Assembly: GCA_036630325.1 (NCBI GenBank)
Contig: CP142737.1
Span: 1-64,000 of the forward strand
DNA length: 64,000 bases
Direction of reading: 5' to 3'
DNA from: Vairimorpha necatrix
Lineage: Eukaryota
Shown: piece by piece, positions 1 to 64,000 of the stretch
Position numbering within the stretch: the stretch's first letter is position 1
Layout of the letters: each line of letters begins with the position of its first letter
The notes under the pieces: model-generated
What the model was told of the DNA's origin: nothing
Seen by the model: the letters and a program-made list of their open reading frames with translations, nothing else
The model's database searches: none
Translations under genes and position numbers: made by a program

Positions 1-2186
1 ACCTACCTAACCTACCTACCTACCTAACCTACCTAACCTACCTAACCTACCTACCTAACCTACCTAACCTACCTACCTAACCTACCTACCTAACCTACCT
101 ACCTACCTAACCTACCTAACCTACCTACCTACCTACCTACCTAACCTACCTAACCTACCTAACCTACCTACCTACCTACCTACCTAACCTACCTACCTAA
201 CCTACCTACCTAACCTACCTAACCTACCTAACCTACCTAACCTACCTACCTAACCTACCTAACCTACCTAACCTAACCTACCTAACCTACCTAACCTACC
301 TAACCTACCTACCTAACCTACCTAACCTACCTAACCTACCTACCTACCTAACCTACCTAACCTACCTACCTAACCTACCTAACCTACCTAACCTACCTAA
401 CCTACCTACCTAACCTAACCTACCTAACCTACCTAACCTACCTAACCTACCTAACCTACCTAACCTACCTACCTACCTACCTACCTACCTAACCTACCTA
501 CCTACCTAACCTACCTAACCTACCTACCTAACCTACCTAACCTACCTAACCTACCTACCTACCTACCTACCTAACCTACCTAACCTACCTAACCTACCTA
601 CCTAACCTACCTAACCTACCTAACCTACCTACCTAACCTAACCTAACCTACCTAACCTACCTAACCTACCTAACCTACCTACCTAACCTACCTACCTAAC
701 CTACCTAACCTACCTAACCTACCTAACCTACCTAACCTACCTAACCTACCTAACCTAACCTACCTAACCTAACCTACCTACCTACCTAACCTAACCTACC
801 TACCTACCTAACCTAACCTAACCTACCTAACCTACCTACCTACCTAACCTACCTAACCTACCTACCTACCTACCTACCTAACCTACCTACCTAACCTACC
901 TAACCTACCTAACCTAACCTACCTAACCTACCTAACCTAACCTACCTAACCTACCTAACCTACCTACCTACCTAACCTACCTACCTAACCTACCTAACCT
1001 ACCTAACCTACCTAACCTACCTAACCTACCTACCTACCTACCTACCTACCTAACCTACCTACCTAACCTACCTACCTAACCTACCTACCTACCTAACCTA
1101 CCTAACCTACCTAACCTAACCTACCTACCTACCTAACCTAACCTACCTAACCTACCTACCTACCTAACCTACCTACCTAACCTACCTAACCTACCTAACC
1201 TAACCTACCTAACCTACCTACCTACCTAACCTACCTACCTAACCTACCTAACCTAACCTAACCTAACCTAACCTACCTACCTACCTACCTACCTACCTAC
1301 CTAACCTAACCTACCTAACCTAACCTAACCTAACCTACCTAACCTACCTAACCTACCTAACCTAACCTAACCTACCTACCTACCTAACCTACCTACCTAC
1401 CTAACCTACCTAACCTACCTACCTAACCTACCTACCTAACCTACCTAACCTACCTAACCTAACCTACTACCTACCTAACCTAACCTAACCTAACCTACCT
1501 AACCTACTACCTACCTAACCTAACCTAACCTAACCTACCTAACCTAACCTACCTACCTAACCTACCTACCTAACCTACCTAACCTACCTACCTAACCTAC
1601 CTACCTACCTAACCTACCTACCTAACCTACCTACCTAACCTAACCTACCACCTACCTAAACCTACCTACCTACCTAACCTAACCTACCTACCTACCTACC
1701 TACCTACCTACCTCTACCTACCTACCTACCTACCTACCTACCTACCTACCTACCTAACCTACCTACCTACCTACCTACCTACCTACCTAACCTACCTAAC
1801 CTAACCTACCTACCTACCTACCTACCTACCTACCTAACCTACCTACCTACCTACCTACCTACCTACCTACCTAACCTACCTACCTACCTAACCTACCTAC
1901 CCTACCTACCTACCTACCTAACCTACCTACCTACCTAACCTACCTACCCTACCTAACCTACCTACCTAACCTACCTACCTACCTACCTACCTAACCTAAC
2001 CTACCTACCTACCTACCTACCTAACCTACCTAACCTACCTACCTACCTACCTACCTAACCTACCTACCTACCATACCCTACCTAACCTAACCTACCTACC
2101 TACCTAACCTACCTACCTACCTACCTAACCTACCTACCACCTACCTACCTACCCTAACCTACCTAACCTACCTAACCTAACCTAAC
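1..2186 (-). repeat. Telomeric tract of irregularly mixed TAGG and TTAGG repeats (CCTA/CCTAA on +)
   Basis: Continuous C-rich CCTA/CCTAA array from base 1, oriented as expected for a left chromosome end. Degenerate variants appear in the proximal part, and there is a sharp junction to unique sequence at ~2186. Confidence 0.95.
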
Positions 2187-2347
2187 ACGTAAGCTTTTAG
2201 CCCTCAAACCTTCGTGAATTTTTTGTTAAAAAAATTTATTAGTTAAATCAATATGTAACTAAAATAAATAAAAATTGAAAATTTGTTGATAAAATTTATC
2301 TAACTATCTTTATAATTCAATTATTTTTTTTCAGATTAATGATTATA

Positions 2348-2386
2348 TGTTATACATTTATTTAATATGAAAGTTCAACCCTAAAA
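2348..2386 (-). repeat. 3' mini-LTR (39 bp, diverged)
   Basis: tgttatacatttatttaatatgaaagttcaaccctaaaa aligns with 5454-5491 and abuts the PPT. Confidence 0.75.
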
Positions 2387-5300
2387 TCCCCCACCAAACG
2401 GGTAGTCTCACGTTACAAGCTTTTAATTTTCCATTTTTATAATCTTTTAGGTCATAATGTTGTTTCTTAATGTATCTTCAGCTATCAGTCCTTACAATAT
2501 AAGAATTATTCTCAGACTTTCCCCTCCTTTTATCAACATTTGTAAATCTTCCTTTCATACTTTTCATCTATTTACCCTTGTTTTTTCTTATTGCAATTCT
2601 CACAGCCTGATCTACTTCAAATTTTTCTCTATGCCTTAATTTAAAATTACTTGAATACACACCCTTTTTATTGTTTTCAATAAAGACTTATTTTCCTTGT
2701 TCTTTCCATGCTTCAATTGTGTTGAATTAATCGCTGTGTGTAAGAATTATTAGTTCTTACAGCTTGTTCTAGTTTTTCCTCTGGGTTTCCTTCTTTTTCA
2801 TGGATCATCGATTCCCTTATTGTTCAAATACATCGTTCTATTCTTCCATTACTCCTATGAGCTTCTAAACATACTCTCCATTGCATAATTTCGTTTTCTT
2901 TACACCAAGTTACAAACTTCTCACTGAAAATTCTTTGCCGTTATCCGTAATATATTCATCTGGGCATCTATTTTTCTAAAATTTTAGTAATAACATCACA
3001 TCCCTAAATTCCATCTTTGCGTGACATACTCTTGTTCTAAGTAGTCCATCCCTAATAGCACGTATCTTTCTATTTCCCCAATATCCATTACGTCATAAGC
3101 TACTTTTCTAATTTCTTAAATGCCAAAAAAAATTGCCACCCCCGATCGTTTTTCTGTTATTAATGCTACATATTTAACAATTTTTTAGCGATGTGGTTAT
3201 CTGGTCCTTCATACCTGGCCAGTACCATCTTTGTATAATCTTATAATGTGTTCCCTTAACTCCTCGATGATTTAATTCCTCATGAACTCTACGAATTTCT
3301 GTTCTCACTTATTTCTTTGTGTTGTATTTATTAATTTCTCCTGTTGAAAACTTCCAATAGTTTTTACCTTTTCTATTAACCATGCGCTTTATTTCTTTTT
3401 CTTTCATCTGTTTTTGGGCCGTTTCTACTTTCGCTTTTTTACTTTCACTTCGTTTTTTTAAATTGTCTACTATGAGCATATAAATACGTGATCAATTCTC
3501 CTTTTACATATTCAAAAATAAAATCGAACTCTTGTATATATTCTATCCATCTCTTAATTATGTAATTATTGAAAAACGGTTTGTTTCTAATCTCGGCCAG
3601 TGATTAATGATCTGTTATTAAATGAATTTTTCTCCCTCACAAATCTGACTCAAATTTCTTTATTCCGAATAACACTGCCAACATCTCTTTTTTACTAATC
3701 ATATATTTTTTATCTGTTAATGTTATCATTTTTGATGCCTATTGTATCGGAATCCACCTATCTATCTTGTATTCACGCAGAAGTATGGCTCCAATTCCCG
3801 TATCGCATGCATCTGTTCTTACTCTAAATATTTTTTTACTATCTACTATTTTTAATTTTTTCATATCCTTTAAACCCTCTTTGATATCCATAAAAGCTCA
3901 TTCCATATCTTTGAACCATTCCCATTTAACATCTTTTTTTAGTGCTTCTGTAAGACGTGCTGTCCGATAAGCATACTTGGGAATAAAATCTCTAAACCAG
4001 CTTGCCACCCCAAAAATCTCCCAAGCTCTTTCATGTTGTAAACCTTCTGTATTCTAATGTTTCTTGCTTTTTACTTTCGTTTTGTGTAAGGTCTTTTTAG
4101 TTAATTGTTACTCCAAGTAGTTATACTTCTCCTTTATATTGTATCTTTTTTAAGTTTCTTTTAATCCACAAGTGTTAAATTTTCGAATTACTTGTTTTAA
4201 AAAATTTTCTTGTATATTACTATCTCATGCATAAATAATAATATCATCCATGTACACCTCAACACTCTTGCCTCTAAACTTATCTAAAACTCCGTTCATC
4301 ATTCTTTGCATAATATGGGGAGCATTTTTTAATTTTTTACCATGCCATTCCATTAGTAAACTCTACCATTTATCTTAAAAGCTGTCTTATGTTTGTAAGC
4401 TCTCTCAATTATTATATGATTGAATCTTTCCTTTAGGTCTATAACCATAAATACTTTAGAACCTTGCGTTGCTTTAATATGTCTCTAATCAATGGCAATT
4501 CATACGGATCTTTTTATTCCAGTTCATTATAAGCCATCAAATTGCTTCTCAATTGTACTTTACCATTTGGTTTTTCTATGGGCTTTATTAGGCTTTTCCA
4601 TTTGCTCTTTGTCTTTCTGATAATACCTCTACTTTCTAATAAATTAATATACTTTTCTAACTTTTCTCGGTGTTTATAAGGAATATTTTGTTTCTTTTGC
4701 ACTACTTTCACTCATTGTTTTGTTTTAAAAGAACATTTTATCCCTGTTAAGTATTTTCTTTTCTCTTCGTCTTTTCACAATACCTCGAAAATTTTCCTTC
4801 TAATTCTTCATATTTATTAATATTTTTTCTTCTTTTATCTTGGTTTGAATTTTTTACATAAAAACTGTTTCTTGAGTTCTCTCTTTCTACCTCCACTGGT
4901 TGTCAATTTAAAATATTTCCTTAAATATTTTCATTTTACTATTATCACGAATGCCAAAATATTTAACACTTTTATTTTCATTAGTCTCTTTCTGTCTTCT
5001 TTACGCTCCATACAACCTCTAGCTATATGTATAATTCTTCGACATATGAACCAATGTTTTTCTTCTCGTCTTTGATATTGAAAGTTTATACTGGCACTGC
5101 TACAGTCCTAGTCAGCTATTTTTTAAACTGCTTTTTTAATTTTTCTTATATTTCCTCTACCAAATCTTCTAGTTCTCTACACCTTATTTTTTCCTTGTTC
5201 TTATTCTCTTTCTCTTCACAACTAATTTATCAATTTCATATATAATATCATACCAATTTATCATACTAATTAAATTTTTATCAATAATAAAATTTTAAAG

Positions 5301-5453
5301 TTCAGTAATTACTTGTTTCGCTTTTTCGTTGTCACATCTTGTACATCTTTTTGCATTATGATGATTGTCTCACTATCCGAGCTTCTTTTAGTAAGTTTTT
5401 TTTCTCTTAAATACAGGTCTCACTTGTTACCCTTTCGTATTTTGTGTTCGCCA

Positions 5454-5491
5454 TGTTAAACATTTATTTAATAGGAGGTTCGATTTTAACA
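5454..5491 (-). repeat. 5' mini-LTR (38 bp, TG...CA)
   Basis: tgttaaacatttatttaataggaggttcgattttaaca; on the minus strand it is followed immediately by a TGG-starting PBS. Confidence 0.75.
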
Positions 5492-8400
5492 ATATAATTA
5501 AAACTTAAAGTATTTTTGGTGTAATTCTGCAAATAAATTTATTTAATTAAATATTGTAAAAGTAAAAAATTACTTCTTTAATTTGCAATATATAATATTG
5601 TTAAAAAGGTCATTTTTGTGTTTTAACATATTGTTACTGAAAATATTCGTATTACACTAAAAAAAATAATATTTTAGCATATTATACAAATAACTTAAAT
5701 CTCGAAAGCTGTACTAACGCATATATACAGAAACAGAAACTTATACTCTTTAGGAAAACTTATGATAATGACTTTGAAAAAAAAATTGGATCATTATTCC
5801 AAGAAGTAAAAGGACTTAATAACTTGGAAACATTAAGGACTTGATTCCAGTGTTTATCTGAAAATTCAATAGAAATAACTAATTACATTTGAATATTTCA
5901 GTATAAAATTATGTGATATTAAAATAGATCTTTGAAAGTACTTAAGATTTATCAGATTAATATGATTTAATTAATTTTTATAAAATAAAATATTTTCGCA
6001 AAAATTTGTTTTTTTGAATTTTTTATGAATATTTATATCTACTTGGCTGCTGCATAGGGATGAGGCTTCTTCTAATGTACAATTCTATTTATCTATGTAT
6101 TTGCCTAACTGTCCAGGAAGTCTTTTATAATTACAAATGTTATTGTGTCTATTTTTTATGTTCTCTTTGGGATTCAAATTTTCTATGGTAGAAAATATTA
6201 TATTTTAAAAGTAAGGGGGAGTGAAAATATTGGATAATTGAAAAATAAATCCTATAAAAATCTTATTTGATATGTTATCATATTCCCTAGATATGTTTTG
6301 TTTATGTTTATATATTTTCTTTTATAACCGTTAGATTTACTTCATGCTTGATCTTCATATAATTTCAATTATGAAGAGAACTAGTTTGATATATTTTATA
6401 ACCAGTTAAAATTGTTAAATTTTTGCGTAAAAAATTGCGAATAGTTTAAAAGTAACCTATCATTATCTATAAAAATGTTTTACATAATGTGTTATGTTAA
6501 AATGTTATTTTTTTATGAATAAAAGTATTCATGTATTATTAAAAAATTTTAATTTTTTTATTAAATCATTAGATTGATTTCATTCTTTAAAAATCAAAAT
6601 GTTTATTCCAAAAAATTCATAAAGATTTTTTTGTTTTCATATTTAGAATTTAATTTATCAATATATTATTATATTTTTTTAATCAATTAATATTTAAATT
6701 AAATTAAATTTTATAATTATTAGAAATCGTCTACTGCATCTATATTTAAAATGTAATCGGGGTAATGCATTAAAATATTTACTGTCATTTTTAAAGATAA
6801 GATTTGTTTTTTAATTTATATGTTCTTACATTAAATTTTTCTTAAATTTATATAAATATCTATTAATTAGTTGCATTGGGGTTTGTTTATACTTTTTATT
6901 AACCCTTCAAGCTCTTATTGATTTATATTTTTTTAATTCTTCGGTTAGTGTAAAATATTTGTTAATAAATTTACCAATTCTGTATTTGTTTTGTTTTAAT
7001 TTTATCATAATTATAGTATTAATAATAAATACGTGGAATATATGATGTTTACTAGAAAAATTCAAATGAAGAAATACGAAATTTATTTTAAGCCTACTTT
7101 TGTGTATAAATTTACAATTTGTATATATATTGATTATCTTATCATTTGAAATGTATTTAATATGTTTTCTGACCATTATTAGATTTATTTCTTAATTATT
7201 TATCATTATTTTCATTGAAATAATTTTTTGTTTTGATATTTTATAATTTTTTTACAGTCTATAACCAAAAATTTCAAAATACTGTTGTAATAAATGATAA
7301 CAGAATGAAATGTCGTTTGTTGTGTTCCTCTATATATGTTTATATTTTATTTTCGTTGTATGTCTTTATGTTTCTTTGAGACTTTACTTTTTATAAATGA
7401 ATTTTTTTGATATTATGTGGTTTATATAAGCTACATTTTTATAATAATTTTAAAAACTTAAGTTAAGCATAAAAAATGAGTTTTTAGATATAAAGAACTT
7501 TTTAATGCTTCCTTGCGATTAATAGTATTTAATGTTTTACCATAAGAATAATTTAAATCATTTTTAAAACTTTATGAAATAATGATTGTAATTTAATATT
7601 TTTAATCTACAATTTTCTAAAACCCTCCGTGATATGGTTTCTTTTGAAATACAAATATATGAAATTTTTTAATAGATTATTTTTAGTATTTTTGTAAATT
7701 TTTCGTTATTGAATCATATGTTTCTCGTGTAGGTTGTATATATCATCATGTTTAATATCTAGGTGTAATATATTGCATTTTAAATTTTCGATTGATACAT
7801 TATTTTTAAAAAAAGATTAAGTCGTTATATGTTCTAAAACTATTCCTTATTTTAATCAGTCGTATATGTATTATTAAGAGCAAAATTTGAAATTATAAAA
7901 TTTTATAATGATCAAAAAATATTATTTTCGTTATAGTGGTTGAGACTTCGCGCTTCAAAAGTCGTAAAAATTTAATTGTATAAAAATTTTCTTCTTTTTA
8001 CTTATCTAGAATTTTTTTTAACGTTTAGTTTGAATATTTTTTATAACTATTCTAGATATTAACATTAATTTTCAAAACGAGTTTTAGTCCAATACGTTTT
8101 TTTTTAAAAAAAGTTATCCTACTACTTTAAATATATTTTCTTTTAATTATTTTTGTAATATTAACCTCAAATATCATTATTGAAATTGCATTTCGAAATA
8201 TATTAGTTTTTTCAAAGATTTTTATTGGCATTATTTTATTTTACTTGTTGATAAATCTTTGTGTATTAAAAATTTATATTGAAGTATAACTTTTCTTGAC
8301 CTTTTCATACTTAAATTTAATCTAACGCATTTTGTAGAACTATAGACAATAAATAATATCATAATTAAATTTCAATTTTTCTTCAAAAACATTTTAATAA

Positions 8401-11400
8401 CAGTTATATAAAATTTTTGATTCAAAAAATTTAAATATCTGATAATTATAAGACAAAGAACAAAATTTTTTATTTTATAAGAGGAATTTTTAAGTTTTTC
8501 TTTTAACTAATAATATTTCATTTTTATGCTAAATAATATAAATTTTTTGTTTTTATTTAAATATGTGTAAATGAATTCTTATATATTCTAAAAATTTAAT
8601 TTCTTAAGAATACTTGTAAATTTTTTAAACTAACGATATATAAATATTATTTAGGTGTTTTTTCTAAGATTCTTATTTGTTTTCCCGAAGTATTATCATA
8701 TTGTTAATATTTAATATATGCAATTCAAACTTTTCGAATTTTTTTATTTTTTTGTAAATAATCTTGAAAACGTCCAGGTGAAATATTATATAGTATTATA
8801 GTTAAGAAATACTTATTCTAAATTAACGTGTTTTTATAAGTTTTTTAATTTAAATTAAGCAAGTGTTAATCATTTTATATTATGTTATTACTCTTTATAT
8901 TACTTTAAATTATTTTCTGCTTAAAAATATAAATTTTGAAAATTATATTCCGTTAGCGTATAACTATGGCATAAAAGATTTTTTAATAAATATAGCATTT
9001 CATAATTAATTTTTTTATTGTTATTAAATGTATTGGATTTATATGCATTTCTATTCGCTCCGTATTTTTGGTTTTATTTTTTTTAATAATGCGACGCCTT
9101 TAATAAAATCTCGAACCCATTTTACAGCAACCTTATATTAAATTGTATGAGCTATTGTTTTTATTTAATTATTCATAATTGAAAATAAACTTATTATTTC
9201 TTATTATATTATAATATGGAAAATATATTTAAGTAGGGGTTCCCTAGGATTTTTAAAATCAATTACATAAATGTCGTTTCTAAGTAAAATTCTTTTTACT
9301 GTTGCTGAACGATTTTACAATGAATAGGTTTTATTTTATATTGTTAATTTAAATAATTTTCATCAATTCTTCTAATTATAATTAAATAAATGATTTTCTA
9401 ATGATTATATAATTTTACGATAATTGTTGATTGAATTTTAAATTTTTTTTTCTTTCGTAAATGAACTTTTTTATAATATTTCGATCTTCATACGTAAATT
9501 TTAATCTAAATATTATATAAAAATATTATACTTTACGGATTTAGAAGGTATTATATATAACAAAAGAGCAATTCTTAAATATTTAACCGATAGATATTTG
9601 AATTGTTTTATTTTTTTATTTCAATTAATAATAAAATAATATATTTTTATAAATATGATAAAAGTATTAATGATTTTACTTTTTAGAATTTTTTGGTCAT
9701 AATTTCTAATTTTGTGTGGTCAATAAAATTGTAAACAACAAATTAATATTTGTGACAATTGTTTTTTACCAACTTCGATTTCAAAAGTCTACAATGTTTT
9801 ATAATTGAAACTTCTTTAGAATTCTATAAACCAAAAAAATGTAATATACGAGGTCAATCTTAATTCGTTTAAAATTTTTATATAATATTTGTTTTCGATT
9901 TTTTACCATTAGTAATTATTATACTTAATAACGTGTACATATTGGTCATATATAAATATAATATAGTTGATTTTTTAGTATAATTTTCATTTATAAAATC
10001 GTCTGATATGTTCTAGATAATTAAAAAAAAACTTCATTGCTTTTTTTAATTTTATTTAAATTATACTATATGCAATATTGGGGTTTATTTTTGTTTTTCT
10101 TGGCGTAGATTTTAATCTAAAAGAAAATTTTATTTCATCTAATATCTTGATCGTATATCTTTATTTTGAATTCTTATGTATTTATCTTGCAAAGCAATAT
10201 GTATGAATCATATGTATATATTTTTTTATAATCCAATACTATCTAGTTTTAATAAATGAATATTATTTGTATCACTTCTTACTCATTCTATTTTTGATCG
10301 TAAAAGAAATTTTATTTGTTTGCTTTCGTATTTATACCAAATATAAAAGCGAAAGCTCAAATTTAAATTATCTTGTTATTACCTACGTTGTAAATTTAGA
10401 TAGATTGTAGAGTTCGTTTTAAAAATATTTTTTCTTATAACCAATATGCTCCTTCTTATTTTTTCTTTATTTCTCTGTTCTTCATAGATAAAACTTTGAA
10501 GACTAAAAATATTTTACTATTAATAACTTTATGATTATGTACTTGCTTCATAGATATTCCTTGCCCTTCATACACAAACTTTTTTTTTAAATTTTATTTT
10601 TATTGTAATCATTTTTTAGCCACGTAAGTTAAAGGTTAATTATTTTGCATGGATAAACACATATTGTAAATTTTTCATTTTTTGTTGTATTATTGATGTG
10701 TTGAAACGTTGTTGGTGAATATTTGACAGAGTAAACTTTGAAAACTGTCCTTATGATGTAATCGTTATTACACACTTCCATAAAACCTTTGTATTTAGTT
10801 TATCAAGTTTTGGTATATTTAACATTAATTTAAATGCTTTAATGCATATACATAAATTATTTTAAATAGATTTATAATCTTATTTCTTGTATATAAATAT
10901 GTCCTAATTCTTTCAACAAATATATTGTTAGACTAAATTATATGTCTTAAATGATTGTTATATAGTGTCAGACATTTCTTGTAATTAAATCACTCAATGA
11001 TTGTGTTTTAATTTCTTTTTGAAAGAATCTAATTTACTTGTTTTGAAAAATATGTTTTTACCTTGCAATAAGAAGTAAATATTGCGTTTAATTAACGTAT
11101 TTGTTTAAAGCCGAATTAATATGTTTAACTTTACTTCAATTTTTTATTTTTATGTCGATTCTGCACATAATGCGTTTCATAATTATTTTATATACAGCAA
11201 ATTATATACTTACGTACTCATATGAAAAGACAAATAAATCTAAATTTCTTAAAATATTAATTATACAGATACATACGTTGGCAACCTCTAAAAAATGTAC
11301 TAAATTGTGCAAGAAATAATTTTCAAAATAACAATATTAATATTTTCTTCAGATGTGTGAGGCTGCAGACCTGCACTGACGAATCTTGTTTATAATTATA

Positions 11401-12199
11401 CAATGATTATTGGTACTGTCAAACGTCTAAGAGTATTGTAAATAAACATTAGACATGTTTGACATTCACAAACTAAAAGTAAGACAAGTGCATGTCACAT
11501 GAAGTACTACTAATTCAGTAGAAGTTCGGTTTCATGTTTGTTTGATTACATCTCAAAGAGTTTGACAGTTAATCTGATTGACTATTTAAACGGAATTTAC
11601 CTTTGACCTACAATTCCGATGAGCAGCAAAACAAACAAATAATATAAATCAATATATAAATTTAGACTCATCACTTCAACTTCGGATCAGGCTTCATGCC
11701 GGATATAAGATGTGTAGATACTCCCTAAAAAAAAAAAATTATTAATTTGTCATATATTTATTTCTTGTTTTTATGTTTAATTCTTAGGTATTACCCAGGA
11801 GTTGGCCGCTCCTCGGATAGCATTCTATAATGCTTCTGCAAAGTATTGAAGTTTTATTTTAATTAAAGTTGTATTATTAAATCTGCCTCTCTGGGCTTTA
11901 TCTTCCTCTTCTGGGGATGCAGTGATTGATACTGCTGATTTCTAGACTCCTCTGTTCTTCTTGACATATTTTGGTGGGGGTAAAAATAAAAAGAAAATAT
12001 TTATAGAAAATTAAATTCTAGAAAATTCATTTGGAGGGAAAATATAATAATGTGGTAAATAATACCACAAATTCATATTTAATATGGAATAATATAGTTT
12101 ATTCCGGAAAATAACATAATAAATACCATTGTTATAATATATATACACAATCTTTATAAATATATAAAACATAATTACTATTATTATTCTAATAAAAAT

Positions 12200-12420
12200 G
12201 AATTTTAACGGGATATGCTAATGGTGTTTTATATTCTAGTATATTCTTAATAGGTTCCGCATTAGCATTTCCTGTTTGTAGGCAGCTTCACGGCTCTTAG
12301 TCCTTTTTAAATCGGAACCTTCACACCTCTTTTGTAGTCTATTGGAATGCTTTAGTTTGTCTTCTGTTAATCATTTTGATGTACGCTTCTAATTCTTAGA
12401 ATATTTGATAGTTTAACCTA
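12200..12420 (-). mobile_element. 3' fragment of a non-LTR retrotransposon (REL-endonuclease LINE), related to 22760-22940
   Basis: Minus-strand translation gives ELEAYI and IDYKRG in broken frames, resembling the C-terminal EAYIQ...SISxDxRRG region of such LINEs. Nucleotide similarity to 22800-22910 (taggttccgc.ttagc...cctg.ttgtagg). Confidence 0.55.
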
Positions 12421-15400
12421 TTTTTTATTTTATATAACACAACAATATTAATATTATATTATATTTTTATTTAAATTTATATTTATCTTCTTTATTATAC
12501 TCTCGAACTATCTTTTTTACTTTTTTATATATCATTTTTGTTTAATCATAATATGTTTAAATATTATTTTTTAAATATTTTTCTTAAATGAAGATAATTT
12601 CAGATCCCAAAATATTTAAACTTAAATATTACAAAAAGATTAGTTTCATTTATTATAATAGACAAGATTAATATGAACCTAGCATCGATAAAAAATATTA
12701 GAATTTTACAAGGCTTGATCTGATGATTTATCCTTCATTTAGTATTTATTGTAATATAATTTGTTGTTTTAATTATCTTTATCTCTAAAAAAGTAAAAAT
12801 CATTACAAAAAACCAAATTGCTACACACCTTTTTTACATGGCCAACATGTTTTTTCTAAATATATTTTTATTTATACTAAATTCTAGATTTTTACTGATA
12901 TATATATATATATAAAAAAATTATTCTTATTTATTAATAGAATTTTGTATCATATATACGTTTTTATGATATTTTTATTTTTAAACTCATTTAATAATTT
13001 TTTATAATAGAATGACAGTCTTTAATATGGTTAATATAATGTTCTAATTATTTATAACTTTACATTTGAAATATTTTGTTCTACTGATTCATCTTAATTA
13101 TAACTGTAAACAGTATATATGATAATTTGGTATCTATTTATTACTAATATATTATCTAAAGTTGAATGTTAACTAATAAAGACTTTCAAAGCTGATTTTA
13201 AACTTTGTCTGAATCAGTGTTAATATATACTTTATATGACAGATATGTAATTGCAATAAATTACCATATGCACAAACTTTCAAATTTTATTATATGCTAA
13301 ATTTCTTATCTAATAAATTTCGCTTTTCGATTGTTATAAATATTTCGAAAATGTTAATGATCGTTCATTAAATAATATTTCTAGACATTCTCTACTTTTC
13401 TCATAATATTACTCTCTTCCTAATTTTTTTTTTCCATGAAAGATAAGAGAAAACTATTACTTAGAATTTTGTTAACAATGAATTTAACCTCATACGTTTA
13501 TTGTAGGTAGTTTATTGATAAATTCCAATTTGAATTCTCATACAAAAAACAGAAAGTACATATTGTAAAATTTTTTCGTATCAGAACAAAAGTTTATATC
13601 TATCTTTATATTACATCGTCAAGATTCACTGCTGATAAGAAAATAAGCTTTAAATAAATTCTAAATTGCAAAACCATGTACATAATTAACTTACAAGAAT
13701 GTCACTTATCATTACATGAATCTTTTACGCGACTTCTAACATTTCTAATATTCGATCCTGCTTTCTACGGACTTCTTTGACCACCAGTTATTTGAATTTT
13801 AAAAAATGGGGATATAGAATCGTATAAAAGAATAAAAGATGACCCTAGATAAATTCTTTAGAGGTTAATTCGTCATTAACAAATTTCATTAAACACTGCA
13901 TCAATAATGTTTTTTTAAAAAACTGCCCTCTTTTTGTAAACACGGTCGATTTAAACATCGATTTTATCTCTAATTGTAAGTGAAGTTGTTCATTAATAGT
14001 AAAGTTCTATTTTTGTATTTTTTGAAGCCCATTGTTACATAAAATTTTTTAATGATTGTCAAAAAGAACTTCGTCGTGCGGAAAACAAAAAAGTTTTTTC
14101 ATAAAAACGTATATCCTAAAAGTCATTATGGAAAAGGCCTAGTTACAATGTTTTTTTGTAGTGACGTTAATCTTAAAGATAAAGGACTAGATATTAATTT
14201 TATATCTCTAAATATTTTACAAATGTTCTACATATTCAGTGTCTACTACAAAAAATATAATTTAAAAAATGTTATTAAAAGCTACTTTATACAATATTAC
14301 TTATCATTTTTTATGAAAAACTCAACTCTAATTTATATATAGAACATTCGGTTTCAGTTTATTAATACTCTATATGAGAATTTTCCTTATATTACACTAT
14401 TTATTATAAAATTGTATCAGAAAACGGTTTGTTATTTAGTTTTGAACATAATATTTTTTTATCCACTCTATATATATATATATATATTGCTATGCAAAAT
14501 TTATATTCAAATTCATTAACTTAAAAATTTCTACATAGATAGTTTTATGCCTATAATGCAAGTTGTTTTTGATTTTTACGAGTGTGTTAGTTTTGCATCA
14601 TTTTGATCCTTGTATTATATTTTTATTGTAGATCCGTTTTTGTCATTTTCAAATAATAATTGAAAAATATAAATACTTCAAATTATTATATTTTAACATA
14701 ATGTATTTTTAACTAAGAATTATTTTTATTTTTTATTTTACACAGATACCTTGAATTAAGCGGTTTTACTAATATTCTAACCTTAAAACAAGTTGATTAT
14801 ATTAATTCGACATGTATTATACGTATTAAGCGTATTTCATCTAGGTTTTATTTGTAACTTCAATATTACTTAAGATCTAGACTTTATCTACAACTGATAT
14901 TTATTAAAACAATACATCTCTATTATAGAAACAGTACAATATTCAAACTAACAATTTATAAAGATTATCAAATGTGTAACCTTATGTTTTGTTATACAAT
15001 AGAAGATAGGTTAGGATTTACGGAACAAAAAAAAAACAATGACAGTATTACTAATTTAGTATTGATACAATAGAACCTTGTCCTTTAAACGAGGAAATAA
15101 GCTATGATTCATCTTTATAAATATTGGACTGTTTTTCAAAGAAATTGTTTCTTTTATTTTGTAAAAATTAATTTCTCGCCTTTAATATTATAAATGGCTT
15201 AACCATATTATCCAATTGTTTTTGTAAAAAACAACATTTCGATAATCTTTCACCTAGGGATTTGTTTTTCTGCCAAAAAAAAATTAGTGTACGGAATTTG
15301 CTTTTAGAAATTAGAAATAAGGGCGAAACGAGTTAATTGGTTTTTTCTGCATAATTTATTTTGTGTCAAAATATTTTTAAAGTAACTTATAATGTGATTA

Positions 15401-17449
15401 TAATGTTCTTTTACTTTTTTTAATGGAACATAAATAAAATATGTGCATTTTTTATAAAAATTTAATTTACAACCAAATTAATCTTAGGAAGGTTCAGTCA
15501 AAATTTCACTCTGCAATTATTAAATCCATGGTATAATATCTAATGTGAACAATAATTTGATTTAGTGTACATTTTTATAACTATTTTTAGATATGTAATC
15601 TTTTTATTTGTTTTCTTTTCTATTATATACAACGTCCTCTTATCTGTTTAAATTATGTATACTTTTGATGGTCTAATTATTTGCAAACAGAAAGTATATC
15701 TATTAGGGGGTGTAATTCAAAAATATACCAATTCAATTGTTTTTTAGATATGTTATATTTAAATGATCATTCACCCCATCTTATGAAAAATATTTTCATC
15801 TCTGAAATATTCAAAAAATATAGTATCCCAAATATAAATTTTTCATTGTTAAGATTATATAATTTTACAATAAAATGTTAACGTAATGAAATCTAAACAT
15901 ATCAAATATTAAATTGCGGATTCTTTTCTCTATTGTATGGATGTTGTACAAAAATGAATTTATTTATAATCAAAATCATAAAAAAATTATAATCTCGTTT
16001 TTTTCACTGTATATTTGTTTTATTTTTTAACTTTGTTCATTTACTATCTTATATAACTGATTATTTCTCTTCTATTTTTTTATTGTAGGTCAAAATCTCT
16101 ATAATCAGTCCTACAGAATATTAATAATAGTACATTTACACTGACATTATATTTTTAGAATATATAAGATACGTGAATTTTATTTTTTAATTTGTCTTTA
16201 ATTTTATTTTTAAATTTTTAACCATCTGTCTTGACAAAAAGAACAATAGTTTGATTGTTTACAATACTTAATTTTTATCGATTGGGTTCTTTAATATAAT
16301 TTGTTTATTCTTTTTACATATGAAATATTTTTTATATTAATAAATCGATATTTTTATAACTCAAAAACAAACATAACTTCTTATTATATATCATCAAAAA
16401 CGTTATTGTTCAATATGTTAAGTCTGTACGAATAAAATATATGAAGTAATTGATTCTGGGGTATTTTATTCTTTTATTCATAGATACATATGATTGTTGC
16501 AATAAATATGAACTTATTAAAATGATTTTTATTTCTTAGTATATTTATATTAAGTACTTGCTATGTTTATTATATCTACACATATATTAGTAAAAATTTA
16601 TAAATTTTGTTGGCATTTTAAATTTCTAGTATCATATAATTTTTATTTTATTTTATATATAGACTTCGAGGTTGATTTACGCCCTAAATAAGGAATATTG
16701 TTGTTTTCTTTTAGATTGTTCATTTCTGTGCTTTTCAATCCTTAATAATTAATCTTTCCTAGTCTTTCCCTAAAAGTGTCTTATTTAAATAAAATTCTAA
16801 TGACTAATTGGAGATATTTAAAACACAGAAAACATTTGTTATTTAAATCTTTATATGTCTTTATTACATATATATACCTGCTCATTTTGCCATATAAAGT
16901 CAATCATTTCTTCAGTCTATCGATGTGCCAGTCAATATAGCTAATCCTCAGGGCAGGCCACGTCTCAGTGTGCAAATGATTTATCACACATAGATTATTC
17001 AATTATGTAGTATTAATTGGAATCTGTTCGAAATAAAATTTTTTTTAATTATCTAAGTTCGGGTATATGATAAATTTTTCGAAAACAATGTTTTTAACAA
17101 TGTTTGTTATATAAACGATTAAACTAATTAAAGTTGTTTCTCTATTATACATACTAACTTTACTTTGTTTGCAAGCGATAGATATAATTATAATTTTTCA
17201 ATCGCAAAGAATATTAAGTCTACTTTTGAAGTTTTTACTTATAATACTGTTATTCTTAATTTTAATGATATTATTTTTGTCTTGTCGATGTTATTATCTC
17301 TTCTTAAATATATATACATATACAAATACATCTCTTTCTAATACTTAATTGGTCGTTTAAAATGTCAAGAATAATTACTTTAAAGCCTTCGTGATATAGC
17401 TAAATTCTTTTGTGATGAATTATTTTGGGGTAAATATTTTCCTCAGTTA

Positions 17450-17880
17450 TTTATCATGATTTTCTTCTTCATCTTATTACATTTGTATATATATTGTCAA
17501 GTTTGGAAAATCTAAAATTTAAATCTCTTAAATTAGAAATTATTTCATTAAGACTAATTATTTTTTCATGATTTTTTTTTCTGTCTTATTGTATATATAT
17601 ATATGTATATATAATTTTCCTCATTTATAAAATGAAAATTTCAAAACTCTAAAATTATGACATTTTTACAAAAATTTTTTCATGATTTTTATCAGCTTCT
17701 TATTTTTTAAAAATGTGTATATATACTTGTCATCAATGAAAAAAGAAAATCAAAATTATGTAATTTTAGATAATTTATTTTTTCATGATTTTATTCTTAT
17801 TCTTGATGTTTGAATATATATACTTGTCATCCTTGGAATATTAAAAATTTGGAAGTTCAAAAAACAAAATTTTGACTTTT
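17450..17880. repeat. Degenerate tandem repeat, ~4 units of ~110 bp
   Basis: Recurring tcatgatttt...tcttatt...tatatata...aaaa motif at ~17455, ~17565, ~17680 and ~17782. Confidence 0.5.
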
Positions 17881-18581
17881 AGCCTATATTTACTTTAAAA
17901 TTTCATATTCTTGGCGAGTAGAAGGGAAGATGAAATATTATACATGAACTCAAAAGAAAGAGAGTTAATTATCCAATTGATATAGGGAATTTCTAACTCT
18001 TAACTATTACCGAATACTTGCGCTGCACTATCTCCGACGTAACCATTGGGATTTGATTTGGTATTAATTTTTTTTTATACAAGCCTCTAATCGCTCATTA
18101 AATCAATAAATATATTAAAATGAAGATTTTAAAAACTCAGTGTAGATTTATCGTTTCAATCTAGTGTCGATATTATATAAAAAAATCATCTATATCTTAG
18201 ATGTGTCTTTCTCTCACACAGAACACTAAAAGCAAACTTATTAAACTTCTTTGTCTTTAATGAAATAATTGAACAGATCTCAATCTTATACTATATCTTG
18301 TTTGTATAAAAACAAACTTCATAAATTTCTACATCAAGAGTGCGATAATTGGCTTTTAGATCCCTATAGATTATACAGCCATGGTATTTTGAAACACGAA
18401 AGAACAAATTAAATGTATTAAAATTCGAATTGTTAATATATTTTAGAAATTAATAATTAATTCAAAACAAGAGATATTTTTCATATTATTTGAGGTCTAT
18501 CAATTTGCCAATTTTATTTTAGTGACGTCTGTATGTCCAACAGCATCTATTTCTACACAGCGAATATAAATTTTAATTTTA

Positions 18582-18652
18582 TTGCCATCGGGAATCGAAC
18601 CTTGGACCTTCGATATCACAAATCAAGGTGCAATTATTCTACCAAGCACACT
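18582..18652 (-). pseudogene. Degenerate tRNA-like sequence (possible His-GTG pseudogene or SINE head)
   Basis: Minus strand has a TGGTAGAAT D-loop-like motif, an anticodon arm TTGAT-TTGTGAT-ATCGA (GTG), a variable loop AGGTC and a B-box GGTTCGATTCC. Acceptor and T stems pair poorly. Confidence 0.45.
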
Positions 18653-19040
18653 TATTTAAAATTTTGTTATCCTTTAAGAAAACCAATTATATTTTCAACT
18701 TCCATTAATTTTTGATTTCTTTCTATGCATAAAGAAACATTTCATATTAGTCATATTGAAAGATCATTAAATTAAATGAATCAAATAATAGAACAATTTA
18801 CAATGTTAGTTTTATGCTTTCTTATATAAAATAAAATTATATAAGATTATCTTGATCCAAATATACCTTTCTAATATATATACATGTTATACTAAAAAAA
18901 TAATATACATTTTACACTGCAAAAACGAGTATATATCCTATATTATATACAAAATACTTTCATATGTGATCGCAAATTTTATGATGTGCTGGGATCTATT
19001 TCAATTTCTCTATTATATCTGGCAATTTTGTTATTCTTAT

Positions 19041-19140
19041 TTTCCATACCCTCTAAAACAAATGTTTTTAAATAATTTTTTCAACAAATCAAAACTGTCA
19101 TTTGTAAGAATATGTTTAATATGTATTTGATCTGCTACAA
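19041..19140 (-). repeat. Dispersed ~100-bp repeat, copy 1 (also 23096-23197 and 52478-52578)
   Basis: Shared tttccat...aaata.ttttt...aat.aaa.ctg...atttgtaagaa.atg...gtat..gat..gctac core. Confidence 0.55.
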
Positions 19141-19401
19141 CTATATATGAACTACATTCTTTTAATAATTTCGAATACAAAATTATAAAAACATATTTAT
19201 GTGATTTAACTAATATTCTTTATTGAGATTTTGTTTTTCTTAGATACTGTGATGTACATTACTACAACACATGGACAGATGTCAAAATTTTGTCAACCGT
19301 CATGAAAGGCATGTCAAGTTGGGTCACACAATCAAACGAAGCTTGCATGGATGTTACTACATTCGTAAGTACGCCAATGTTTGTGTTTAGTGTTGACAAC
19401 A

Positions 19402-19731
19402 TATAAAAGATTTATTAGGTTAATTTATGTTTAAAGTTAGATTAGCACAATTTCCCTCGGTATCGCTCACTAGATTCGGCTCTTCATAGACTTTGGTTTC
19501 TGTGGAATAATTTATGTTTTTCAACTCCAAATTTTTAGCTTCATTCTCCTATACCGACATCGCTTGTTCAACAGTCGCCATATTCGCTAGTGCTCTTACA
19601 GCTCTAACACTTCTTCTGCATAATCTTTATCGTATCTTGTTCGTCGTTCCAAAGAGATGCACTCTGGAGTTTTCTTCATCACATTAGACGGGATGTATGC
19701 TTCCAGAAATGTTTAGATTTCTGCAGAATGC
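19402..19731 (-). mobile_element. 3' fragment of REL-endonuclease LINE, interrupted by a MITE; related to 51932-52152
   Basis: After removing the MITE, the minus strand reads KSYLHSAEI*TFLEAYIPSNVMKKTPECISLERR. About 220 bp are similar to 51932-52152. Confidence 0.65.
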
Positions 19732-20596
19732 GGAGCATTTTCACTTTATCCCCCCCCCTTACCAATATAAATTAAGAATTTTTAAAAAATATCCCTTTTT
19801 TTCGAAATTCGAAGCGGAAAAAATGTGAAGGAGCAAAAGTCAAAAAAATAAAGTTGTAATAAAATAGCATATTTACCAAAAATAAAACAATTGTTTTTTC
19901 GTTTTTTTTCAATTTTTTAAAAATTTCCTTCTTCCAATTATTGATCAAGATTTATCTTTATTGTACATTGCAATGTATAACAACGAAGATCTCTATATAA
20001 ACAATATTTATAAGGTTCATTTGCTGTTATAAATGAATATTTTTCAAGAATTAAAGAATTTTCCAAACATGTAATATTTTACTTTTGGAGCTAAAATATA
20101 ACATATATTAATAAATTGACATTCTAAACGAATCAATAATTTTTAAAAGAGCATAAATATAACATTATTTTTACTTTGTTTGTCTAGAAAAACCAATAAA
20201 AACCTAAAAAACAAGACTAATAAATATACTACCAAACTAAGAATAACCAAACCTAGAATCTGTTTTAAACAACATAAACTGTGTATAAACATGTTTATCT
20301 TTAGCAAAAATTAAATGTAATGACAAAAGAAAGCAATAGGTTAAAACATATTTTTACAAATTTATACTTCTATTTAACTCATAGTTTATTAGAAATCATT
20401 ATTAAATTGGTTTAAATAATATATTTTTCATAAACTATGTTCAAATTAGATATTTCTAAGACCTTTTTTTTACTTATGTAAATTTTTCTCTGTTCCTTTC
20501 CGCTCTGGACGCTTCGACTTTTGAAAAACAGGGCTAAAAATAAAAAATTCTGTATTTATATTGGTAAGGGGGGGGGGGATAAAGTGAAAATTAGCC
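19732..20596. mobile_element. Merlin-type MITE (865 bp)
   Basis: GG...CC ends, imperfect TIRs of ~90 bp (core ttttcactttatc(n)ttaccaatataaat), and a perfect 8-bp TSD CAGAATGC at 19724-19731 and 20597-20604. Confidence 0.85.
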
Positions 20597-21215
20597 CAGA
20601 ATGCAAATAAGATTTTAAAATATTAATATATATTTACACAATAATAATATAGTTTAGAAATAATGAATTCCTAAACTTTTTAAATTTTACAACTGTAACT
20701 ATTATTATGGAAAAAATATTTAATTTTGACATTACGATTGATTTTTAGTAAAAATTTAATTAAATTTTGAATTTCTTCAAAAATGTCAAGAGAATTTAAA
20801 AAATTTAAAGGCCGTATTAAATTTCAAAAAATATTATCTGGTCATCTTTTTAATTGAGTTGTTACTCTGTAGACAAAGAAAAATTAATAATAAATTTCAA
20901 ATAAAGATCATTGAATAAAGAGTAATTAACATTTTTGTTTAGTTTTTGATTGCATAATTTTAATTAATTTATAATAAAAATTTGTTTTATTTTTGCTATA
21001 AAATCCTTTAAATTCAAAATCTACGCTCTTTTCTATACTTTGTTTATTTTAAATTTCCCTCCTAAAATATTAAATAAACTTTTTTTGTTTATGGGCAATG
21101 AGAAATCAAAGATTGGATTGGTGCATAAAAGAGATAAGATAAGTTTGGAATGACAATGAAGTTTTTGTGAAATTAATACTACTATAAATAGAGTATTATA
21201 CAATATCTAATCCAA

Positions 21216-21524
21216 GACAGTCAATTTTTTCCTGCTAGTGTAATAATTTTTATATTTTATGTTATATTCTTCTTCATCAGCAAATGATTATTATACGAAT
21301 TATATACTTCAGAAATTTGAGTAATTTTAGTTATACCAACTTCAATGGACAAGACCTTATAGCGCTTGCGCATCCCACGTGTCGCGAGAAGTTGAAAAGT
21401 TGGAATACAGATGTATACTCAAATTTCCGAAGTATTAAATTGTATAATAATCATTAGCTGATAAATAAGACCATGAGCATAAATAAAAAAAAATTACATT
21501 AACAGTGAAAAAACACGGGCTGTC
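21216..21524. repeat. Long imperfect inverted repeat (foldback)
   Basis: Core arms 21276-21342 and 21397-21462 are largely complementary. Pairing extends out to gacag/ctgtc, around a GC-rich ~55-nt centre. Confidence 0.8.
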
Positions 21525-22276
21525 ACAAGAATTGTAATTGCAGCTTTTTACTATAATTTTAAAAAAGCTCTTCCGCTACATGTGCTTTACCCAAATTTAG
21601 TCATATAATCTATTGATTGATAGACATAAGGTTTCTCCGGTTCAATATTTCTAGTCCGTAGAAAATAATGATTTTAATGATCGCATTTATACCTAATTAT
21701 TGCCAATCAAACATAAGTATGATTATTACATAATCATTTAGATGAATTTATGCGAAAACTTCTATAGATATAAGTTTACCATTATCTGAATAAATGATTC
21801 AATTATTAAAAGGGATATTAAAATTAAGATCAAAATTTTAAATATTAGGCTATTTAGAAACAGTTTTACTTAGACTAAAGGTGCAATTTTAGACATTTCG
21901 ACTATTTAAATAATTTTACTTACTAATATTATTCATAGAGCATCAGTCTGATGAATTGTGTGATATGTGTAAACAAGAATATTTTGATGATTATAGTTTT
22001 TTATTTATGATTATAAAAATTAAAATAGATAATTTATGAAAACTTTCAGACTGCTTAAAATTATTTGTGTTCCTTCTATATACTGATATAAATAAATGTG
22101 AAAATTCAAAACGTTATCATATTTAGTGTTATAACACTATACGATTAACAATGAATATTTTTAATTAGGAAATATTTATAATTATACCTATTTCTCAATT
22201 TGCTTTTAATTTAAAACAGATGTATAAGGATAAAATTTTAGAAATATCGAAAACAAATTATTAAACAAAAAAGTAT

Positions 22277-22312
<36 letters not shown>

Positions 22313-22759
22313 AGAAATAGTTATTAATGAGGTTTCTATATAAAAGATATACAAAAAATATTAGTTCAAAATGTTGAGTCCTTTTTACTTTTTTTGATCT
22401 ACTACTGATTTAATGAGTATATATTATACGATCAGATATAAAATATTTTCTCTAATAGAAAGATACTAACATAACAATCAGATATATATATATATATATA
22501 TATATTTCGTTTTAATTGAAGCTGGTCTAATCATCTCCTGAACTTGTTTGCCAATATTATCATATATCAAAAGTAAGTTTTTCTAACTTTTCCTTTATTA
22601 AAGTAATTTTGATCTCGTAAAATCATGAGATATCTTAAGATCAAGTTGTTATAACTAATTTTATAATATCCTATATAGGGTCGCGAAATTCTATGAATGA
22701 TACCATAAGATATCGTTGGAATATAGTTATATTTCGACATAAAAATAAATGAATCTAAT

Positions 22760-22940
22760 TAGGGTATGCTTATTGTAATTTATATTTATAGTTTAACAAG
22801 GATAGGTTCCGCGTTAGCGCCTCCTGCTTGTAGGTTGCTTCTTATCTTCATAGTCCTTTCCACATCAGCTTCGTATTATCTCCTTCATTAGTCCAGAGAA
22901 ATGCTTTTTAGCGTGATCATCTGGATGTTATTTAGACATA
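22760..22940 (-). mobile_element. 3' fragment of LINE, related to 12200-12420
   Basis: Nucleotide similarity to 12250-12360; minus strand reads IQMITLKSISLD. Confidence 0.5.
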
Positions 22941-23039
22941 ACATAATTTTTGTAAATATGACAATTCTTATTCAAGCTTATTTTCTTAGAAATTCTCATT
23001 AAATTATGCAAAAAATTATATATAATAAATAAAATAAGT

Positions 23040-23197
23040 ATCTTGATTTTGTAAGATGTTATTTATTTGAAATATGTCAATTTCTTTCTTCTTATTTTCC
23101 ATGCCTTCTTTTGGAAATTTTTCTAAATACTTTTTGTAGCCAATTAAATCTGCCAATTTGTAAGAATATGATTGATCAGTATTTGATTGGCTACGAT
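23040..23197 (-). pseudogene. Fragment of a decayed multicopy coding sequence (repeat copy 2)
   Basis: Open minus frame RSQSNTDQSYSYKLADLIGYKKYLEKFPKEGMENKKKEIDIF; DLIGYKKYLE is also present in the 52478-52578 copy. Confidence 0.45.
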
Positions 23198-24296
23198 AAT
23201 ATCTACATTTTTGTATAAAAATTATAATTTTTAGATAATTTCAATGTTAAATTCATATACACGTACTTATGAGATTTTGCTATAATTCTTAATAGAAATT
23301 GTGTTTATTCTCGATACATTTATATAATCGCTCTCTCGTATTAAATAAATAAAATATAAAATCTTCATGATGTTTAAATTTCGTTTTATATTATATTAAA
23401 GTGTTGTATTTTTATACAGTATTGTTTTCCAATGGGGTATTGGTTGTTTTTTATCCACGATTATATTCTTTCTAATGTACCTCGATGTATTCCAATAATA
23501 AGAATTCATCTTTAAATTAGAAAAATCATTGTTATTGATTTATACACAAATTATTTTCTGATTTGTTTAATTTAAAATCTATTTATTCTATGTGTTGATA
23601 CCGGCAATAATTATATAATTGAATGTTTTAATTACACAAAAATACTTATATAATATTTGTTACCATATAGAATATTCTATTATTTCAATACAATTAATTT
23701 CACTGCACTAATATTTATGTATATTTTTTTTGATTATAAAATTTTATTTTGTACTTATATATATATGGAGATAGATACCCTTTAAAAAAATTTAAATCAT
23801 GTATGTACAAACATTTTTATTAGAATAAAAAAAAACTTTGCAATCTATTTACATATATACATATTTTATTTTTACTAGTTTTTATGAGATGTCAATTTCT
23901 CCCTTTTTCGTGTTCATTATCTCTCTCATGACATATATACACAGAGACTTTCCATTAGCCAAAAAAATTAGAAATATTGCTGATACTTAAAGACTTGTAT
24001 ATATATTTAGATGTAATTGCAATTAAAATATAGATTGTTTCTGGGAGTTTTTAAAATATTTAATCATTATAAAAAAAATTTTTACCAATTAGTATACATT
24101 TATTAGTTTTATTCTTATGTTAGAATGTAGAATCGTGGAACGCCGACGGTTACACTAGAAACTTTTAGAATCATTCTGTTCTAAAATAATCATAATAAAG
24201 ACATACTTTGATTTACTTAAAGAAAAAATAAATCATATAATCTAATAAGTACGCATATATATACACATTTCTTGTTATCACATAAGACCGTACAAT

Positions 24297-25150
24297 TATA
24301 TGCATTTTCAGCTGTTCTTATTTTTTTCAAATTTTGCAAGATTTGTCTTCTTATATATATATACAAGAAGGAGATGGAAAAATGGCAAATTTCATAAATG
24401 CTTTAAACACAAAAAAAGATACTTAAAAAGCACTTGTATAACAATAACGTGTATTTATATGCATTTTCAGCTGTTCTTAACTTTTTCATATTTTTCAAGA
24501 TTTGTCTTTTTATATATGTACACTAGAATGAGATGGAAAAATTAACAAATTTCATAAAAGCTTTAAAAACAAAAAAAGATACTCAAGTGTCACTTATATA
24601 ACAAATATTTGTATTTATATGCATTTTCATCTGTTCTTTTTTTTCATATTTTTCAAGATTTGTCTTATTATATATGACACAAGAAGGAGATGAAAAATTA
24701 ACAAATTACATAAATGCTTTAAAAACAAATAAAGACACACAAATTTTACTTATATAACAATAATGTGAATTTATATGAATTTTCAGCAGTTCTTAATTGA
24801 TTCATATTTTTCGAGATTTGTTTTCTTATTGTATCTATATATATATATAAGAAAGAGATGAAAAATTAACAAATTCTTTAAATGGCACAAAAACATAAAA
24901 AGTCAACTAAAAGAAACTTATATAACAATTATATGAATTTATATGTAGTCTGAGATGTACTTAATTTTTTCATATTTTTCGAGATTTGTCTTCTTATATA
25001 TGTATACAGGAAGGAGATGAAAAAATAACAAATCTTTTAAATGGCTCAAAAACAAAAAAAGGCACACAAAGTTCCCTTATATACCAATAATATGTATTTA
25101 TGTAGTCTTAGATGTTCTTAATTTTACGACATTGTTATTTCCTTCTTATA
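24297..25150. repeat. Tandem satellite, ~160-bp unit, 5 full copies plus a partial
   Basis: Units start at about 24297, 24456, 24616, 24772, 24940 and 25098, sharing agatttgt...gagatgaaaaattaacaaat. Confidence 0.9.
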
Positions 25151-25743
25151 TGTTTATTAAGCTATAGTTACTTAACAATAAAAATTATTTAAAATTATTT
25201 TTCTCTTAAAAATATCATCACGAAAACCAATAATTCTTAACTCTTTTTACATATACTATACATGTTATTTTTTTTTGTTTAGAAGTAAAAATAATTTTCT
25301 TCTTCTTTCAAGTTCATTATCCTTCTTATATATACATATACATTTTTCAATTGATTTTTTAATAAGAGTATAAGTTCTGTGTACCCCAATGATTTGAATA
25401 TATTAACCAATATTCAGATAATGTATGTTTCTGTTTGTTGTTAAAATACGTTATGTTGAAGCTTTTTTAATAATTTAGCTTCATAGTGTATATAGTATAT
25501 TATTGTTTTATAATTATAATTCAAGGTTGAATTTCTATATTTACACTATTATAAATTATGGTTAATTCCTTGGCACAACTTCTTCATACATCGGTCATTT
25601 AAAAACTTAAAGAGCCTAACAAACCATAATAGATGATCTAAATATACAAAAATATAAATGAATAATAAATACTTTGCATTGCTTTGTTTTGCAGACTTTA
25701 ATTGTTTCTTAAGTTAAGAATTGGTCTTTTTCTAGATAAAAAA

Positions 25744-25772
25744 TACCTAACCTACCCTGTCTACCACCTACT
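25744..25772 (-). repeat. Short interstitial telomere-like sequence
   Basis: tacctaacctacc followed by degenerate ctaccacctact, in the same orientation as the telomere. Confidence 0.45.
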
Positions 25773-27991
25773 AAACTAAATTAGCCGTATTTCTTTCTAA
25801 ATGCATTCTCATTTGAGTTTTAAAAAAATTCCAAATAAAATTTGTCCTGAAATACGTACTTATATTATAAACAATTTCTTATTTAAAGTATCGTTTATAA
25901 TCGGATCAAAACTATAATTATTAACATTTCTAAAAGTAAGATTTAGTGTTAAATGCATAATAATTAAAAAATACTTTTCATCATATGATTGTATTCATTA
26001 ATAATGATATTATATCATTCGTTGCAATATAATTAAATGTTAGATATGTCTATCGTAGAGTTTAAATCTAATTCCTACAGAAAACTATTTGAATTATAAC
26101 AAAATAACGTATATTTTGAGTATCTAGGAAATAGGACCAAGGTAAATTTTGTAGTAAGTCATCTATACAAAGCAGAGTTATAAAAGAATTACAAAAAGTT
26201 CTACAATACTATCCTTCGATAATAAAACTTTAATAAGAATTGGTTCGGTAAGGCGATACTCAAAGAAAATAGAATCTTATGGATTCAAATGTAAGATTTG
26301 TTAGGAACTCTCAGTATACGATTTAAAAGACAAACAGATATAACATATGTAAAATATTTAATCTATTAATATATAAATGTAAATTATATTGACATATCGG
26401 ATCAAATTATTATTTTTATGAGTTTTATAGTCGTAAAGTAATGTATTATTATATTTTCAAATTAATGTATAGTTTTATTATTCCGGTAAACACAATGATT
26501 TTTAGTACATAATTTTTTTACTTTCTATAAAATGTATCTATACAATAATTCGTCATTTTGAAAATTCAAATTCTTAACAAATAAATTTTATTATAATAGA
26601 TAGCCAATTTTTGAGATTTTTTATATTTTGATTCTTTGTATATGCACAGCAACGAAAAAAGAAGGTAAGATGTATATAAATGTAAATTGTATTATCACTT
26701 TATATTTTTAGAAATTTTATTGATAAGAAAATTAATTTGTAAAAAGAATTTTATGGTATTTATATTACATTTTATATTAAGTTTTGCTGGATACATTAAA
26801 TTATCTAATAAAAAGTAGATATCTTAAATATTTATCTTTAGCATTCATTTACCTATCTAAACATACAACCAACCCTCCAAACATTGCCTACGTAAGTATC
26901 TTTTTTTTTTCTTAAACGCCTTCTTAACGAATATTAGAAATTATCAATAAAATGTATATTACACATACTATAAATTAAATTAAAGCACTTCTTTGTTTTC
27001 TACATTACTCTATATTTTAATCAGATATTTTATTGATCTATCTTAAAATGAGTCTTGAATTCATATATTTTTAATATACTGTTCATGTTCACTATGCAAT
27101 ATTCATTATTGTTAGTCCATTACAAATTTTCAATTAACATTAATATATAAATATCTATAATTTATTAAAGAATTGCAGCTTTTATTTTCATATTTGAACT
27201 AGTTTTTTTCTAAAAAATACCACTTACATGTATGGCTTAACGCTATTGAATTTGCGATTTTATGAATATTAAGATACAATATTTTGGATCTAGTATTTTC
27301 TGAACCTGGATCAGGGTGCTTAAAGCCGTGAATACAGATATATATTTTATAGGATTTTGAAAAGCCTAGGATGTGTCAGTCATCATAGTTCAAAAAAATG
27401 GTTCGGTTATATAAGAGGGAGATAAATGTATAGATTAGAATTTTAATTGAACTTTAGATAAGGTTTGTTAAATATGATCGAATTGTCACAAAAAGACAAT
27501 CAATTTTATCTAATTAAACTATATAAATCTTAATTTTACATTTCTAATATTTTTCTTGTTATTTAAATTAAATATATCAATTTCTTTTCTGAGTAACAAT
27601 TTATTTTTGTTTTGTGTTGTAATTAAATTTATAAAAAATGAAATGTTTCTTTTATTATAGATTTTCTTGTTTTATATATAATTTATACAATTATAATGGG
27701 TTTTATATAATATTACCAAATTTTAATCAAATAAATATAATATAATATATAATAGGGTTTTTGTAGATTACATTATAGTTTCTAATTCAAATTTTAAATA
27801 GATAAAATGCACAAGAAGGCGAATTATTAATTAATGTTGTAATAATAATATGGAAATAGTTGTGTGTTAATGTGATATTTATAGAAAACTATTTAAACAA
27901 AAAAAAAATAACATAATTTAACGCTTATTGTTTAAGATAATTGTACGTAAAGGGTATTATTTATAAAATATATATTCTCAACCTTCCGTGC

Positions 27992-28995
27992 TGAATTTTT
28001 TTTTCTTGCAAGTAAGAGGTGGGGAGAAACCTTACATAAAGACCAATGGGATTTGGTTATGATCCTCATTCAACTGGTACTGTGAGATTCTTACTCACTA
28101 AAACTCCCTCCATACAACTTGCCGGTGCAGCAAGCTCCGTCGTACCATTGGACTTTAACTCCAGGAGAACACTTTCCATTTATACCTCAAAGCAAATATA
28201 TTTTACAAGCATAGTTATCTATAACCCGAGGAGAGACATTATCGTACTGACTCAAAGGTCCCTACAATCATCTGTATTGCACACGGCTCCTTATACGACC
28301 ACATCCCCAGCCCGCCGTTTTTATTGGGCTGCGTTGACAATCAGTCTCCCACTAGTTTCGGCCACCGTGTTACAGAATCATGTAGGATATGGTCCACGAG
28401 ACCTTCTATTGCCCTACATCGTCTAGTCTCTTGGTTAGCTCTAGGATCCCACTCTAGAGTGCACCAGCTATGGGCTCCAACTAGGCCGTACCTATTTGAT
28501 ACTTTTATGTATCATTAAGTTACCAAAGGGTGATACTGCTTTTGGGCTTTGAGGTGCGTTATACACTAGATGCTAATTATCTTGTGTCTGGACACACACA
28601 AGTTTCATTGAATCAACTTAATGATTATCGTGGACATTTTCATCATCTGAGTTGTTCCAACTGCATCATAGAAAGTAGTTACAATTTTGGTGCCCCTAGG
28701 AATCGAACCCAGCCATTGCTCAATGGAAGCATAGCATTCTACCACTGTGCTAAGGGCACCTCCCGTTTTGTATATCCGAAGTGAAGTCACTCGTGACGCG
28801 ATTTGAGGTATAAATGAATGTGTTTTCTTGGAGCCAAAGCCTACTGGATACGGCAAAGTTTGCTGCTCCGGCAAGTTTTATGTGGAGGATTTTAGTATGT
28901 AAACTTCACAGTACCAGTGTGATAAGGATCACTTTTTAAATCTCTCTAAATCCTTTTAAAGTTTCTCCTACCTCTTACTTGCATAAAAAAATTCA
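27992..28995. other. ~1-kb GC-richer foldback locus with ~200-bp imperfect terminal inverted arms and a densely base-paired interior (structured ncRNA or non-autonomous element)
   Basis: Arms 27992-28191 and 28802-28995 are complementary. Nested internal stems: CAAATA/TATTTG, CATAGTT/AGCTATG, TAACC/GGTTA, GAGAGAC/GTCTCTT, AAGGTC/GACCTT, CCTACA/TGTAGG, TCTGTA/TACAGA, ACACGG/CCGTGT. Confidence 0.7.
28688..28760 (-). tRNA. tRNA-like module with atypical D and anticodon arms; identity ambiguous (CAT or TCC register)
   Basis: Acceptor GGTGCCC/GGGCACC plus A, A-box TAGCACAGTGG, T arm CTGGG-TTCGATT-CCTAG, 4-bp anticodon stem TGCT/AGCA. No oligo-T terminator follows. Confidence 0.6.
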
Positions 28996-30355
28996 AACAT
29001 AAGTTTGTAATCTGAAACCTATAATATCATTTTTTTTTGGTAGTTATGGATTATGTGAGTTAAGGAATGCAGCTTTATTTTAAAATTTAACATTATGATG
29101 AATTAAATAAAACTAGTAGATTAAAAATGACTTTTATGTTGCATTTATTGCGAACTTTTATTTAAGTAAAATTATTTTGAGTTTTGATACAAAAACAAAA
29201 CTTTTTCTTTGAAAAATAATCCTCAAATAGTAATAATATAACATCTAGAATATATACAATGACTTATAGAAAAATTCATATAAATTAATGTGCTAGGTAT
29301 GATATTTACATGATTTTTGTCTATATAAAATATATATATATATATAGCGTTTCTGATCTATAAACCTACTTTTTAATCGTATCATATATAAACGGATTAA
29401 ATTTTACATAAACACTTACTTGGAAAGCTATTACGAAAAAAACTTATGTAATATTAATGATATTATTAAAAGAAATAACGGATTATAAATTTAAAAAGTT
29501 AAGGTAATTTTAAAGCTCGAAATATATATATTCAATTAAATCGAAACAGTATATTTAATTTACTTATTACTGCTCTTCAACAATTTATTTAGCTACAATG
29601 TTGTTTATTTGTTAAGTTAATGGGTCATTTTACATTATCATCAGATATTTAAACAATATTATTTTGTAATATTTGCGGATTTACAGATTTAAAATTAATA
29701 ATTTTGTTTATATAATTTTTTTTGATAGTAGAATAAGCAAATACGTAACATGGCATCAATATTGCATAAAATTATAAACAACTCACGTGATCAAACAATT
29801 TTTTCACATCTTTGTCAAATACATAATGTATTGCATTGAATTTTTTCGTAATTTCTAGCGTGATAGTAATTTATTTTATTGTATCTGATGTTTTCTTATT
29901 ACTAGTCTCTACATTTAATGTCTAATCGAATTATCAGAATAAAACAAGACTATGTAAGTATTAACAAGAAAAATATAAAATTAACGAGCTTTTAATTATT
30001 TGTTATTTTATAGAAGTCAAATTTGACTAAAATTCACTTTCAATATTGCACAAAAAATTATTTATTTTGACAGTAAAATTGATATTCATAAACATTTAAT
30101 TAAAATTTAAAATTCAGAACTAAAAAATAACATACAGTAGCATATAATTGATGCCTTATGTGCTAAAAAAACTTCTCCCATGATTTTGAATGTTTATAGT
30201 AAGAAAATAGTTCTTAATTTATTTGCTAGTATTTATATTCAACTGTTTTAAAGTATAACATATAAATTATCTTAAAATTTTTTATCAGATGACATTCGGC
30301 TTGAGTTACTTGGCAGTTGTCATTTGGACTAAAAATTCAGTAAATAAATAAACCC

Positions 30356-31234
30356 ATGTTTTCTAATGACAGTTTTGCGTACAACAATATTTATAAGAAA
30401 TTTATTGGCATGCTCATGTATAGTTATTTTTTACAAAATTTAGTGGTTTTTTGTGCAGAAATTGTATATGTTCTTCCTTTTGGAGATAAATATGTAGATA
30501 TTTATATAGGCCTAACCGACAGCAAAATACCAATAGTCTACATAATAAAAGAGCCTGTATGTTTTGATAATGATAATAGTGCAATTGTTAAATATAATGA
30601 AACATCAAAAAGGCAAAAAACTTTAGAAACACATTATTTTAAACGTGTTACTTCTGATCAAACTATGATTCTTAGACAAATTTTAAATTGTCATGAAATG
30701 CTAAAAAATGAAGATATTAAGTTAATTGATTTATTTATAAGAAGTAAAGTTATTTTGATGACAACAATTCAACACGATTTAGAACAGGCCTGTTCTATTA
30801 ATTTAATAAAAACAAACGATTTACAAGTTGTAGACTCGATTTCAACTAGTGGTAAACTTAAACTTGACTTTCATAGATCTATGGAAATATATTATATACA
30901 ATGGTCAACTATATATAATAGACTCAGTAATAAAAAAGAAATAGATGTTGATAATCGATGTATAAACCCTCTATTGAGATCTGAGAAAACTTGTTATTTA
31001 AACAAAGAAAATGTTGATATTTCTTTTGATGAACTATCATGTTCGCAAAACAAAAAATTGAAAACAGAAAAAGTTATATCAAAAATTGAAGATATTTCAA
31101 AAAAAGATCTGGAAGAAAATCAATTTAATTTGGGTAACTCAGACGAAGAGCTAAATTTCGAAGATCTAATTAAACAATACGAAGAATTGGATTTATCCTC
31201 CATAAATTCAGAATCTGACGATTCTATGAATTAG
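30356..31234 (+). CDS. Hypothetical protein, 292 aa, hydrophobic N-terminal segment and acidic C-terminus
   Basis: Long ORF in stop-rich AT DNA; AAACCC directly before the ATG; AATAAA just after the stop. Confidence 0.75.
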   Translation: MFSNDSFAYNNIYKKFIGMLMYSYFLQNLVVFCAEIVYVLPFGDKYVDIYIGLTDSKIPIVYIIKEPVCFDNDNSAIVKYNETSKRQKTLETHYFKRVTSDQTMILRQILNCHEMLKNEDIKLIDLFIRSKVILMTTIQHDLEQACSINLIKTNDLQVVDSISTSGKLKLDFHRSMEIYYIQWSTIYNRLSNKKEIDVDNRCINPLLRSEKTCYLNKENVDISFDELSCSQNKKLKTEKVISKIEDISKKDLEENQFNLGNSDEELNFEDLIKQYEELDLSSINSESDDSMN

Positions 31235-34200
31235 AATAAAAGTATATGCACGATTTTTTATTTCTATAATAAACTGACAAACATATTATGCAAAAAAAAT
31301 TATAAGTATAAATAAATTTTTTATATCTCAAAGTAACAAATTCTTTTTTTTTGAATCATTAAAAAAAACTTATTAGTTCTATTTGTAAAATATTTTAAAT
31401 TTTGTTTTAAATGAAACTTTAGTAAATCTTGTATGTTTTATAAAACTTTCGCAGTAAATTAAAGAAAAAATATAGTTTCTTAATTATTAAACATTTTGTA
31501 TCAGTGTTGGTTTAATCGTAGCATGTTTTTAGAATTTATTTTAGGAAAAAATTTTACATTATTAGAATGCACATCATGTTCAAAACAAACAATTTAAATC
31601 TTTGTCTAAATTATAATTTGTAACTAGATTGATGTATATATAGGAATGTGAACTCTTCAAGCTTGTTTCTCTCAAATAATATTACGAGTACTTTAAGGTA
31701 TGATTCAAATTTACATTAGACGTCATATTATAGTGTAGTTTAAAAATATAGATTGGTTTGTTTGCGTTTTTATCAAAAAAATTAGCTTATTTATGTTTTT
31801 ATTAAAGAACATTCAACAAAATCAATTCTTATGGTTCTTATTCAACATATTATTTTATTATGTAAAACATTGTTTATATATTGATAAGCGTGGACATAAT
31901 TATATAGTTGATATAAATTGTCTAAAAATTATATTAGATGCTAAACCACTAATCCATAAAGACAGAGGGGTTTTATTACTAAGTAATGATATGGTAAAAT
32001 TGAGCCCCGAGATATGTATTTAAGATCGAAAATCATCTGTAGTGCTATTTTTTAACAATCATTGCATTGAAAATATCAAAAAAGTATGGTTTAGTTTATG
32101 ACTTAAAAGATAAGTCTTGTTGATCTAGCGGTATCCTCAACTAGTTTAATTGATGAAATTAGAATGTAAAAAATAATTGTATAAGTTCGACCCAAATATA
32201 TGGTAGATTTAAAGGCAATGAGTACTTCTTAAAGCTTACATAATTAAAAATCAAGGCAAAATTTAATTTCATCAGGATTTCAATAAAAGTTTAGATAGAA
32301 CATTTAATATGCAAAGTTTGATCAAGAATCTGTCCAGAAATAAATTCCATAATATGAACTAATAATTCTATTAAAAAAAGATCAAATTCAATAAACATTT
32401 GCTTTTTTAAAAAAAATAATAACTCAATAAAAATCATTAGTTGTGTATTGTTTATATAACAAATATATTCGAATACAATGTATTAGTTAGAAATTTACAA
32501 TTTGTAATAAAGTCAAGATTATTAAAAAAATTCGTATCCATTGTTTAGCGAGCAGTAAATGTTAAAATAGTGTGGTCTCCGTTAGAGCTTAAGTATTGTA
32601 TTATTATAGTCATTAATCCCATGTATTTGCTAATTTTTTTTTTCTGCTTCGTTATGAAATTTTATAAATTAATAATATAAATTTGTAGTCAACTTTAAGC
32701 ATATACCATACTTTTGATTTATATGGATTAAAAGTCTAATATGATTGTTAGAATTTACTCTTAAAGATAAAATCTTAGTCTCAAAATACATCATAAAGAC
32801 GCGACTTGTTTTAATTTAATTTTATGCGATCAGAGTCAGTTATCCTGACATAGGATTTTGAATTTTAAGTAGTACAATATTGAATTTTTTAAATCTTTCA
32901 TATCAACAAGAGAAAGTTTTACAAGTAGGATTGAAGCAAAAATTTATATAAAAGTTCGTTGACGTTTTCGATGAACAAAAAGTAATGTTGAAATTAAAAA
33001 CAGATTGAAACAAGTTGTATAATATATAAATACCACTAAAACGGTTTTAAAACTTTCTTTATAAAATATATATTATAAATTTTAAAAAAAAATCTAGTGA
33101 ATTAAGATCATAAACATATAACACTAAATCACTAAGATCAATTAGTTTTAATTTACACGATATCTATAATATAAAAATGTTTTTAGAACCTCCTAATAAA
33201 AATATTTGTACACAAATTCATATAACGTTAAATGACACAAATGTAAGTTTCACGTTAGTGCTATAATATTATTTTATAATATCGACTAAAATTACAATAC
33301 TTTTAACAAATCATAAACAATAACAGTTTTTTCAAGTTATTCTTAAAAAAATGACAGAATAAGTAATATTATTGTTTTTTTTTAATTCAAATGTCGTTTA
33401 AACAGAAGAGAAATAATTGTAATGTAATATTACTTTTTGTTTTTTATAAATTTACGAATAAAAAATAAATTTTTGCTATATTCTATCTTTGGCGAGTTAA
33501 AATTTTTCTATGATATACAATATCATTGTTATAAAGATATTCGATAACAATCTTGGATTATGTTTATATCTATTGTAACACTGATGAGACGAATGCATGA
33601 ACACACGAACTACAGTCTACTAGGCATAATTTTTGATAAGAGTTATGACATTTTTGTAATGACATTTTTTTATGTATATAGACCATTTTTTTTAATTTTA
33701 CATAGCATGCATTTGTCATATTAAGTTTATTTTAGATGAAAAATTAATAATAACAATTAATTGGCTATTGGTGTGTATTATTGGATGTTAGTATATTTTA
33801 CATATATCTATCATAAAAAATACTAATATTAAAATATAATAATTTTGTTTATACTTAAATGAACCACATTCGAGATCATAAAAAATCTGTAATAAAGAAC
33901 GTAATTATAATAGGAATGCAGGTGAAGATGATTTTTGTCATAGATAAAATATATAACATTCACATATTTCTTTAGTGAAAAAATATATAAATTTTTAACT
34001 TTAACAAGACAAAATTTAATATTGCTAAGATGAGATACCATTAACTCGTTGTAAAAAAGTTTTTAATAAAATCAAAGAGACCATAACGACAAAAGCCCTT
34101 ACATATTGTTCTGTATAACAGAAACTTTACTATTTATGTGATAAGTATTTAAATAACTGCTAATATGAGTATTTTTTATGGCTTGTATACTTATATAATG

Positions 34201-35352
34201 TTTTTTTTGTCCTAAGAAAACTTTTTTTGATATGTTATTTTAAATTTGAGACTTTTTATAATTTTACTATAGACAATGCGTCAAAATATAAACATATTGT
34301 GACAAGATTCCTTTAAATGTTTCTTATTTGAACAAATTGACAGGCCGATTGAGATGTTGATTGACCACATAAGATGTTTAAAAGATATTTATGACATGTT
34401 ACATGTATTGTAACCATTTCCACTACACAAATAACACTATTTTTAACATACAATGGATGTCCAGTAACAATTACTAGATATTGATAAAACTTTTCATGTT
34501 AAGATTGATACGGAAGTGTTTACAAATAAAAATAACACAATTTTAAAATAAGCATTTGCTTTAACGATTATGTAGTTTTAGCTTTAAGATCATTTATATA
34601 TTTAATAAATTTCTTATGTGGAAACACTTAAAACTATTAAAAAAACACAACTATGAACAAGAAATAGCTGAAATCTCAGACTATATTTTTTGCATATCTG
34701 ATTAGATTCTTAAGCAACTTTTGTTGAGATTTTTATAGTACTATACAAGAAAGATAATAAAAAAATCTTTTCGATCCAGGACTTCGAAAAGCTTAAATAA
34801 CATAAATATAGCATAAAAAAGTATTAGAATAGCAAACTATAATAAATATTCATAGTTATTACATTTGACTATTGAACTTTTCTCATTAAAAATTATGATT
34901 ATTTATTTGTATTTCTGTAGAAACCCCTGTCAAATATCATCTTTATATTTATTAAATGATATTTGATACGGACTACAAATTAAGTAAAACACTAAAATCA
35001 TGCCCCTAACCTCCGCTTTGAGAACACGTACAAAAAATTTTGATAATAATATTTACACTGATTTCTTGATTAAATGAACATCCTTTCAATTTTTCTTATA
35101 AGTCTATAATAGTTATTGGCTTAAGTGCACTTTGGCCGAGATACTTTCTATATTGTTCTTTTTAAAATTTCTGCAAAAAAATTAGAAAAATTATTGACAG
35201 CCATTAAGATTTGTACAACCCAAATGAGATTTTTGAAATGTTAAGTAAAAAACTTCGATAATTTATTTTCAGTTAATTCTACGATTTCTTTCAAATTAGA
35301 ATTTTTTTAAATTTTTTAAACAATATAAATACTAATTTTATTTTTCCCCCTA

Positions 35353-35628
35353 ATGAATATAATCAAATTTTTTGTTGTAATTTGGTTTGTAAAATCAAAT
35401 ATAAATATTTATAACAAAATAAATGAAATTATTCTAAAGCAAATTGAGAATAGAAAGTATACAGTTTTTAACCCAAATAAGAAATATACTTCAATAAGAA
35501 TATCTTGTAGCGAATATAATAAGACCATAGGTTGTTTGATTGTGAATAATATTTTGAATGAAACTATTTCTAACGAATTTTGGGATATATATATATATTG
35601 ATTATGCTAACAAATCCACTTATAATAT
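35353..35628 (+). pseudogene. 5' part of a host gene (signal-peptide-like N-terminus) interrupted by an LTR retrotransposon and frameshifted in an (AT)n run
   Basis: CCCCCTA-ATG start. Removing the element and 4 nt of the AT run at 35585-35598 restores WDIYIDYANKSTYNIIEEIEQFIKK in frame with 39328-41304, aligning with the 61931 paralogue (IDFIINCGNKSLNQIITELEEKIQ). Confidence 0.8.
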
Positions 35629-35737
35629 TGTAGGAAGTGCCACATATGTCAAATATATTGTGTCTGTGTTTTGATATATTTGACATGTTGTTTCTTAAAT
35701 ATTTTATAATAAATAAACCCATGTTTTCATTCCAACA
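35629..35737 (+). repeat. 5' LTR (109 bp)
   Basis: Identical to 39219-39327; contains a hairpin and AAACCC-ATG. Confidence 0.95.
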
Positions 35738-38700
35738 ATTTGGCGAGAACGACAAGAAAGAGTTGATATTTAGAAATGAAGAGGATGATGACCCACAGCA
35801 GTTCGTGGAGGACATTTTAGAGGTGGGGAGGTTGCTGGAGTACAGCGAGGGGAAACTGATGCTCCTGTTCAAAATGTCTCTAAAGGATGAAGCGAGAGAC
35901 TGGATTAATTCACTGCCAGTAGGACTTAGATTTGATAAGCTAATTGAATTATTTAAAGAAAGATTTTTTAGTAAAATGCAGTTAAAAATATGCATTGATA
36001 AACTTTCGGCGTTAGTATACCATGGAGGCTCGATTTTAAATTATTTGGATAAGATGGCGGGACTAGCACGCAAAGGTAATGTCCCGGAGAGTATATTAAT
36101 TGCCTTTGCGTTAAAAGGACTACCCAAGGATTTGGCAAATTTGGTGCTAGTAAATAATAAAGATACCTTATCGTGGAGGTACATTTACAGAGCTCTGAGT
36201 AATATGAAGTCAGCGAATGTCCAAAGATATACAGAAGTGGCTCGAGGAGAATCTAGGGAGGTAGATGCGATAAAAGAAAAGGTCTGGTGGAACAATAATG
36301 AGAAAACAGAAAAAAATGGAAAAATTAAGTGTTTTATTTGCGGGAAAAGGGGCCATATAGTTTCACAATGCAAATTCAATAGCTTCCATAAGAATGTTAG
36401 AGCTGTAGAAAAGGCCACAGAGAAGGAGGAACAAAATGAGGAAAATGATTCTTATAAGTTTATTTTTAACTATTCCGTGTCGAAGTCTAAGGACATTAGA
36501 ACAACACTTAAAGCTGCGTCATTAAGCAATTCAGGAGGAAAATTCAAAGTACTGATTGATACAGGAGCCGATTTAAATCTTATTAGACCAGAACTGTTAC
36601 CGAATAAAACTGTTGTTAATATTTCGAAACAACAGCTTAGAGCAGCAAATGGTTCGAGGATAAAAATTATTGGTGAAACGGTAGTTAAAATTAAAATTGA
36701 TGGGATGATATTTGAGGATAAATTCATTATAACAAGAGATATCACAATCCCATGCATCATAGGACATGGGCTACTCGATAAATACAGAATTAGTTTAAGA
36801 TTTGGGGATAATAGAATGGAAATTGAATCTGGACAAATGGCAAAGGGTAAAGCCATAGGATACCATAAAATCATCACGAAGGATGATAACCCAATATTAT
36901 CACAGTTATACAAGTTGGGTGCTGCAAAAGAGGACATAGCATCGAAAATAATAAAAGAATATCTTAGCTTAGGAATAATAAGACCTAGTGAAAGTTCATG
37001 GAGAAGCCCAATAATTATTGTTCCAAAAAAGAATGGAGACCATAGGCTATGCGTGGATTATAGAAGACTGAATGACGTGACGATTAGGGATGCATATCCA
37101 ATGCCCCGTGTAGAAGAATTCATAAACGCATTAGAAGGTGCTACTTACTTTACCAAATTAGACGCTGAATCTGGCTATCACCAAATAGATATGGCGCCTT
37201 GTGATATTGAGAAGACAGCTTTTGCCTGTAGAGAAGGGTTATTCTAATTTACTAAAATGCCATTTGGGCTTGTTAACGGACCAGCTACATTTCAGCGGGT
37301 GATGAATGATATATTAAGGGAATTTTTGTTTAAGTTTGTTGTAGTATATATGGATGATATACTAATTTATAGTAAAACTGAAGAAGACCATAGGAGAGAT
37401 GTTCAAATGGTATTGGAAAAGCTCAAATCGGTAGGATTGAAACTTAATCAGGAGAAATGCGAATTTAAGAAGACCGAGTTAAGAATTTTAGGTCATGTAA
37501 TATCAAAGGAAGGAATAAGGGTAGATGAAGAGAGAGTGAGGAGTATTCAGAAGCTACCAATCCCTAAAAATAAGAAAAAGCTACAATCATTGTTGGGGTT
37601 GTATAATTACTGTGCAAAATTTATAAAAAACAGTCACAAGATAATTAGCCCATTATTTGATATAATCAGGCTCAAGAATGAGGACGCTGAGAACTTTTGG
37701 AAAAATGTAGAACAAAACGCTAAATATCGTAAGGATATTGAAGAGGTAAAACAGGCCATGAAGAGAACGGCCTTGTTGACTATCCCAAACTTGAAAGATA
37801 AGTTCATTTTGACAACAGATGCATCAAACGAGGGATGTGGCGCCACTTTGGCCCAAGTAATTGGAGGAAAAGAAAAGATTGTTTCTTATTACAGCTCCCT
37901 GCACTCAAAGACGGAAAAGAATTACTCCACGACGGAACAAGAACTATTGGCGGTAATAAAATCCATTCAACATTTCAGAGAATACTTATTATTAGGTAAG
38001 TTTACATTAAAAACTGATCATCAAGCTCTGAAATATTTATTTAAGTCTAGAAACGTCAAAGCTAGGCTGGCTAGATGGTCATTGATTTTACAAGAATATG
38101 ACTTTGATATTGAATATATAACAGGACCATCAAACCATACAGATCACCTGAGCAGAGAATTTAAAAAGGAGGGAGAGAATGTTTTGGAAATTCATTTAGT
38201 ACAAAAGAAAGTTATAAAAAAAGAGAGAACATCGGTATTGTTAAAGTTTTATCATGATTTATTGGGCCACGGATCAAAACAAAACATGAAGTACAATATT
38301 GGTCAAAAATACACCTGGAAGCATATGAACAAAGATATAGAAGACTATGTAGACAACTGTGAAGTTTGTCAAAAGGAAAAACCTCAGAGAAAATTTAAAG
38401 ATATTGTACCAGTGGTAGCAAATAAATTAGGAGAAATCTGGGAGTTAGACATGGTAGGCCCTCTGAAAGAGAGTGAGCAAGGATACAAGTTTTTATTAAC
38501 AATGATAGACCATTTCTCAAAAATCGCAGAGGTAGTGCCGGTTTATACAAAGGATATGAATACGGTTGTTCATTTGATTGATAAACATATAGTCAGGAAG
38601 CATGGTGTACCGAAGGCCATTCTAACTGATAATGGCAAAGAGTTCAAAAATAAAATTTGTGATGAATATGCAAAGGTTAAGAACTTTATCTGGAAATATG

Positions 38701-39218
38701 GTTCCCCCTACAAACCTACGACCACGGGGCTTGTGGAGAGATTTAATAGAACAATGGGTTCAAAGTTAAGGAAAATTACGGAATTTGGGAAATTTGATTG
38801 GGCAAAATGCGTTCCTAAATTGGTCAAGGCCTATATGCAGTCTTACCATAGGGCTATAGGCTGCGCCCCAGTAGAACTTATTACAGGAATGGTGCTTAAT
38901 AAATTGGACTTACAGGAAGGGATTAAGACATCAAAAGAAAAGAAAGAATATCAGGAACAGGCCATTAAAAATTTAGAAGCCTACAGACTTGAGTATAACA
39001 CGGGTGGAAAGAAAAATGGTGAGAGTAAGGAAACCATAAAGGTTGGAGATAGGGTCTGGTACTATTTAATTCTCCCTATAAGAGGAAAACTTGAACCTAA
39101 ATGGGAAGAAAAAGGAGTGGTAGTAGAACAAAAATTTCATTCATTTAAAGTTTTATTGGACAGTGGAAAAACAGTTACGGCAAGCCGAAATCATGTAAAG
39201 CTTTTAAAGGAGGGGTAG
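35721..39218 (+). pseudogene. Gag-Pol polyprotein in a single frame with one in-frame TAA at 37245-37247
   Basis: Zinc knuckle CFICGKRGHIVSQC, protease LIDTGA, RT RLCVDYRRLN and YMDD, RNase H TDAS, integrase HHCC and D,D,E (ELDMV, LTDNG, LVERFN). GLF*FTKMPFGL reads through the stop in frame. Confidence 0.92.
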
Positions 39219-39327
39219 TGTAGGAAGTGCCACATATGTCAAATATATTGTGTCTGTGTTTTGATATATTTGACATGTTGTTTCTTAAATATTTTATAAT
39301 AAATAAACCCATGTTTTCATTCCAACA
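39219..39327 (+). repeat. 3' LTR (109 bp)
   Basis: Identical to the 5' LTR; begins right after the pol stop codon. Confidence 0.95.
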
Positions 39328-41304
39328 AATATCATTGAAGAAATAGAACAATTTATAAAGAAGATTGCATCTACTAAAAACATTGACTCTATTGTATTGT
39401 CATACTCACAATATGAATATAGAGAAAGTAACGGAATTGTAAAAAAAATTATAGAAAAGTTAAATCAAATAAATGATGAAAGAAGAATAAAACAGAAAGG
39501 AGCCGAAATTTACTATGAAAATATATGCGTTCGGGGTTGTTTATTGCACAATATTCTCGAGAAGAAGCATAAGTTCAATTCAAAAAACTTATCTAAGGTG
39601 CAAAACCCAGAACCCACGCTGAGTTACCGCAGAAACGAAGACGATAATAGTTACTATCTCGAATTATGCGTTAAAATAAATAAAATCTGTTATTTGTTTG
39701 AATTCGATATGAACGAACTTGACAATAAAGAACTTAATACTATGGTTAAAATAAATATAGGGAATATGTGTCATTACGATGCAAAAATACTTAAGAATTT
39801 ATTTGAAATTTTCAACGTCAAGGATTTATATCATATTGAGGCAAATGGTGAGATTGGAATATTAGAAATTACACCAAACAAAATCGAAAAGATAATGCCT
39901 AAAAAATTCAAAATAGAGATACACCCAGACTTTATAAACTTCTTTGATGGATATAGAAAAAATTCTGTATATTTAAAAAATGAATCAAACAAGGACGATG
40001 GTGAAAAAAAATTTATAAACAATATTTTTTTTAATGAAATTAAGAAAATATTGGAAAAGATTAATTTTATAGCGAATACAAAAGATTATGAATGTGTTGA
40101 ATTTTTTTACAGATTACTAAAAAATTACAACAAAGTTGAATTTCTTATTTTGAGAATAATGAACAAAGAAAGATCTGCATTAAAAATAATATTTAATTTT
40201 ATTATTAAACATATTTACATCGTAGATGAAGATGAATTGGATTACACAACAGGTGAGATAATATTTAGATCAAACAATGAAGAAGATGTTAAAAACAAAA
40301 TGTTAAAAAACTTATCCTATGAATTGTCAGGGAACCAACTTTCCGAATGTTATTTAATAAAAATTTGCCTACTTTTTGAAGCAGAAGAATTTATTAATAA
40401 AAAAAACATAAACAACGAAATTATTTGGGAATCATTAATAGATATAAATGAATATATACAAGAGAAAAATAATGAAAAGATATCTCGTTCAGATAGAAAT
40501 AGCAGATGTATTAATATCGTAAAAATCATAAAGGAAGTAGAAAATTACCATATCCACAATATTATAAAATATAAAAACGAAGTTTTGAAAAATGTCTGGA
40601 AAATAACGTCAATATTTACAGGATTGGTTAGTTCTAGTTTTGTATACAAAGATACCAAGGAAGATTTTAGAAGAAAGAAAATTTGTGAAAACTTTCAACT
40701 TGATGAAAATGAGATAGAGGAAAAGGCCAATATTATAGAAAATAATCTACAAAAAAATACAGATGAAGATGAAGAATATGAAAAAAAGAGAAAGTTAAAA
40801 GAGCAAGAAACAAAAAAAATAAGAGAAATGTTAAAAAATTCATCATTAGATAATGATTTAAACATAATTAAATTAAATCCCCTGGAAGAAGAACTTAAAG
40901 ATATTTTCGACGAAGAAATTGGTACATATTATGAAAATGAGCAAATAAAAAAAGGGAAAATAATTATCGAAAAAATATTTAATGAATACATAAAAAAAAA
41001 TGAAATACAAGAAGAATCTATAAATGAATATAAAAATGAATTGGAAGATGATTTTTTACAAATTTTGAGAAAGAATATAGAAGTTAGATTAAGAAAACAG
41101 GCCCCGATTGAATTACCTAAAGCTTTTAATAATTTATTTGAAAGTGAAATAAAAACATGTCACGTAGAAAAGGTAAAATTAAGAAAAATTTTTGAAAATG
41201 TTAAAATGATGTTAGATGAAACAATAATTCTAGAATTATTGAACAAGACTGAAGGAATGAAAATGCAAAAATCATTTACTAAAGCTTTAGAGACCTTTAA
41301 ATAA
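39328..41304 (+). pseudogene. 3' part of the interrupted host gene; paralogue of the gene at 61931
   Basis: Frame is open from the TSD onward. Shared blocks with the paralogue: KGAEIYYENIC/KGREIYYENIC, FYRLLK, KICLLFE/KICLLLE, SIFTGL/SLFTGL, INEYKNEL/INEYKEEL. Confidence 0.85.
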
Positions 41305-43370
41305 TCAATTAAATATTTTTATTTTATTTTCTAAAATGTTTTATAAGATGCAGGATATCGTTCATACAGCAATTAGTTATCTTCAACATAGAAATTACGG
41401 ATATTGTTGGATATTACTTTATTTAGAGGTATTCTTGTTTGGCGATTTGTAAGCGATTTTTGTTATAACTTTTATAATTTTAACATTATAATCTTGGTGT
41501 TAAATTTATCAATGGTCTCTTTTTGTAAAATCATTATAATGTCTTTTTTGATTTATAGTATACTCCACGTATCTCTTTTTAAATTTTTTTTTATTTTAGG
41601 AATTACTTTATATAACATTTTTATAAATTGAAGGCTACGAATATAAAATTTTTAATAATAACAACAGAGAATGAAGATGCAAATTTTTATTAAACGCAAA
41701 TGAATTTCTTTTAAAATAATTAAGCATAACACATAAATCCGAACAAAATATTTGCTTTTACATTTGTTGACATTAAAAACATGTATAAATAGCAATGCAC
41801 ATGTGATACAATCCTTTCTCGAAGTATTCATATGTCCATATGATATAAAAAGATCTTGAAGCCTGTCTAATGCGAAAGAGCAAATGATGAAATTGAGAAG
41901 ATGCTGATAGAATATGTGACTAAGTGTGATAAACGTACAAAATGCAAATTCGAAAGATAGTGGCGTCTTGATGATAAAGCTAGTAAAATATATCTTAAGC
42001 GTAAATATCCCAAGATATTAAAAGTTTTAAAGAGCCAATTTCATAAGCAATGCAGGGTTTTTAGGTCCAATACAATATAATTGAGACAAATACATCTTAT
42101 AATTTATTATTTATTTTTCATATGAATTTAACGGAAAAGAATTATTAAAAGTATATTATGTATCTTTATAATAGCAATTGTTCGTATTTACGATACAAAA
42201 TTACGTTAATATTTGAAAAAATATCGAAATGCTTTTAAAAACTTTTTATTACGTGTATGGATGGATAAAAACAAAATCTACGGATGCAGTGGTAGTAAAG
42301 AGAAATATCATTAAAAGTAAATTTATGAAAACAAGTATGAACCAAGTTCAAACATCGATTTTAAAATTAATAATCAAAAAAGGCATTTTTTTTAAATTCG
42401 TTAAAATATGATCATAATACCGTACGGGTCAAATTAAAATAAAGGAATGGTTAACTATATTGTACAACATATTTATAAAAGAATAAATAAATTATTCGGA
42501 AAGAGCTTATATTTATTAATCATCTATATACGTTATAACTACATGGGTTGATATTGCTTATATGAGATTTTATCCATAGAATCTGAAATATAAATCATTA
42601 AACAAATGTCCAAACGCGTAAACGTTCTACATATTCTTAATATTATTGGTTTTACTATCGTTCTCTAGTTTTTTTGTGTCATTTACAAAAATTATCTTCA
42701 TATGAAGTGGTTTCTTGATATTGCTTAAAAAATTGTACGATTATCAGTATAAGAATTCTTTTGTACATAATGTATTTTAAAAAAATATTTTTTAGTACAT
42801 AAACATTAGAATTCATAGAAAACATTATAAAAAAATGTAAAAAATATTTTTTTGCAATAAATAATGTTTACTAATATGTTTTTTATTCTATAATATATTT
42901 GTATTTAGAAGCAATTTCTCCAATGTTCAGAATTATTGTTTTATTCTACACGACTGCATGCGTCAAGTGATTAGCAAAAAGCTCATTTTAATTAAAATAT
43001 ATACAGTTACATGAATAACTAAGAGTAAAAATGCCTTGTTTTCTTTATTGGACCATGTTAGTACTGATTTTTTTTCATAACTTTCATAGACCTTTATCCA
43101 ATGGATGAGACAGTCAGCTATTGTTTAGCATCAGTATTCTTATTAAATAATCTATCTGTTAGAATTTGAGTAACTTTTTGCGTTTTTCCGCGCAGAGATA
43201 CCCCAGGGTAATTTGAAGTCGAAGCTAGAGCTCATTCCTTGGAGTTGAACGTAAAAAAGTTGAAGGTTTGCAAAAATAGATCTAAATTTGGGAATTACAA
43301 CCCTAAAATGAGAAACTAAGGAGAACTAAGAAATTCAAGATCAGATATTTTTTCTACTAATAAAGCAGCC

Positions 43371-44100
43371 ATGGATTTCTTGAAGAAAGCAATATGTCTG
43401 AAATGTTCTGAGAGTATGGTTTTATACACGATGTTACGTATTGTAACAATTTCCGACAAAGATGTTTAACTTGGTGTGTATAAAAATAAAACAGTTTTGG
43501 AGGTCTAAAAAAACCAACTCAAAGTAGACATATGCGACTACATAATTATAATGTCTTCGTGGCAAGAAAAAAAATTATGAATATAATACAGATAGAAATT
43601 TTATAGTGAATTAAAAACTATTGAATCTAAAAAGTACAATAATAGGAGTAATATCTGAAGACAATGAAACAACATGAAGGAAATTAGGCCCTGATCGCCC
43701 TATACAAGTGGATAGAGTGTTATAATCAAAGAAATTTATAATATCTCCTTCAGAAATGTATGATTCGCTCATTAAATCTACTTGGATAATTGGTGAGTTG
43801 AAAAAAAACTAAAAAGCTTCTATTTAAAGTTTTACCTATTGTAAAAAAGAAATTTTTTTTGACTGTTTGCTAAAAACAAACTCTCCAGGTCTGTTTTATA
43901 ACTGTTGGGCTCAGATCTTACTCATACGCTTTTGCTGGAATGGTAAAGAACATAAAATCGTGAAGCATGAAAAAGGATTTGCCAATGCTGATGGAATTAC
44001 ACTAATTTACAAGAATGAAGTAGTCTTTTTTAAAATCTGATATTCAAGGGAGGGATGAGATACCGGGTTGTTCAATGCCGGATAGATAGAAGAATATAAA
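43371..44100 (+). pseudogene. Merlin/IS1595(ISXO2)-like DDE transposase remnant
   Basis: Broken-frame motifs ICLKC, KLGPDRPIQVD, STWIIG, PG-VFIT-G-RSY and EHKIVKHEKGFANADGI match the VQIDE, WxxG, TDxxxxY and HxxVNHxxxF...GxHTN pattern. Confidence 0.7.
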
Positions 44101-46439
44101 CCGAGAAGAGTAAAATAAAAATTCATAATTATAAGTCCTATAAAGGCGCACTTAAAACTTTTGATTCTTTTACATTAAAGTTAAAATTTTAATTTCTTTT
44201 TTTCTCTATAATTTTTTAAGGATCTCCCTTTTACAAAATAAATACCAGGAATAGACCCTAAGCCTCTTTTATTATTTAAAACAAAAACAAAAATACAAAA
44301 AGATAAAGATTAGGTATAATAAACATAATGTTTAAATATCGTTTACCACATGGAAAGCATACGGTAGTTCTTTTATAATTTTTTATGAATGTCCAATAAA
44401 TTTTAAAAAACTTTTCTAATTATATTTTGGAAGTGGGGTTATAAAAAAAACTTAATTTAAAAAATGTCAATACATGTTATACGCACACTTAATTTTAAAT
44501 TTCAACATTTAATATAATTTTATATTATAACGAAAATAAGATCATAATAGTTAGTTTAGAATTTAAAACAAAGAAAAATTATATATTAAGATCTTTGTAA
44601 AGTAGTATATAGAAGCTTATATGATGTTTTTATGCATGTCACTTGTATAATGTTGTCTTAACAAACTAAGAATTATTTTTTAAAAAAAAAGTGTGTTTGT
44701 CATTTCTAAAAAGGTCTGGCTTTCCGAAATTTGTTGAGGCAAAATTCCATTATGTATTAAGGGTTTTCGTTTTTTATTTCAATATTAAGGATCTAAACAT
44801 GTATCACGAAGAAAAGAAAAGTGAAAAATAATGAGTCCTCGGCAGCTAAATAATGTGATCACCCATATAATACAAATGGATAGATTTGGTTGGCTACTAT
44901 ATTATCTAGAAACATTTTTAAAGATACTATTAAAAAGAAAAGGCAATTGACAGAAACAAAATATTTCAATACACTATGATAATTTATTTGATTAAAAAAT
45001 GCAATTCATGCAAGCAGCAAAATTTAGGTTGTTTTTAGTAATAAAGATTAGACAGAGTATATTAGATAAAACACCGCATAATAATACTAAAAAAAATTCA
45101 AATTAGAATTTGTTATTTCAAAAAAATAATTTCAAGATTTTAACACGTCAACTCTAATAGTTGTGAGAAATATTTCATCACTTTGTACTTTTATTAATTA
45201 TCAATCTTATTCTTTGGATTTTTGCTTTTGTTAAGAAAAGTAAATACGGGGTTATGAATAAATCTCATCTCGATATATTTCTCATTAGTTTATTTCATGG
45301 CTCTAATTATAATATTGCTTGTGATACATAATTTTGCTTTCTTCTAAAATACTTCGAAAAATGAATTTTGAAAATAAACGTGAAACAAAAAAAATTAGTC
45401 TTTTTTAAGAAAGGCAATATAAGTAATGAAAAAACAGCCCCACACTCTATTTATTTTGTATAGAACAAAATAAAATCTAAGGAATTTTATTGTCATTAAT
45501 TTTTCTAATAATTATTTTCTAGTTTTCAACGAAACAAAAAAGAAAACTGCTAAAACTAGCTCATAGAATAAGAACTAAACATTTGGCGCTTTATTTACAG
45601 CCCATTTATATTACTAAATCGGTTCTTAATTGTACCCATATTTATATTCGCATCTAATAAAAAATTTCAAATTAATCTTTTTATTCTTTTCTTAATGAAT
45701 CTAATATATCTGAAATAATTTCACGATATTTTTAAATTCTGAAATTTTTATTTTATTAAACCTTTATTTTAAAAATTCCAAAACCTTTCATATTTTGACT
45801 TTTTTTCCCCATCGACAATTTTACTTTTGAGTAAATTTATTATCGATATATAAAACATTCATGACGATTTTTTAAAAAATACTGAAGTATAGTTTTAATC
45901 TGAGTATGAACTATCTATTAAAATATTTTTTATTTGTTTATTAAACATTCTTTTATTCATGTAAACAAATTTTTAATTTTAAATTTGATTTTCCCTTTTT
46001 CGTTTTCATCATGACTATTATGTAAAATTATTTGCCAAATTTATCGAAAAACATGTTTAACTTTTCTTTTTTTGCTTTAATTACGTATCCTTTTAAAATT
46101 TTTCCTTTTCTATTGTATTGTATTTTTTATTTTTTTTTCTATTAATTTATTATTTAATTTTATTGTTTTTCATAATAGTTTCTTTTGCAAGACCAAATTT
46201 AAAAGGATTTTATATTGTTTTTTTTGTGTTTTTATAAAAAGTATTTCAAGATATTTATAAACCTAAAGTTTGTATATAATCACCACATTACAAATTTTAT
46301 CTATAACTAAATTTTCATTTCATAAAAGAGTAAATTATATACATTTGCAATCTTACTAAACGGAGTAAATTAAATATTTAAACATATTCTATGTTTTTCA
46401 TCAATATTAATGCCCCTAGTTACTCATAATAAACCCGAT

Positions 46440-47165
46440 TATATTTAGACAAAAATTCTAGCATATGGCCTATAAAGAATATCATTTATGCTTAGCAATA
46501 TTTTGTAGACAGTGCAAAGAAAAAAAAATAAAGACAGTAGATCATCTAGCAAGATTTTGCGATCGTAGGCCATCATTCGATTGTACTATATGACATAATG
46601 ACGAATTAGAACCATTTACCTCCAACTATGCTTAGAGTACGGACTGAATTTTTTTATTTATACTTGAACAAAGTGCAAGAAAAAATAACTAATAATAACG
46701 CAGGAATTTGGGTAGACAAAAGGAATTTTACTGAAATAAAAAAATTTAATAAGCCTCATATACATGTGCTGGACAAGAAAAATAAAAAAATAACACTAAC
46801 GAAATACTAATAACTTCCCTGGAAAATTTACACAAAGTATAACATGAAAATTTTAGAATGTACAATATTTTTCAAATGAATTGGCCCTAATGCATAAATT
46901 CAAAGTTTAAAAAAACCATAAGTAATGACATGGGACGGAATCGAGACAACAAATCACAGCAATTATGTTAATGCCATTGGCCTTTGGAATAATACTGAAG
47001 TTACATCAAAATTAATTATAATGAATACACTAAAGAGCATCATCTTTCACCATGAATAGAAACTTTCCGAGGTAAATCCGGAATCAAGAACATAATAGAG
47101 CTTGAAGAAGGGGGTGGCCAGAAATAGTGCGCGGCAGTGTGGGCAAACTGAATAAAACAAACCAA
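46440..47165 (+). mobile_element. 3' portion of a non-LTR retrotransposon (zinc finger plus restriction-like endonuclease, R4/Dong-like)
   Basis: Degenerate translations: KTVDHLARFCDR...*HND, KVQEKITNNNAGIWVDKRNFTEIKKFNKPHIHVLDKKNKKITL (PD...E motif region), NELALMHK, VMTWDGI. A-rich tail at ~47150. Confidence 0.75.
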
Positions 47166-50100
47166 ACAATAATTTCAATTAAAAATTTATATACCCAACA
47201 ATATTAATTTTTAAAAGATTTATTGTTTACATAAGTTTGTTTCTAGGAGTAAACTATCGGCTAGCAAAAATTATCATCTTTATAAAGAGACTCTATTATA
47301 TCTGATATTATTTTTTGTTGTTCTGTAATGTTCGTTTCATTATATTTGTTTTGCGTAATTAAAATATTCTATATATCGTAAACTTTCTCATACGACAATA
47401 AACGACAAAATCGTTTTTATTGCAGATTTTGATTTGTTAATAATATTTGAAAAAATATATATAATCATAATAAATATGTAATTTGTTAAAAATATTTAGC
47501 TAGAACATCATAGCATCACTTAGGACAATTGCAAATAATGAAAGTTGCATTACAATTCCTGCTTATGTAAATTTTTTTACTAAGTCTTTATCTTTAAGAA
47601 TTTTGTAAAAATGTTCCATGCTTTTGAAATTATTTTTTGTTTTGTTTTTATCTGGATTTAAAAGTGTTATTTTCATTGTTCATTTTAATTTTTGCTTATT
47701 ATAATGTATACCTTAAAAAATAGTGCTAGTTTAATATAAATAATAGATTTAAAAGGTTTTTTGGATATTTGATCTTTGTTTTTTTTTTCAATATGATTTA
47801 TGCAAACTCATATGACAAGATTTGTTGTATAAAATTCTATGATGTAAAAATATTACAAATGTAATTGCTTACTACAAACATGTCCCTAATTTCTTAAATC
47901 TTAATAAGAAAAGGGCATTAAAAGAAAAGCCCTTTAACATATTAGCAGTAAAAATTAAAATTTCTCTTTTGTGTTTTTGTAATTTATTACTTGCCTCATA
48001 TATTTTTTCATAAATGATTTTAATACAATACGTCTTAACTATAATTGATGTATTAATTATAATGTGTGAACACAAACTCTTCCACACTTTGATATTATCC
48101 CTGATAATATAATCATATAAAAGCACATTTGAATTAATATTTGAAAATCTAAAAACATTACAACTTCTCTTTTATTTAGATTATATTGTCAACTGTAGAT
48201 TTATTTTTTGTGAGAGGTAAACCCCTTTCTACCTATACTAATCACAGTTTCAAATGTATCTACTACATTTCATATATTACTACTTATCTTTAAAAATTCG
48301 CATATATAGCCATTTATTAATTAGTAAATAAGCATCAAAACACATATAATACCCCATATAGCTTTTCATAGCATTGTTATTTAACTTTTCGTATTGCAGA
48401 TGCTTATTTTCGACAAAGTCAAACTTCATATTTTTTTAGATATTAGTATAGAGTAAACTATCCTCATTTATATAAAATTACATTATACTAAATTAAAGGT
48501 CATTCCAACGCCATGGTTTATATTGTCATTTATAGGTTAATTTGAAAGATTATATATCCGTTTTTTATTAATATATAGATATAAATGTTATATCCTGATG
48601 AGAAAGTGGTAAAACTATAATTTATATTTCAATTGATAATAATTTTAGACTAAAATTTCAAAGTACGTAATTAATCTTAATATATTTGTCTTGTGATATA
48701 TATTTTATTGTATTTTTTCATTCTTATTAACCCATATACCATTTTAATAAAACTTTTAATATAGAAATCTAAAATATTAATATCTAACGAAGAATATGAT
48801 CTGTTATCGTCTAGTCCCGAGTTTTTTAAAATTTTGGTTGTATATATGACTCGCACTATATACTGTTTTAAACTTATTTTAAAATATTTTTGCAGATCAA
48901 TTACATTTTTAGATCAAGGTAAAAAATTCTAGTATATAACACACAAAAACTTTATAAACGTATATAAACTGTAAGAAAAAAAATTTAAAATCATGTCGAG
49001 ATATAAAGTTATGCTTTTATAGTATGTTTATAGCTCTAGTATTATTTATTTTTATTGTATTTGACAAATACTCTTTTCTATAAAATATTGTTAGTAATTT
49101 CTCGTTATATAACCTCAGAAAGTTTCAGGTTCTACGTAAACAGAACATGAAGAGATCATGATGCTAAAAATCGGAGAGAATGTTCCTACCCCAGAATAAA
49201 AGAATTTTAATAGATTAACAGAAATTTAGGTAAAAGCAATAGAAAGAATTACAGAAACTTCCATTGTAGATGCTTGAACGACGAGGTTTCTGTCGCACCG
49301 TTGAAACTAGATTATTTTAAAAAAATAAATTGTTTGTTGTTTATGTTCTATAATTATTATTTTTTTTACATAAATTAAATATATATATTTTTTAAAAATA
49401 ATAATTAGCATAAGAATTTATGAGCTCTAAATTTTTATTTTTGTTTTTGGATTCTTGCATTAAAAACTCATCATAGGAAATATTAGTTCTCTATTTATAT
49501 AAATATAAGTACATTTATTGTTTTACAAAGGCAAGCATATTTTTTACATAAAGACAGTGTACTTGTTGAAATTTTTATATCTATCTGAACTCATTCGATG
49601 CCTAAGCTTCAACTAGAATTCATAATAAATGTTTGTTTTAAGCTGTCTGTAGTATTTTGGATTACTTAATAACTTAAAAAGGGGAATTTGAGATATCAAT
49701 ATGTACATACATCGATTTCATATTTATTTAAAAAAAATACCAAAAAAATAAAGTTTTAGAATACATGCAGACTTTAGTTGTTCTATGTTGATAAGGTAAT
49801 TGTTTATGAACAATATAATTAACTATAATCATACATTTAAAAAAAAAAATATTTTCTAGATATTTGCTTCAGTTGTATTTTCGATAAAAGCCTTTTATAA
49901 TAAAATATACAATTGTAGACTTTTTTATAATATGTTTTGAATATTTTTCACAGAATTCGATCCATAAAAAATTTGTTAATATAGAAAATATTGAAAAATT
50001 ATAAAAATGCTTTACGTATTTAAATTCTATAAGTTTATAATGTTTCCCTAATTTATAAATTCCGTCTGATCTCTACATTTTCAAATAAATTTTATAAGTT

Positions 50101-50286
50101 TGCGTGCCCTGAACAATTGTACTGTTATTGTCTATGTTGGTCTCACGCTTATGACCTTTTGTGGTAATTATTTTTATTATGCCCAATCACAATCTATAAA
50201 ACCATAGTGAATTTCATGATATATATCTACAGAAACATTTATTATTTACAAAATGTAATTTTTTCACATGACAGTAAATTCCTATT

Positions 50287-50945
50287 GGTACATGACCGTT
50301 TGGAACCCGCTTTAGGAAAATAACCCCGCATTGGGGAAATGAACCCGGTTTGAAATTTTAAAGAAACTCCCCTTTTTAAAAAAAATGGCAAAATTGGCAA
50401 AAACAATGTTTGTTGAGGCAGATGAGGTTTTTAATGATGAATTGATTTATACATGGAATATAATAAAAGGTTTATTTTGGAAACATTTGATGCTGAATCG
50501 GCGTGCGCCTTGCTCGTTTCTGTAACTAGTAGAAATACTGCTTTTTCCTTGAGGTAATACAAGAAAATGTATAACCTCTTTCTATTATGATCGCTAATCG
50601 ATGGGTAGCATATGATGCCACATTAGCTAAGCAAAGGGATGGAGCACAGTACTAAGAATCACTCCATAAATGCTGTAACCTCTAGCGATTCCGAGTCACC
50701 ATCCGCCATATAATTTAGTTGGTTTGGGCTCATATCTATAAGAGATATTCGATCTAGAAATAAACAAGGAAGAACACTATGAGCACCTTTTACAGTTCCA
50801 CTGGGCTTTCCAAATTCCCAAAAAATAACGGATAAATTGTCTTCTGTCATTATTTAAAATAAATCATCAAGTCCTTTTTTTATAACTTTTTTTTATTTTT
50901 CCCTTTTTTGAATTTTTCAAAGCGGGTTCCAAACGGTCATGTACC
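50287..50945. mobile_element. Merlin-type MITE (659 bp)
   Basis: Perfect 27-bp TIR GGTACATGACCGTTTGGAACCCGCTTT, perfect 8-bp TSD TTCCTATT (50279-50286, 50946-50953), no long ORF. Confidence 0.92.
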
Positions 50946-51931
50946 TTCCTATTTGATTTTACTCAATTTCATTGATTTTATGCGTACTGTGCTAATTATA
51001 TTGTAACTAAATTACCATAGCAATTATTCTCTTGTCTATAATAGAACATGTATTAGCTAAATCAAATTGAAAGAGTATGTTTATTATTGGTTTTTGTGAA
51101 TTCATCGTAAGCAACTCACCATAAGCAATTAATCGAAAACTTATAATATGATTTTTTAGGGATATCCATTCTAATAATATTCAACTGCTATACTATGCAA
51201 TATATATTTAATCCATACATAATCAAATTTAAATTAAATATATATAATGGATATTCCTAAGAGAAATTAATATTTTGATTTTTCATTGAATTGATTTAGG
51301 TCAATTGCTATTCGGTGAATTCTCAGGATACCTTTTTTATTCTTGAGATATTAGGACGAATTTCGGGGTTGCTCTCATAACCCCCTCAATTTAGCTTATG
51401 GTTTCTGTGGTATCATAAATACTGCGTAGCTCCAAATTAGTGGTCATCCTGTTTTGTAACCTAACTCTTGACTAGTTGACTTGTTGATCGCTGCACACAC
51501 GTTTTTAACAACTTAAACTTTACCAAATACGTCTGGTTGTATCCTCAGCTTTATATTAACGATATACTTAGGATCACTGGATTATAAAATAGGTGTATAT
51601 ATAGAGAAATGATTAGATTCTGATCATCTGATGTTTTTTTTTTAAATAAAGTATACAACAACACACATTCGATTAATTATCTATATTTTTATATCTCTCA
51701 ATAAAACAAAATCGAGTATAATACAATATAACTACATCATTAAATGTGCTTTGTCTATCTGATAGGAAGCAAAGCTCATAGAATTATTCTTTAATGATTG
51801 TACAAAATATTGTTGTTGTTAAGGGTTGAATAAAGATATTGAAAATAGGAGGGTAATCAACGAAAAGAATTATTTTTTGATACAAACTAGAAACGAAAAT
51901 TACGCACTGGAAACAGATAGAATGTAACTAC

Positions 51932-52152
51932 TATAAAAGATTTATTGAGTTAATTTATCATTAAGCTTAGGATTTCATAGCACATCTTTCCCCGTTATCG
52001 CTCATGATTAGCAAATTCCAAGACTTTGGTTTCTGTGGAATTATTAATATTTTCCAACTTCACTTTTTCGGCTTCAGTCCCCTTTGCCGACACCACTTCT
52101 TTAACAGTCGCCATATTAACTAGTGCGATTACAGCTCTAGTCACTTCTTCTT
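51932..52152 (-). mobile_element. LINE 3'-end fragment, related to 19402-19620
   Basis: Shared tataaaagatttatt, agactttggtttctgtggaat, aacagtcgccatatt and ttacagctcta blocks. Confidence 0.6.
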
Positions 52153-52184
52153 TTCCAATGTAACTAAAAGCAATAATTTTTTAA

Positions 52185-52302
52185 AATTACAGCACCCTGC
52201 TTTTCCGAGCGGCCTCCCATCTCAGTACTCACAAGGCTCTTACTGGCTTAACTTCGGAGAGCTGACGAGTTCCGGTGCTTTACAGTAGATATGGCCGTAA
52301 TT
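52185..52302 (-). rRNA. 5S rRNA (dispersed copy)
   Basis: AATTACGGCCATATC...CTCGTCAGCTCTCCGAAGTTAAGC...AGTACTGAGATGGGAG...GGTGCTGTAATT, ~118 nt, with paired termini and ending in a T4 run. Confidence 0.93.
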
Positions 52303-52477
52303 GAATTAAAACAATATAATTTTAATTAATAATGTATAATTGACGTTAAACATCTGCTTGTGTATTATACTGATAAGTGATTTATTTTTTTTTATTGTAC
52401 AATTCGAATTTTTTAAATTTATAGATTAAGAGATACACGTAAACACAAATGGTTATTGTCAATAACTTAATTCTTGT

Positions 52478-52578
52478 TTTCCATCTCCTCTAAGGAATTG
52501 TTTCTAAATACTTTTTGTAGCCAATCAAATCTGTCCATTTGTAAGAAGATGATTAGTCAGTATAAGATCGGCTACGAC
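52478..52578 (-). repeat. Dispersed ~100-bp repeat, copy 3
   Basis: High similarity to 23096-23197 (tttctaaatactttttgtagccaat.aaatctg). Confidence 0.6.
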
Positions 52579-54452
52579 AGTTAATATTGTATTTTTAGAG
52601 TATAGTAGATTTTTTTTCAAAATAGTAATTCATATGTATACAAAAAATCTCTTGAGAGCGAATCCTATCAATTATTTATGGACTTTTATGAGATTGAGCA
52701 ATTGTTATACATAACATAATAAAGTATAACTTAAGAAGCAAATAAACACAATAGTATTGGGTCGGGTACAATATTCCACATAAAAATTCCAGTCATGTCA
52801 TTTTGACCTAATATCACTTTATTTAATTACAACCATATAAATATATATTTGGTTCTATAAATAATAGTTGACTTTTTAGTAATTTACGAACTAGATTCTA
52901 TATTTTCTTTTATACTTTCATGTTCATAAAGACTTTATTTTTTCTACCTGTATATATAAAAGAGGATAAATAACCTTTTAATTTTTTTAAAACAAAATTA
53001 ATGGGGAATTTTGATCATATTAAAAGTAAAAGAAAATATTTAGAAATTATTTTTTTCCCTTTAATAAAAAAAAACTAATTATATTGCAAAGGTGCAATTC
53101 ACATCAATGGTAGTAATGTCCCATTAAGTCCCAATTTCTTCTATTTCATCCCACTCTACGCCATTTTTCTATTTTCATGATAGGTTTCTTGTGTAGTGTA
53201 AAAACTGTTATTACTATCTAACTTTGGCTCTTTATATAATTTCAAGCCAACTTCTAGTCGATTTGTTTATGAAATTACATACGAAACGATTAACACAAAA
53301 AACACATCTTACCATAGAGTTATAAAGATTTTTTATCGCATTGGCTTTCAAAAAAAAACTAATAGAATAAGTTATACATGAAAAATCTTTAGAAAATTCC
53401 TTGAAGTCAGCAAATCGTCGACAAATCAGCTTATTTGTACCATGTACAATATCGAAAATTACAAAGTAGTCTTACATGTAATTTTTTATGATAAATTCCC
53501 AAGGCATGTTTTTTGAATATTTTGCTAGGTTTATTACCTTTTGTATATTTAGTGATGAATAAACTTGCCTTACGTTAACGTTATGTTATAGTCTTTTTAT
53601 TTTTTCAAAATAATTCAATCACTCATTCTATGCCATAAATTTTTGTTAAAAGTGAGGAATTTTTACAAGTAAAAACATGATCATACGTAATCAACAACAG
53701 AGATAGTTAATTTAAAATGTTATACATATAAAAACAGTGCTTTTTTCGTAAGGAAAATGTAATGTTTGTTTCAACTCATTTTAATAAACGTTTACAAATA
53801 GGCGATGGCACGAGTAATATTCAGATTTTTCATGATCATTATGTGAAATATAGTTAAAAGGTGTGAAATAATATCTCAAAACGCGACTTAGATTTAAACA
53901 TATTCTGTTTTTAAATATAAAACTTCATTATCCGATATATACTTTGGATCGTCGAACTAATCTAAGAATTTATAATAAATAAAATAACAATTTCTAGAAG
54001 ATGACTCACAAGGCGGTAAATGTCCATAACCTCTGAATATATCAGTATTAATGTTAAGAATATCTCTCTGGTAATAGAGCAGTTTTGCAAACATACTAAA
54101 AAATCAAGCGAAATAGATCATAGTATGCAGATATATCAGCTGAGTCATTTATCATATGCTATTATAAATAAATACAATATACAAAGTCTTATGAGTACCT
54201 TTAAAGCGATCCTAAGATCTAGATTCAATAAAATCCAGGACCTACATTTTTGCAAATGAGAAGGAAAATTTTAGTTATTAGAAAATTCAAAGCTAGAAAT
54301 ATGTGTTTAATAATCATTTTTATGTCCATTAACTATGCATGATTATTTCATATTTATACACAAAAAGAGTAGCAGTAAATTTAAATGTTATTTTAACTTG
54401 GTGCTATTTGCACTCGATTAAATAATTTTCTATGTTATCGTAATATATAATA

Positions 54453-57400
54453 TGTTATAATCAGTAATAATATTAAACCCCAATTATGTTAAGCACTTAT
54501 ATGGGGGCGATACCTAAAGAAGAGTTCACAAGAGAGGACTGTGGCCAAGTGGTCAGAAAGATGTTACAGGAGTTAGAGCGTATATTGTATGAATTGGATT
54601 TGAGAGATGTGGAGAGAGAGAAATGGAAGAGTGAGCTGTTCAAGTTGGCTTCGATGGATTTAAAAGATTTTATTGTGAGAAATATCAAAAAAGAAGAAAA
54701 TATTGAAGGAATAAGGAAGAAGCTATTGTTAAGGATTAAGGAAGTAGAGGAGGAAGAAAAGATATATGAGGAAATGAGAAAAATTATTTCTAGGACTATA
54801 AATGAAGAAATTAGTAGAGAACAACCAAGACAAAAATCGAAATTACCGAGATGCTTCTATTGTGATAGACAAGGGCATAGGGTGTTTGAATGCAGACTGA
54901 AGATTAATAGAGATAATTATTATAAAAAGAATAACAAGGATAACAGTTGCAAAATGGAAGTATGTAGTGAATCAGAGTCAAGTCAGGAGCGAGATTTTAG
55001 AAGATCAAAAAGAGGACTTAGAGTCAAATTTGAGAAAAATCAAAAAGAATATGCCGTTAAAGAGGAGAGTAAGAGAATCAGATTAAATTTAGATAAGTAT
55101 GCTAAGAGTTTTGGAGAGGTTTTTAAGTTAGGAAAAGAGGAGATAGAATATTGTAAACTGGAAAAATGTAAAATTAATACTGAAGCGGGTAAGAAGGTAT
55201 TTAAAAAGGGACAAATGGTTCCGCAGGCGTTGATAAAAGATACAGAGCTACATCTAGAAGATTTATTAAAAAGGAAAGTGATAAGAGAGTCAAATTCAAG
55301 TTGGAGGAATCCTATAAGGTCAATCAGAAAGCCAAATGGTGAGATAAGACTGGTTAGTAATTTGATGGCATTGAACGATATTGTAGAAAAGGACGAGTAT
55401 AGATTGTCTAACATAAGAGATGTTGTAAGAGCTACACAAGGTGCAAAATACATGACGGTTTTCGACTTAAAAGAGGCCTTCTATAGTATTGAGATAGAGG
55501 AGGAGGATAAACATAAGACGGCGTTTGATTTTAATGGCAAGGTTTATGAATGGAACTCTATGGTTATGGGATATAAGAATAGCCCGCAGATATTGCAGAG
55601 AATTATGGATAGGATTTTTAGAGATATGAAAGGCAAAGGAGTAGAGGTGTATATGGACGATATTGTGTTGTACAGCCGAACGATAGGAGAACACGAGCAA
55701 TTAGTGAAAAGGGTATTAAATAGACTGAAGGAAAACAATATGAAGCTGAATGCAAATAAAGTTCAGTTTTGTCAACGTGAAGTTAAATTATTGGGAGTCA
55801 CTTTAAATGGAGAAGATATAATACCGTCAGAGATAAAGAAAAATGAAGCCCTAGAGTTTCCGATACCAACATGCGTGTCAGATGTAAGAAGATTTTTAGG
55901 AATGACGGGTTGGTTCAGAGATTTTATTAAGAATTACGCTGGATTGACAGTTAGGTTGACAGATAGTTTAAAAGGGAAGAATGATAATTGGAAGTGGACG
56001 GATGATATGAAAAACGAGTTTAATAAATTAAAAGAAGTATTGAAAGGCCAAGGAAAGCTGCGAATAGCAGACTATGATAAAGAATTTTTGTTGAGGACTG
56101 ACGCTAGTAATGTAGGCATGGGCGCAGTACTGTTACAGAAAAATAATCAAGGAGAATGGGTGCCAGTACAGTGGGCGTCTAAGAAGTTTACCGTTACGGA
56201 AGTTAATTATGGTATATCAGAAAAAGAAATGTACGCAGTTTTTTTGGGGCGTTAAAAAGTTTGAATATGAATTAAGAGGTAGGAAATTTAGAATAGAAAC
56301 TGATCATAAAGCGTTGGGCGAAATAAGAAACAAGCCCGACTTTAAGAATGCTAGAATTAATAGATGGGTCGAGAAGATTCAGGAATTTGATTTCGTGATA
56401 GAATATAGAACTCCAGAAAATATGGTCGTAGCCGATGCGCTAAGTAGGGTATATACAAAAGAAAAAGATGCAAAGAAAAAGAGAAATGAAATACGCCGTG
56501 ATAGACAAAAAGAAGGGAAAAGAAATAAGCATGTAAAAATTAAAGAAGGTAAAGAATACTGGGTATTTGATAGTGGTAGAGAAGGCGAGATGCCTTTGGA
56601 ACAAGACAGAGAGAGATTAATAATGGATTGTCATGTCAATTTGAGCCACAGAAGCAGAACAACGGTATATTATGAGTTGAGGAAACAGTATTATTGGCCA
56701 GGAATTAAGGATCAGATCGAAAAGGTCCTTAAGAATTGCGAGACTTGTCAGATTTTTAATAGAAAAACGAGTGGCGGTACTGATTTAGTGAACACGACAA
56801 GATATTTAGAGAAGGTTGGCTTAGATTTAATAGAATTTAGGGATGAGAAAGCGTTTATTGTTTTGGCAGTTGATTACTTTACAAGGAGATTATGGGGCAG
56901 AGTATTGAAGAGCAAGCACGCATCTGGAATTGCCGAATTTATCAAGGATTTGTGTAAACAGGGTAGAAAACCAAAGGAAATCATTACGGATAATGGTAAA
57001 GAGTTTTGCAACGAAAAAGTTACCGAGCTATGTAGAAATTTGGATATTAGTCATAGAAAGGTCAGCGTTGAGTCGCACAGAAGTAATGGAAGAGTAGAAA
57101 GAGTTATTAGAACTGTAAGAGATAGTATTTTAAAGAGCCAAAAAGAGAAATTCGAGAACAAGGTTTATGAAGCTATTGAGAAATATAATTTAAGTTTTCA
57201 TGCTGGTATTAAGTGCACGCCAGTAGAAGCTTTAACCGATAATACAGGAAATGTTAGTATGGAGAATAGTCCAGAGGGAAAGTATGCGCAACAGTTCAAA
57301 AGTTGGTTTAGAGAAAAGTTCAAAAGGAACCAGATAGTTAGGGTTGCCAAGAATGAGAATTTAAAGGGATGTAGTAAGTATAGTAAGGGTCGATTTTTAG

Positions 57401-57595
57401 ACATGGGAAGAGTGATTGAGCTATGTCCAGGGGATTCATATATAGTGAGATTAGAGAATGGAAGGTTGGTGAAAAAAAGGCATTATGATCTTAAAGGTGT
57501 AGGGGATTAAAGTATGTTGAAGGAGACTAACCGTCTGGAGGGGGGATGTTATAATCAGTAATAATATTAAACCCCAATTATGTTAAGCACTTATA
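54453..57595 (+). mobile_element. Compact Ty3/Gypsy LTR retrotransposon (3143 bp) with 49-bp LTRs and no protease
   Basis: Identical direct repeats at 54453-54501 and 57547-57595, TSD TAATA (54448-54452, 57596-57600), PBS TGGGGGC at 54502 (tRNA-Pro-like 3' end), PPT GGAGGGGGGA directly before the 3' LTR. Confidence 0.93.
54486..57510 (+). pseudogene. Gag-RT-RNaseH-integrase polyprotein with one extra T in a T7 run (56239-56245)
   Basis: CFYCDRQGHRVFEC knuckle, RT YMDD, RNase H TDAS, integrase HHCC and D,D,E (GLDLI, ITDNG, RVER). Deleting one T gives EKEMYAVFWGVKKFEYEL and fuses the two ORFs. Confidence 0.9.
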
Positions 57596-60500
57596 TAATA
57601 TTTTTGTTGGAGTTTATTTAAGATTTGTATCTTATTATTGTAGAGTTAATATTTGTTTATAGAAATTTTTATATTTTAGAGAACTAAGAAATAAATGTAA
57701 AAAATGTTTTGGTAATATTAAATATTCAATTATTAATTGAATTATACTAACAGACATTTAGAATACTTTTAAACGTTCACAATATTACTTTATTTGGGGG
57801 TTAAAAGCTTGTATAAAAAATATAGATTTTTTCTATTGTATATTTGACATAAAAATATGAGCTCATGGGTTTAATCAGTGCACTGTGTTTTATTATAAAA
57901 TTCATTTTTTCGCATCAGACTCACATATCTTATAATACTATTGTATAAGATATTCATAGTAAAAAAAAATTTATCTATATTCATTGAATTGATTATTAAT
58001 TCTTGGCAAACGGTGCATGAAATTTACTTTATGTTAAAATTTCTCTAGCATAAAAAAATATGTAACACGATAAATTAAATTAACTTAACGTATCAAAAAT
58101 ACAAATTCACGTTAAGGGTAATTTCTTAAGGTATAATTATGAGATTTATCTAGTAGATTTAGTGAACACATGCATGATCACAATTTTATAACACGCCAAT
58201 CATTACTTATGCAATAAAAAAAATTAATGCAAAGCCATAACATTCGTAATAGTTATATAATGGAAAAGGTGGATCTAACGCAAGTAAATGTAAAGATTTT
58301 ATTTCATACAGAGAAAATCTACTTTTATGTTCCATTGATCCTGCTTATAAATATTTTTTGTAGTAATTTTATTTTAGATTAGAAAAAAAATGGTAAAATA
58401 TTGACACGATCATTGTTAAAACCCCTGCGGCAGTTTTCATTGCTAGCAAGTACAATATTGTAAGTTTTGGAAGTAAAAGTTTTACAGTATGGTACAGAGA
58501 TTATCACAGCTGAGAGTCTCTTTGATCGTATAGGAAAGTTTCTTCAGCCTCTTACTTGTAAAAAAATTATTCACTACGATAATATCACTTCATATGCTAA
58601 GGGGAATGTTTTTAGATCAGATACAGAAAAAACAATTGGTTTTTTTACCAATGTAACTTTGAGATTTTGCATTAAGAAAATTTATTAGGCTTAGTTCATA
58701 AAAAATAGTAACATAGAAAAAAATCAGATATTGACACACCAAAATGACATACTAGAATATTTAAAAAAAGACTGTTGTTTAAATGTCATATGCTGTAGAC
58801 TTAATTTAAATAACTGTTCATATTTTCTTATATTTTTGTATTTTACAGCCATTTTAAATTTTATTGTTTACATTAAATGATTTATGTGGAAAAAAACAAT
58901 TTATTTAGTACATTATGCTCGACTTCCTGCGAAAGAAATTTCTTGTAAATTTTAATCTTAACTGTTAAATACATTTCTTCTGTAAATAATTGCGTAACAT
59001 GCTTTGGACAAGATTCTTTTTTAATAACAACAAAAAAAAAATCCGCAAACAAGCTTTTTTAGTCTTTTAATTTCTTCTAAAATTGTCAAAAGTAGAATAA
59101 AAACGTGAAAAAATCAAATCTTATCTATGATATGCTAAAACTAAAAAAATATGACCATTAGGATTAACTTACTTTTGTTGACTAGTTTGTTTATATTTAT
59201 ATTTTAAAATAATAGCTTAAGTCAGTTACGTTCTGATTATTATCCATTTTGGTTGTAATTGATATAATTTCAATAATATCCTTATGAGACAGTATAGTAT
59301 CAAACACAATATCAAATGCTTTTAAATATTGTTTCCCATTGATTACAATATTAATAATTTTATCAGGAACATTAGAAGTTTTCATCACATATAAACATTT
59401 TTCAGTCGGCGTATTATCATACCAGAATTATATAAATCAACTGTAACGGACTTTTTTTTATCAAAAGGTGCAGCTATTTGATCGCTCTAGAAATTTCTTA
59501 TCCATTAATTCGCTGTTGTTAAGCAAAAATATGAACTTTTTATATCATTATTTGCATAATTAGGATTGATTGTGAAGCTAGATACTTTCAATACTGCAGT
59601 AAATAAAAACAATTAGAGTTTTCAAAATTTTCATTTATTTAATGAAAAATATTGATACTCTAATATAAAAAACATATTCATATGATTATGAATAGTTTAC
59701 AAAATCACGATATTAAACTGGCGGTACTCTATCAGATAAAAATATAATGTTAGGAAGCTACATATTTGGTCTTCGCAGATTGCGGGGATTAATCAATATC
59801 GACTATATATATAGCGTTATGACAATGTTCATAGCTTTAAATAGAACAAATGCTTATAAGACAATGTAGGTCATCTGATAAGATAAACAGAAGGTTCAAG
59901 TATGCATAATATAATAGAAAACCCAATATTGTGTTTACAATTCAATAGATAAAAAAATATAGACATTGAGAATGCTAATAACCTATAAATTTTTTTTAAA
60001 TATTTGTAAAATTTTAAATCTAACTACTTCTCATGTTTTTCAAAGAAGTTTCAGATTAAAAAAATATTTTGGAAAAATCATAACACGTGTAACTATTTCA
60101 AAATCTTTAATCAAATTTTATCAAACAATTTTTACAATTTCTAATTGTCTTTGAATATTTTAAAACAGATATTAGTAATGTTAGTTATTGAAAAAAAATA
60201 AAAGAGAATCTAAGAATGCTATCGTAAGAATTTTACAAGATCCTCACATTTTCTTTTTTTTTCAAAAAAAAGCTTTTGTTAAGAGTTTTCTTCAAGCGTC
60301 TGAAAAATTATTATTAGACATTTATAAGTTTTATAGAACTTCACAATTTATGGTACAAATATATGCATATATTTTCTCTTATAAAACTTTTATAGAAAAT
60401 CATACACAAAATATTATAAAAAAAGATAATTCTTCATTAAAGTAACGTTGATAGTATGGAAATCATAATCCGACATTTCATTTGTTTCTATCGGCGTAAT

Positions 60501-61930
60501 TTTGCTTCATGTTGAACTACAAGTAATGAAAGAAGACATTTAGAATTATTTTATACTCATCAAAATTTACATTAGAATATCAATGGTGTTTCTAAGACGA
60601 TAATATTTTTCTTTCAACGGTATTTTTTAGATAGTCTTGACAATAATTATATAATCATAATAGTTTATGAAAATTAGAGAATCCGATAGGGACAATATTA
60701 CTAACTTCGTTAAACTATTTATATGAAATACAAAAAAAATTGCGACTACAGGACTATATGTTGTATCATCCAAAATAATTATATTTTCGCAATGCCACGT
60801 ACCAGAGATTATTCTCAACTATGATTTATACAGTTTAATAGTAAGGAATGCGATCAAATTTCCAATGAAGAGATACATACAAAGAATGTGAAGTTTTTTA
60901 TCAATAATTGAAAATATATCATTAATTTTTACAATAAAGCCCAATTAAAAAAGTCAGAAAGAGTTTCTGAGATAAAAAAATACAAACCGAAATTAAAAGT
61001 TTATATTGTTTTTTTTACAAGAAGGTTGGAAAATTTTAGAAAGCTTTATATTTTATTTTTTATTCGACTAAAAATATCTCAATGCATTATTTCATGTATC
61101 GTAGTGTAATACATATTGCTTTTAGACTTTAAAATTATATAATAAATCATTAATATACTTAATAAAAAAACATATATTGTAATTAATTTAAATTAATTAA
61201 AATATACGTTGAAACTATCTAAAATGCATATCTGCATGCCATATTTAACATTTTTTTTTTGTGTTATACCTCCTTTAGATCTCCACTTGCTCTAGTTCCC
61301 TAGTTTATCCTATCAGAGGAGTATTTGTTTATTAAATTGCTGGTGCGCGCTGGAGATATTTTAAATATGAGAAACAGTTGCAGAAAGTGTCTTGTCAAAT
61401 CTCTATTACTATATAGCTCGTAATTGCTACTGTCAGCAGTCAATTACTTTATTACTCTTTCATTGGACCTGTCAATATAAATTGTACTTTTAAGAAGGAC
61501 TAAATATAAGTATACACCTGTACTGTACTCTTTTAAATAAAATAGCCCTTTTGTGGAAACAGAATCATTACATCAACTCAATTATTGAATAAATGAATTT
61601 TAAAATATTTAATAAATAAAATTATTGAATTGTTTCGTTTGATTTATTAAATATATTATTTATTTTCTTTATGTACGTAATAAAACTTTTAAAATGTTCA
61701 GAGAATTTTTAGTATCATTTCAAGCATAAAATTATAAATAACTCGTATAACGTTAGTAAAAAACTTAGAAAATATTATTATATTAAAATATGACATTTTT
61801 AAAATCACAACTGTTTTTATTTGCGATTACAAGTAACAAAAACAATTGTAAAATTTTTTTATAAAAAATAAAGTATTCCTTATTTAAGTTTAATTAAGTT
61901 TATTATAAAAACCTATATTATTTGACCGTT

Positions 61931-64000
61931 ATGAATTTCTTGATATTTTATTCGTTTATTGTTTTTTTGCAATCTAGTCAATATTTATTTGAAAATATAA
62001 AAAATTGTATTATGAAAAAAATAGAAGATCGAGACTATTTGTTGTTCGATCATTCTAAACGTTACATGACAATAAGCATATCTAAGGATCAAGATTTTTA
62101 TGGAGATAATAGTGATGCTTTTATAGAAGTTACACTATGCTTTGATATAAAAAACAATTATGAAATAGATTTTATTATTAATTGTGGAAATAAATCTTTA
62201 AATCAAATTATAACAGAGTTAGAAGAAAAAATCCAAAGCTTCATAAGTTTTCCATATAATAAAGAATTTGTATTGTTTTACAGTGAGTACCAACTAGGTG
62301 ATTCTATCAGTCTTGATGGTACTATTACTATGGAAAATGTTATAGAAACCATTAAAAAAATAAATAGTCAAAGAAAAATAAACAAAAAAGGCAGAGAAAT
62401 ATATTATGAAAATATTTGTATAGAATCTGGGTATTTTGAGGACATTATCAAGGAAATAAGTGAAAATAAGGTTAATGTTGAGCACGCTATAAAATACTAC
62501 GATTACGTACCAAATTATTTTTTATTTCGTATTGACATAGAAAATAAATCTTTCTTATTTCAATTTTATATTGAGGAAATTGATTATGAGAATGATATAA
62601 AAATGAATCTTGAAAATAAATATGACGAGAAAATACTTATTAAACTACTTGAAAGATACAATTTATCATATGAATATTTGTTTGATACACCTTTTATTGT
62701 AGTACCGATAAATTGTATACCTAATGGCATAGAAATAATCCATGAAGATATAATTTTTAAAATGGAAATAGAAACCGATGCAGTTGTTTTTTCCCAAAAC
62801 TCTAAAATATATATTTATTCTATTCGAGACGATGTACAAGAATTTTTTTTCATTGACGAGCAATGTCTTATGGAATTTAGAAAATTTATAGAAATTGCTT
62901 CCAGAATAAATGATGAAAATATCAAAAAAGCGATAGGAATATTTTATCGATTATTAAAGATAGAGAATTTTGTAAACTTTATATTGGAGATCTTGCTAAA
63001 TAGACCAATCTCTGCTATAAAAATTATATTGGCGCATAATCTCCTATATTATAACATTATAGATGAACCTGAACTAAAAGTCGTAATATCGAATGAAAAA
63101 CATAATAATATAAGAAAAACAGAAGTTGTAAATAAGATATTATCTAAAATACATACATTTTATTATAATGAATTTTTTGTGGTAAAAATATGTTTACTAC
63201 TTGAAACTGAAAAATATATTGTCAGAAATAATTTAGAGAATGATGTATTCTGCAAAAACTTAGAACTCATTGGAAATCTTATTAGATTGAAAAATAGTAA
63301 AAATGATTTCGAAATGATTGATAAAAAAGATAATTTTAATTTGATTGGAATACTGGAGGAAATGGTAAGTGTTCATATAGTACACTTTAAGACGTATAAA
63401 AAAAAAGTTTTGACCTATATTTGCAAAACGTTATCATTGTTCACTGGTCTAAATACAAATTTTATTGATTATTTCGACAAGAAACATTACGCTAAAATTG
63501 TAATCTATGAAGTTATTGAAAGTTTTGGACTTAATAAAAATAAAGTAGAGAAATGTAATAAAGTTGTAAGAAAAAAATTGATAGAAAATACTCAAGAAGA
63601 TATAAAACTTGAAGTGGAAAGGAAAAATAAAGAAGCAGAATTCAACAAGATTTTGCAGATACTAAAAAAAAATTCATTAGAAAATGAATTAAAAAAAAGA
63701 AAAAAGGAAGCGCTAAATAGTGACACTGTTGCATTATTTAATAAAGACATAATAAATGAATTTGCAAACGAGTTAATAAGTGACGGGATAAGGCTAATTG
63801 AGAACACTTTTTTATCAAAAATAATAAATAAAGGCATTAACGAACAAATAATAAATGAATATAAAGAAGAGTTAAAAGAAAATTTAATTAAAGAAATAAA
63901 AATTAATATTAAAAAAAACATTAAGAAAAAAAGCAAAATTTCTTTAATGAAAATTACAGTAGAATTATTTAAAAGTGAAGTAAAGAACCTCAATTTTTTA
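61931..64000 (+). CDS. Hypothetical, possibly secreted protein (at least 690 aa, 3' partial), paralogue of the interrupted gene at 35353-41304
   Basis: Manually translated open frame from MNFLIFYSFIVFLQSSQ to the window end with no stop; absent from the ORF track because it has no stop in the window. Motif-level homology to 39397-41304. Confidence 0.9.
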   Translation, partial: MNFLIFYSFIVFLQSSQYLFENIKNCIMKKIEDRDYLLFDHSKRYMTISISKDQDFYGDNSDAFIEVTLCFDIKNNYEIDFIINCGNKSLNQIITELEEKIQSFISFPYNKEFVLFYSEYQLGDSISLDGTITMENVIETIKKINSQRKINKKGREIYYENICIESGYFEDIIKEISENKVNVEHAIKYYDYVPNYFLFRIDIENKSFLFQFYIEEIDYENDIKMNLENKYDEKILIKLLERYNLSYEYLFDTPFIVVPINCIPNGIEIIHEDIIFKMEIETDAVVFSQNSKIYIYSIRDDVQEFFFIDEQCLMEFRKFIEIASRINDENIKKAIGIFYRLLKIENFVNFILEILLNRPISAIKIILAHNLLYYNIIDEPELKVVISNEKHNNIRKTEVVNKILSKIHTFYYNEFFVVKICLLLETEKYIVRNNLENDVFCKNLELIGNLIRLKNSKNDFEMIDKKDNFNLIGILEEMVSVHIVHFKTYKKKVLTYICKTLSLFTGLNTNFIDYFDKKHYAKIVIYEVIESFGLNKNKVEKCNKVVRKKLIENTQEDIKLEVERKNKEAEFNKILQILKKNSLENELKKRKKEALNSDTVALFNKDIINEFANELISDGIRLIENTFLSKIINKGINEQIINEYKEELKENLIKEIKINIKKNIKKKSKISLMKITVELFKSEVKNLNFL

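Follow-up and report, generated by a model that had tools for sequence, protein, structure and literature searches.

Composition and layout of the island

Vairimorpha necatrix is a microsporidian of the Nosema/Vairimorpha clade. The window analysed here is the first 64,000 nucleotides of its contig CP142737.1, and an island of about 1 kb stands out within it at 27992-28995. GC content rises to 0.44-0.45 in the island, against about 0.17-0.25 around it in 500-nt bins, which bears out the GC-richer island described in an earlier reading made from the sequence only. The island contains a unit on the minus strand, called L, and a partial copy on the plus strand, called R, which share a tail module and so place homologous sequence in opposite orientation at the two ends. 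GC is 0.43 in L, 0.38 in R and 0.21-0.23 in the 2-kb flanks. No Pfam family was matched by the four open frames of the island (128, 97, 94 and 90 aa); no coding capacity was found in L, and its body is non-coding. Elsewhere in the window, a search for longer homologues of an ORF at 61898 gave no match. The features are as follows, in the order of their coordinates.

17900-18660, minus strand: L2, a strongly decayed, AT-enriched full-length copy, recognized by colinear local alignment
27981-27995, no strand assigned: left copy of the putative 12-15-bp TSD of L, abutting the poly-T run
27996-28757, minus strand: unit L, a SINE-like retroposon (head, body, tail and A9), delimited by contig boundaries and by the tRNA-like head at its 5' end
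27996-28004, minus strand: A9 tail of L (T9 on the plus strand), read from the sequence
28005-28191, minus strand: tail module of L, the left arm, which aligns with the reverse complement of 28802-28984
28192-28687, minus strand: body of L, about 500 nt, with the "nested stems" and short hairpins of the earlier reading; covered by many related contigs
28688-28760, minus strand: degenerate tRNA-like head, called by ARAGORN as tRNA-Met (CAT) and by a weak Rfam tRNA hit
28699-28709, minus strand: B box, an exact motif match
28742-28752, minus strand: A box, an exact motif match
28758-28772, no strand assigned: right copy of the putative TSD of L, an in-register repeat
28773-28991, plus strand: copy R, the right arm, partial (5'-truncated or interrupted), sharing the tail module with L
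58383-58573, plus strand: T3, a diverged tail-module copy ending A-rich, found by BLAST and alignment; the presence of more of the unit upstream is uncertain

Pairing is confined to the arms

The arms (27992-28191 and 28802-28995) align over 204 columns, of which 151 match, 39 mismatch and 14 contain a gap, giving an arm-to-arm identity of 74% and leaving 26% of the stem columns mismatched or gapped. The stretch 27996-28991 folds far better than its shuffles, with z of -10.90 on the plus strand and -11.15 on the minus strand and none of 20 shuffles equalling it on either; the minimum free energy on the minus strand, -374.6 kcal/mol, is below that on the plus strand, -360.3 kcal/mol. The sequence-only reading was therefore right that the island's ends pair over some 200 nt (fold z about -11), and the six short hairpins that it named can be read in the sequence. 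The ends themselves are symmetric, with TGAA and a T-run at one and an A-run and TTCA at the other.

The interior is another matter. A densely structured interior had been proposed, with nested stems at 28193-28498, but this stretch folds no better than shuffles (z -1.24 on the plus strand, equalled by 11 of 100 shuffles, and z -0.79 on the minus strand, equalled by 17 of 100). The longer interior 28192-28801 gives z of -1.01 (2 of 20 shuffles equal it) and -0.94 (4 of 20) on the plus and minus strands, respectively. The earlier reading had itself named interior energy against shuffles as the comparison on which it could fail, and the comparison went against it. Unit L folded alone on the minus strand does somewhat better than its shuffles (z -2.04, 0 of 20).

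The mismatches between the arms had been described as mostly G-U compatible on the plus strand. There is no such bias: 12 of the 39 are G-U on the plus strand, 13 are G-U on the minus strand (A-C on the plus strand) and 14 are transversion-type. L departs from the majority base of the related contigs at seven assessable arm positions. R retains that base at five of the seven (28046, 28047, 28140, 28157 and 28158), so that the left-arm mismatches have the look of decay private to L and not of compensation; at 28057 neither arm has the majority base, and at 28059 both arms depart from it. The pairing is a DNA-level inverted repeat, of equal strength on both strands and confined to the arms. Selection for RNA structure, as had been supposed for the locus, is not supported in view of strand-symmetric pairing, an interior equal to shuffles, the absence of a G-U bias and apparent decay without compensation. 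Folding the interior alone, comparing the two strands and checking for private decay are simple tests for rods of this type.

A unit with a tRNA-like head and an A-rich tail

Unit L is about 765 nt long, with a 5' end that is ambiguous by 3 nt (28757-28760), and its tail module is about 190 nt, as against about 210 nt in relatives. The repeated unit opens at its very 5' end with the tRNA-like head. ARAGORN draws it with a 7-bp acceptor stem, a 3-bp D stem, a 4-bp anticodon stem and a 5-bp T stem, and its Rfam tRNA score is 25.6 bits (E 0.013), under the gathering score of 29. Both internal boxes are exact matches to the generally known consensus motifs, for which the chance expectation in the window is 0.14 (A box) and 0.00 (B box). 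Inside the tail, a T4 run on the minus strand at 28103 could end Pol III transcription early.

At the gathering level, Rfam matched only 5S rRNA, which lies elsewhere in the window. With the threshold relaxed to E<=10 over 27700-29300, six matches were returned, all below gathering, namely the tRNA (E 0.013) and five weaker ones. The Infernal/Rfam check suggested by the sequence-only reading thus returned no ribozyme or other family at E<=10 beyond the tRNA hit and these weaker sub-gathering matches.

The unit shares with SINEs a tRNA-like 5' head with boxes, an A-rich variable 3' end and many dispersed copies that lack coding capacity. The A-rich ends are A9 in L, A7 in R (28985-28991) and an A-rich run in T3, and a longer T-run is seen in contigs of one related data set (X2). 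SINEs are usually some 100-600 nt long. Short length (<about 600 nt) is a SINE feature that L does not have, and L is called SINE-like rather than a typical SINE because its about 765 nt exceeds the usual range.

Related contigs and the boundaries of the unit

The evidence for a family comes from other organisms' contigs that align at >=80% identity to 27700-29300, as given in summary tables, in four runs termed X1 to X4; all runs with matches had small shares (0.05-0.13). The region carries 252 contigs in X1, 377 in X2, 16 in X3 and 1 in X4, and depth in X1, X2 and X3 is concentrated on 27970-28833. Two of the organisms contribute hundreds of 80-99% pieces of L and almost none of R. Over the bins of 28834-28995 depth is 1.87, 1.65 and 0 in X1 and 0, 0 and 6.17 in X2, and the homologous left arm is covered; the uncovered stretch 28834-29103 carries weight only jointly with that covered arm and proves nothing alone. 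The left arm is about 82-85% identical to contigs of X1 (records 1-2) and about 93% identical to one of X3 (record 16), compared with 74% to its own partner arm.

One boundary of the unit is marked by contigs of X1, X2 and X3 that stop at 27996. Loose ends of 14 X2 contigs before this position have a consensus of 15 T (agreement 0.71), compared with T9 in the window. The other boundary is based on single contigs, one in X2 that exits at 28773 and one in X3 that exits at 28747, both into unrelated AT-rich sequence. In addition, two X1 contigs depart from the left flank at 27998 and continue as AT-rich sequence. These could represent a site empty of both copies, and this would be compatible with the insertion of one composite unit as well.

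The tail module is found with more than one upstream partner. Nine X1 loose ends behind 28191 carry a second upstream part, and R does likewise: in the 30 nt upstream in R (28772-28801), 25 of 30 match the consensus of the X1 loose ends, as read by eye. In one L-type contig of X3 the shared part runs on for a further 22 nt. One tail behind differing upstream parts is what SINE families with a common LINE-derived tail show.

A flanking direct repeat and further copies in the window

The sequence-only reading saw no convincing TSD. This is correct for the whole island, where no flanking direct repeat was found at six end definitions except the self-complementary AATT that symmetric ends predict. 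It probably does not hold for the sub-unit 27996-28757, which is flanked by an in-register direct repeat in which 27981-27995 and 28758-28772 are identical at 11 of 15 positions. Of 5000 shuffles 16 equalled this match, in a test that was post hoc and made on one copy; in a looser, unregistered direct-repeat test 136 of 1000 shuffles were as good, which is not significant. Three of the 15 positions of the putative TSD overlap the tRNA-like acceptor, and the left copy may double as a 5' remnant of R, presumably the older copy. A TSD was not found for R.

Only 12 nt separate the 5' ends of R and L, a proximity for which independent insertions need nesting or coincidence. TGAA stands at the primed end of each of the two copies.

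Two further copies were recognized in the window. L2 aligns over unit positions 31-781 with a score of 225; 300 block shuffles average 131 (sd 11.2) and reach at most 171, which gives z 8.4. The L2 score is the best among the 406 windows scanned, and L2 has an exact B box at 18591-18601. No matching inverted repeat was found around L2. T3 has the second-best alignment score of the 406 windows (209, z 6.2 against block shuffles) and a BLAST match at 58535-58568 that is 86% identical over 36 nt (E 3e-5).

Two probable retroposon copies in head-to-head arrangement

Two LINE-type (poly-A) retroposon copies, placed head to head, probably make up the island, with the rod as a by-product rather than a selected RNA structure. 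Both copies end in the same tail, and for this reason an imperfect inverted repeat of 200 nt with a spacing of about 600 nt folds as a rod. In the proposed sequence of events, L would have been transcribed from its internal Pol III promoter, and the endonuclease and reverse transcriptase of a putative partner LINE would have placed a copy in the genome by target-primed reverse transcription, presumably through recognition of the common tail or the A-run. L would have inserted in opposite orientation beside the 5' end of a partial and presumably older R, or about 15 nt inside it, with an apparent duplication of 12-15 bp of the target. A preference for nicking after TGAA is suggested by the presence of this motif at the primed end of both copies.

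Remnants of a LINE endonuclease or reverse transcriptase were looked for in the window and not found: none of 83 frames matched at E<=0.01, and 13 further frames gave nothing significant. The 83 were drawn from 140 stop-to-stop frames of >=55 aa, and the frames outside these scans mostly overlap two gypsy elements. The only reverse transcriptase hits in the window are Ty3/gypsy.

Parts of the earlier interpretation survive in this account. An RNA-derived element and the involvement of a SINE are both supported, and selection for RNA structure is not. A foldback element that had captured a SINE came closest among the options offered, but what is favoured here is a SINE-like unit beside or inside an older inverted partial copy, not capture by a foldback.

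Alternative explanations

The whole 1-kb island could instead be one mobile unit, either a foldback or long-TIR DNA transposon or a retroposed composite, with TIRs of ~200-230 nt around a tRNA-derived module. The geometry lends this some appeal: the arms reach both ends of the island, the ends are symmetric, the R arm begins about 12 nt from the tRNA-like 5' end, and in related contigs the arm homology, judged by eye, may extend 20 nt further inward. The two X1 contigs that leave the left flank at 27998 might mark a site empty of the whole island. The empty bins over R are also compatible with arms in other copies, since contigs from a right arm would align to the better-preserved left arm. 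This explanation is nevertheless unlikely. The whole island has only the self-complementary AATT at its six end definitions and the putative in-register TSD encloses only L; around L2 an inverted partner is missing; one X2 and one X3 contig exit at the tRNA-like 5' end into AT-rich DNA; and the length of the poly-T varies at the boundary. The arms are less alike (74%) than L is to contigs of other organisms (82-93%). The Nosema MITEs are described with much shorter termini, their TIRs spanning 5-34 bp and their TSDs 2-10 bp (PMC4405373).

Alternatively, the inverted pair might act as RNA, either as a read-through hairpin diced to siRNAs against the SINE family or as a structured lncRNA gene. 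Both strands give a hairpin of high thermodynamic stability (z about -11), L alone on the minus strand folds somewhat better than its 20 shuffles, and the clade possesses siRNA machinery, given that a Dicer-like and an Argonaute protein are annotated in V. necatrix (PMC10759460). Such a function is improbable nonetheless. The interior is no better than shuffles, G-U mismatches are shared evenly between the strands (12 vs 13), the 26% of stem columns that are mismatched or gapped reflect private decay and not compensation, and no Rfam family was matched.

An endogenised viroid-like or retrozyme-like circular RNA element, to which only the rod-like fold of the whole island points, is extremely improbable, as no hammerhead, twister, HDV-like or other ribozyme was matched at E<=10 over 27700-29300 on either strand, the rod results from two diverged copies that form an inverted repeat in the DNA, and the unit carries a tRNA-like head and an A-tail.

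Other types of element were considered and set aside. Helitrons have TC...CTRR termini; these are absent here, and the T-run varies in length. Non-autonomous Helitrons have been reported in Nosema (PMC4038834). An LTR or solo LTR does not fit ends that vary and bear an A-tail, and twin priming is dismissed because both arms share the same 3' end and A-run. A 21-nt stretch of the best-conserved part was not found in a literature search; in metagenomes, two contigs of ~47% GC share 24 nt and nothing further with the island, and the match was taken as chance.

Significance and comparison with known systems

Most probably, the island is an unremarkable SINE-like insertion, nested in or adjacent to another copy. 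A more ambitious interpretation, and an unlikely one, is that it samples an uncharacterised, unusually long (about 0.77 kb) tRNA-headed SINE family of the Nosema/Vairimorpha clade, the GC content of which could point to recent acquisition from a foreign source, perhaps an arthropod host, and head-to-head pairs of which could feed Dicer and Argonaute with hairpin RNA. The main value of the analysis lies in the correction that it provides, that opposite-oriented, diverged copies of one retroposon tail can yield a striking 1-kb "rod"; the present understanding of SINE biology is left unchanged. Transposon surveys of microsporidia that rely on protein searches miss non-coding retroposons. In the portion of the literature on microsporidian repeats drawn on here, SINEs are represented solely by a RepeatMasker count (0.18% of the N. 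bombycis genome; PMC3614468). A defined tRNA-headed family would aid the annotation of "unknown" repeats in the Nosema clade, the discovery of the partner LINE and the dating of insertions.

The MITEs described in Nosema in 2015 (PMC4405373) likewise come from this clade and are short, non-coding and inverted at their ends, and their AT content is high. The island differs from them in having "TIRs" of about 200 nt that are 74% alike, in having no TSD around the whole and in being GC-richer than the genome.

A further comparison is with hairpin RNA loci. Pairs of transposons in opposite orientation are sources of endogenous siRNAs in animals, plants and fungi. The island resembles these loci in having two copies of one repeat family head to head, so that any read-through transcript would form a long, imperfect hairpin. 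It differs in that its arms are heavily mismatched.

The repeat table of Nosema bombycis lists 28,669 bp of SINE, or 0.18% of the genome (Pan et al. 2013, PMC3614468). This is the same clade and the same class of repeat as L, and the part of that paper used here gives the tally without a family description.

The closest parallel lies with the tRNA-derived SINEs, such as the lepidopteran PxSE1-3 and HaSE1-2, a likeness drawn from structure. L is unlike these elements in its length of about 765 nt and its microsporidian host, and its Pol III transcription is predicted. L has in common with tRNA-derived SINEs the tRNA-related head that carries the A and B boxes, followed by a body that does not code for protein and by a tail also seen in another element family; the A-run, the apparent direct repeat at its flanks and the many dispersed, diverged copies are further points of agreement.

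The island as an inverted repeat

The island at 27992–28995 is richer in GC than the surrounding DNA, reaching 0.44–0.45 in 500-nt bins (0.43 in L, its SINE-like left unit, versus 0.21–0.23 in the flanks). Its ends pair over about 200 nt, as the sequence-only reading had proposed: when 27992–28191 is set against the reverse complement of 28802–28995, 151 of the 204 alignment columns match, 39 mismatch and 14 have gaps. The fold of 27996–28991 has z-scores of −10.90 (+ strand) and −11.15 (− strand), and on each strand 0 of 20 shuffles are as good.

Everything beyond the arms is ordinary in folding. The nested stems noted earlier at 28193–28498 give z −1.24 on the + strand, where 11 of 100 shuffles are as good, and −0.79 on the − strand (17 of 100), and 28192–28801 gives −1.01 (+, 2 of 20 shuffles as good) and −0.94 (−, 4 of 20). 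The short hairpins listed for the island are present in the sequence, but they gain nothing over chance. The mismatches had also been described as mostly G-U compatible on the + strand. The 39 arm mismatches divide into 12 that are G-U on the + strand, 13 that are G-U on the − strand and 14 of transversion type, and the minimum free energy is lower on the − strand (−374.6 versus −360.3 kcal/mol on +). Because there is no + strand G-U bias and the − strand folds more stably, the pairing belongs to the DNA as an inverted repeat rather than to a single RNA strand.

Anatomy of the two copies

The unit L (27996–28757/60) reads on the − strand from a tRNA-like head through a body and tail to an A-run. 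R (28773–28991), an inverted partial copy on the + strand, shares the tail module and forms the right arm of the hairpin.

Features of the unit L and the partial copy R
28760–28688, − strand: tRNA-like cloverleaf, Met (CAT), with 7-bp acceptor, 3-bp D, 4-bp anticodon and 5-bp T stems (ARAGORN)
28742–28752, − strand: A box, exact motif match (chance expectation in the window 0.14)
28699–28709, − strand: B box, exact motif match (chance expectation in the window 0.00)
About 190 nt after the body, − strand: left arm, the tail of L, followed by A9
27996–28004, − strand: A9 of L (T9 on the + strand), from the sequence
28802–28984, + strand: right arm, the same tail in R, from sequence comparison with L
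28985–28991, + strand: A7 end of R, from the sequence

The A and B box motifs are those of the Pol III promoter consensus. The Rfam tRNA model gives the head 25.6 bits, below the gathering score of 29, and the head is thus a degenerate derivative of a tRNA, not a tRNA gene. No protein family was matched in the roughly 500 nt downstream of the head on the − strand. About 30 nt lying 5′ of the R tail (28772–28801) are absent from L.

Related sequences in other organisms

Five coded sequencing runs share small fractions of the window's words, and none contains the window's own sequence. Contigs from four of these runs of other organisms, X1–X4, were aligned to 27700–29300 at an identity of at least 80% and taken from summary tables only; 252, 377, 16 and 1 contigs match, respectively. 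Contig depth, which is not equal to copy number, comes as summed word depth to 121–763 (X1) and about 5,900–106,000 (X2) over 27970–28833, and is practically nil over 28834–28995 (1.87, 1.65 and 0 in X1; 0, 0 and 6.17 in X2). From this profile we conclude only that the sequence belongs to a family of repeats in the organisms coded A and B.

The left family boundary is 27996, before which 14 loose ends in X2 have 15 consecutive T as their consensus; the A-tails of X2 thus exceed that of the window in length. On the right, an X2 contig (n=1) departs at 28773 and an X3 contig (n=1) at 28747, running 194 and 161 letters into unrelated AT-rich sequence; these single contigs in two runs place the apparent right boundary of L at its tRNA-like 5′ end. 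Contigs that span head and body (X2 record 15, 28562–28760; X3 record 22, 28408–28714; X4, 28592–28704) show the tRNA-like head to be part of the repeated unit and not a neighbouring gene. X1 loose ends at 28678, 28318 and 28562, along with many X2 skips, suggest mosaic subfamilies.

Nine X1 loose ends lie behind 28191; read by eye, their consensus agrees with the reverse complement of 28772–28801 at 25 of 30 positions. The tail therefore also exists with R-type upstream sequence. One L-type X3 contig carries 22 additional letters after 28183, which extend the part common to R. At 28184–28191 the window L has lost these roughly 22 nt, which lie between the two units of an 8-nt direct repeat, a pattern that resembles deletion by slippage.

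Identity of the left arm to the X1 contigs of records 1 and 2 is about 82–85%, and outside the 22-nt gap it reaches about 93% with one X3 contig (record 16); with its partner right arm it is only 74%. At seven arm positions the contig majority is unlike L and the L–R alignment is unambiguous. R keeps the majority base at five of them (28046, 28047, 28140, 28157 and 28158); neither arm has it at 28057, and both depart at 28059. The mismatches at these positions thus appear to be private changes in L, not compensated ones. R itself must lie far from the contig consensus, as tail contigs align to L, not to R.

Other copies in the window

Local alignment of the unit to 406 overlapping 900-nt windows on both strands, with the island left out, gave two outliers, and the family is therefore dispersed in the window's genome too.

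Further copies of the unit
17900–18660, − strand: L2, a decayed copy colinear with unit positions 31–781; local alignment score 225
Ending at 58573, + strand: T3, a diverged tail copy; score 209, z 6.2; only the last ~190 nt (tail and A-rich end) convincing

Block shuffles of L2 have a mean score of 131 (sd 11.2, maximum 171 in 300), which gives it z 8.4. A second exact B box in the window (18591–18601) lies in L2, and the strong AT enrichment of this copy marks it as old. A search around L2 found no inverted tail copy; L2 indicates that the full-length unit exists without the hairpin.

Origin of the arrangement

L is probably a SINE-like retroposon that inserted head to head beside, or inside, the older partial copy R. 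The promoter would lie in its tRNA-derived head, and its tail and A-run would serve a LINE reverse transcriptase. R would be an older partial copy of an element with the same tail; L would have been inserted in the opposite orientation by target-primed reverse transcription, next to the R 5′ end or about 15 nt inside it. Nesting of L in R fits the GC-rich 16-nt stub (27980–27995) between AT-rich DNA and L, the close 5′ ends, and the TGAA found at the primed end of both copies. Domain and frame scans found no partner LINE in the window. Table 1 of PMC4202319 gives 4–15 non-LTR retrotransposon families per Nosema species, and a passage of PMC3614468 gives 'LINE Dong-R4 1.04%' for N. bombycis; such families in Nosema make a partner LINE plausible in the clade.

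The earlier view that there is no convincing target-site duplication (TSD) is borne out for the island as a whole: at six end definitions no direct repeat abuts its ends except self-complementary AATT, which symmetric ends predict. It does not extend to L alone, where 27981–27995, abutting the T-run, and 28758–28772, from the tRNA-like 5′ end, are identical at 11 of 15 positions. Three of the 15 fall within the acceptor stem, as expected of 5′ microhomology. In a post hoc test with the left end fixed, seven right starts and lengths of 8–16, 16 of 5000 shuffles were as good; with every offset allowed, an earlier test did not reach significance (136 of 1000). A putative TSD flanking L thus has moderate support. 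For R, no target duplication turned up.

A single mobile unit of the foldback or long-TIR type would suit the two X1 contigs that depart from the left flank at 27998. Such an element is unlikely, however, given the missing outer TSD, the single arm of L2, the termination of two contigs at the tRNA-like head, the variable length of the T-run and the putative TSD around L alone. The arrangement might in turn act as a source of hairpin RNA or siRNA, which would be an effect of it and not a different origin. For this role speak only the fold and the Dicer and Argonaute noted for V. necatrix in a passage of PMC10759460; we regard it as slightly less likely still. A viroid-like or retrozyme-like origin, for which only the rod shape speaks, is highly improbable.

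The rest of the window

The window is AT-rich, with 0.26 GC overall and about 0.20–0.23 in most 2-kb bins.

Other features of the window
35637–39218, + strand: Ty3/gypsy-type retroelement with gag, protease, RT, RNase H and integrase domains
54486–57510, + strand: second Ty3/gypsy-type retroelement with RT, RNase H and integrase domains; no gag seen
52184–52302, − strand: complete 5S rRNA gene (Rfam 92.3 bits, E 1.3e-18)

The first gypsy element (35626–41301, +) holds a gag–protease–RT frame, an RT–RNaseH–integrase frame and a third frame of 665 aa (39307–41301) without a Pfam match. The starts of the first and third frames carry a 113-nt direct repeat (99%), at 35626 and 39216, which is unusual for LTR elements. 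The second pol (54452–57596, +) lies between the two copies, at 54452 and 57546, of a perfect 51-nt direct repeat. Named relatives that best match the gypsy pol come from Nosema granulosis, N. bombycis, Pancytospora, Enteropsectra and V. necatrix. The 5S rRNA gene stands alone between repeats and is the sole Rfam gathering-level match in 64 kb.

A long, K/N/I-rich ORF (61898–64000, +) runs past the window end and matches no Pfam family; among the candidates scored, only two uncharacterised V. necatrix proteins resemble it, at 57% and 47% identity, which suggests a paralogous family specific to the clade. Judged by the relatives of this ORF and of the gypsy pol, the organism is probably a microsporidian from the Nosema/Vairimorpha clade. 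Positions 1–4000 (0.46 GC in the first 2 kb and 0.32 in the next, about 0.22 elsewhere) have no Rfam match and do not resemble the island; their open frames gave no Pfam match, and this stretch may be another repeat. The AT-rich left flank (27808–27969) has look-alike contigs with shared differences in X1 and X2, and X2 depth is locally high at 27889 (5064 from 4 contigs); the island may lie inside another repeat, or X1 and X2 may hold close relatives of the organism. Positions 28641–28664 match two ~47% GC metagenome contigs (L001 and L002, 2001–2024) exactly over 24 nt, probably by chance; these contigs share nothing else with the window.

Comparison with known elements

The word SINE is absent from the main text of PMC4202319 and PMC4405373, and from the main text and six supplementary text files of PMC7313128. 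Microsporidia sp. MB is reported to have zero SINEs (PMC11585130), and in PMC13702014 SINE is only a RepeatMasker category. A passage of PMC3614468 tallies 28,669 bp (0.18%) of SINEs in N. bombycis and describes no family there. Among the papers found on the subject, no title or abstract describes a microsporidian SINE family. The L family, set here against published text, may already be in Repbase or Dfam.

The island is unlike the Nosema MITEs described in PMC4405373, which have TIRs of 5–34 bp and TSDs of 2–10 bp. L resembles tRNA-derived SINEs in its head, its tail, its dispersal and its non-coding character. At about 765 nt, however, it is beyond the usual SINE length, and it is therefore called SINE-like.

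Follow-up and report, generated by a model that had tools for sequence, protein, structure and literature searches.

The Ty3 element has LTRs of 340 bp, separate GAG3 and POL3 frames and a protease, and measures about 5.4 kb. The element described here, at positions 54453-57595 of the window (the whole stretch of 64,000 nucleotides that was analysed), has in common with Ty3 (Saccharomyces cerevisiae, Metaviridae) the RT-RH-IN order, a CCHC knuckle, a 5-bp target site duplication (TSD), a site resembling a primer binding site (PBS) and a polypurine tract (PPT). It differs from Ty3 in its 49-nt LTR, its single frame, the lack of a protease and a total length of 3.1 kb. Short LTRs were described in plants, where the SMART element FRetro129 (LTR of 85 bp, 292 bp in total, non-coding) was termed the smallest reported LTR retrotransposon and FRetro64 is an autonomous Ty1/copia element of 5.2 kb with 76/90-bp LTRs (Gao et al., 2012, PMC3281118). 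FRetro129 and FRetro64 have TG..CA ends and 5-bp TSDs, and their LTRs are almost twice as long as the 49 nt found here.

For microsporidia, the supplement of Parisot et al. (2014, PMC4202319, Table S1) lists the consensus ‘Aalg retro L’ of Anncaliia algerae with an LTR of 50 bp, an ORF at 32-3049 and a total length of 3,127 bp; the other complete microsporidian gypsy consensuses have LTRs of mostly 105-272 bp. Retro L has 19-45 occurrences in three strains and was placed in ‘Microsporidia Group 1’, beside Nbom_C and Nbom_Nbr5 (Parisot et al., 2014, Fig. S1). The element at 54453-57595 resembles it closely: the total length is 3,143 bp compared with 3,127 bp, the LTR 49 bp compared with 50 bp, and the frame opens at LTR position 34 instead of 32 and stops 36 nt short of the 3' LTR instead of about 28 nt. 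With ~1,005 amino acids the retro L ORF is too small for a protease, which is likewise missing here. Compared by eye, the start of retro L (TGTTATA..., ATTAAA/AATAAA, CCC, ATTAAATAAATACCC-ATG...AACA|TGGCG) has the same layout, although in that other genus the PBS-like site reads TGGCG... instead of TGGGGGCG... and the LTR ends in CA instead of TA. This likeness is one of lengths, layout and the start of the consensus. The passages on LTRs searched in the main text of Parisot et al. (2014) leave LTR length undiscussed, and neither protease nor PBS is mentioned in the main text; a literature search found no description of microsporidian LTRs shorter than 100 bp or of protease-less gypsy elements. 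The design is therefore extreme but has a precedent, as a near-identical layout stands uncommented in a supplementary table of 2014, and the novelty that the preliminary description had left to a comparison with published microsporidian elements does not hold for the architecture. The element at 54453-57595 adds a member to a kind that is on record but has so far gone undescribed.

The direct-repeat search returned a single 100%-identical pair (54452-54502 / 57546-57596), which was scored as 51 nt and not 49 nt because an A on the 5' side and a T on the 3' side are common to both copies. In the window, with 26% GC, the chance expectation for an exact 49-nt pair is 1.6e-16. Together with the sequence at the ends, this confirms the identical TG...TA LTRs, the 5-bp TSD and the abutting PBS-like site and PPT given in the preliminary description, and delimits a full Ty3/gypsy-type LTR retrotransposon on the forward strand (Table 1). 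CA is the usual LTR terminus, and TA is found here. Identical LTRs of only 49 nt are weak for dating the insertion. The 5' LTR contains TATAAT (54456-61), ATTAAA (54472-77), CCCC (54478-81) and the first in-frame ATG (54486-88), and a second ATG (54501-03) spans the junction between the LTR end and the TGG that lies directly 3' of it at the PBS position. The only tRNA in the 64-kb window does not match the PBS-like TGGGGGCGATACC, and among the four elements compared such sites differ past TGGCG. Solo LTRs of either short-LTR lineage were absent from the window.

Table 1. Features of the element at 54453-57595 and of its decayed relative (positions in the window)
Feature	Position	Strand	Remark
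TSD, left copy, TAATA	54448-54452	+	read from sequence; identical to 57596-57600
5' LTR, 49 nt, TG...TA	54453-54501	+	100% identical to 57547-57595
PBS-like TGGGGGCGATACC, translated	54502-54514	+	first base after 5' LTR is 54502; read from sequence
ORF1, 589 aa: Gag-like N-terminal part (helical), CCHC knuckle, linker without protease, RT, first half of RNase H	54486-56255	+	
ORF1, CCHC knuckle	about 54849-54896	+	
ORF1, RT	about 55323-55805	+	
ORF1, first half of RNase H	from about 55995	+	
T7G4 run, frame break within RNase H	56239-56249	+	ORF1 and ORF2 overlap in different frames
ORF2, 433 aa: second half of RNase H, integrase, C-terminal part	56209-57510	+	
ORF2, integrase zinc domain	about 56602-56763	+	
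ORF2, integrase core	about 56821-57057	+	
Polypurine tract GGAGGGGGGA	57537-57546	+	last base adjoins 3' LTR; read from sequence
3' LTR, 49 nt	57547-57595	+	direct-repeat search
TSD, right copy, TAATA	57596-57600	+	read from sequence
Decayed relative, 3,144 bp	5491 down to 2348	-	sequence comparison
Decayed relative, 5' LTR, 38 nt	5491-5454	-	
Decayed relative, PBS-like TGGCGAACAC	from 5453	-	
Decayed relative, purine tract GGTGGGGGA	2395-2387	-	adjoins 3' LTR
Decayed relative, 3' LTR, 39 nt	2386-2348	-	
Decayed relative, TSD, TATAT / TATAA	5496-5492 / 2347-2343	-	4/5 match

One frame (54486-57510) encodes gag-CCHC, RT, RNase H and integrase and is interrupted by a single break in a T7 run. 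It opens within the 5' LTR, crosses the PBS-like site and ends 36 nt 5' of the 3' LTR. As this gag-pol frame covers 96% of the element, a non-autonomous miniature element of the TRIM/SMART type was ruled out. The Pfam matches follow the order RVT_1, RT_RNaseH, Integrase_H2C2 and rve, with RT_RNaseH split over ORF1 and ORF2 (1-58 / 51-105); eight relatives read through the site of the frame break uninterrupted. The best PDB relative of the pol part is the Ty3 Gag-Pol polyprotein (7q5b, E 1.1e-90; 4ol8, E 2.2e-76), which, with the domain order, supports the earlier assignment to the gypsy type. The zf-CCHC profile matched at E 0.04 in the window copy and at 1.2e-5 in the relative P0009, and the motif C-x2-C-x4-H-x4-C occurs in 18 of 21 relative proteins of at least 930 aa. 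A PDB sequence search with the Gag part gave weak knuckle matches only (E 0.11 or higher). The predicted structure of ORF1 has helices at residues 21-112 and a pLDDT below 50 across most of 143-244; this model, built from a 10-row alignment, is of low confidence (mean pLDDT 60.5, pTM 0.37).

Contigs of two public runs (X1 and X2) bear on copy number and on the outer limits of the LTR. In X1 the flank contig has a depth of 3.9, compared with 37 and 34.5 for the element contigs. In X2 one contig runs beyond 57595 into a flank other than that of the window copy, and a second contig carries different sequence (T20) 5' of 57547. Since the outer LTR edges are joined to other flanks in contigs of both runs, the repeat does not extend beyond these 49 nt, and the element exists in multiple copies. 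An LTR variant seen in X1 retains TGTTATA and a TTTTTACCCC block. An empty site, as a contig bridging both flanks without the element, was not present among the contigs listed. The 49-nt repeats could also be what is left of long LTRs of the ordinary kind after a deletion in this one copy, as the LTRs of mostly 105-272 bp in other complete microsporidian gypsy consensuses (Parisot et al., 2014, PMC4202319) might suggest. However, the repeats are identical and each lies flush against the TSD on one side and the PBS-like site or PPT on the other, the X2 contigs link both outer ends to other sequences, and both the decayed relative at 2348-5491 and retro L share the total length and the LTR size. 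Moreover, a frame that runs from LTR position 34 to 36 nt before the 3' LTR leaves no space for lost sequence. The explanation by deletion has hardly any probability left and is close to refuted. Given canonical replication, it follows from the identical LTRs and the TSD that U3, R and U5 together occupy less than 50 nt, as had been proposed. We consider it highly probable that 54453-57595 is a genuine recent insertion of a multi-copy, protease-less Ty3/gypsy-type element in a microsporidian of the Nosema/Vairimorpha type, with the LTR reduced to 49 nt.

The decayed relative has nearly the same total length (3144 compared with 3143 bp). Its 38/39-nt LTRs, reported in the preliminary description, were recovered and match in 30 of 39 aligned columns, with 19 of 20 in the 3' 20 nt. 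Because the 5' halves are weakly alike, the outer LTR limits were set mainly by the adjoining GGTGGGGGA, the adjoining TGGCGAAC and the 4/5 TSD; the LTR termini are TG...CA. The relative contains 73-96 stops per frame, and its best match is P0016, with 40-57% amino acid identity in 7 pieces over 3 frames. Protein identity to 54453-57595 is only about 33-38%, and it therefore belongs to a related lineage and not strictly to the same family. The earlier idea of a family architecture holds in so far as the layout recurs in 2348-5491 and in retro L, but the two window copies represent a clade and not one family.

Named relatives come from Vairimorpha necatrix, Nosema granulosis, V. apis and Enteropsectra breve. 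A metagenome scan gave 14 loci, of which the best two (L001 and L002) are the same element, with 50% identity; no LTR pair could be recognised in them, each contig being without one end. In the genome scan for related DNA, 2 partial loci were found on contigs labelled as bacterial MAGs, and the viral scan gave no loci. The contigs behind the best protein matches measure 3.0-3.2 kb, but such lengths are uninformative on LTR length because assembly graphs break in any repeat exceeding the word size.

The standard Ty3/gypsy plan places an aspartic protease between Gag and RT, whereas the present element has no protease of its own. Pfam gave no protease family at E<=5 in 5/5 family proteins, with the RVP match (1.6e-4) in the other gypsy element of the window as positive control. 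In 17 of 18 relatives the stretch from the CCHC knuckle to RT is free of D[TS]G, and the linker, which is predicted to be disordered, showed no beta-rich fold in the low-confidence predicted structure. The protease-bearing element (35629-39327) is 3.7 kb long with 109-nt LTRs. Like 54453-57595 it has a promoter-like block and a start codon in the LTR (AATAAATAAACCC-ATG) and a 5-bp TSD, and its PBS-like TTTGGCGAGAAC is translated; it differs in its longer LTR, in the presence of the protease and in sequence, with 27-33% identity in RT and integrase. A 21-mer of its AATAAATAAACCC-ATG block also heads a host-like ORF at 30356. Three host-like ORFs of the window had no Pfam match.

The presence of a protease-bearing gypsy element in the same window, and the lack of a protease in every family member tested, could imply that the short-LTR element is not self-sufficient and borrows polyprotein processing, and perhaps particles, from elements such as 35629-39327. 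Yet intact protease-less frames of ~1,000 aa are kept at 45-69% identity over several microsporidian genera, which argues for long independent success, and the RT and integrase of the candidate helper show identities of only 27-33%. Dependence on such a helper thus seems rather unlikely. The polyprotein would act either uncut or after cleavage by a protease supplied in trans.

According to passages in Peyretaillade et al. (2009, PMC2803860), microsporidian genes have a 5' UTR of less than 7 nt and a CCC-like motif just 5' of the ATG, and an AAUAAA/AUUAAA signal lies about 20 nt upstream of cleavage. In the window, CCC precedes the ATG in 1/2 non-TE ORFs of at least 200 aa, compared with 4.3% of all ATGs, a comparison that is underpowered (n=2). 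We infer the roles of the LTR motifs TATAAT, ATTAAA and CCCC, and the borders of U3, R and U5 were placed by microsporidian promoter and poly(A) motifs. Under ordinary retroviral replication, U3 would extend over roughly 26-32 nt from the 5' end of the LTR and include the integrase end (TGTTA), hexamers rich in A/T and the CCC block, and the transcript would start a few bases 5' of the ATG at LTR position 34. The ATTAAA (LTR positions 20-25) would be missing from the RNA 5' end because it lies upstream of the proposed transcript start; it would function solely in the 3' LTR, with cleavage ~20 nt further on, near the LTR end. This would leave roughly 8-20 nt for R and 0-10 nt for U5, and minus-strand strong-stop DNA would not exceed about 23 nt, with very short homology for the first strand transfer. 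The start codon itself may lie elsewhere. The N-termini of 14 of the 18 CCHC-bearing relatives follow M-[GA] or M-x(2-5)-M-[GA], a pattern that would fit a conserved A|TGG junction, and the first in-LTR ATG is not conserved, as 6 of these 14 begin straight at the second Met. The start codon that is really used, and with it the predicted start of transcription, may thus be located further into the LTR, and R would then be shorter still.

Priming without a tRNA was also considered. As in Tf1, the RNA 5' end could fold back, with the LTR CCCCA pairing to the UGGGG at the PBS position, and the minimum-free-energy fold indeed pairs these two segments. However, the pairing comprises 5 bp only, compared with about 11 nt in Tf1-type elements, the fold is not better than shuffles (z = -0.31; 71/200 shuffles as good), and by eye no matching complementarity was seen in 2348-5491 or at the retro L start. 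Self-priming is therefore very unlikely. Returning to the ordinary scheme, we see an even chance that a coding lineage runs the whole retroviral cycle with LTRs of 38-49 nt and no protease of its own. Less than 50 nt would then hold the integrase ends, the core promoter, the start of transcription, the start codon, the poly(A) signal and the site of cleavage, with an R of at most about 20 nt and a PBS that doubles as codons.

The state of the window copy is a separate question. The T7 run is one letter shorter in some X1 and X2 contigs (56239/56241), and in X2 the shorter run accounts for 231.9 of 4,617.4 summed depth at the frame-break site. All X1 and X2 contigs spanning 57506 have one extra T, so that the stop codon falls a few codons further downstream. 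Identity between the window copy and the X1 contigs is about 99.4%, and the 18 differences listed (5 synonymous, 13 non-synonymous) look no better than neutral (p = 0.28). If the frame break is real, the window copy is probably inactive. The broken T7 run, the contigs that differ at 57506 throughout and in part at 56239/56241, and the neutral look of the differences would all suit a dead fossil, in which frame break and early stop are real mutations and only sibling copies are mobile. Then again, both differences are single-letter length changes in homopolymers, a frequent assembly error, and identical LTRs and ~99.4% identity to X1 contigs do not point to a long-dead copy. We regard the question of a dead copy as evenly balanced.

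In the LTR_retriever preprint, LTRharvest is run with -minlenltr 100 and -motif TGCA, in line with the earlier remark that the usual finders miss short-LTR elements. Finders that demand LTRs of at least 100 bp and a TG..CA motif are blind to such elements, and microsporidian repeat content and recent TE activity are therefore likely under-counted. Since the design has been public since 2014 without comment, the value lies in its description and testing and not in its discovery. If the minimal-LTR lineage is real, it would set the lowest natural bound known for the requirements of an LTR and of R. With mapped transcript ends, the family would provide a natural minimal model for the shortest U3, R and U5, and it would be a model for whether a gypsy polyprotein can function without a protease of its own.

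The Ty3/gypsy-type LTR retrotransposon at 54453-57595 (copy 1) totals 3,143 bp and, as the preliminary description had claimed, is bounded by identical 49-nt LTRs with the same five bases on both sides. A repeat search of 54000-58000 returned a single perfect direct repeat (54452-54502 and 57546-57596), which measures 51 rather than 49 nt because both copies are preceded by A and followed by T. The G+C content of the window is 26.0%, and an exact 49-nt pair is expected in it by chance at 1.6e-16. The primer binding site (PBS)-like sequence and the purine tract indeed abut the LTRs. The observation is real and its structural interpretation right. The LTR contains TATAAT (positions 4-9), ATTAAA (20-25), CCCC (26-29) and ATG (34-36).

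Coordinates of the retroelements, their parts and the tRNA in the window
Feature	Position	Strand	Description
Copy 1 target site duplication (TSD)	54448-54452 and 57596-57600	+	TAATA, five bases outside each LTR
Copy 1 5' LTR	54453-54501	+	49 nt, TG to TA, identical to 3' LTR
Copy 1 PBS-like site	from 54502	+	TGGGGGCGATACC, directly after 5' LTR
Copy 1 ORF1	54486-56255	+	589 aa
Copy 1 ORF2	56209-57510	+	433 aa, overlaps ORF1
Copy 1 purine tract	57537-57546	+	GGAGGGGGGA, last base adjoins 3' LTR
Copy 1 3' LTR	57547-57595	+	49 nt, TG to TA, identical to 5' LTR
Copy 2	5491 to 2348	-	3,144 bp, decayed, 73-96 stops per frame
Protease-bearing gypsy element	35629-39327		identical 109-nt LTRs, TSD AATAT, purine tract AAAGGAGGGGTAG
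tRNA	28688-28760	-	sole tRNA outside the retroelements and telomere tract

From the first ATG (54486, within the 5' LTR) to the stop, the frame of copy 1 occupies 3,025 of the 3,143 bp (96%). The second ATG (54501-54503) spans the last LTR base and the TG of TGG, and the PBS-like site is therefore translated. ORF1 encodes a C-x2-C-x4-H-x4-C knuckle (residues 122-137), RVT_1 (Pfam, 1.4e-36) and the beginning of the RT-linked RNase H, which continues in ORF2 and is followed there by Integrase_H2C2 (1.2e-14) and rve (1.2e-10). The family profile matches the Ty3 Gag-Pol polyprotein from residue 608 onward, which is RT-RNase H (E 1.1e-90). The frame breaks inside RNase H at a T7G4 run (56239-56249), a site across which eight relatives, each about 1,000 aa long, continue in frame.

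No protease family was found at E<=5 in five family proteins (ORF1 and the related proteins P0001, P0003, P0009 and P0012), and the same search, as a positive control, detected RVP (1.6e-4), gag-asp_proteas and Asp_protease_2 in the other gypsy element of the window. D[TS]G before RT was absent from 17 of 18 knuckle-bearing relatives, the exception being P0002 with one DSG. A weak structure model of ORF1 (10-row alignment, mean pLDDT 60.5, pTM 0.37) has four helices at residues 21-112, and almost no strands and pLDDT mostly below 50 at residues 143-244, the expected place of a protease.

Contigs of two public sequencing runs from two studies, X1 and X2, which contain 73% and 61% of the sampled words, respectively, were aligned to the window at a likeness of at least 80%. 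They bear on the possibility, raised in the preliminary description, that the 49 nt are remnants of long LTRs. Against this, X2 contigs change flank exactly at the LTR edges: one runs past 57595 into sequence unlike the flank in the window, and in another 57547 is preceded by twenty T. An X1 variant contig has TGTTATA, the first seven LTR bases, followed by different sequence again containing TTTTTACCCC. These junctions imply that the repeated unit stops exactly at the outer edges of the LTRs and occurs at other sites. Sibling lineages have short LTRs of different sequence that share this end and the C block. Contig depth, a rough guide to copy number only, was 3.9 for the left-flank contig in X1 and 37 (54482-56283) and 34.5 (56254-57574) for the element contigs. 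In X2, summed depth was about 2,500-6,100 over the element ends (54416-55111, 57432-57663) and about 200-900 in the middle; this excess may come from numerous contig variants, from truncated copies or from an effect of the library.

Compared with the window, the two X1 element contigs show 12 and 6 letter differences, respectively, and one gap each. The 18 listed substitutions (5 synonymous, 13 non-synonymous; 18.7% synonymous expected, p = 0.28) do not point to selection over so short a distance, and the identical 49-nt LTRs are of little use for dating. At the frame break, contigs whose T run lacks one letter make up 96.3 of a summed depth of 131.7 in X1 but only 231.9 of 4,617.4 in X2. An extra T at 57506 is present in every contig of either run that covers this position, and it shifts the stop a few codons downstream. 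Both this change and the break at 56239 concern homopolymer length, so each may be either a mutation or an assembly error.

In the parts of Peyretaillade et al. (2009, PMC2803860) that we consulted, E. cuniculi genes have 5' UTRs of less than 7 nt, a CCC-like motif immediately before the start codon, an A/T-rich signal further upstream and AAUAAA or AUUAAA some 20 nt upstream of cleavage, with the same upstream signals in N. ceranae and A. algerae. By analogy, a U3/R/U5 mechanism within 49 nt is plausible. The transcript would start at about LTR position 27-33, with U3 before that point, and ATTAAA, lying within U3, would therefore be absent from the 5' end of the RNA and active only in the 3' LTR. 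With cleavage near the LTR end, R would measure about 8-20 nt and U5 about 0-10 nt, and strong-stop DNA would have at most about 23 nt. In six of 14 M-[GA] relatives the frame opens at the second Met; the ATG that spans the LTR/PBS junction may therefore be the conserved one, in which case transcription may start later. A Tf1-like fold-back primer found no support, as pairing reached only 5 bp (z = -0.31).

The decayed copy 2 was proposed to make this a family architecture. Its short terminal repeats (38 and 39 nt; 30 of 39 columns match, and 19 of the last 20 nt) and length support the same architecture, but with about 33-38% identity to copy 1 it belongs to a related lineage and not to the same family. 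GGTGGGGGA adjoins its 3' repeat and TGGCGAACAC its 5' repeat, and the flanks are TATAT and TATAA. Its closest relative is the protein P0016 (40-57% identity in seven pieces and three frames). Telomere-type repeats (309 units of CCTA and 184 of CCTAA; TAGG/TTAGG on the other strand) fill about 2.2 kb at positions 2-2185, and copy 2 starts about 160 bp further in, at what is therefore a chromosome end. The window is very poor in genes: apart from the telomere tract and the three retroelements, its only ORFs of at least 200 aa are 30356-31234 and 39709-41304, and both lack Pfam matches.

The protease-bearing element, whose frame has one break near 37250, also has its start codon inside the LTR, with AATAAATAAACCC-ATG at the end of the 109 nt (ATG at 35721). 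TTTGGCGAGAAC, 1-2 nt past the LTR, is translated. Of the ATGs in the whole window, just 4.3% have CCC within the 20 nt before them. The 21-mer AATAAATAAACCCATGTTTTC of this LTR also heads the host-like 292-aa ORF at 30356 (region 30343-31234). This ORF is either a host gene that shares its promoter and start context with the LTR, or a captured end of an LTR.

A protein search with copy 1 gave 98 proteins at E<=0.001 among 8,000 scored candidates, the closest being P0001 (1,014 aa, 68% identity); named relatives come from Vairimorpha necatrix, Nosema granulosis, V. apis and Enteropsectra breve. Some relatives of the polyprotein (loci L015 and L016, proteins P0030, P0032, P0043 and P0047) come from short contigs (about 1-3 kb) that carry the names of bacterial MAGs (Turicibacter, Clostridium, Bacteroidales, Aeromonas) and are probably misbinned eukaryotic sequence.

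The preliminary description had called for a comparison with published microsporidian LTR elements. We found no literature text on microsporidian LTRs below 100 bp, nor a discussion of the short-LTR design in the parts of the main text of Parisot et al. (2014, PMC4202319) that we consulted. The shortest LTRs that we saw stated in literature text, both from Gao et al. (2012, PMC3281118), measure 85 bp (FRetro129) and 76/90 bp (FRetro64). Novelty is nevertheless limited by 'Aalg retro L' of Anncaliia algerae, tabulated as complete in 2014 with an LTR of 50 bp, an ORF at 32-3049 and a total of 3,127 bp (Suppl. Table S1, PMC4202319), and with values of 19, 20 and 45 in three strains (Table S2). 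Its consensus (File S1), compared with copy 1 by eye, starts with TGTTATA, has ATTAAATAAATACCC directly before the first ATG and continues from AACA into TGGCG, so that the layout of the element start is identical. Retro L is placed in 'Microsporidia Group 1' beside Nbom_C and Nbom_Nbr5 (text version of Fig. S1). Table S1 also lists LTRs of 45 bp (retro S), 73 bp (CK) and 90 bp (BU), the remaining complete LTR consensuses having 105-272 bp, and in most of the A. algerae consensuses the ORF starts inside the LTR (PMC4202319). The short-LTR design was therefore already in public data, and copy 1 joins a kind of element that published supplementary data contain without describing it.
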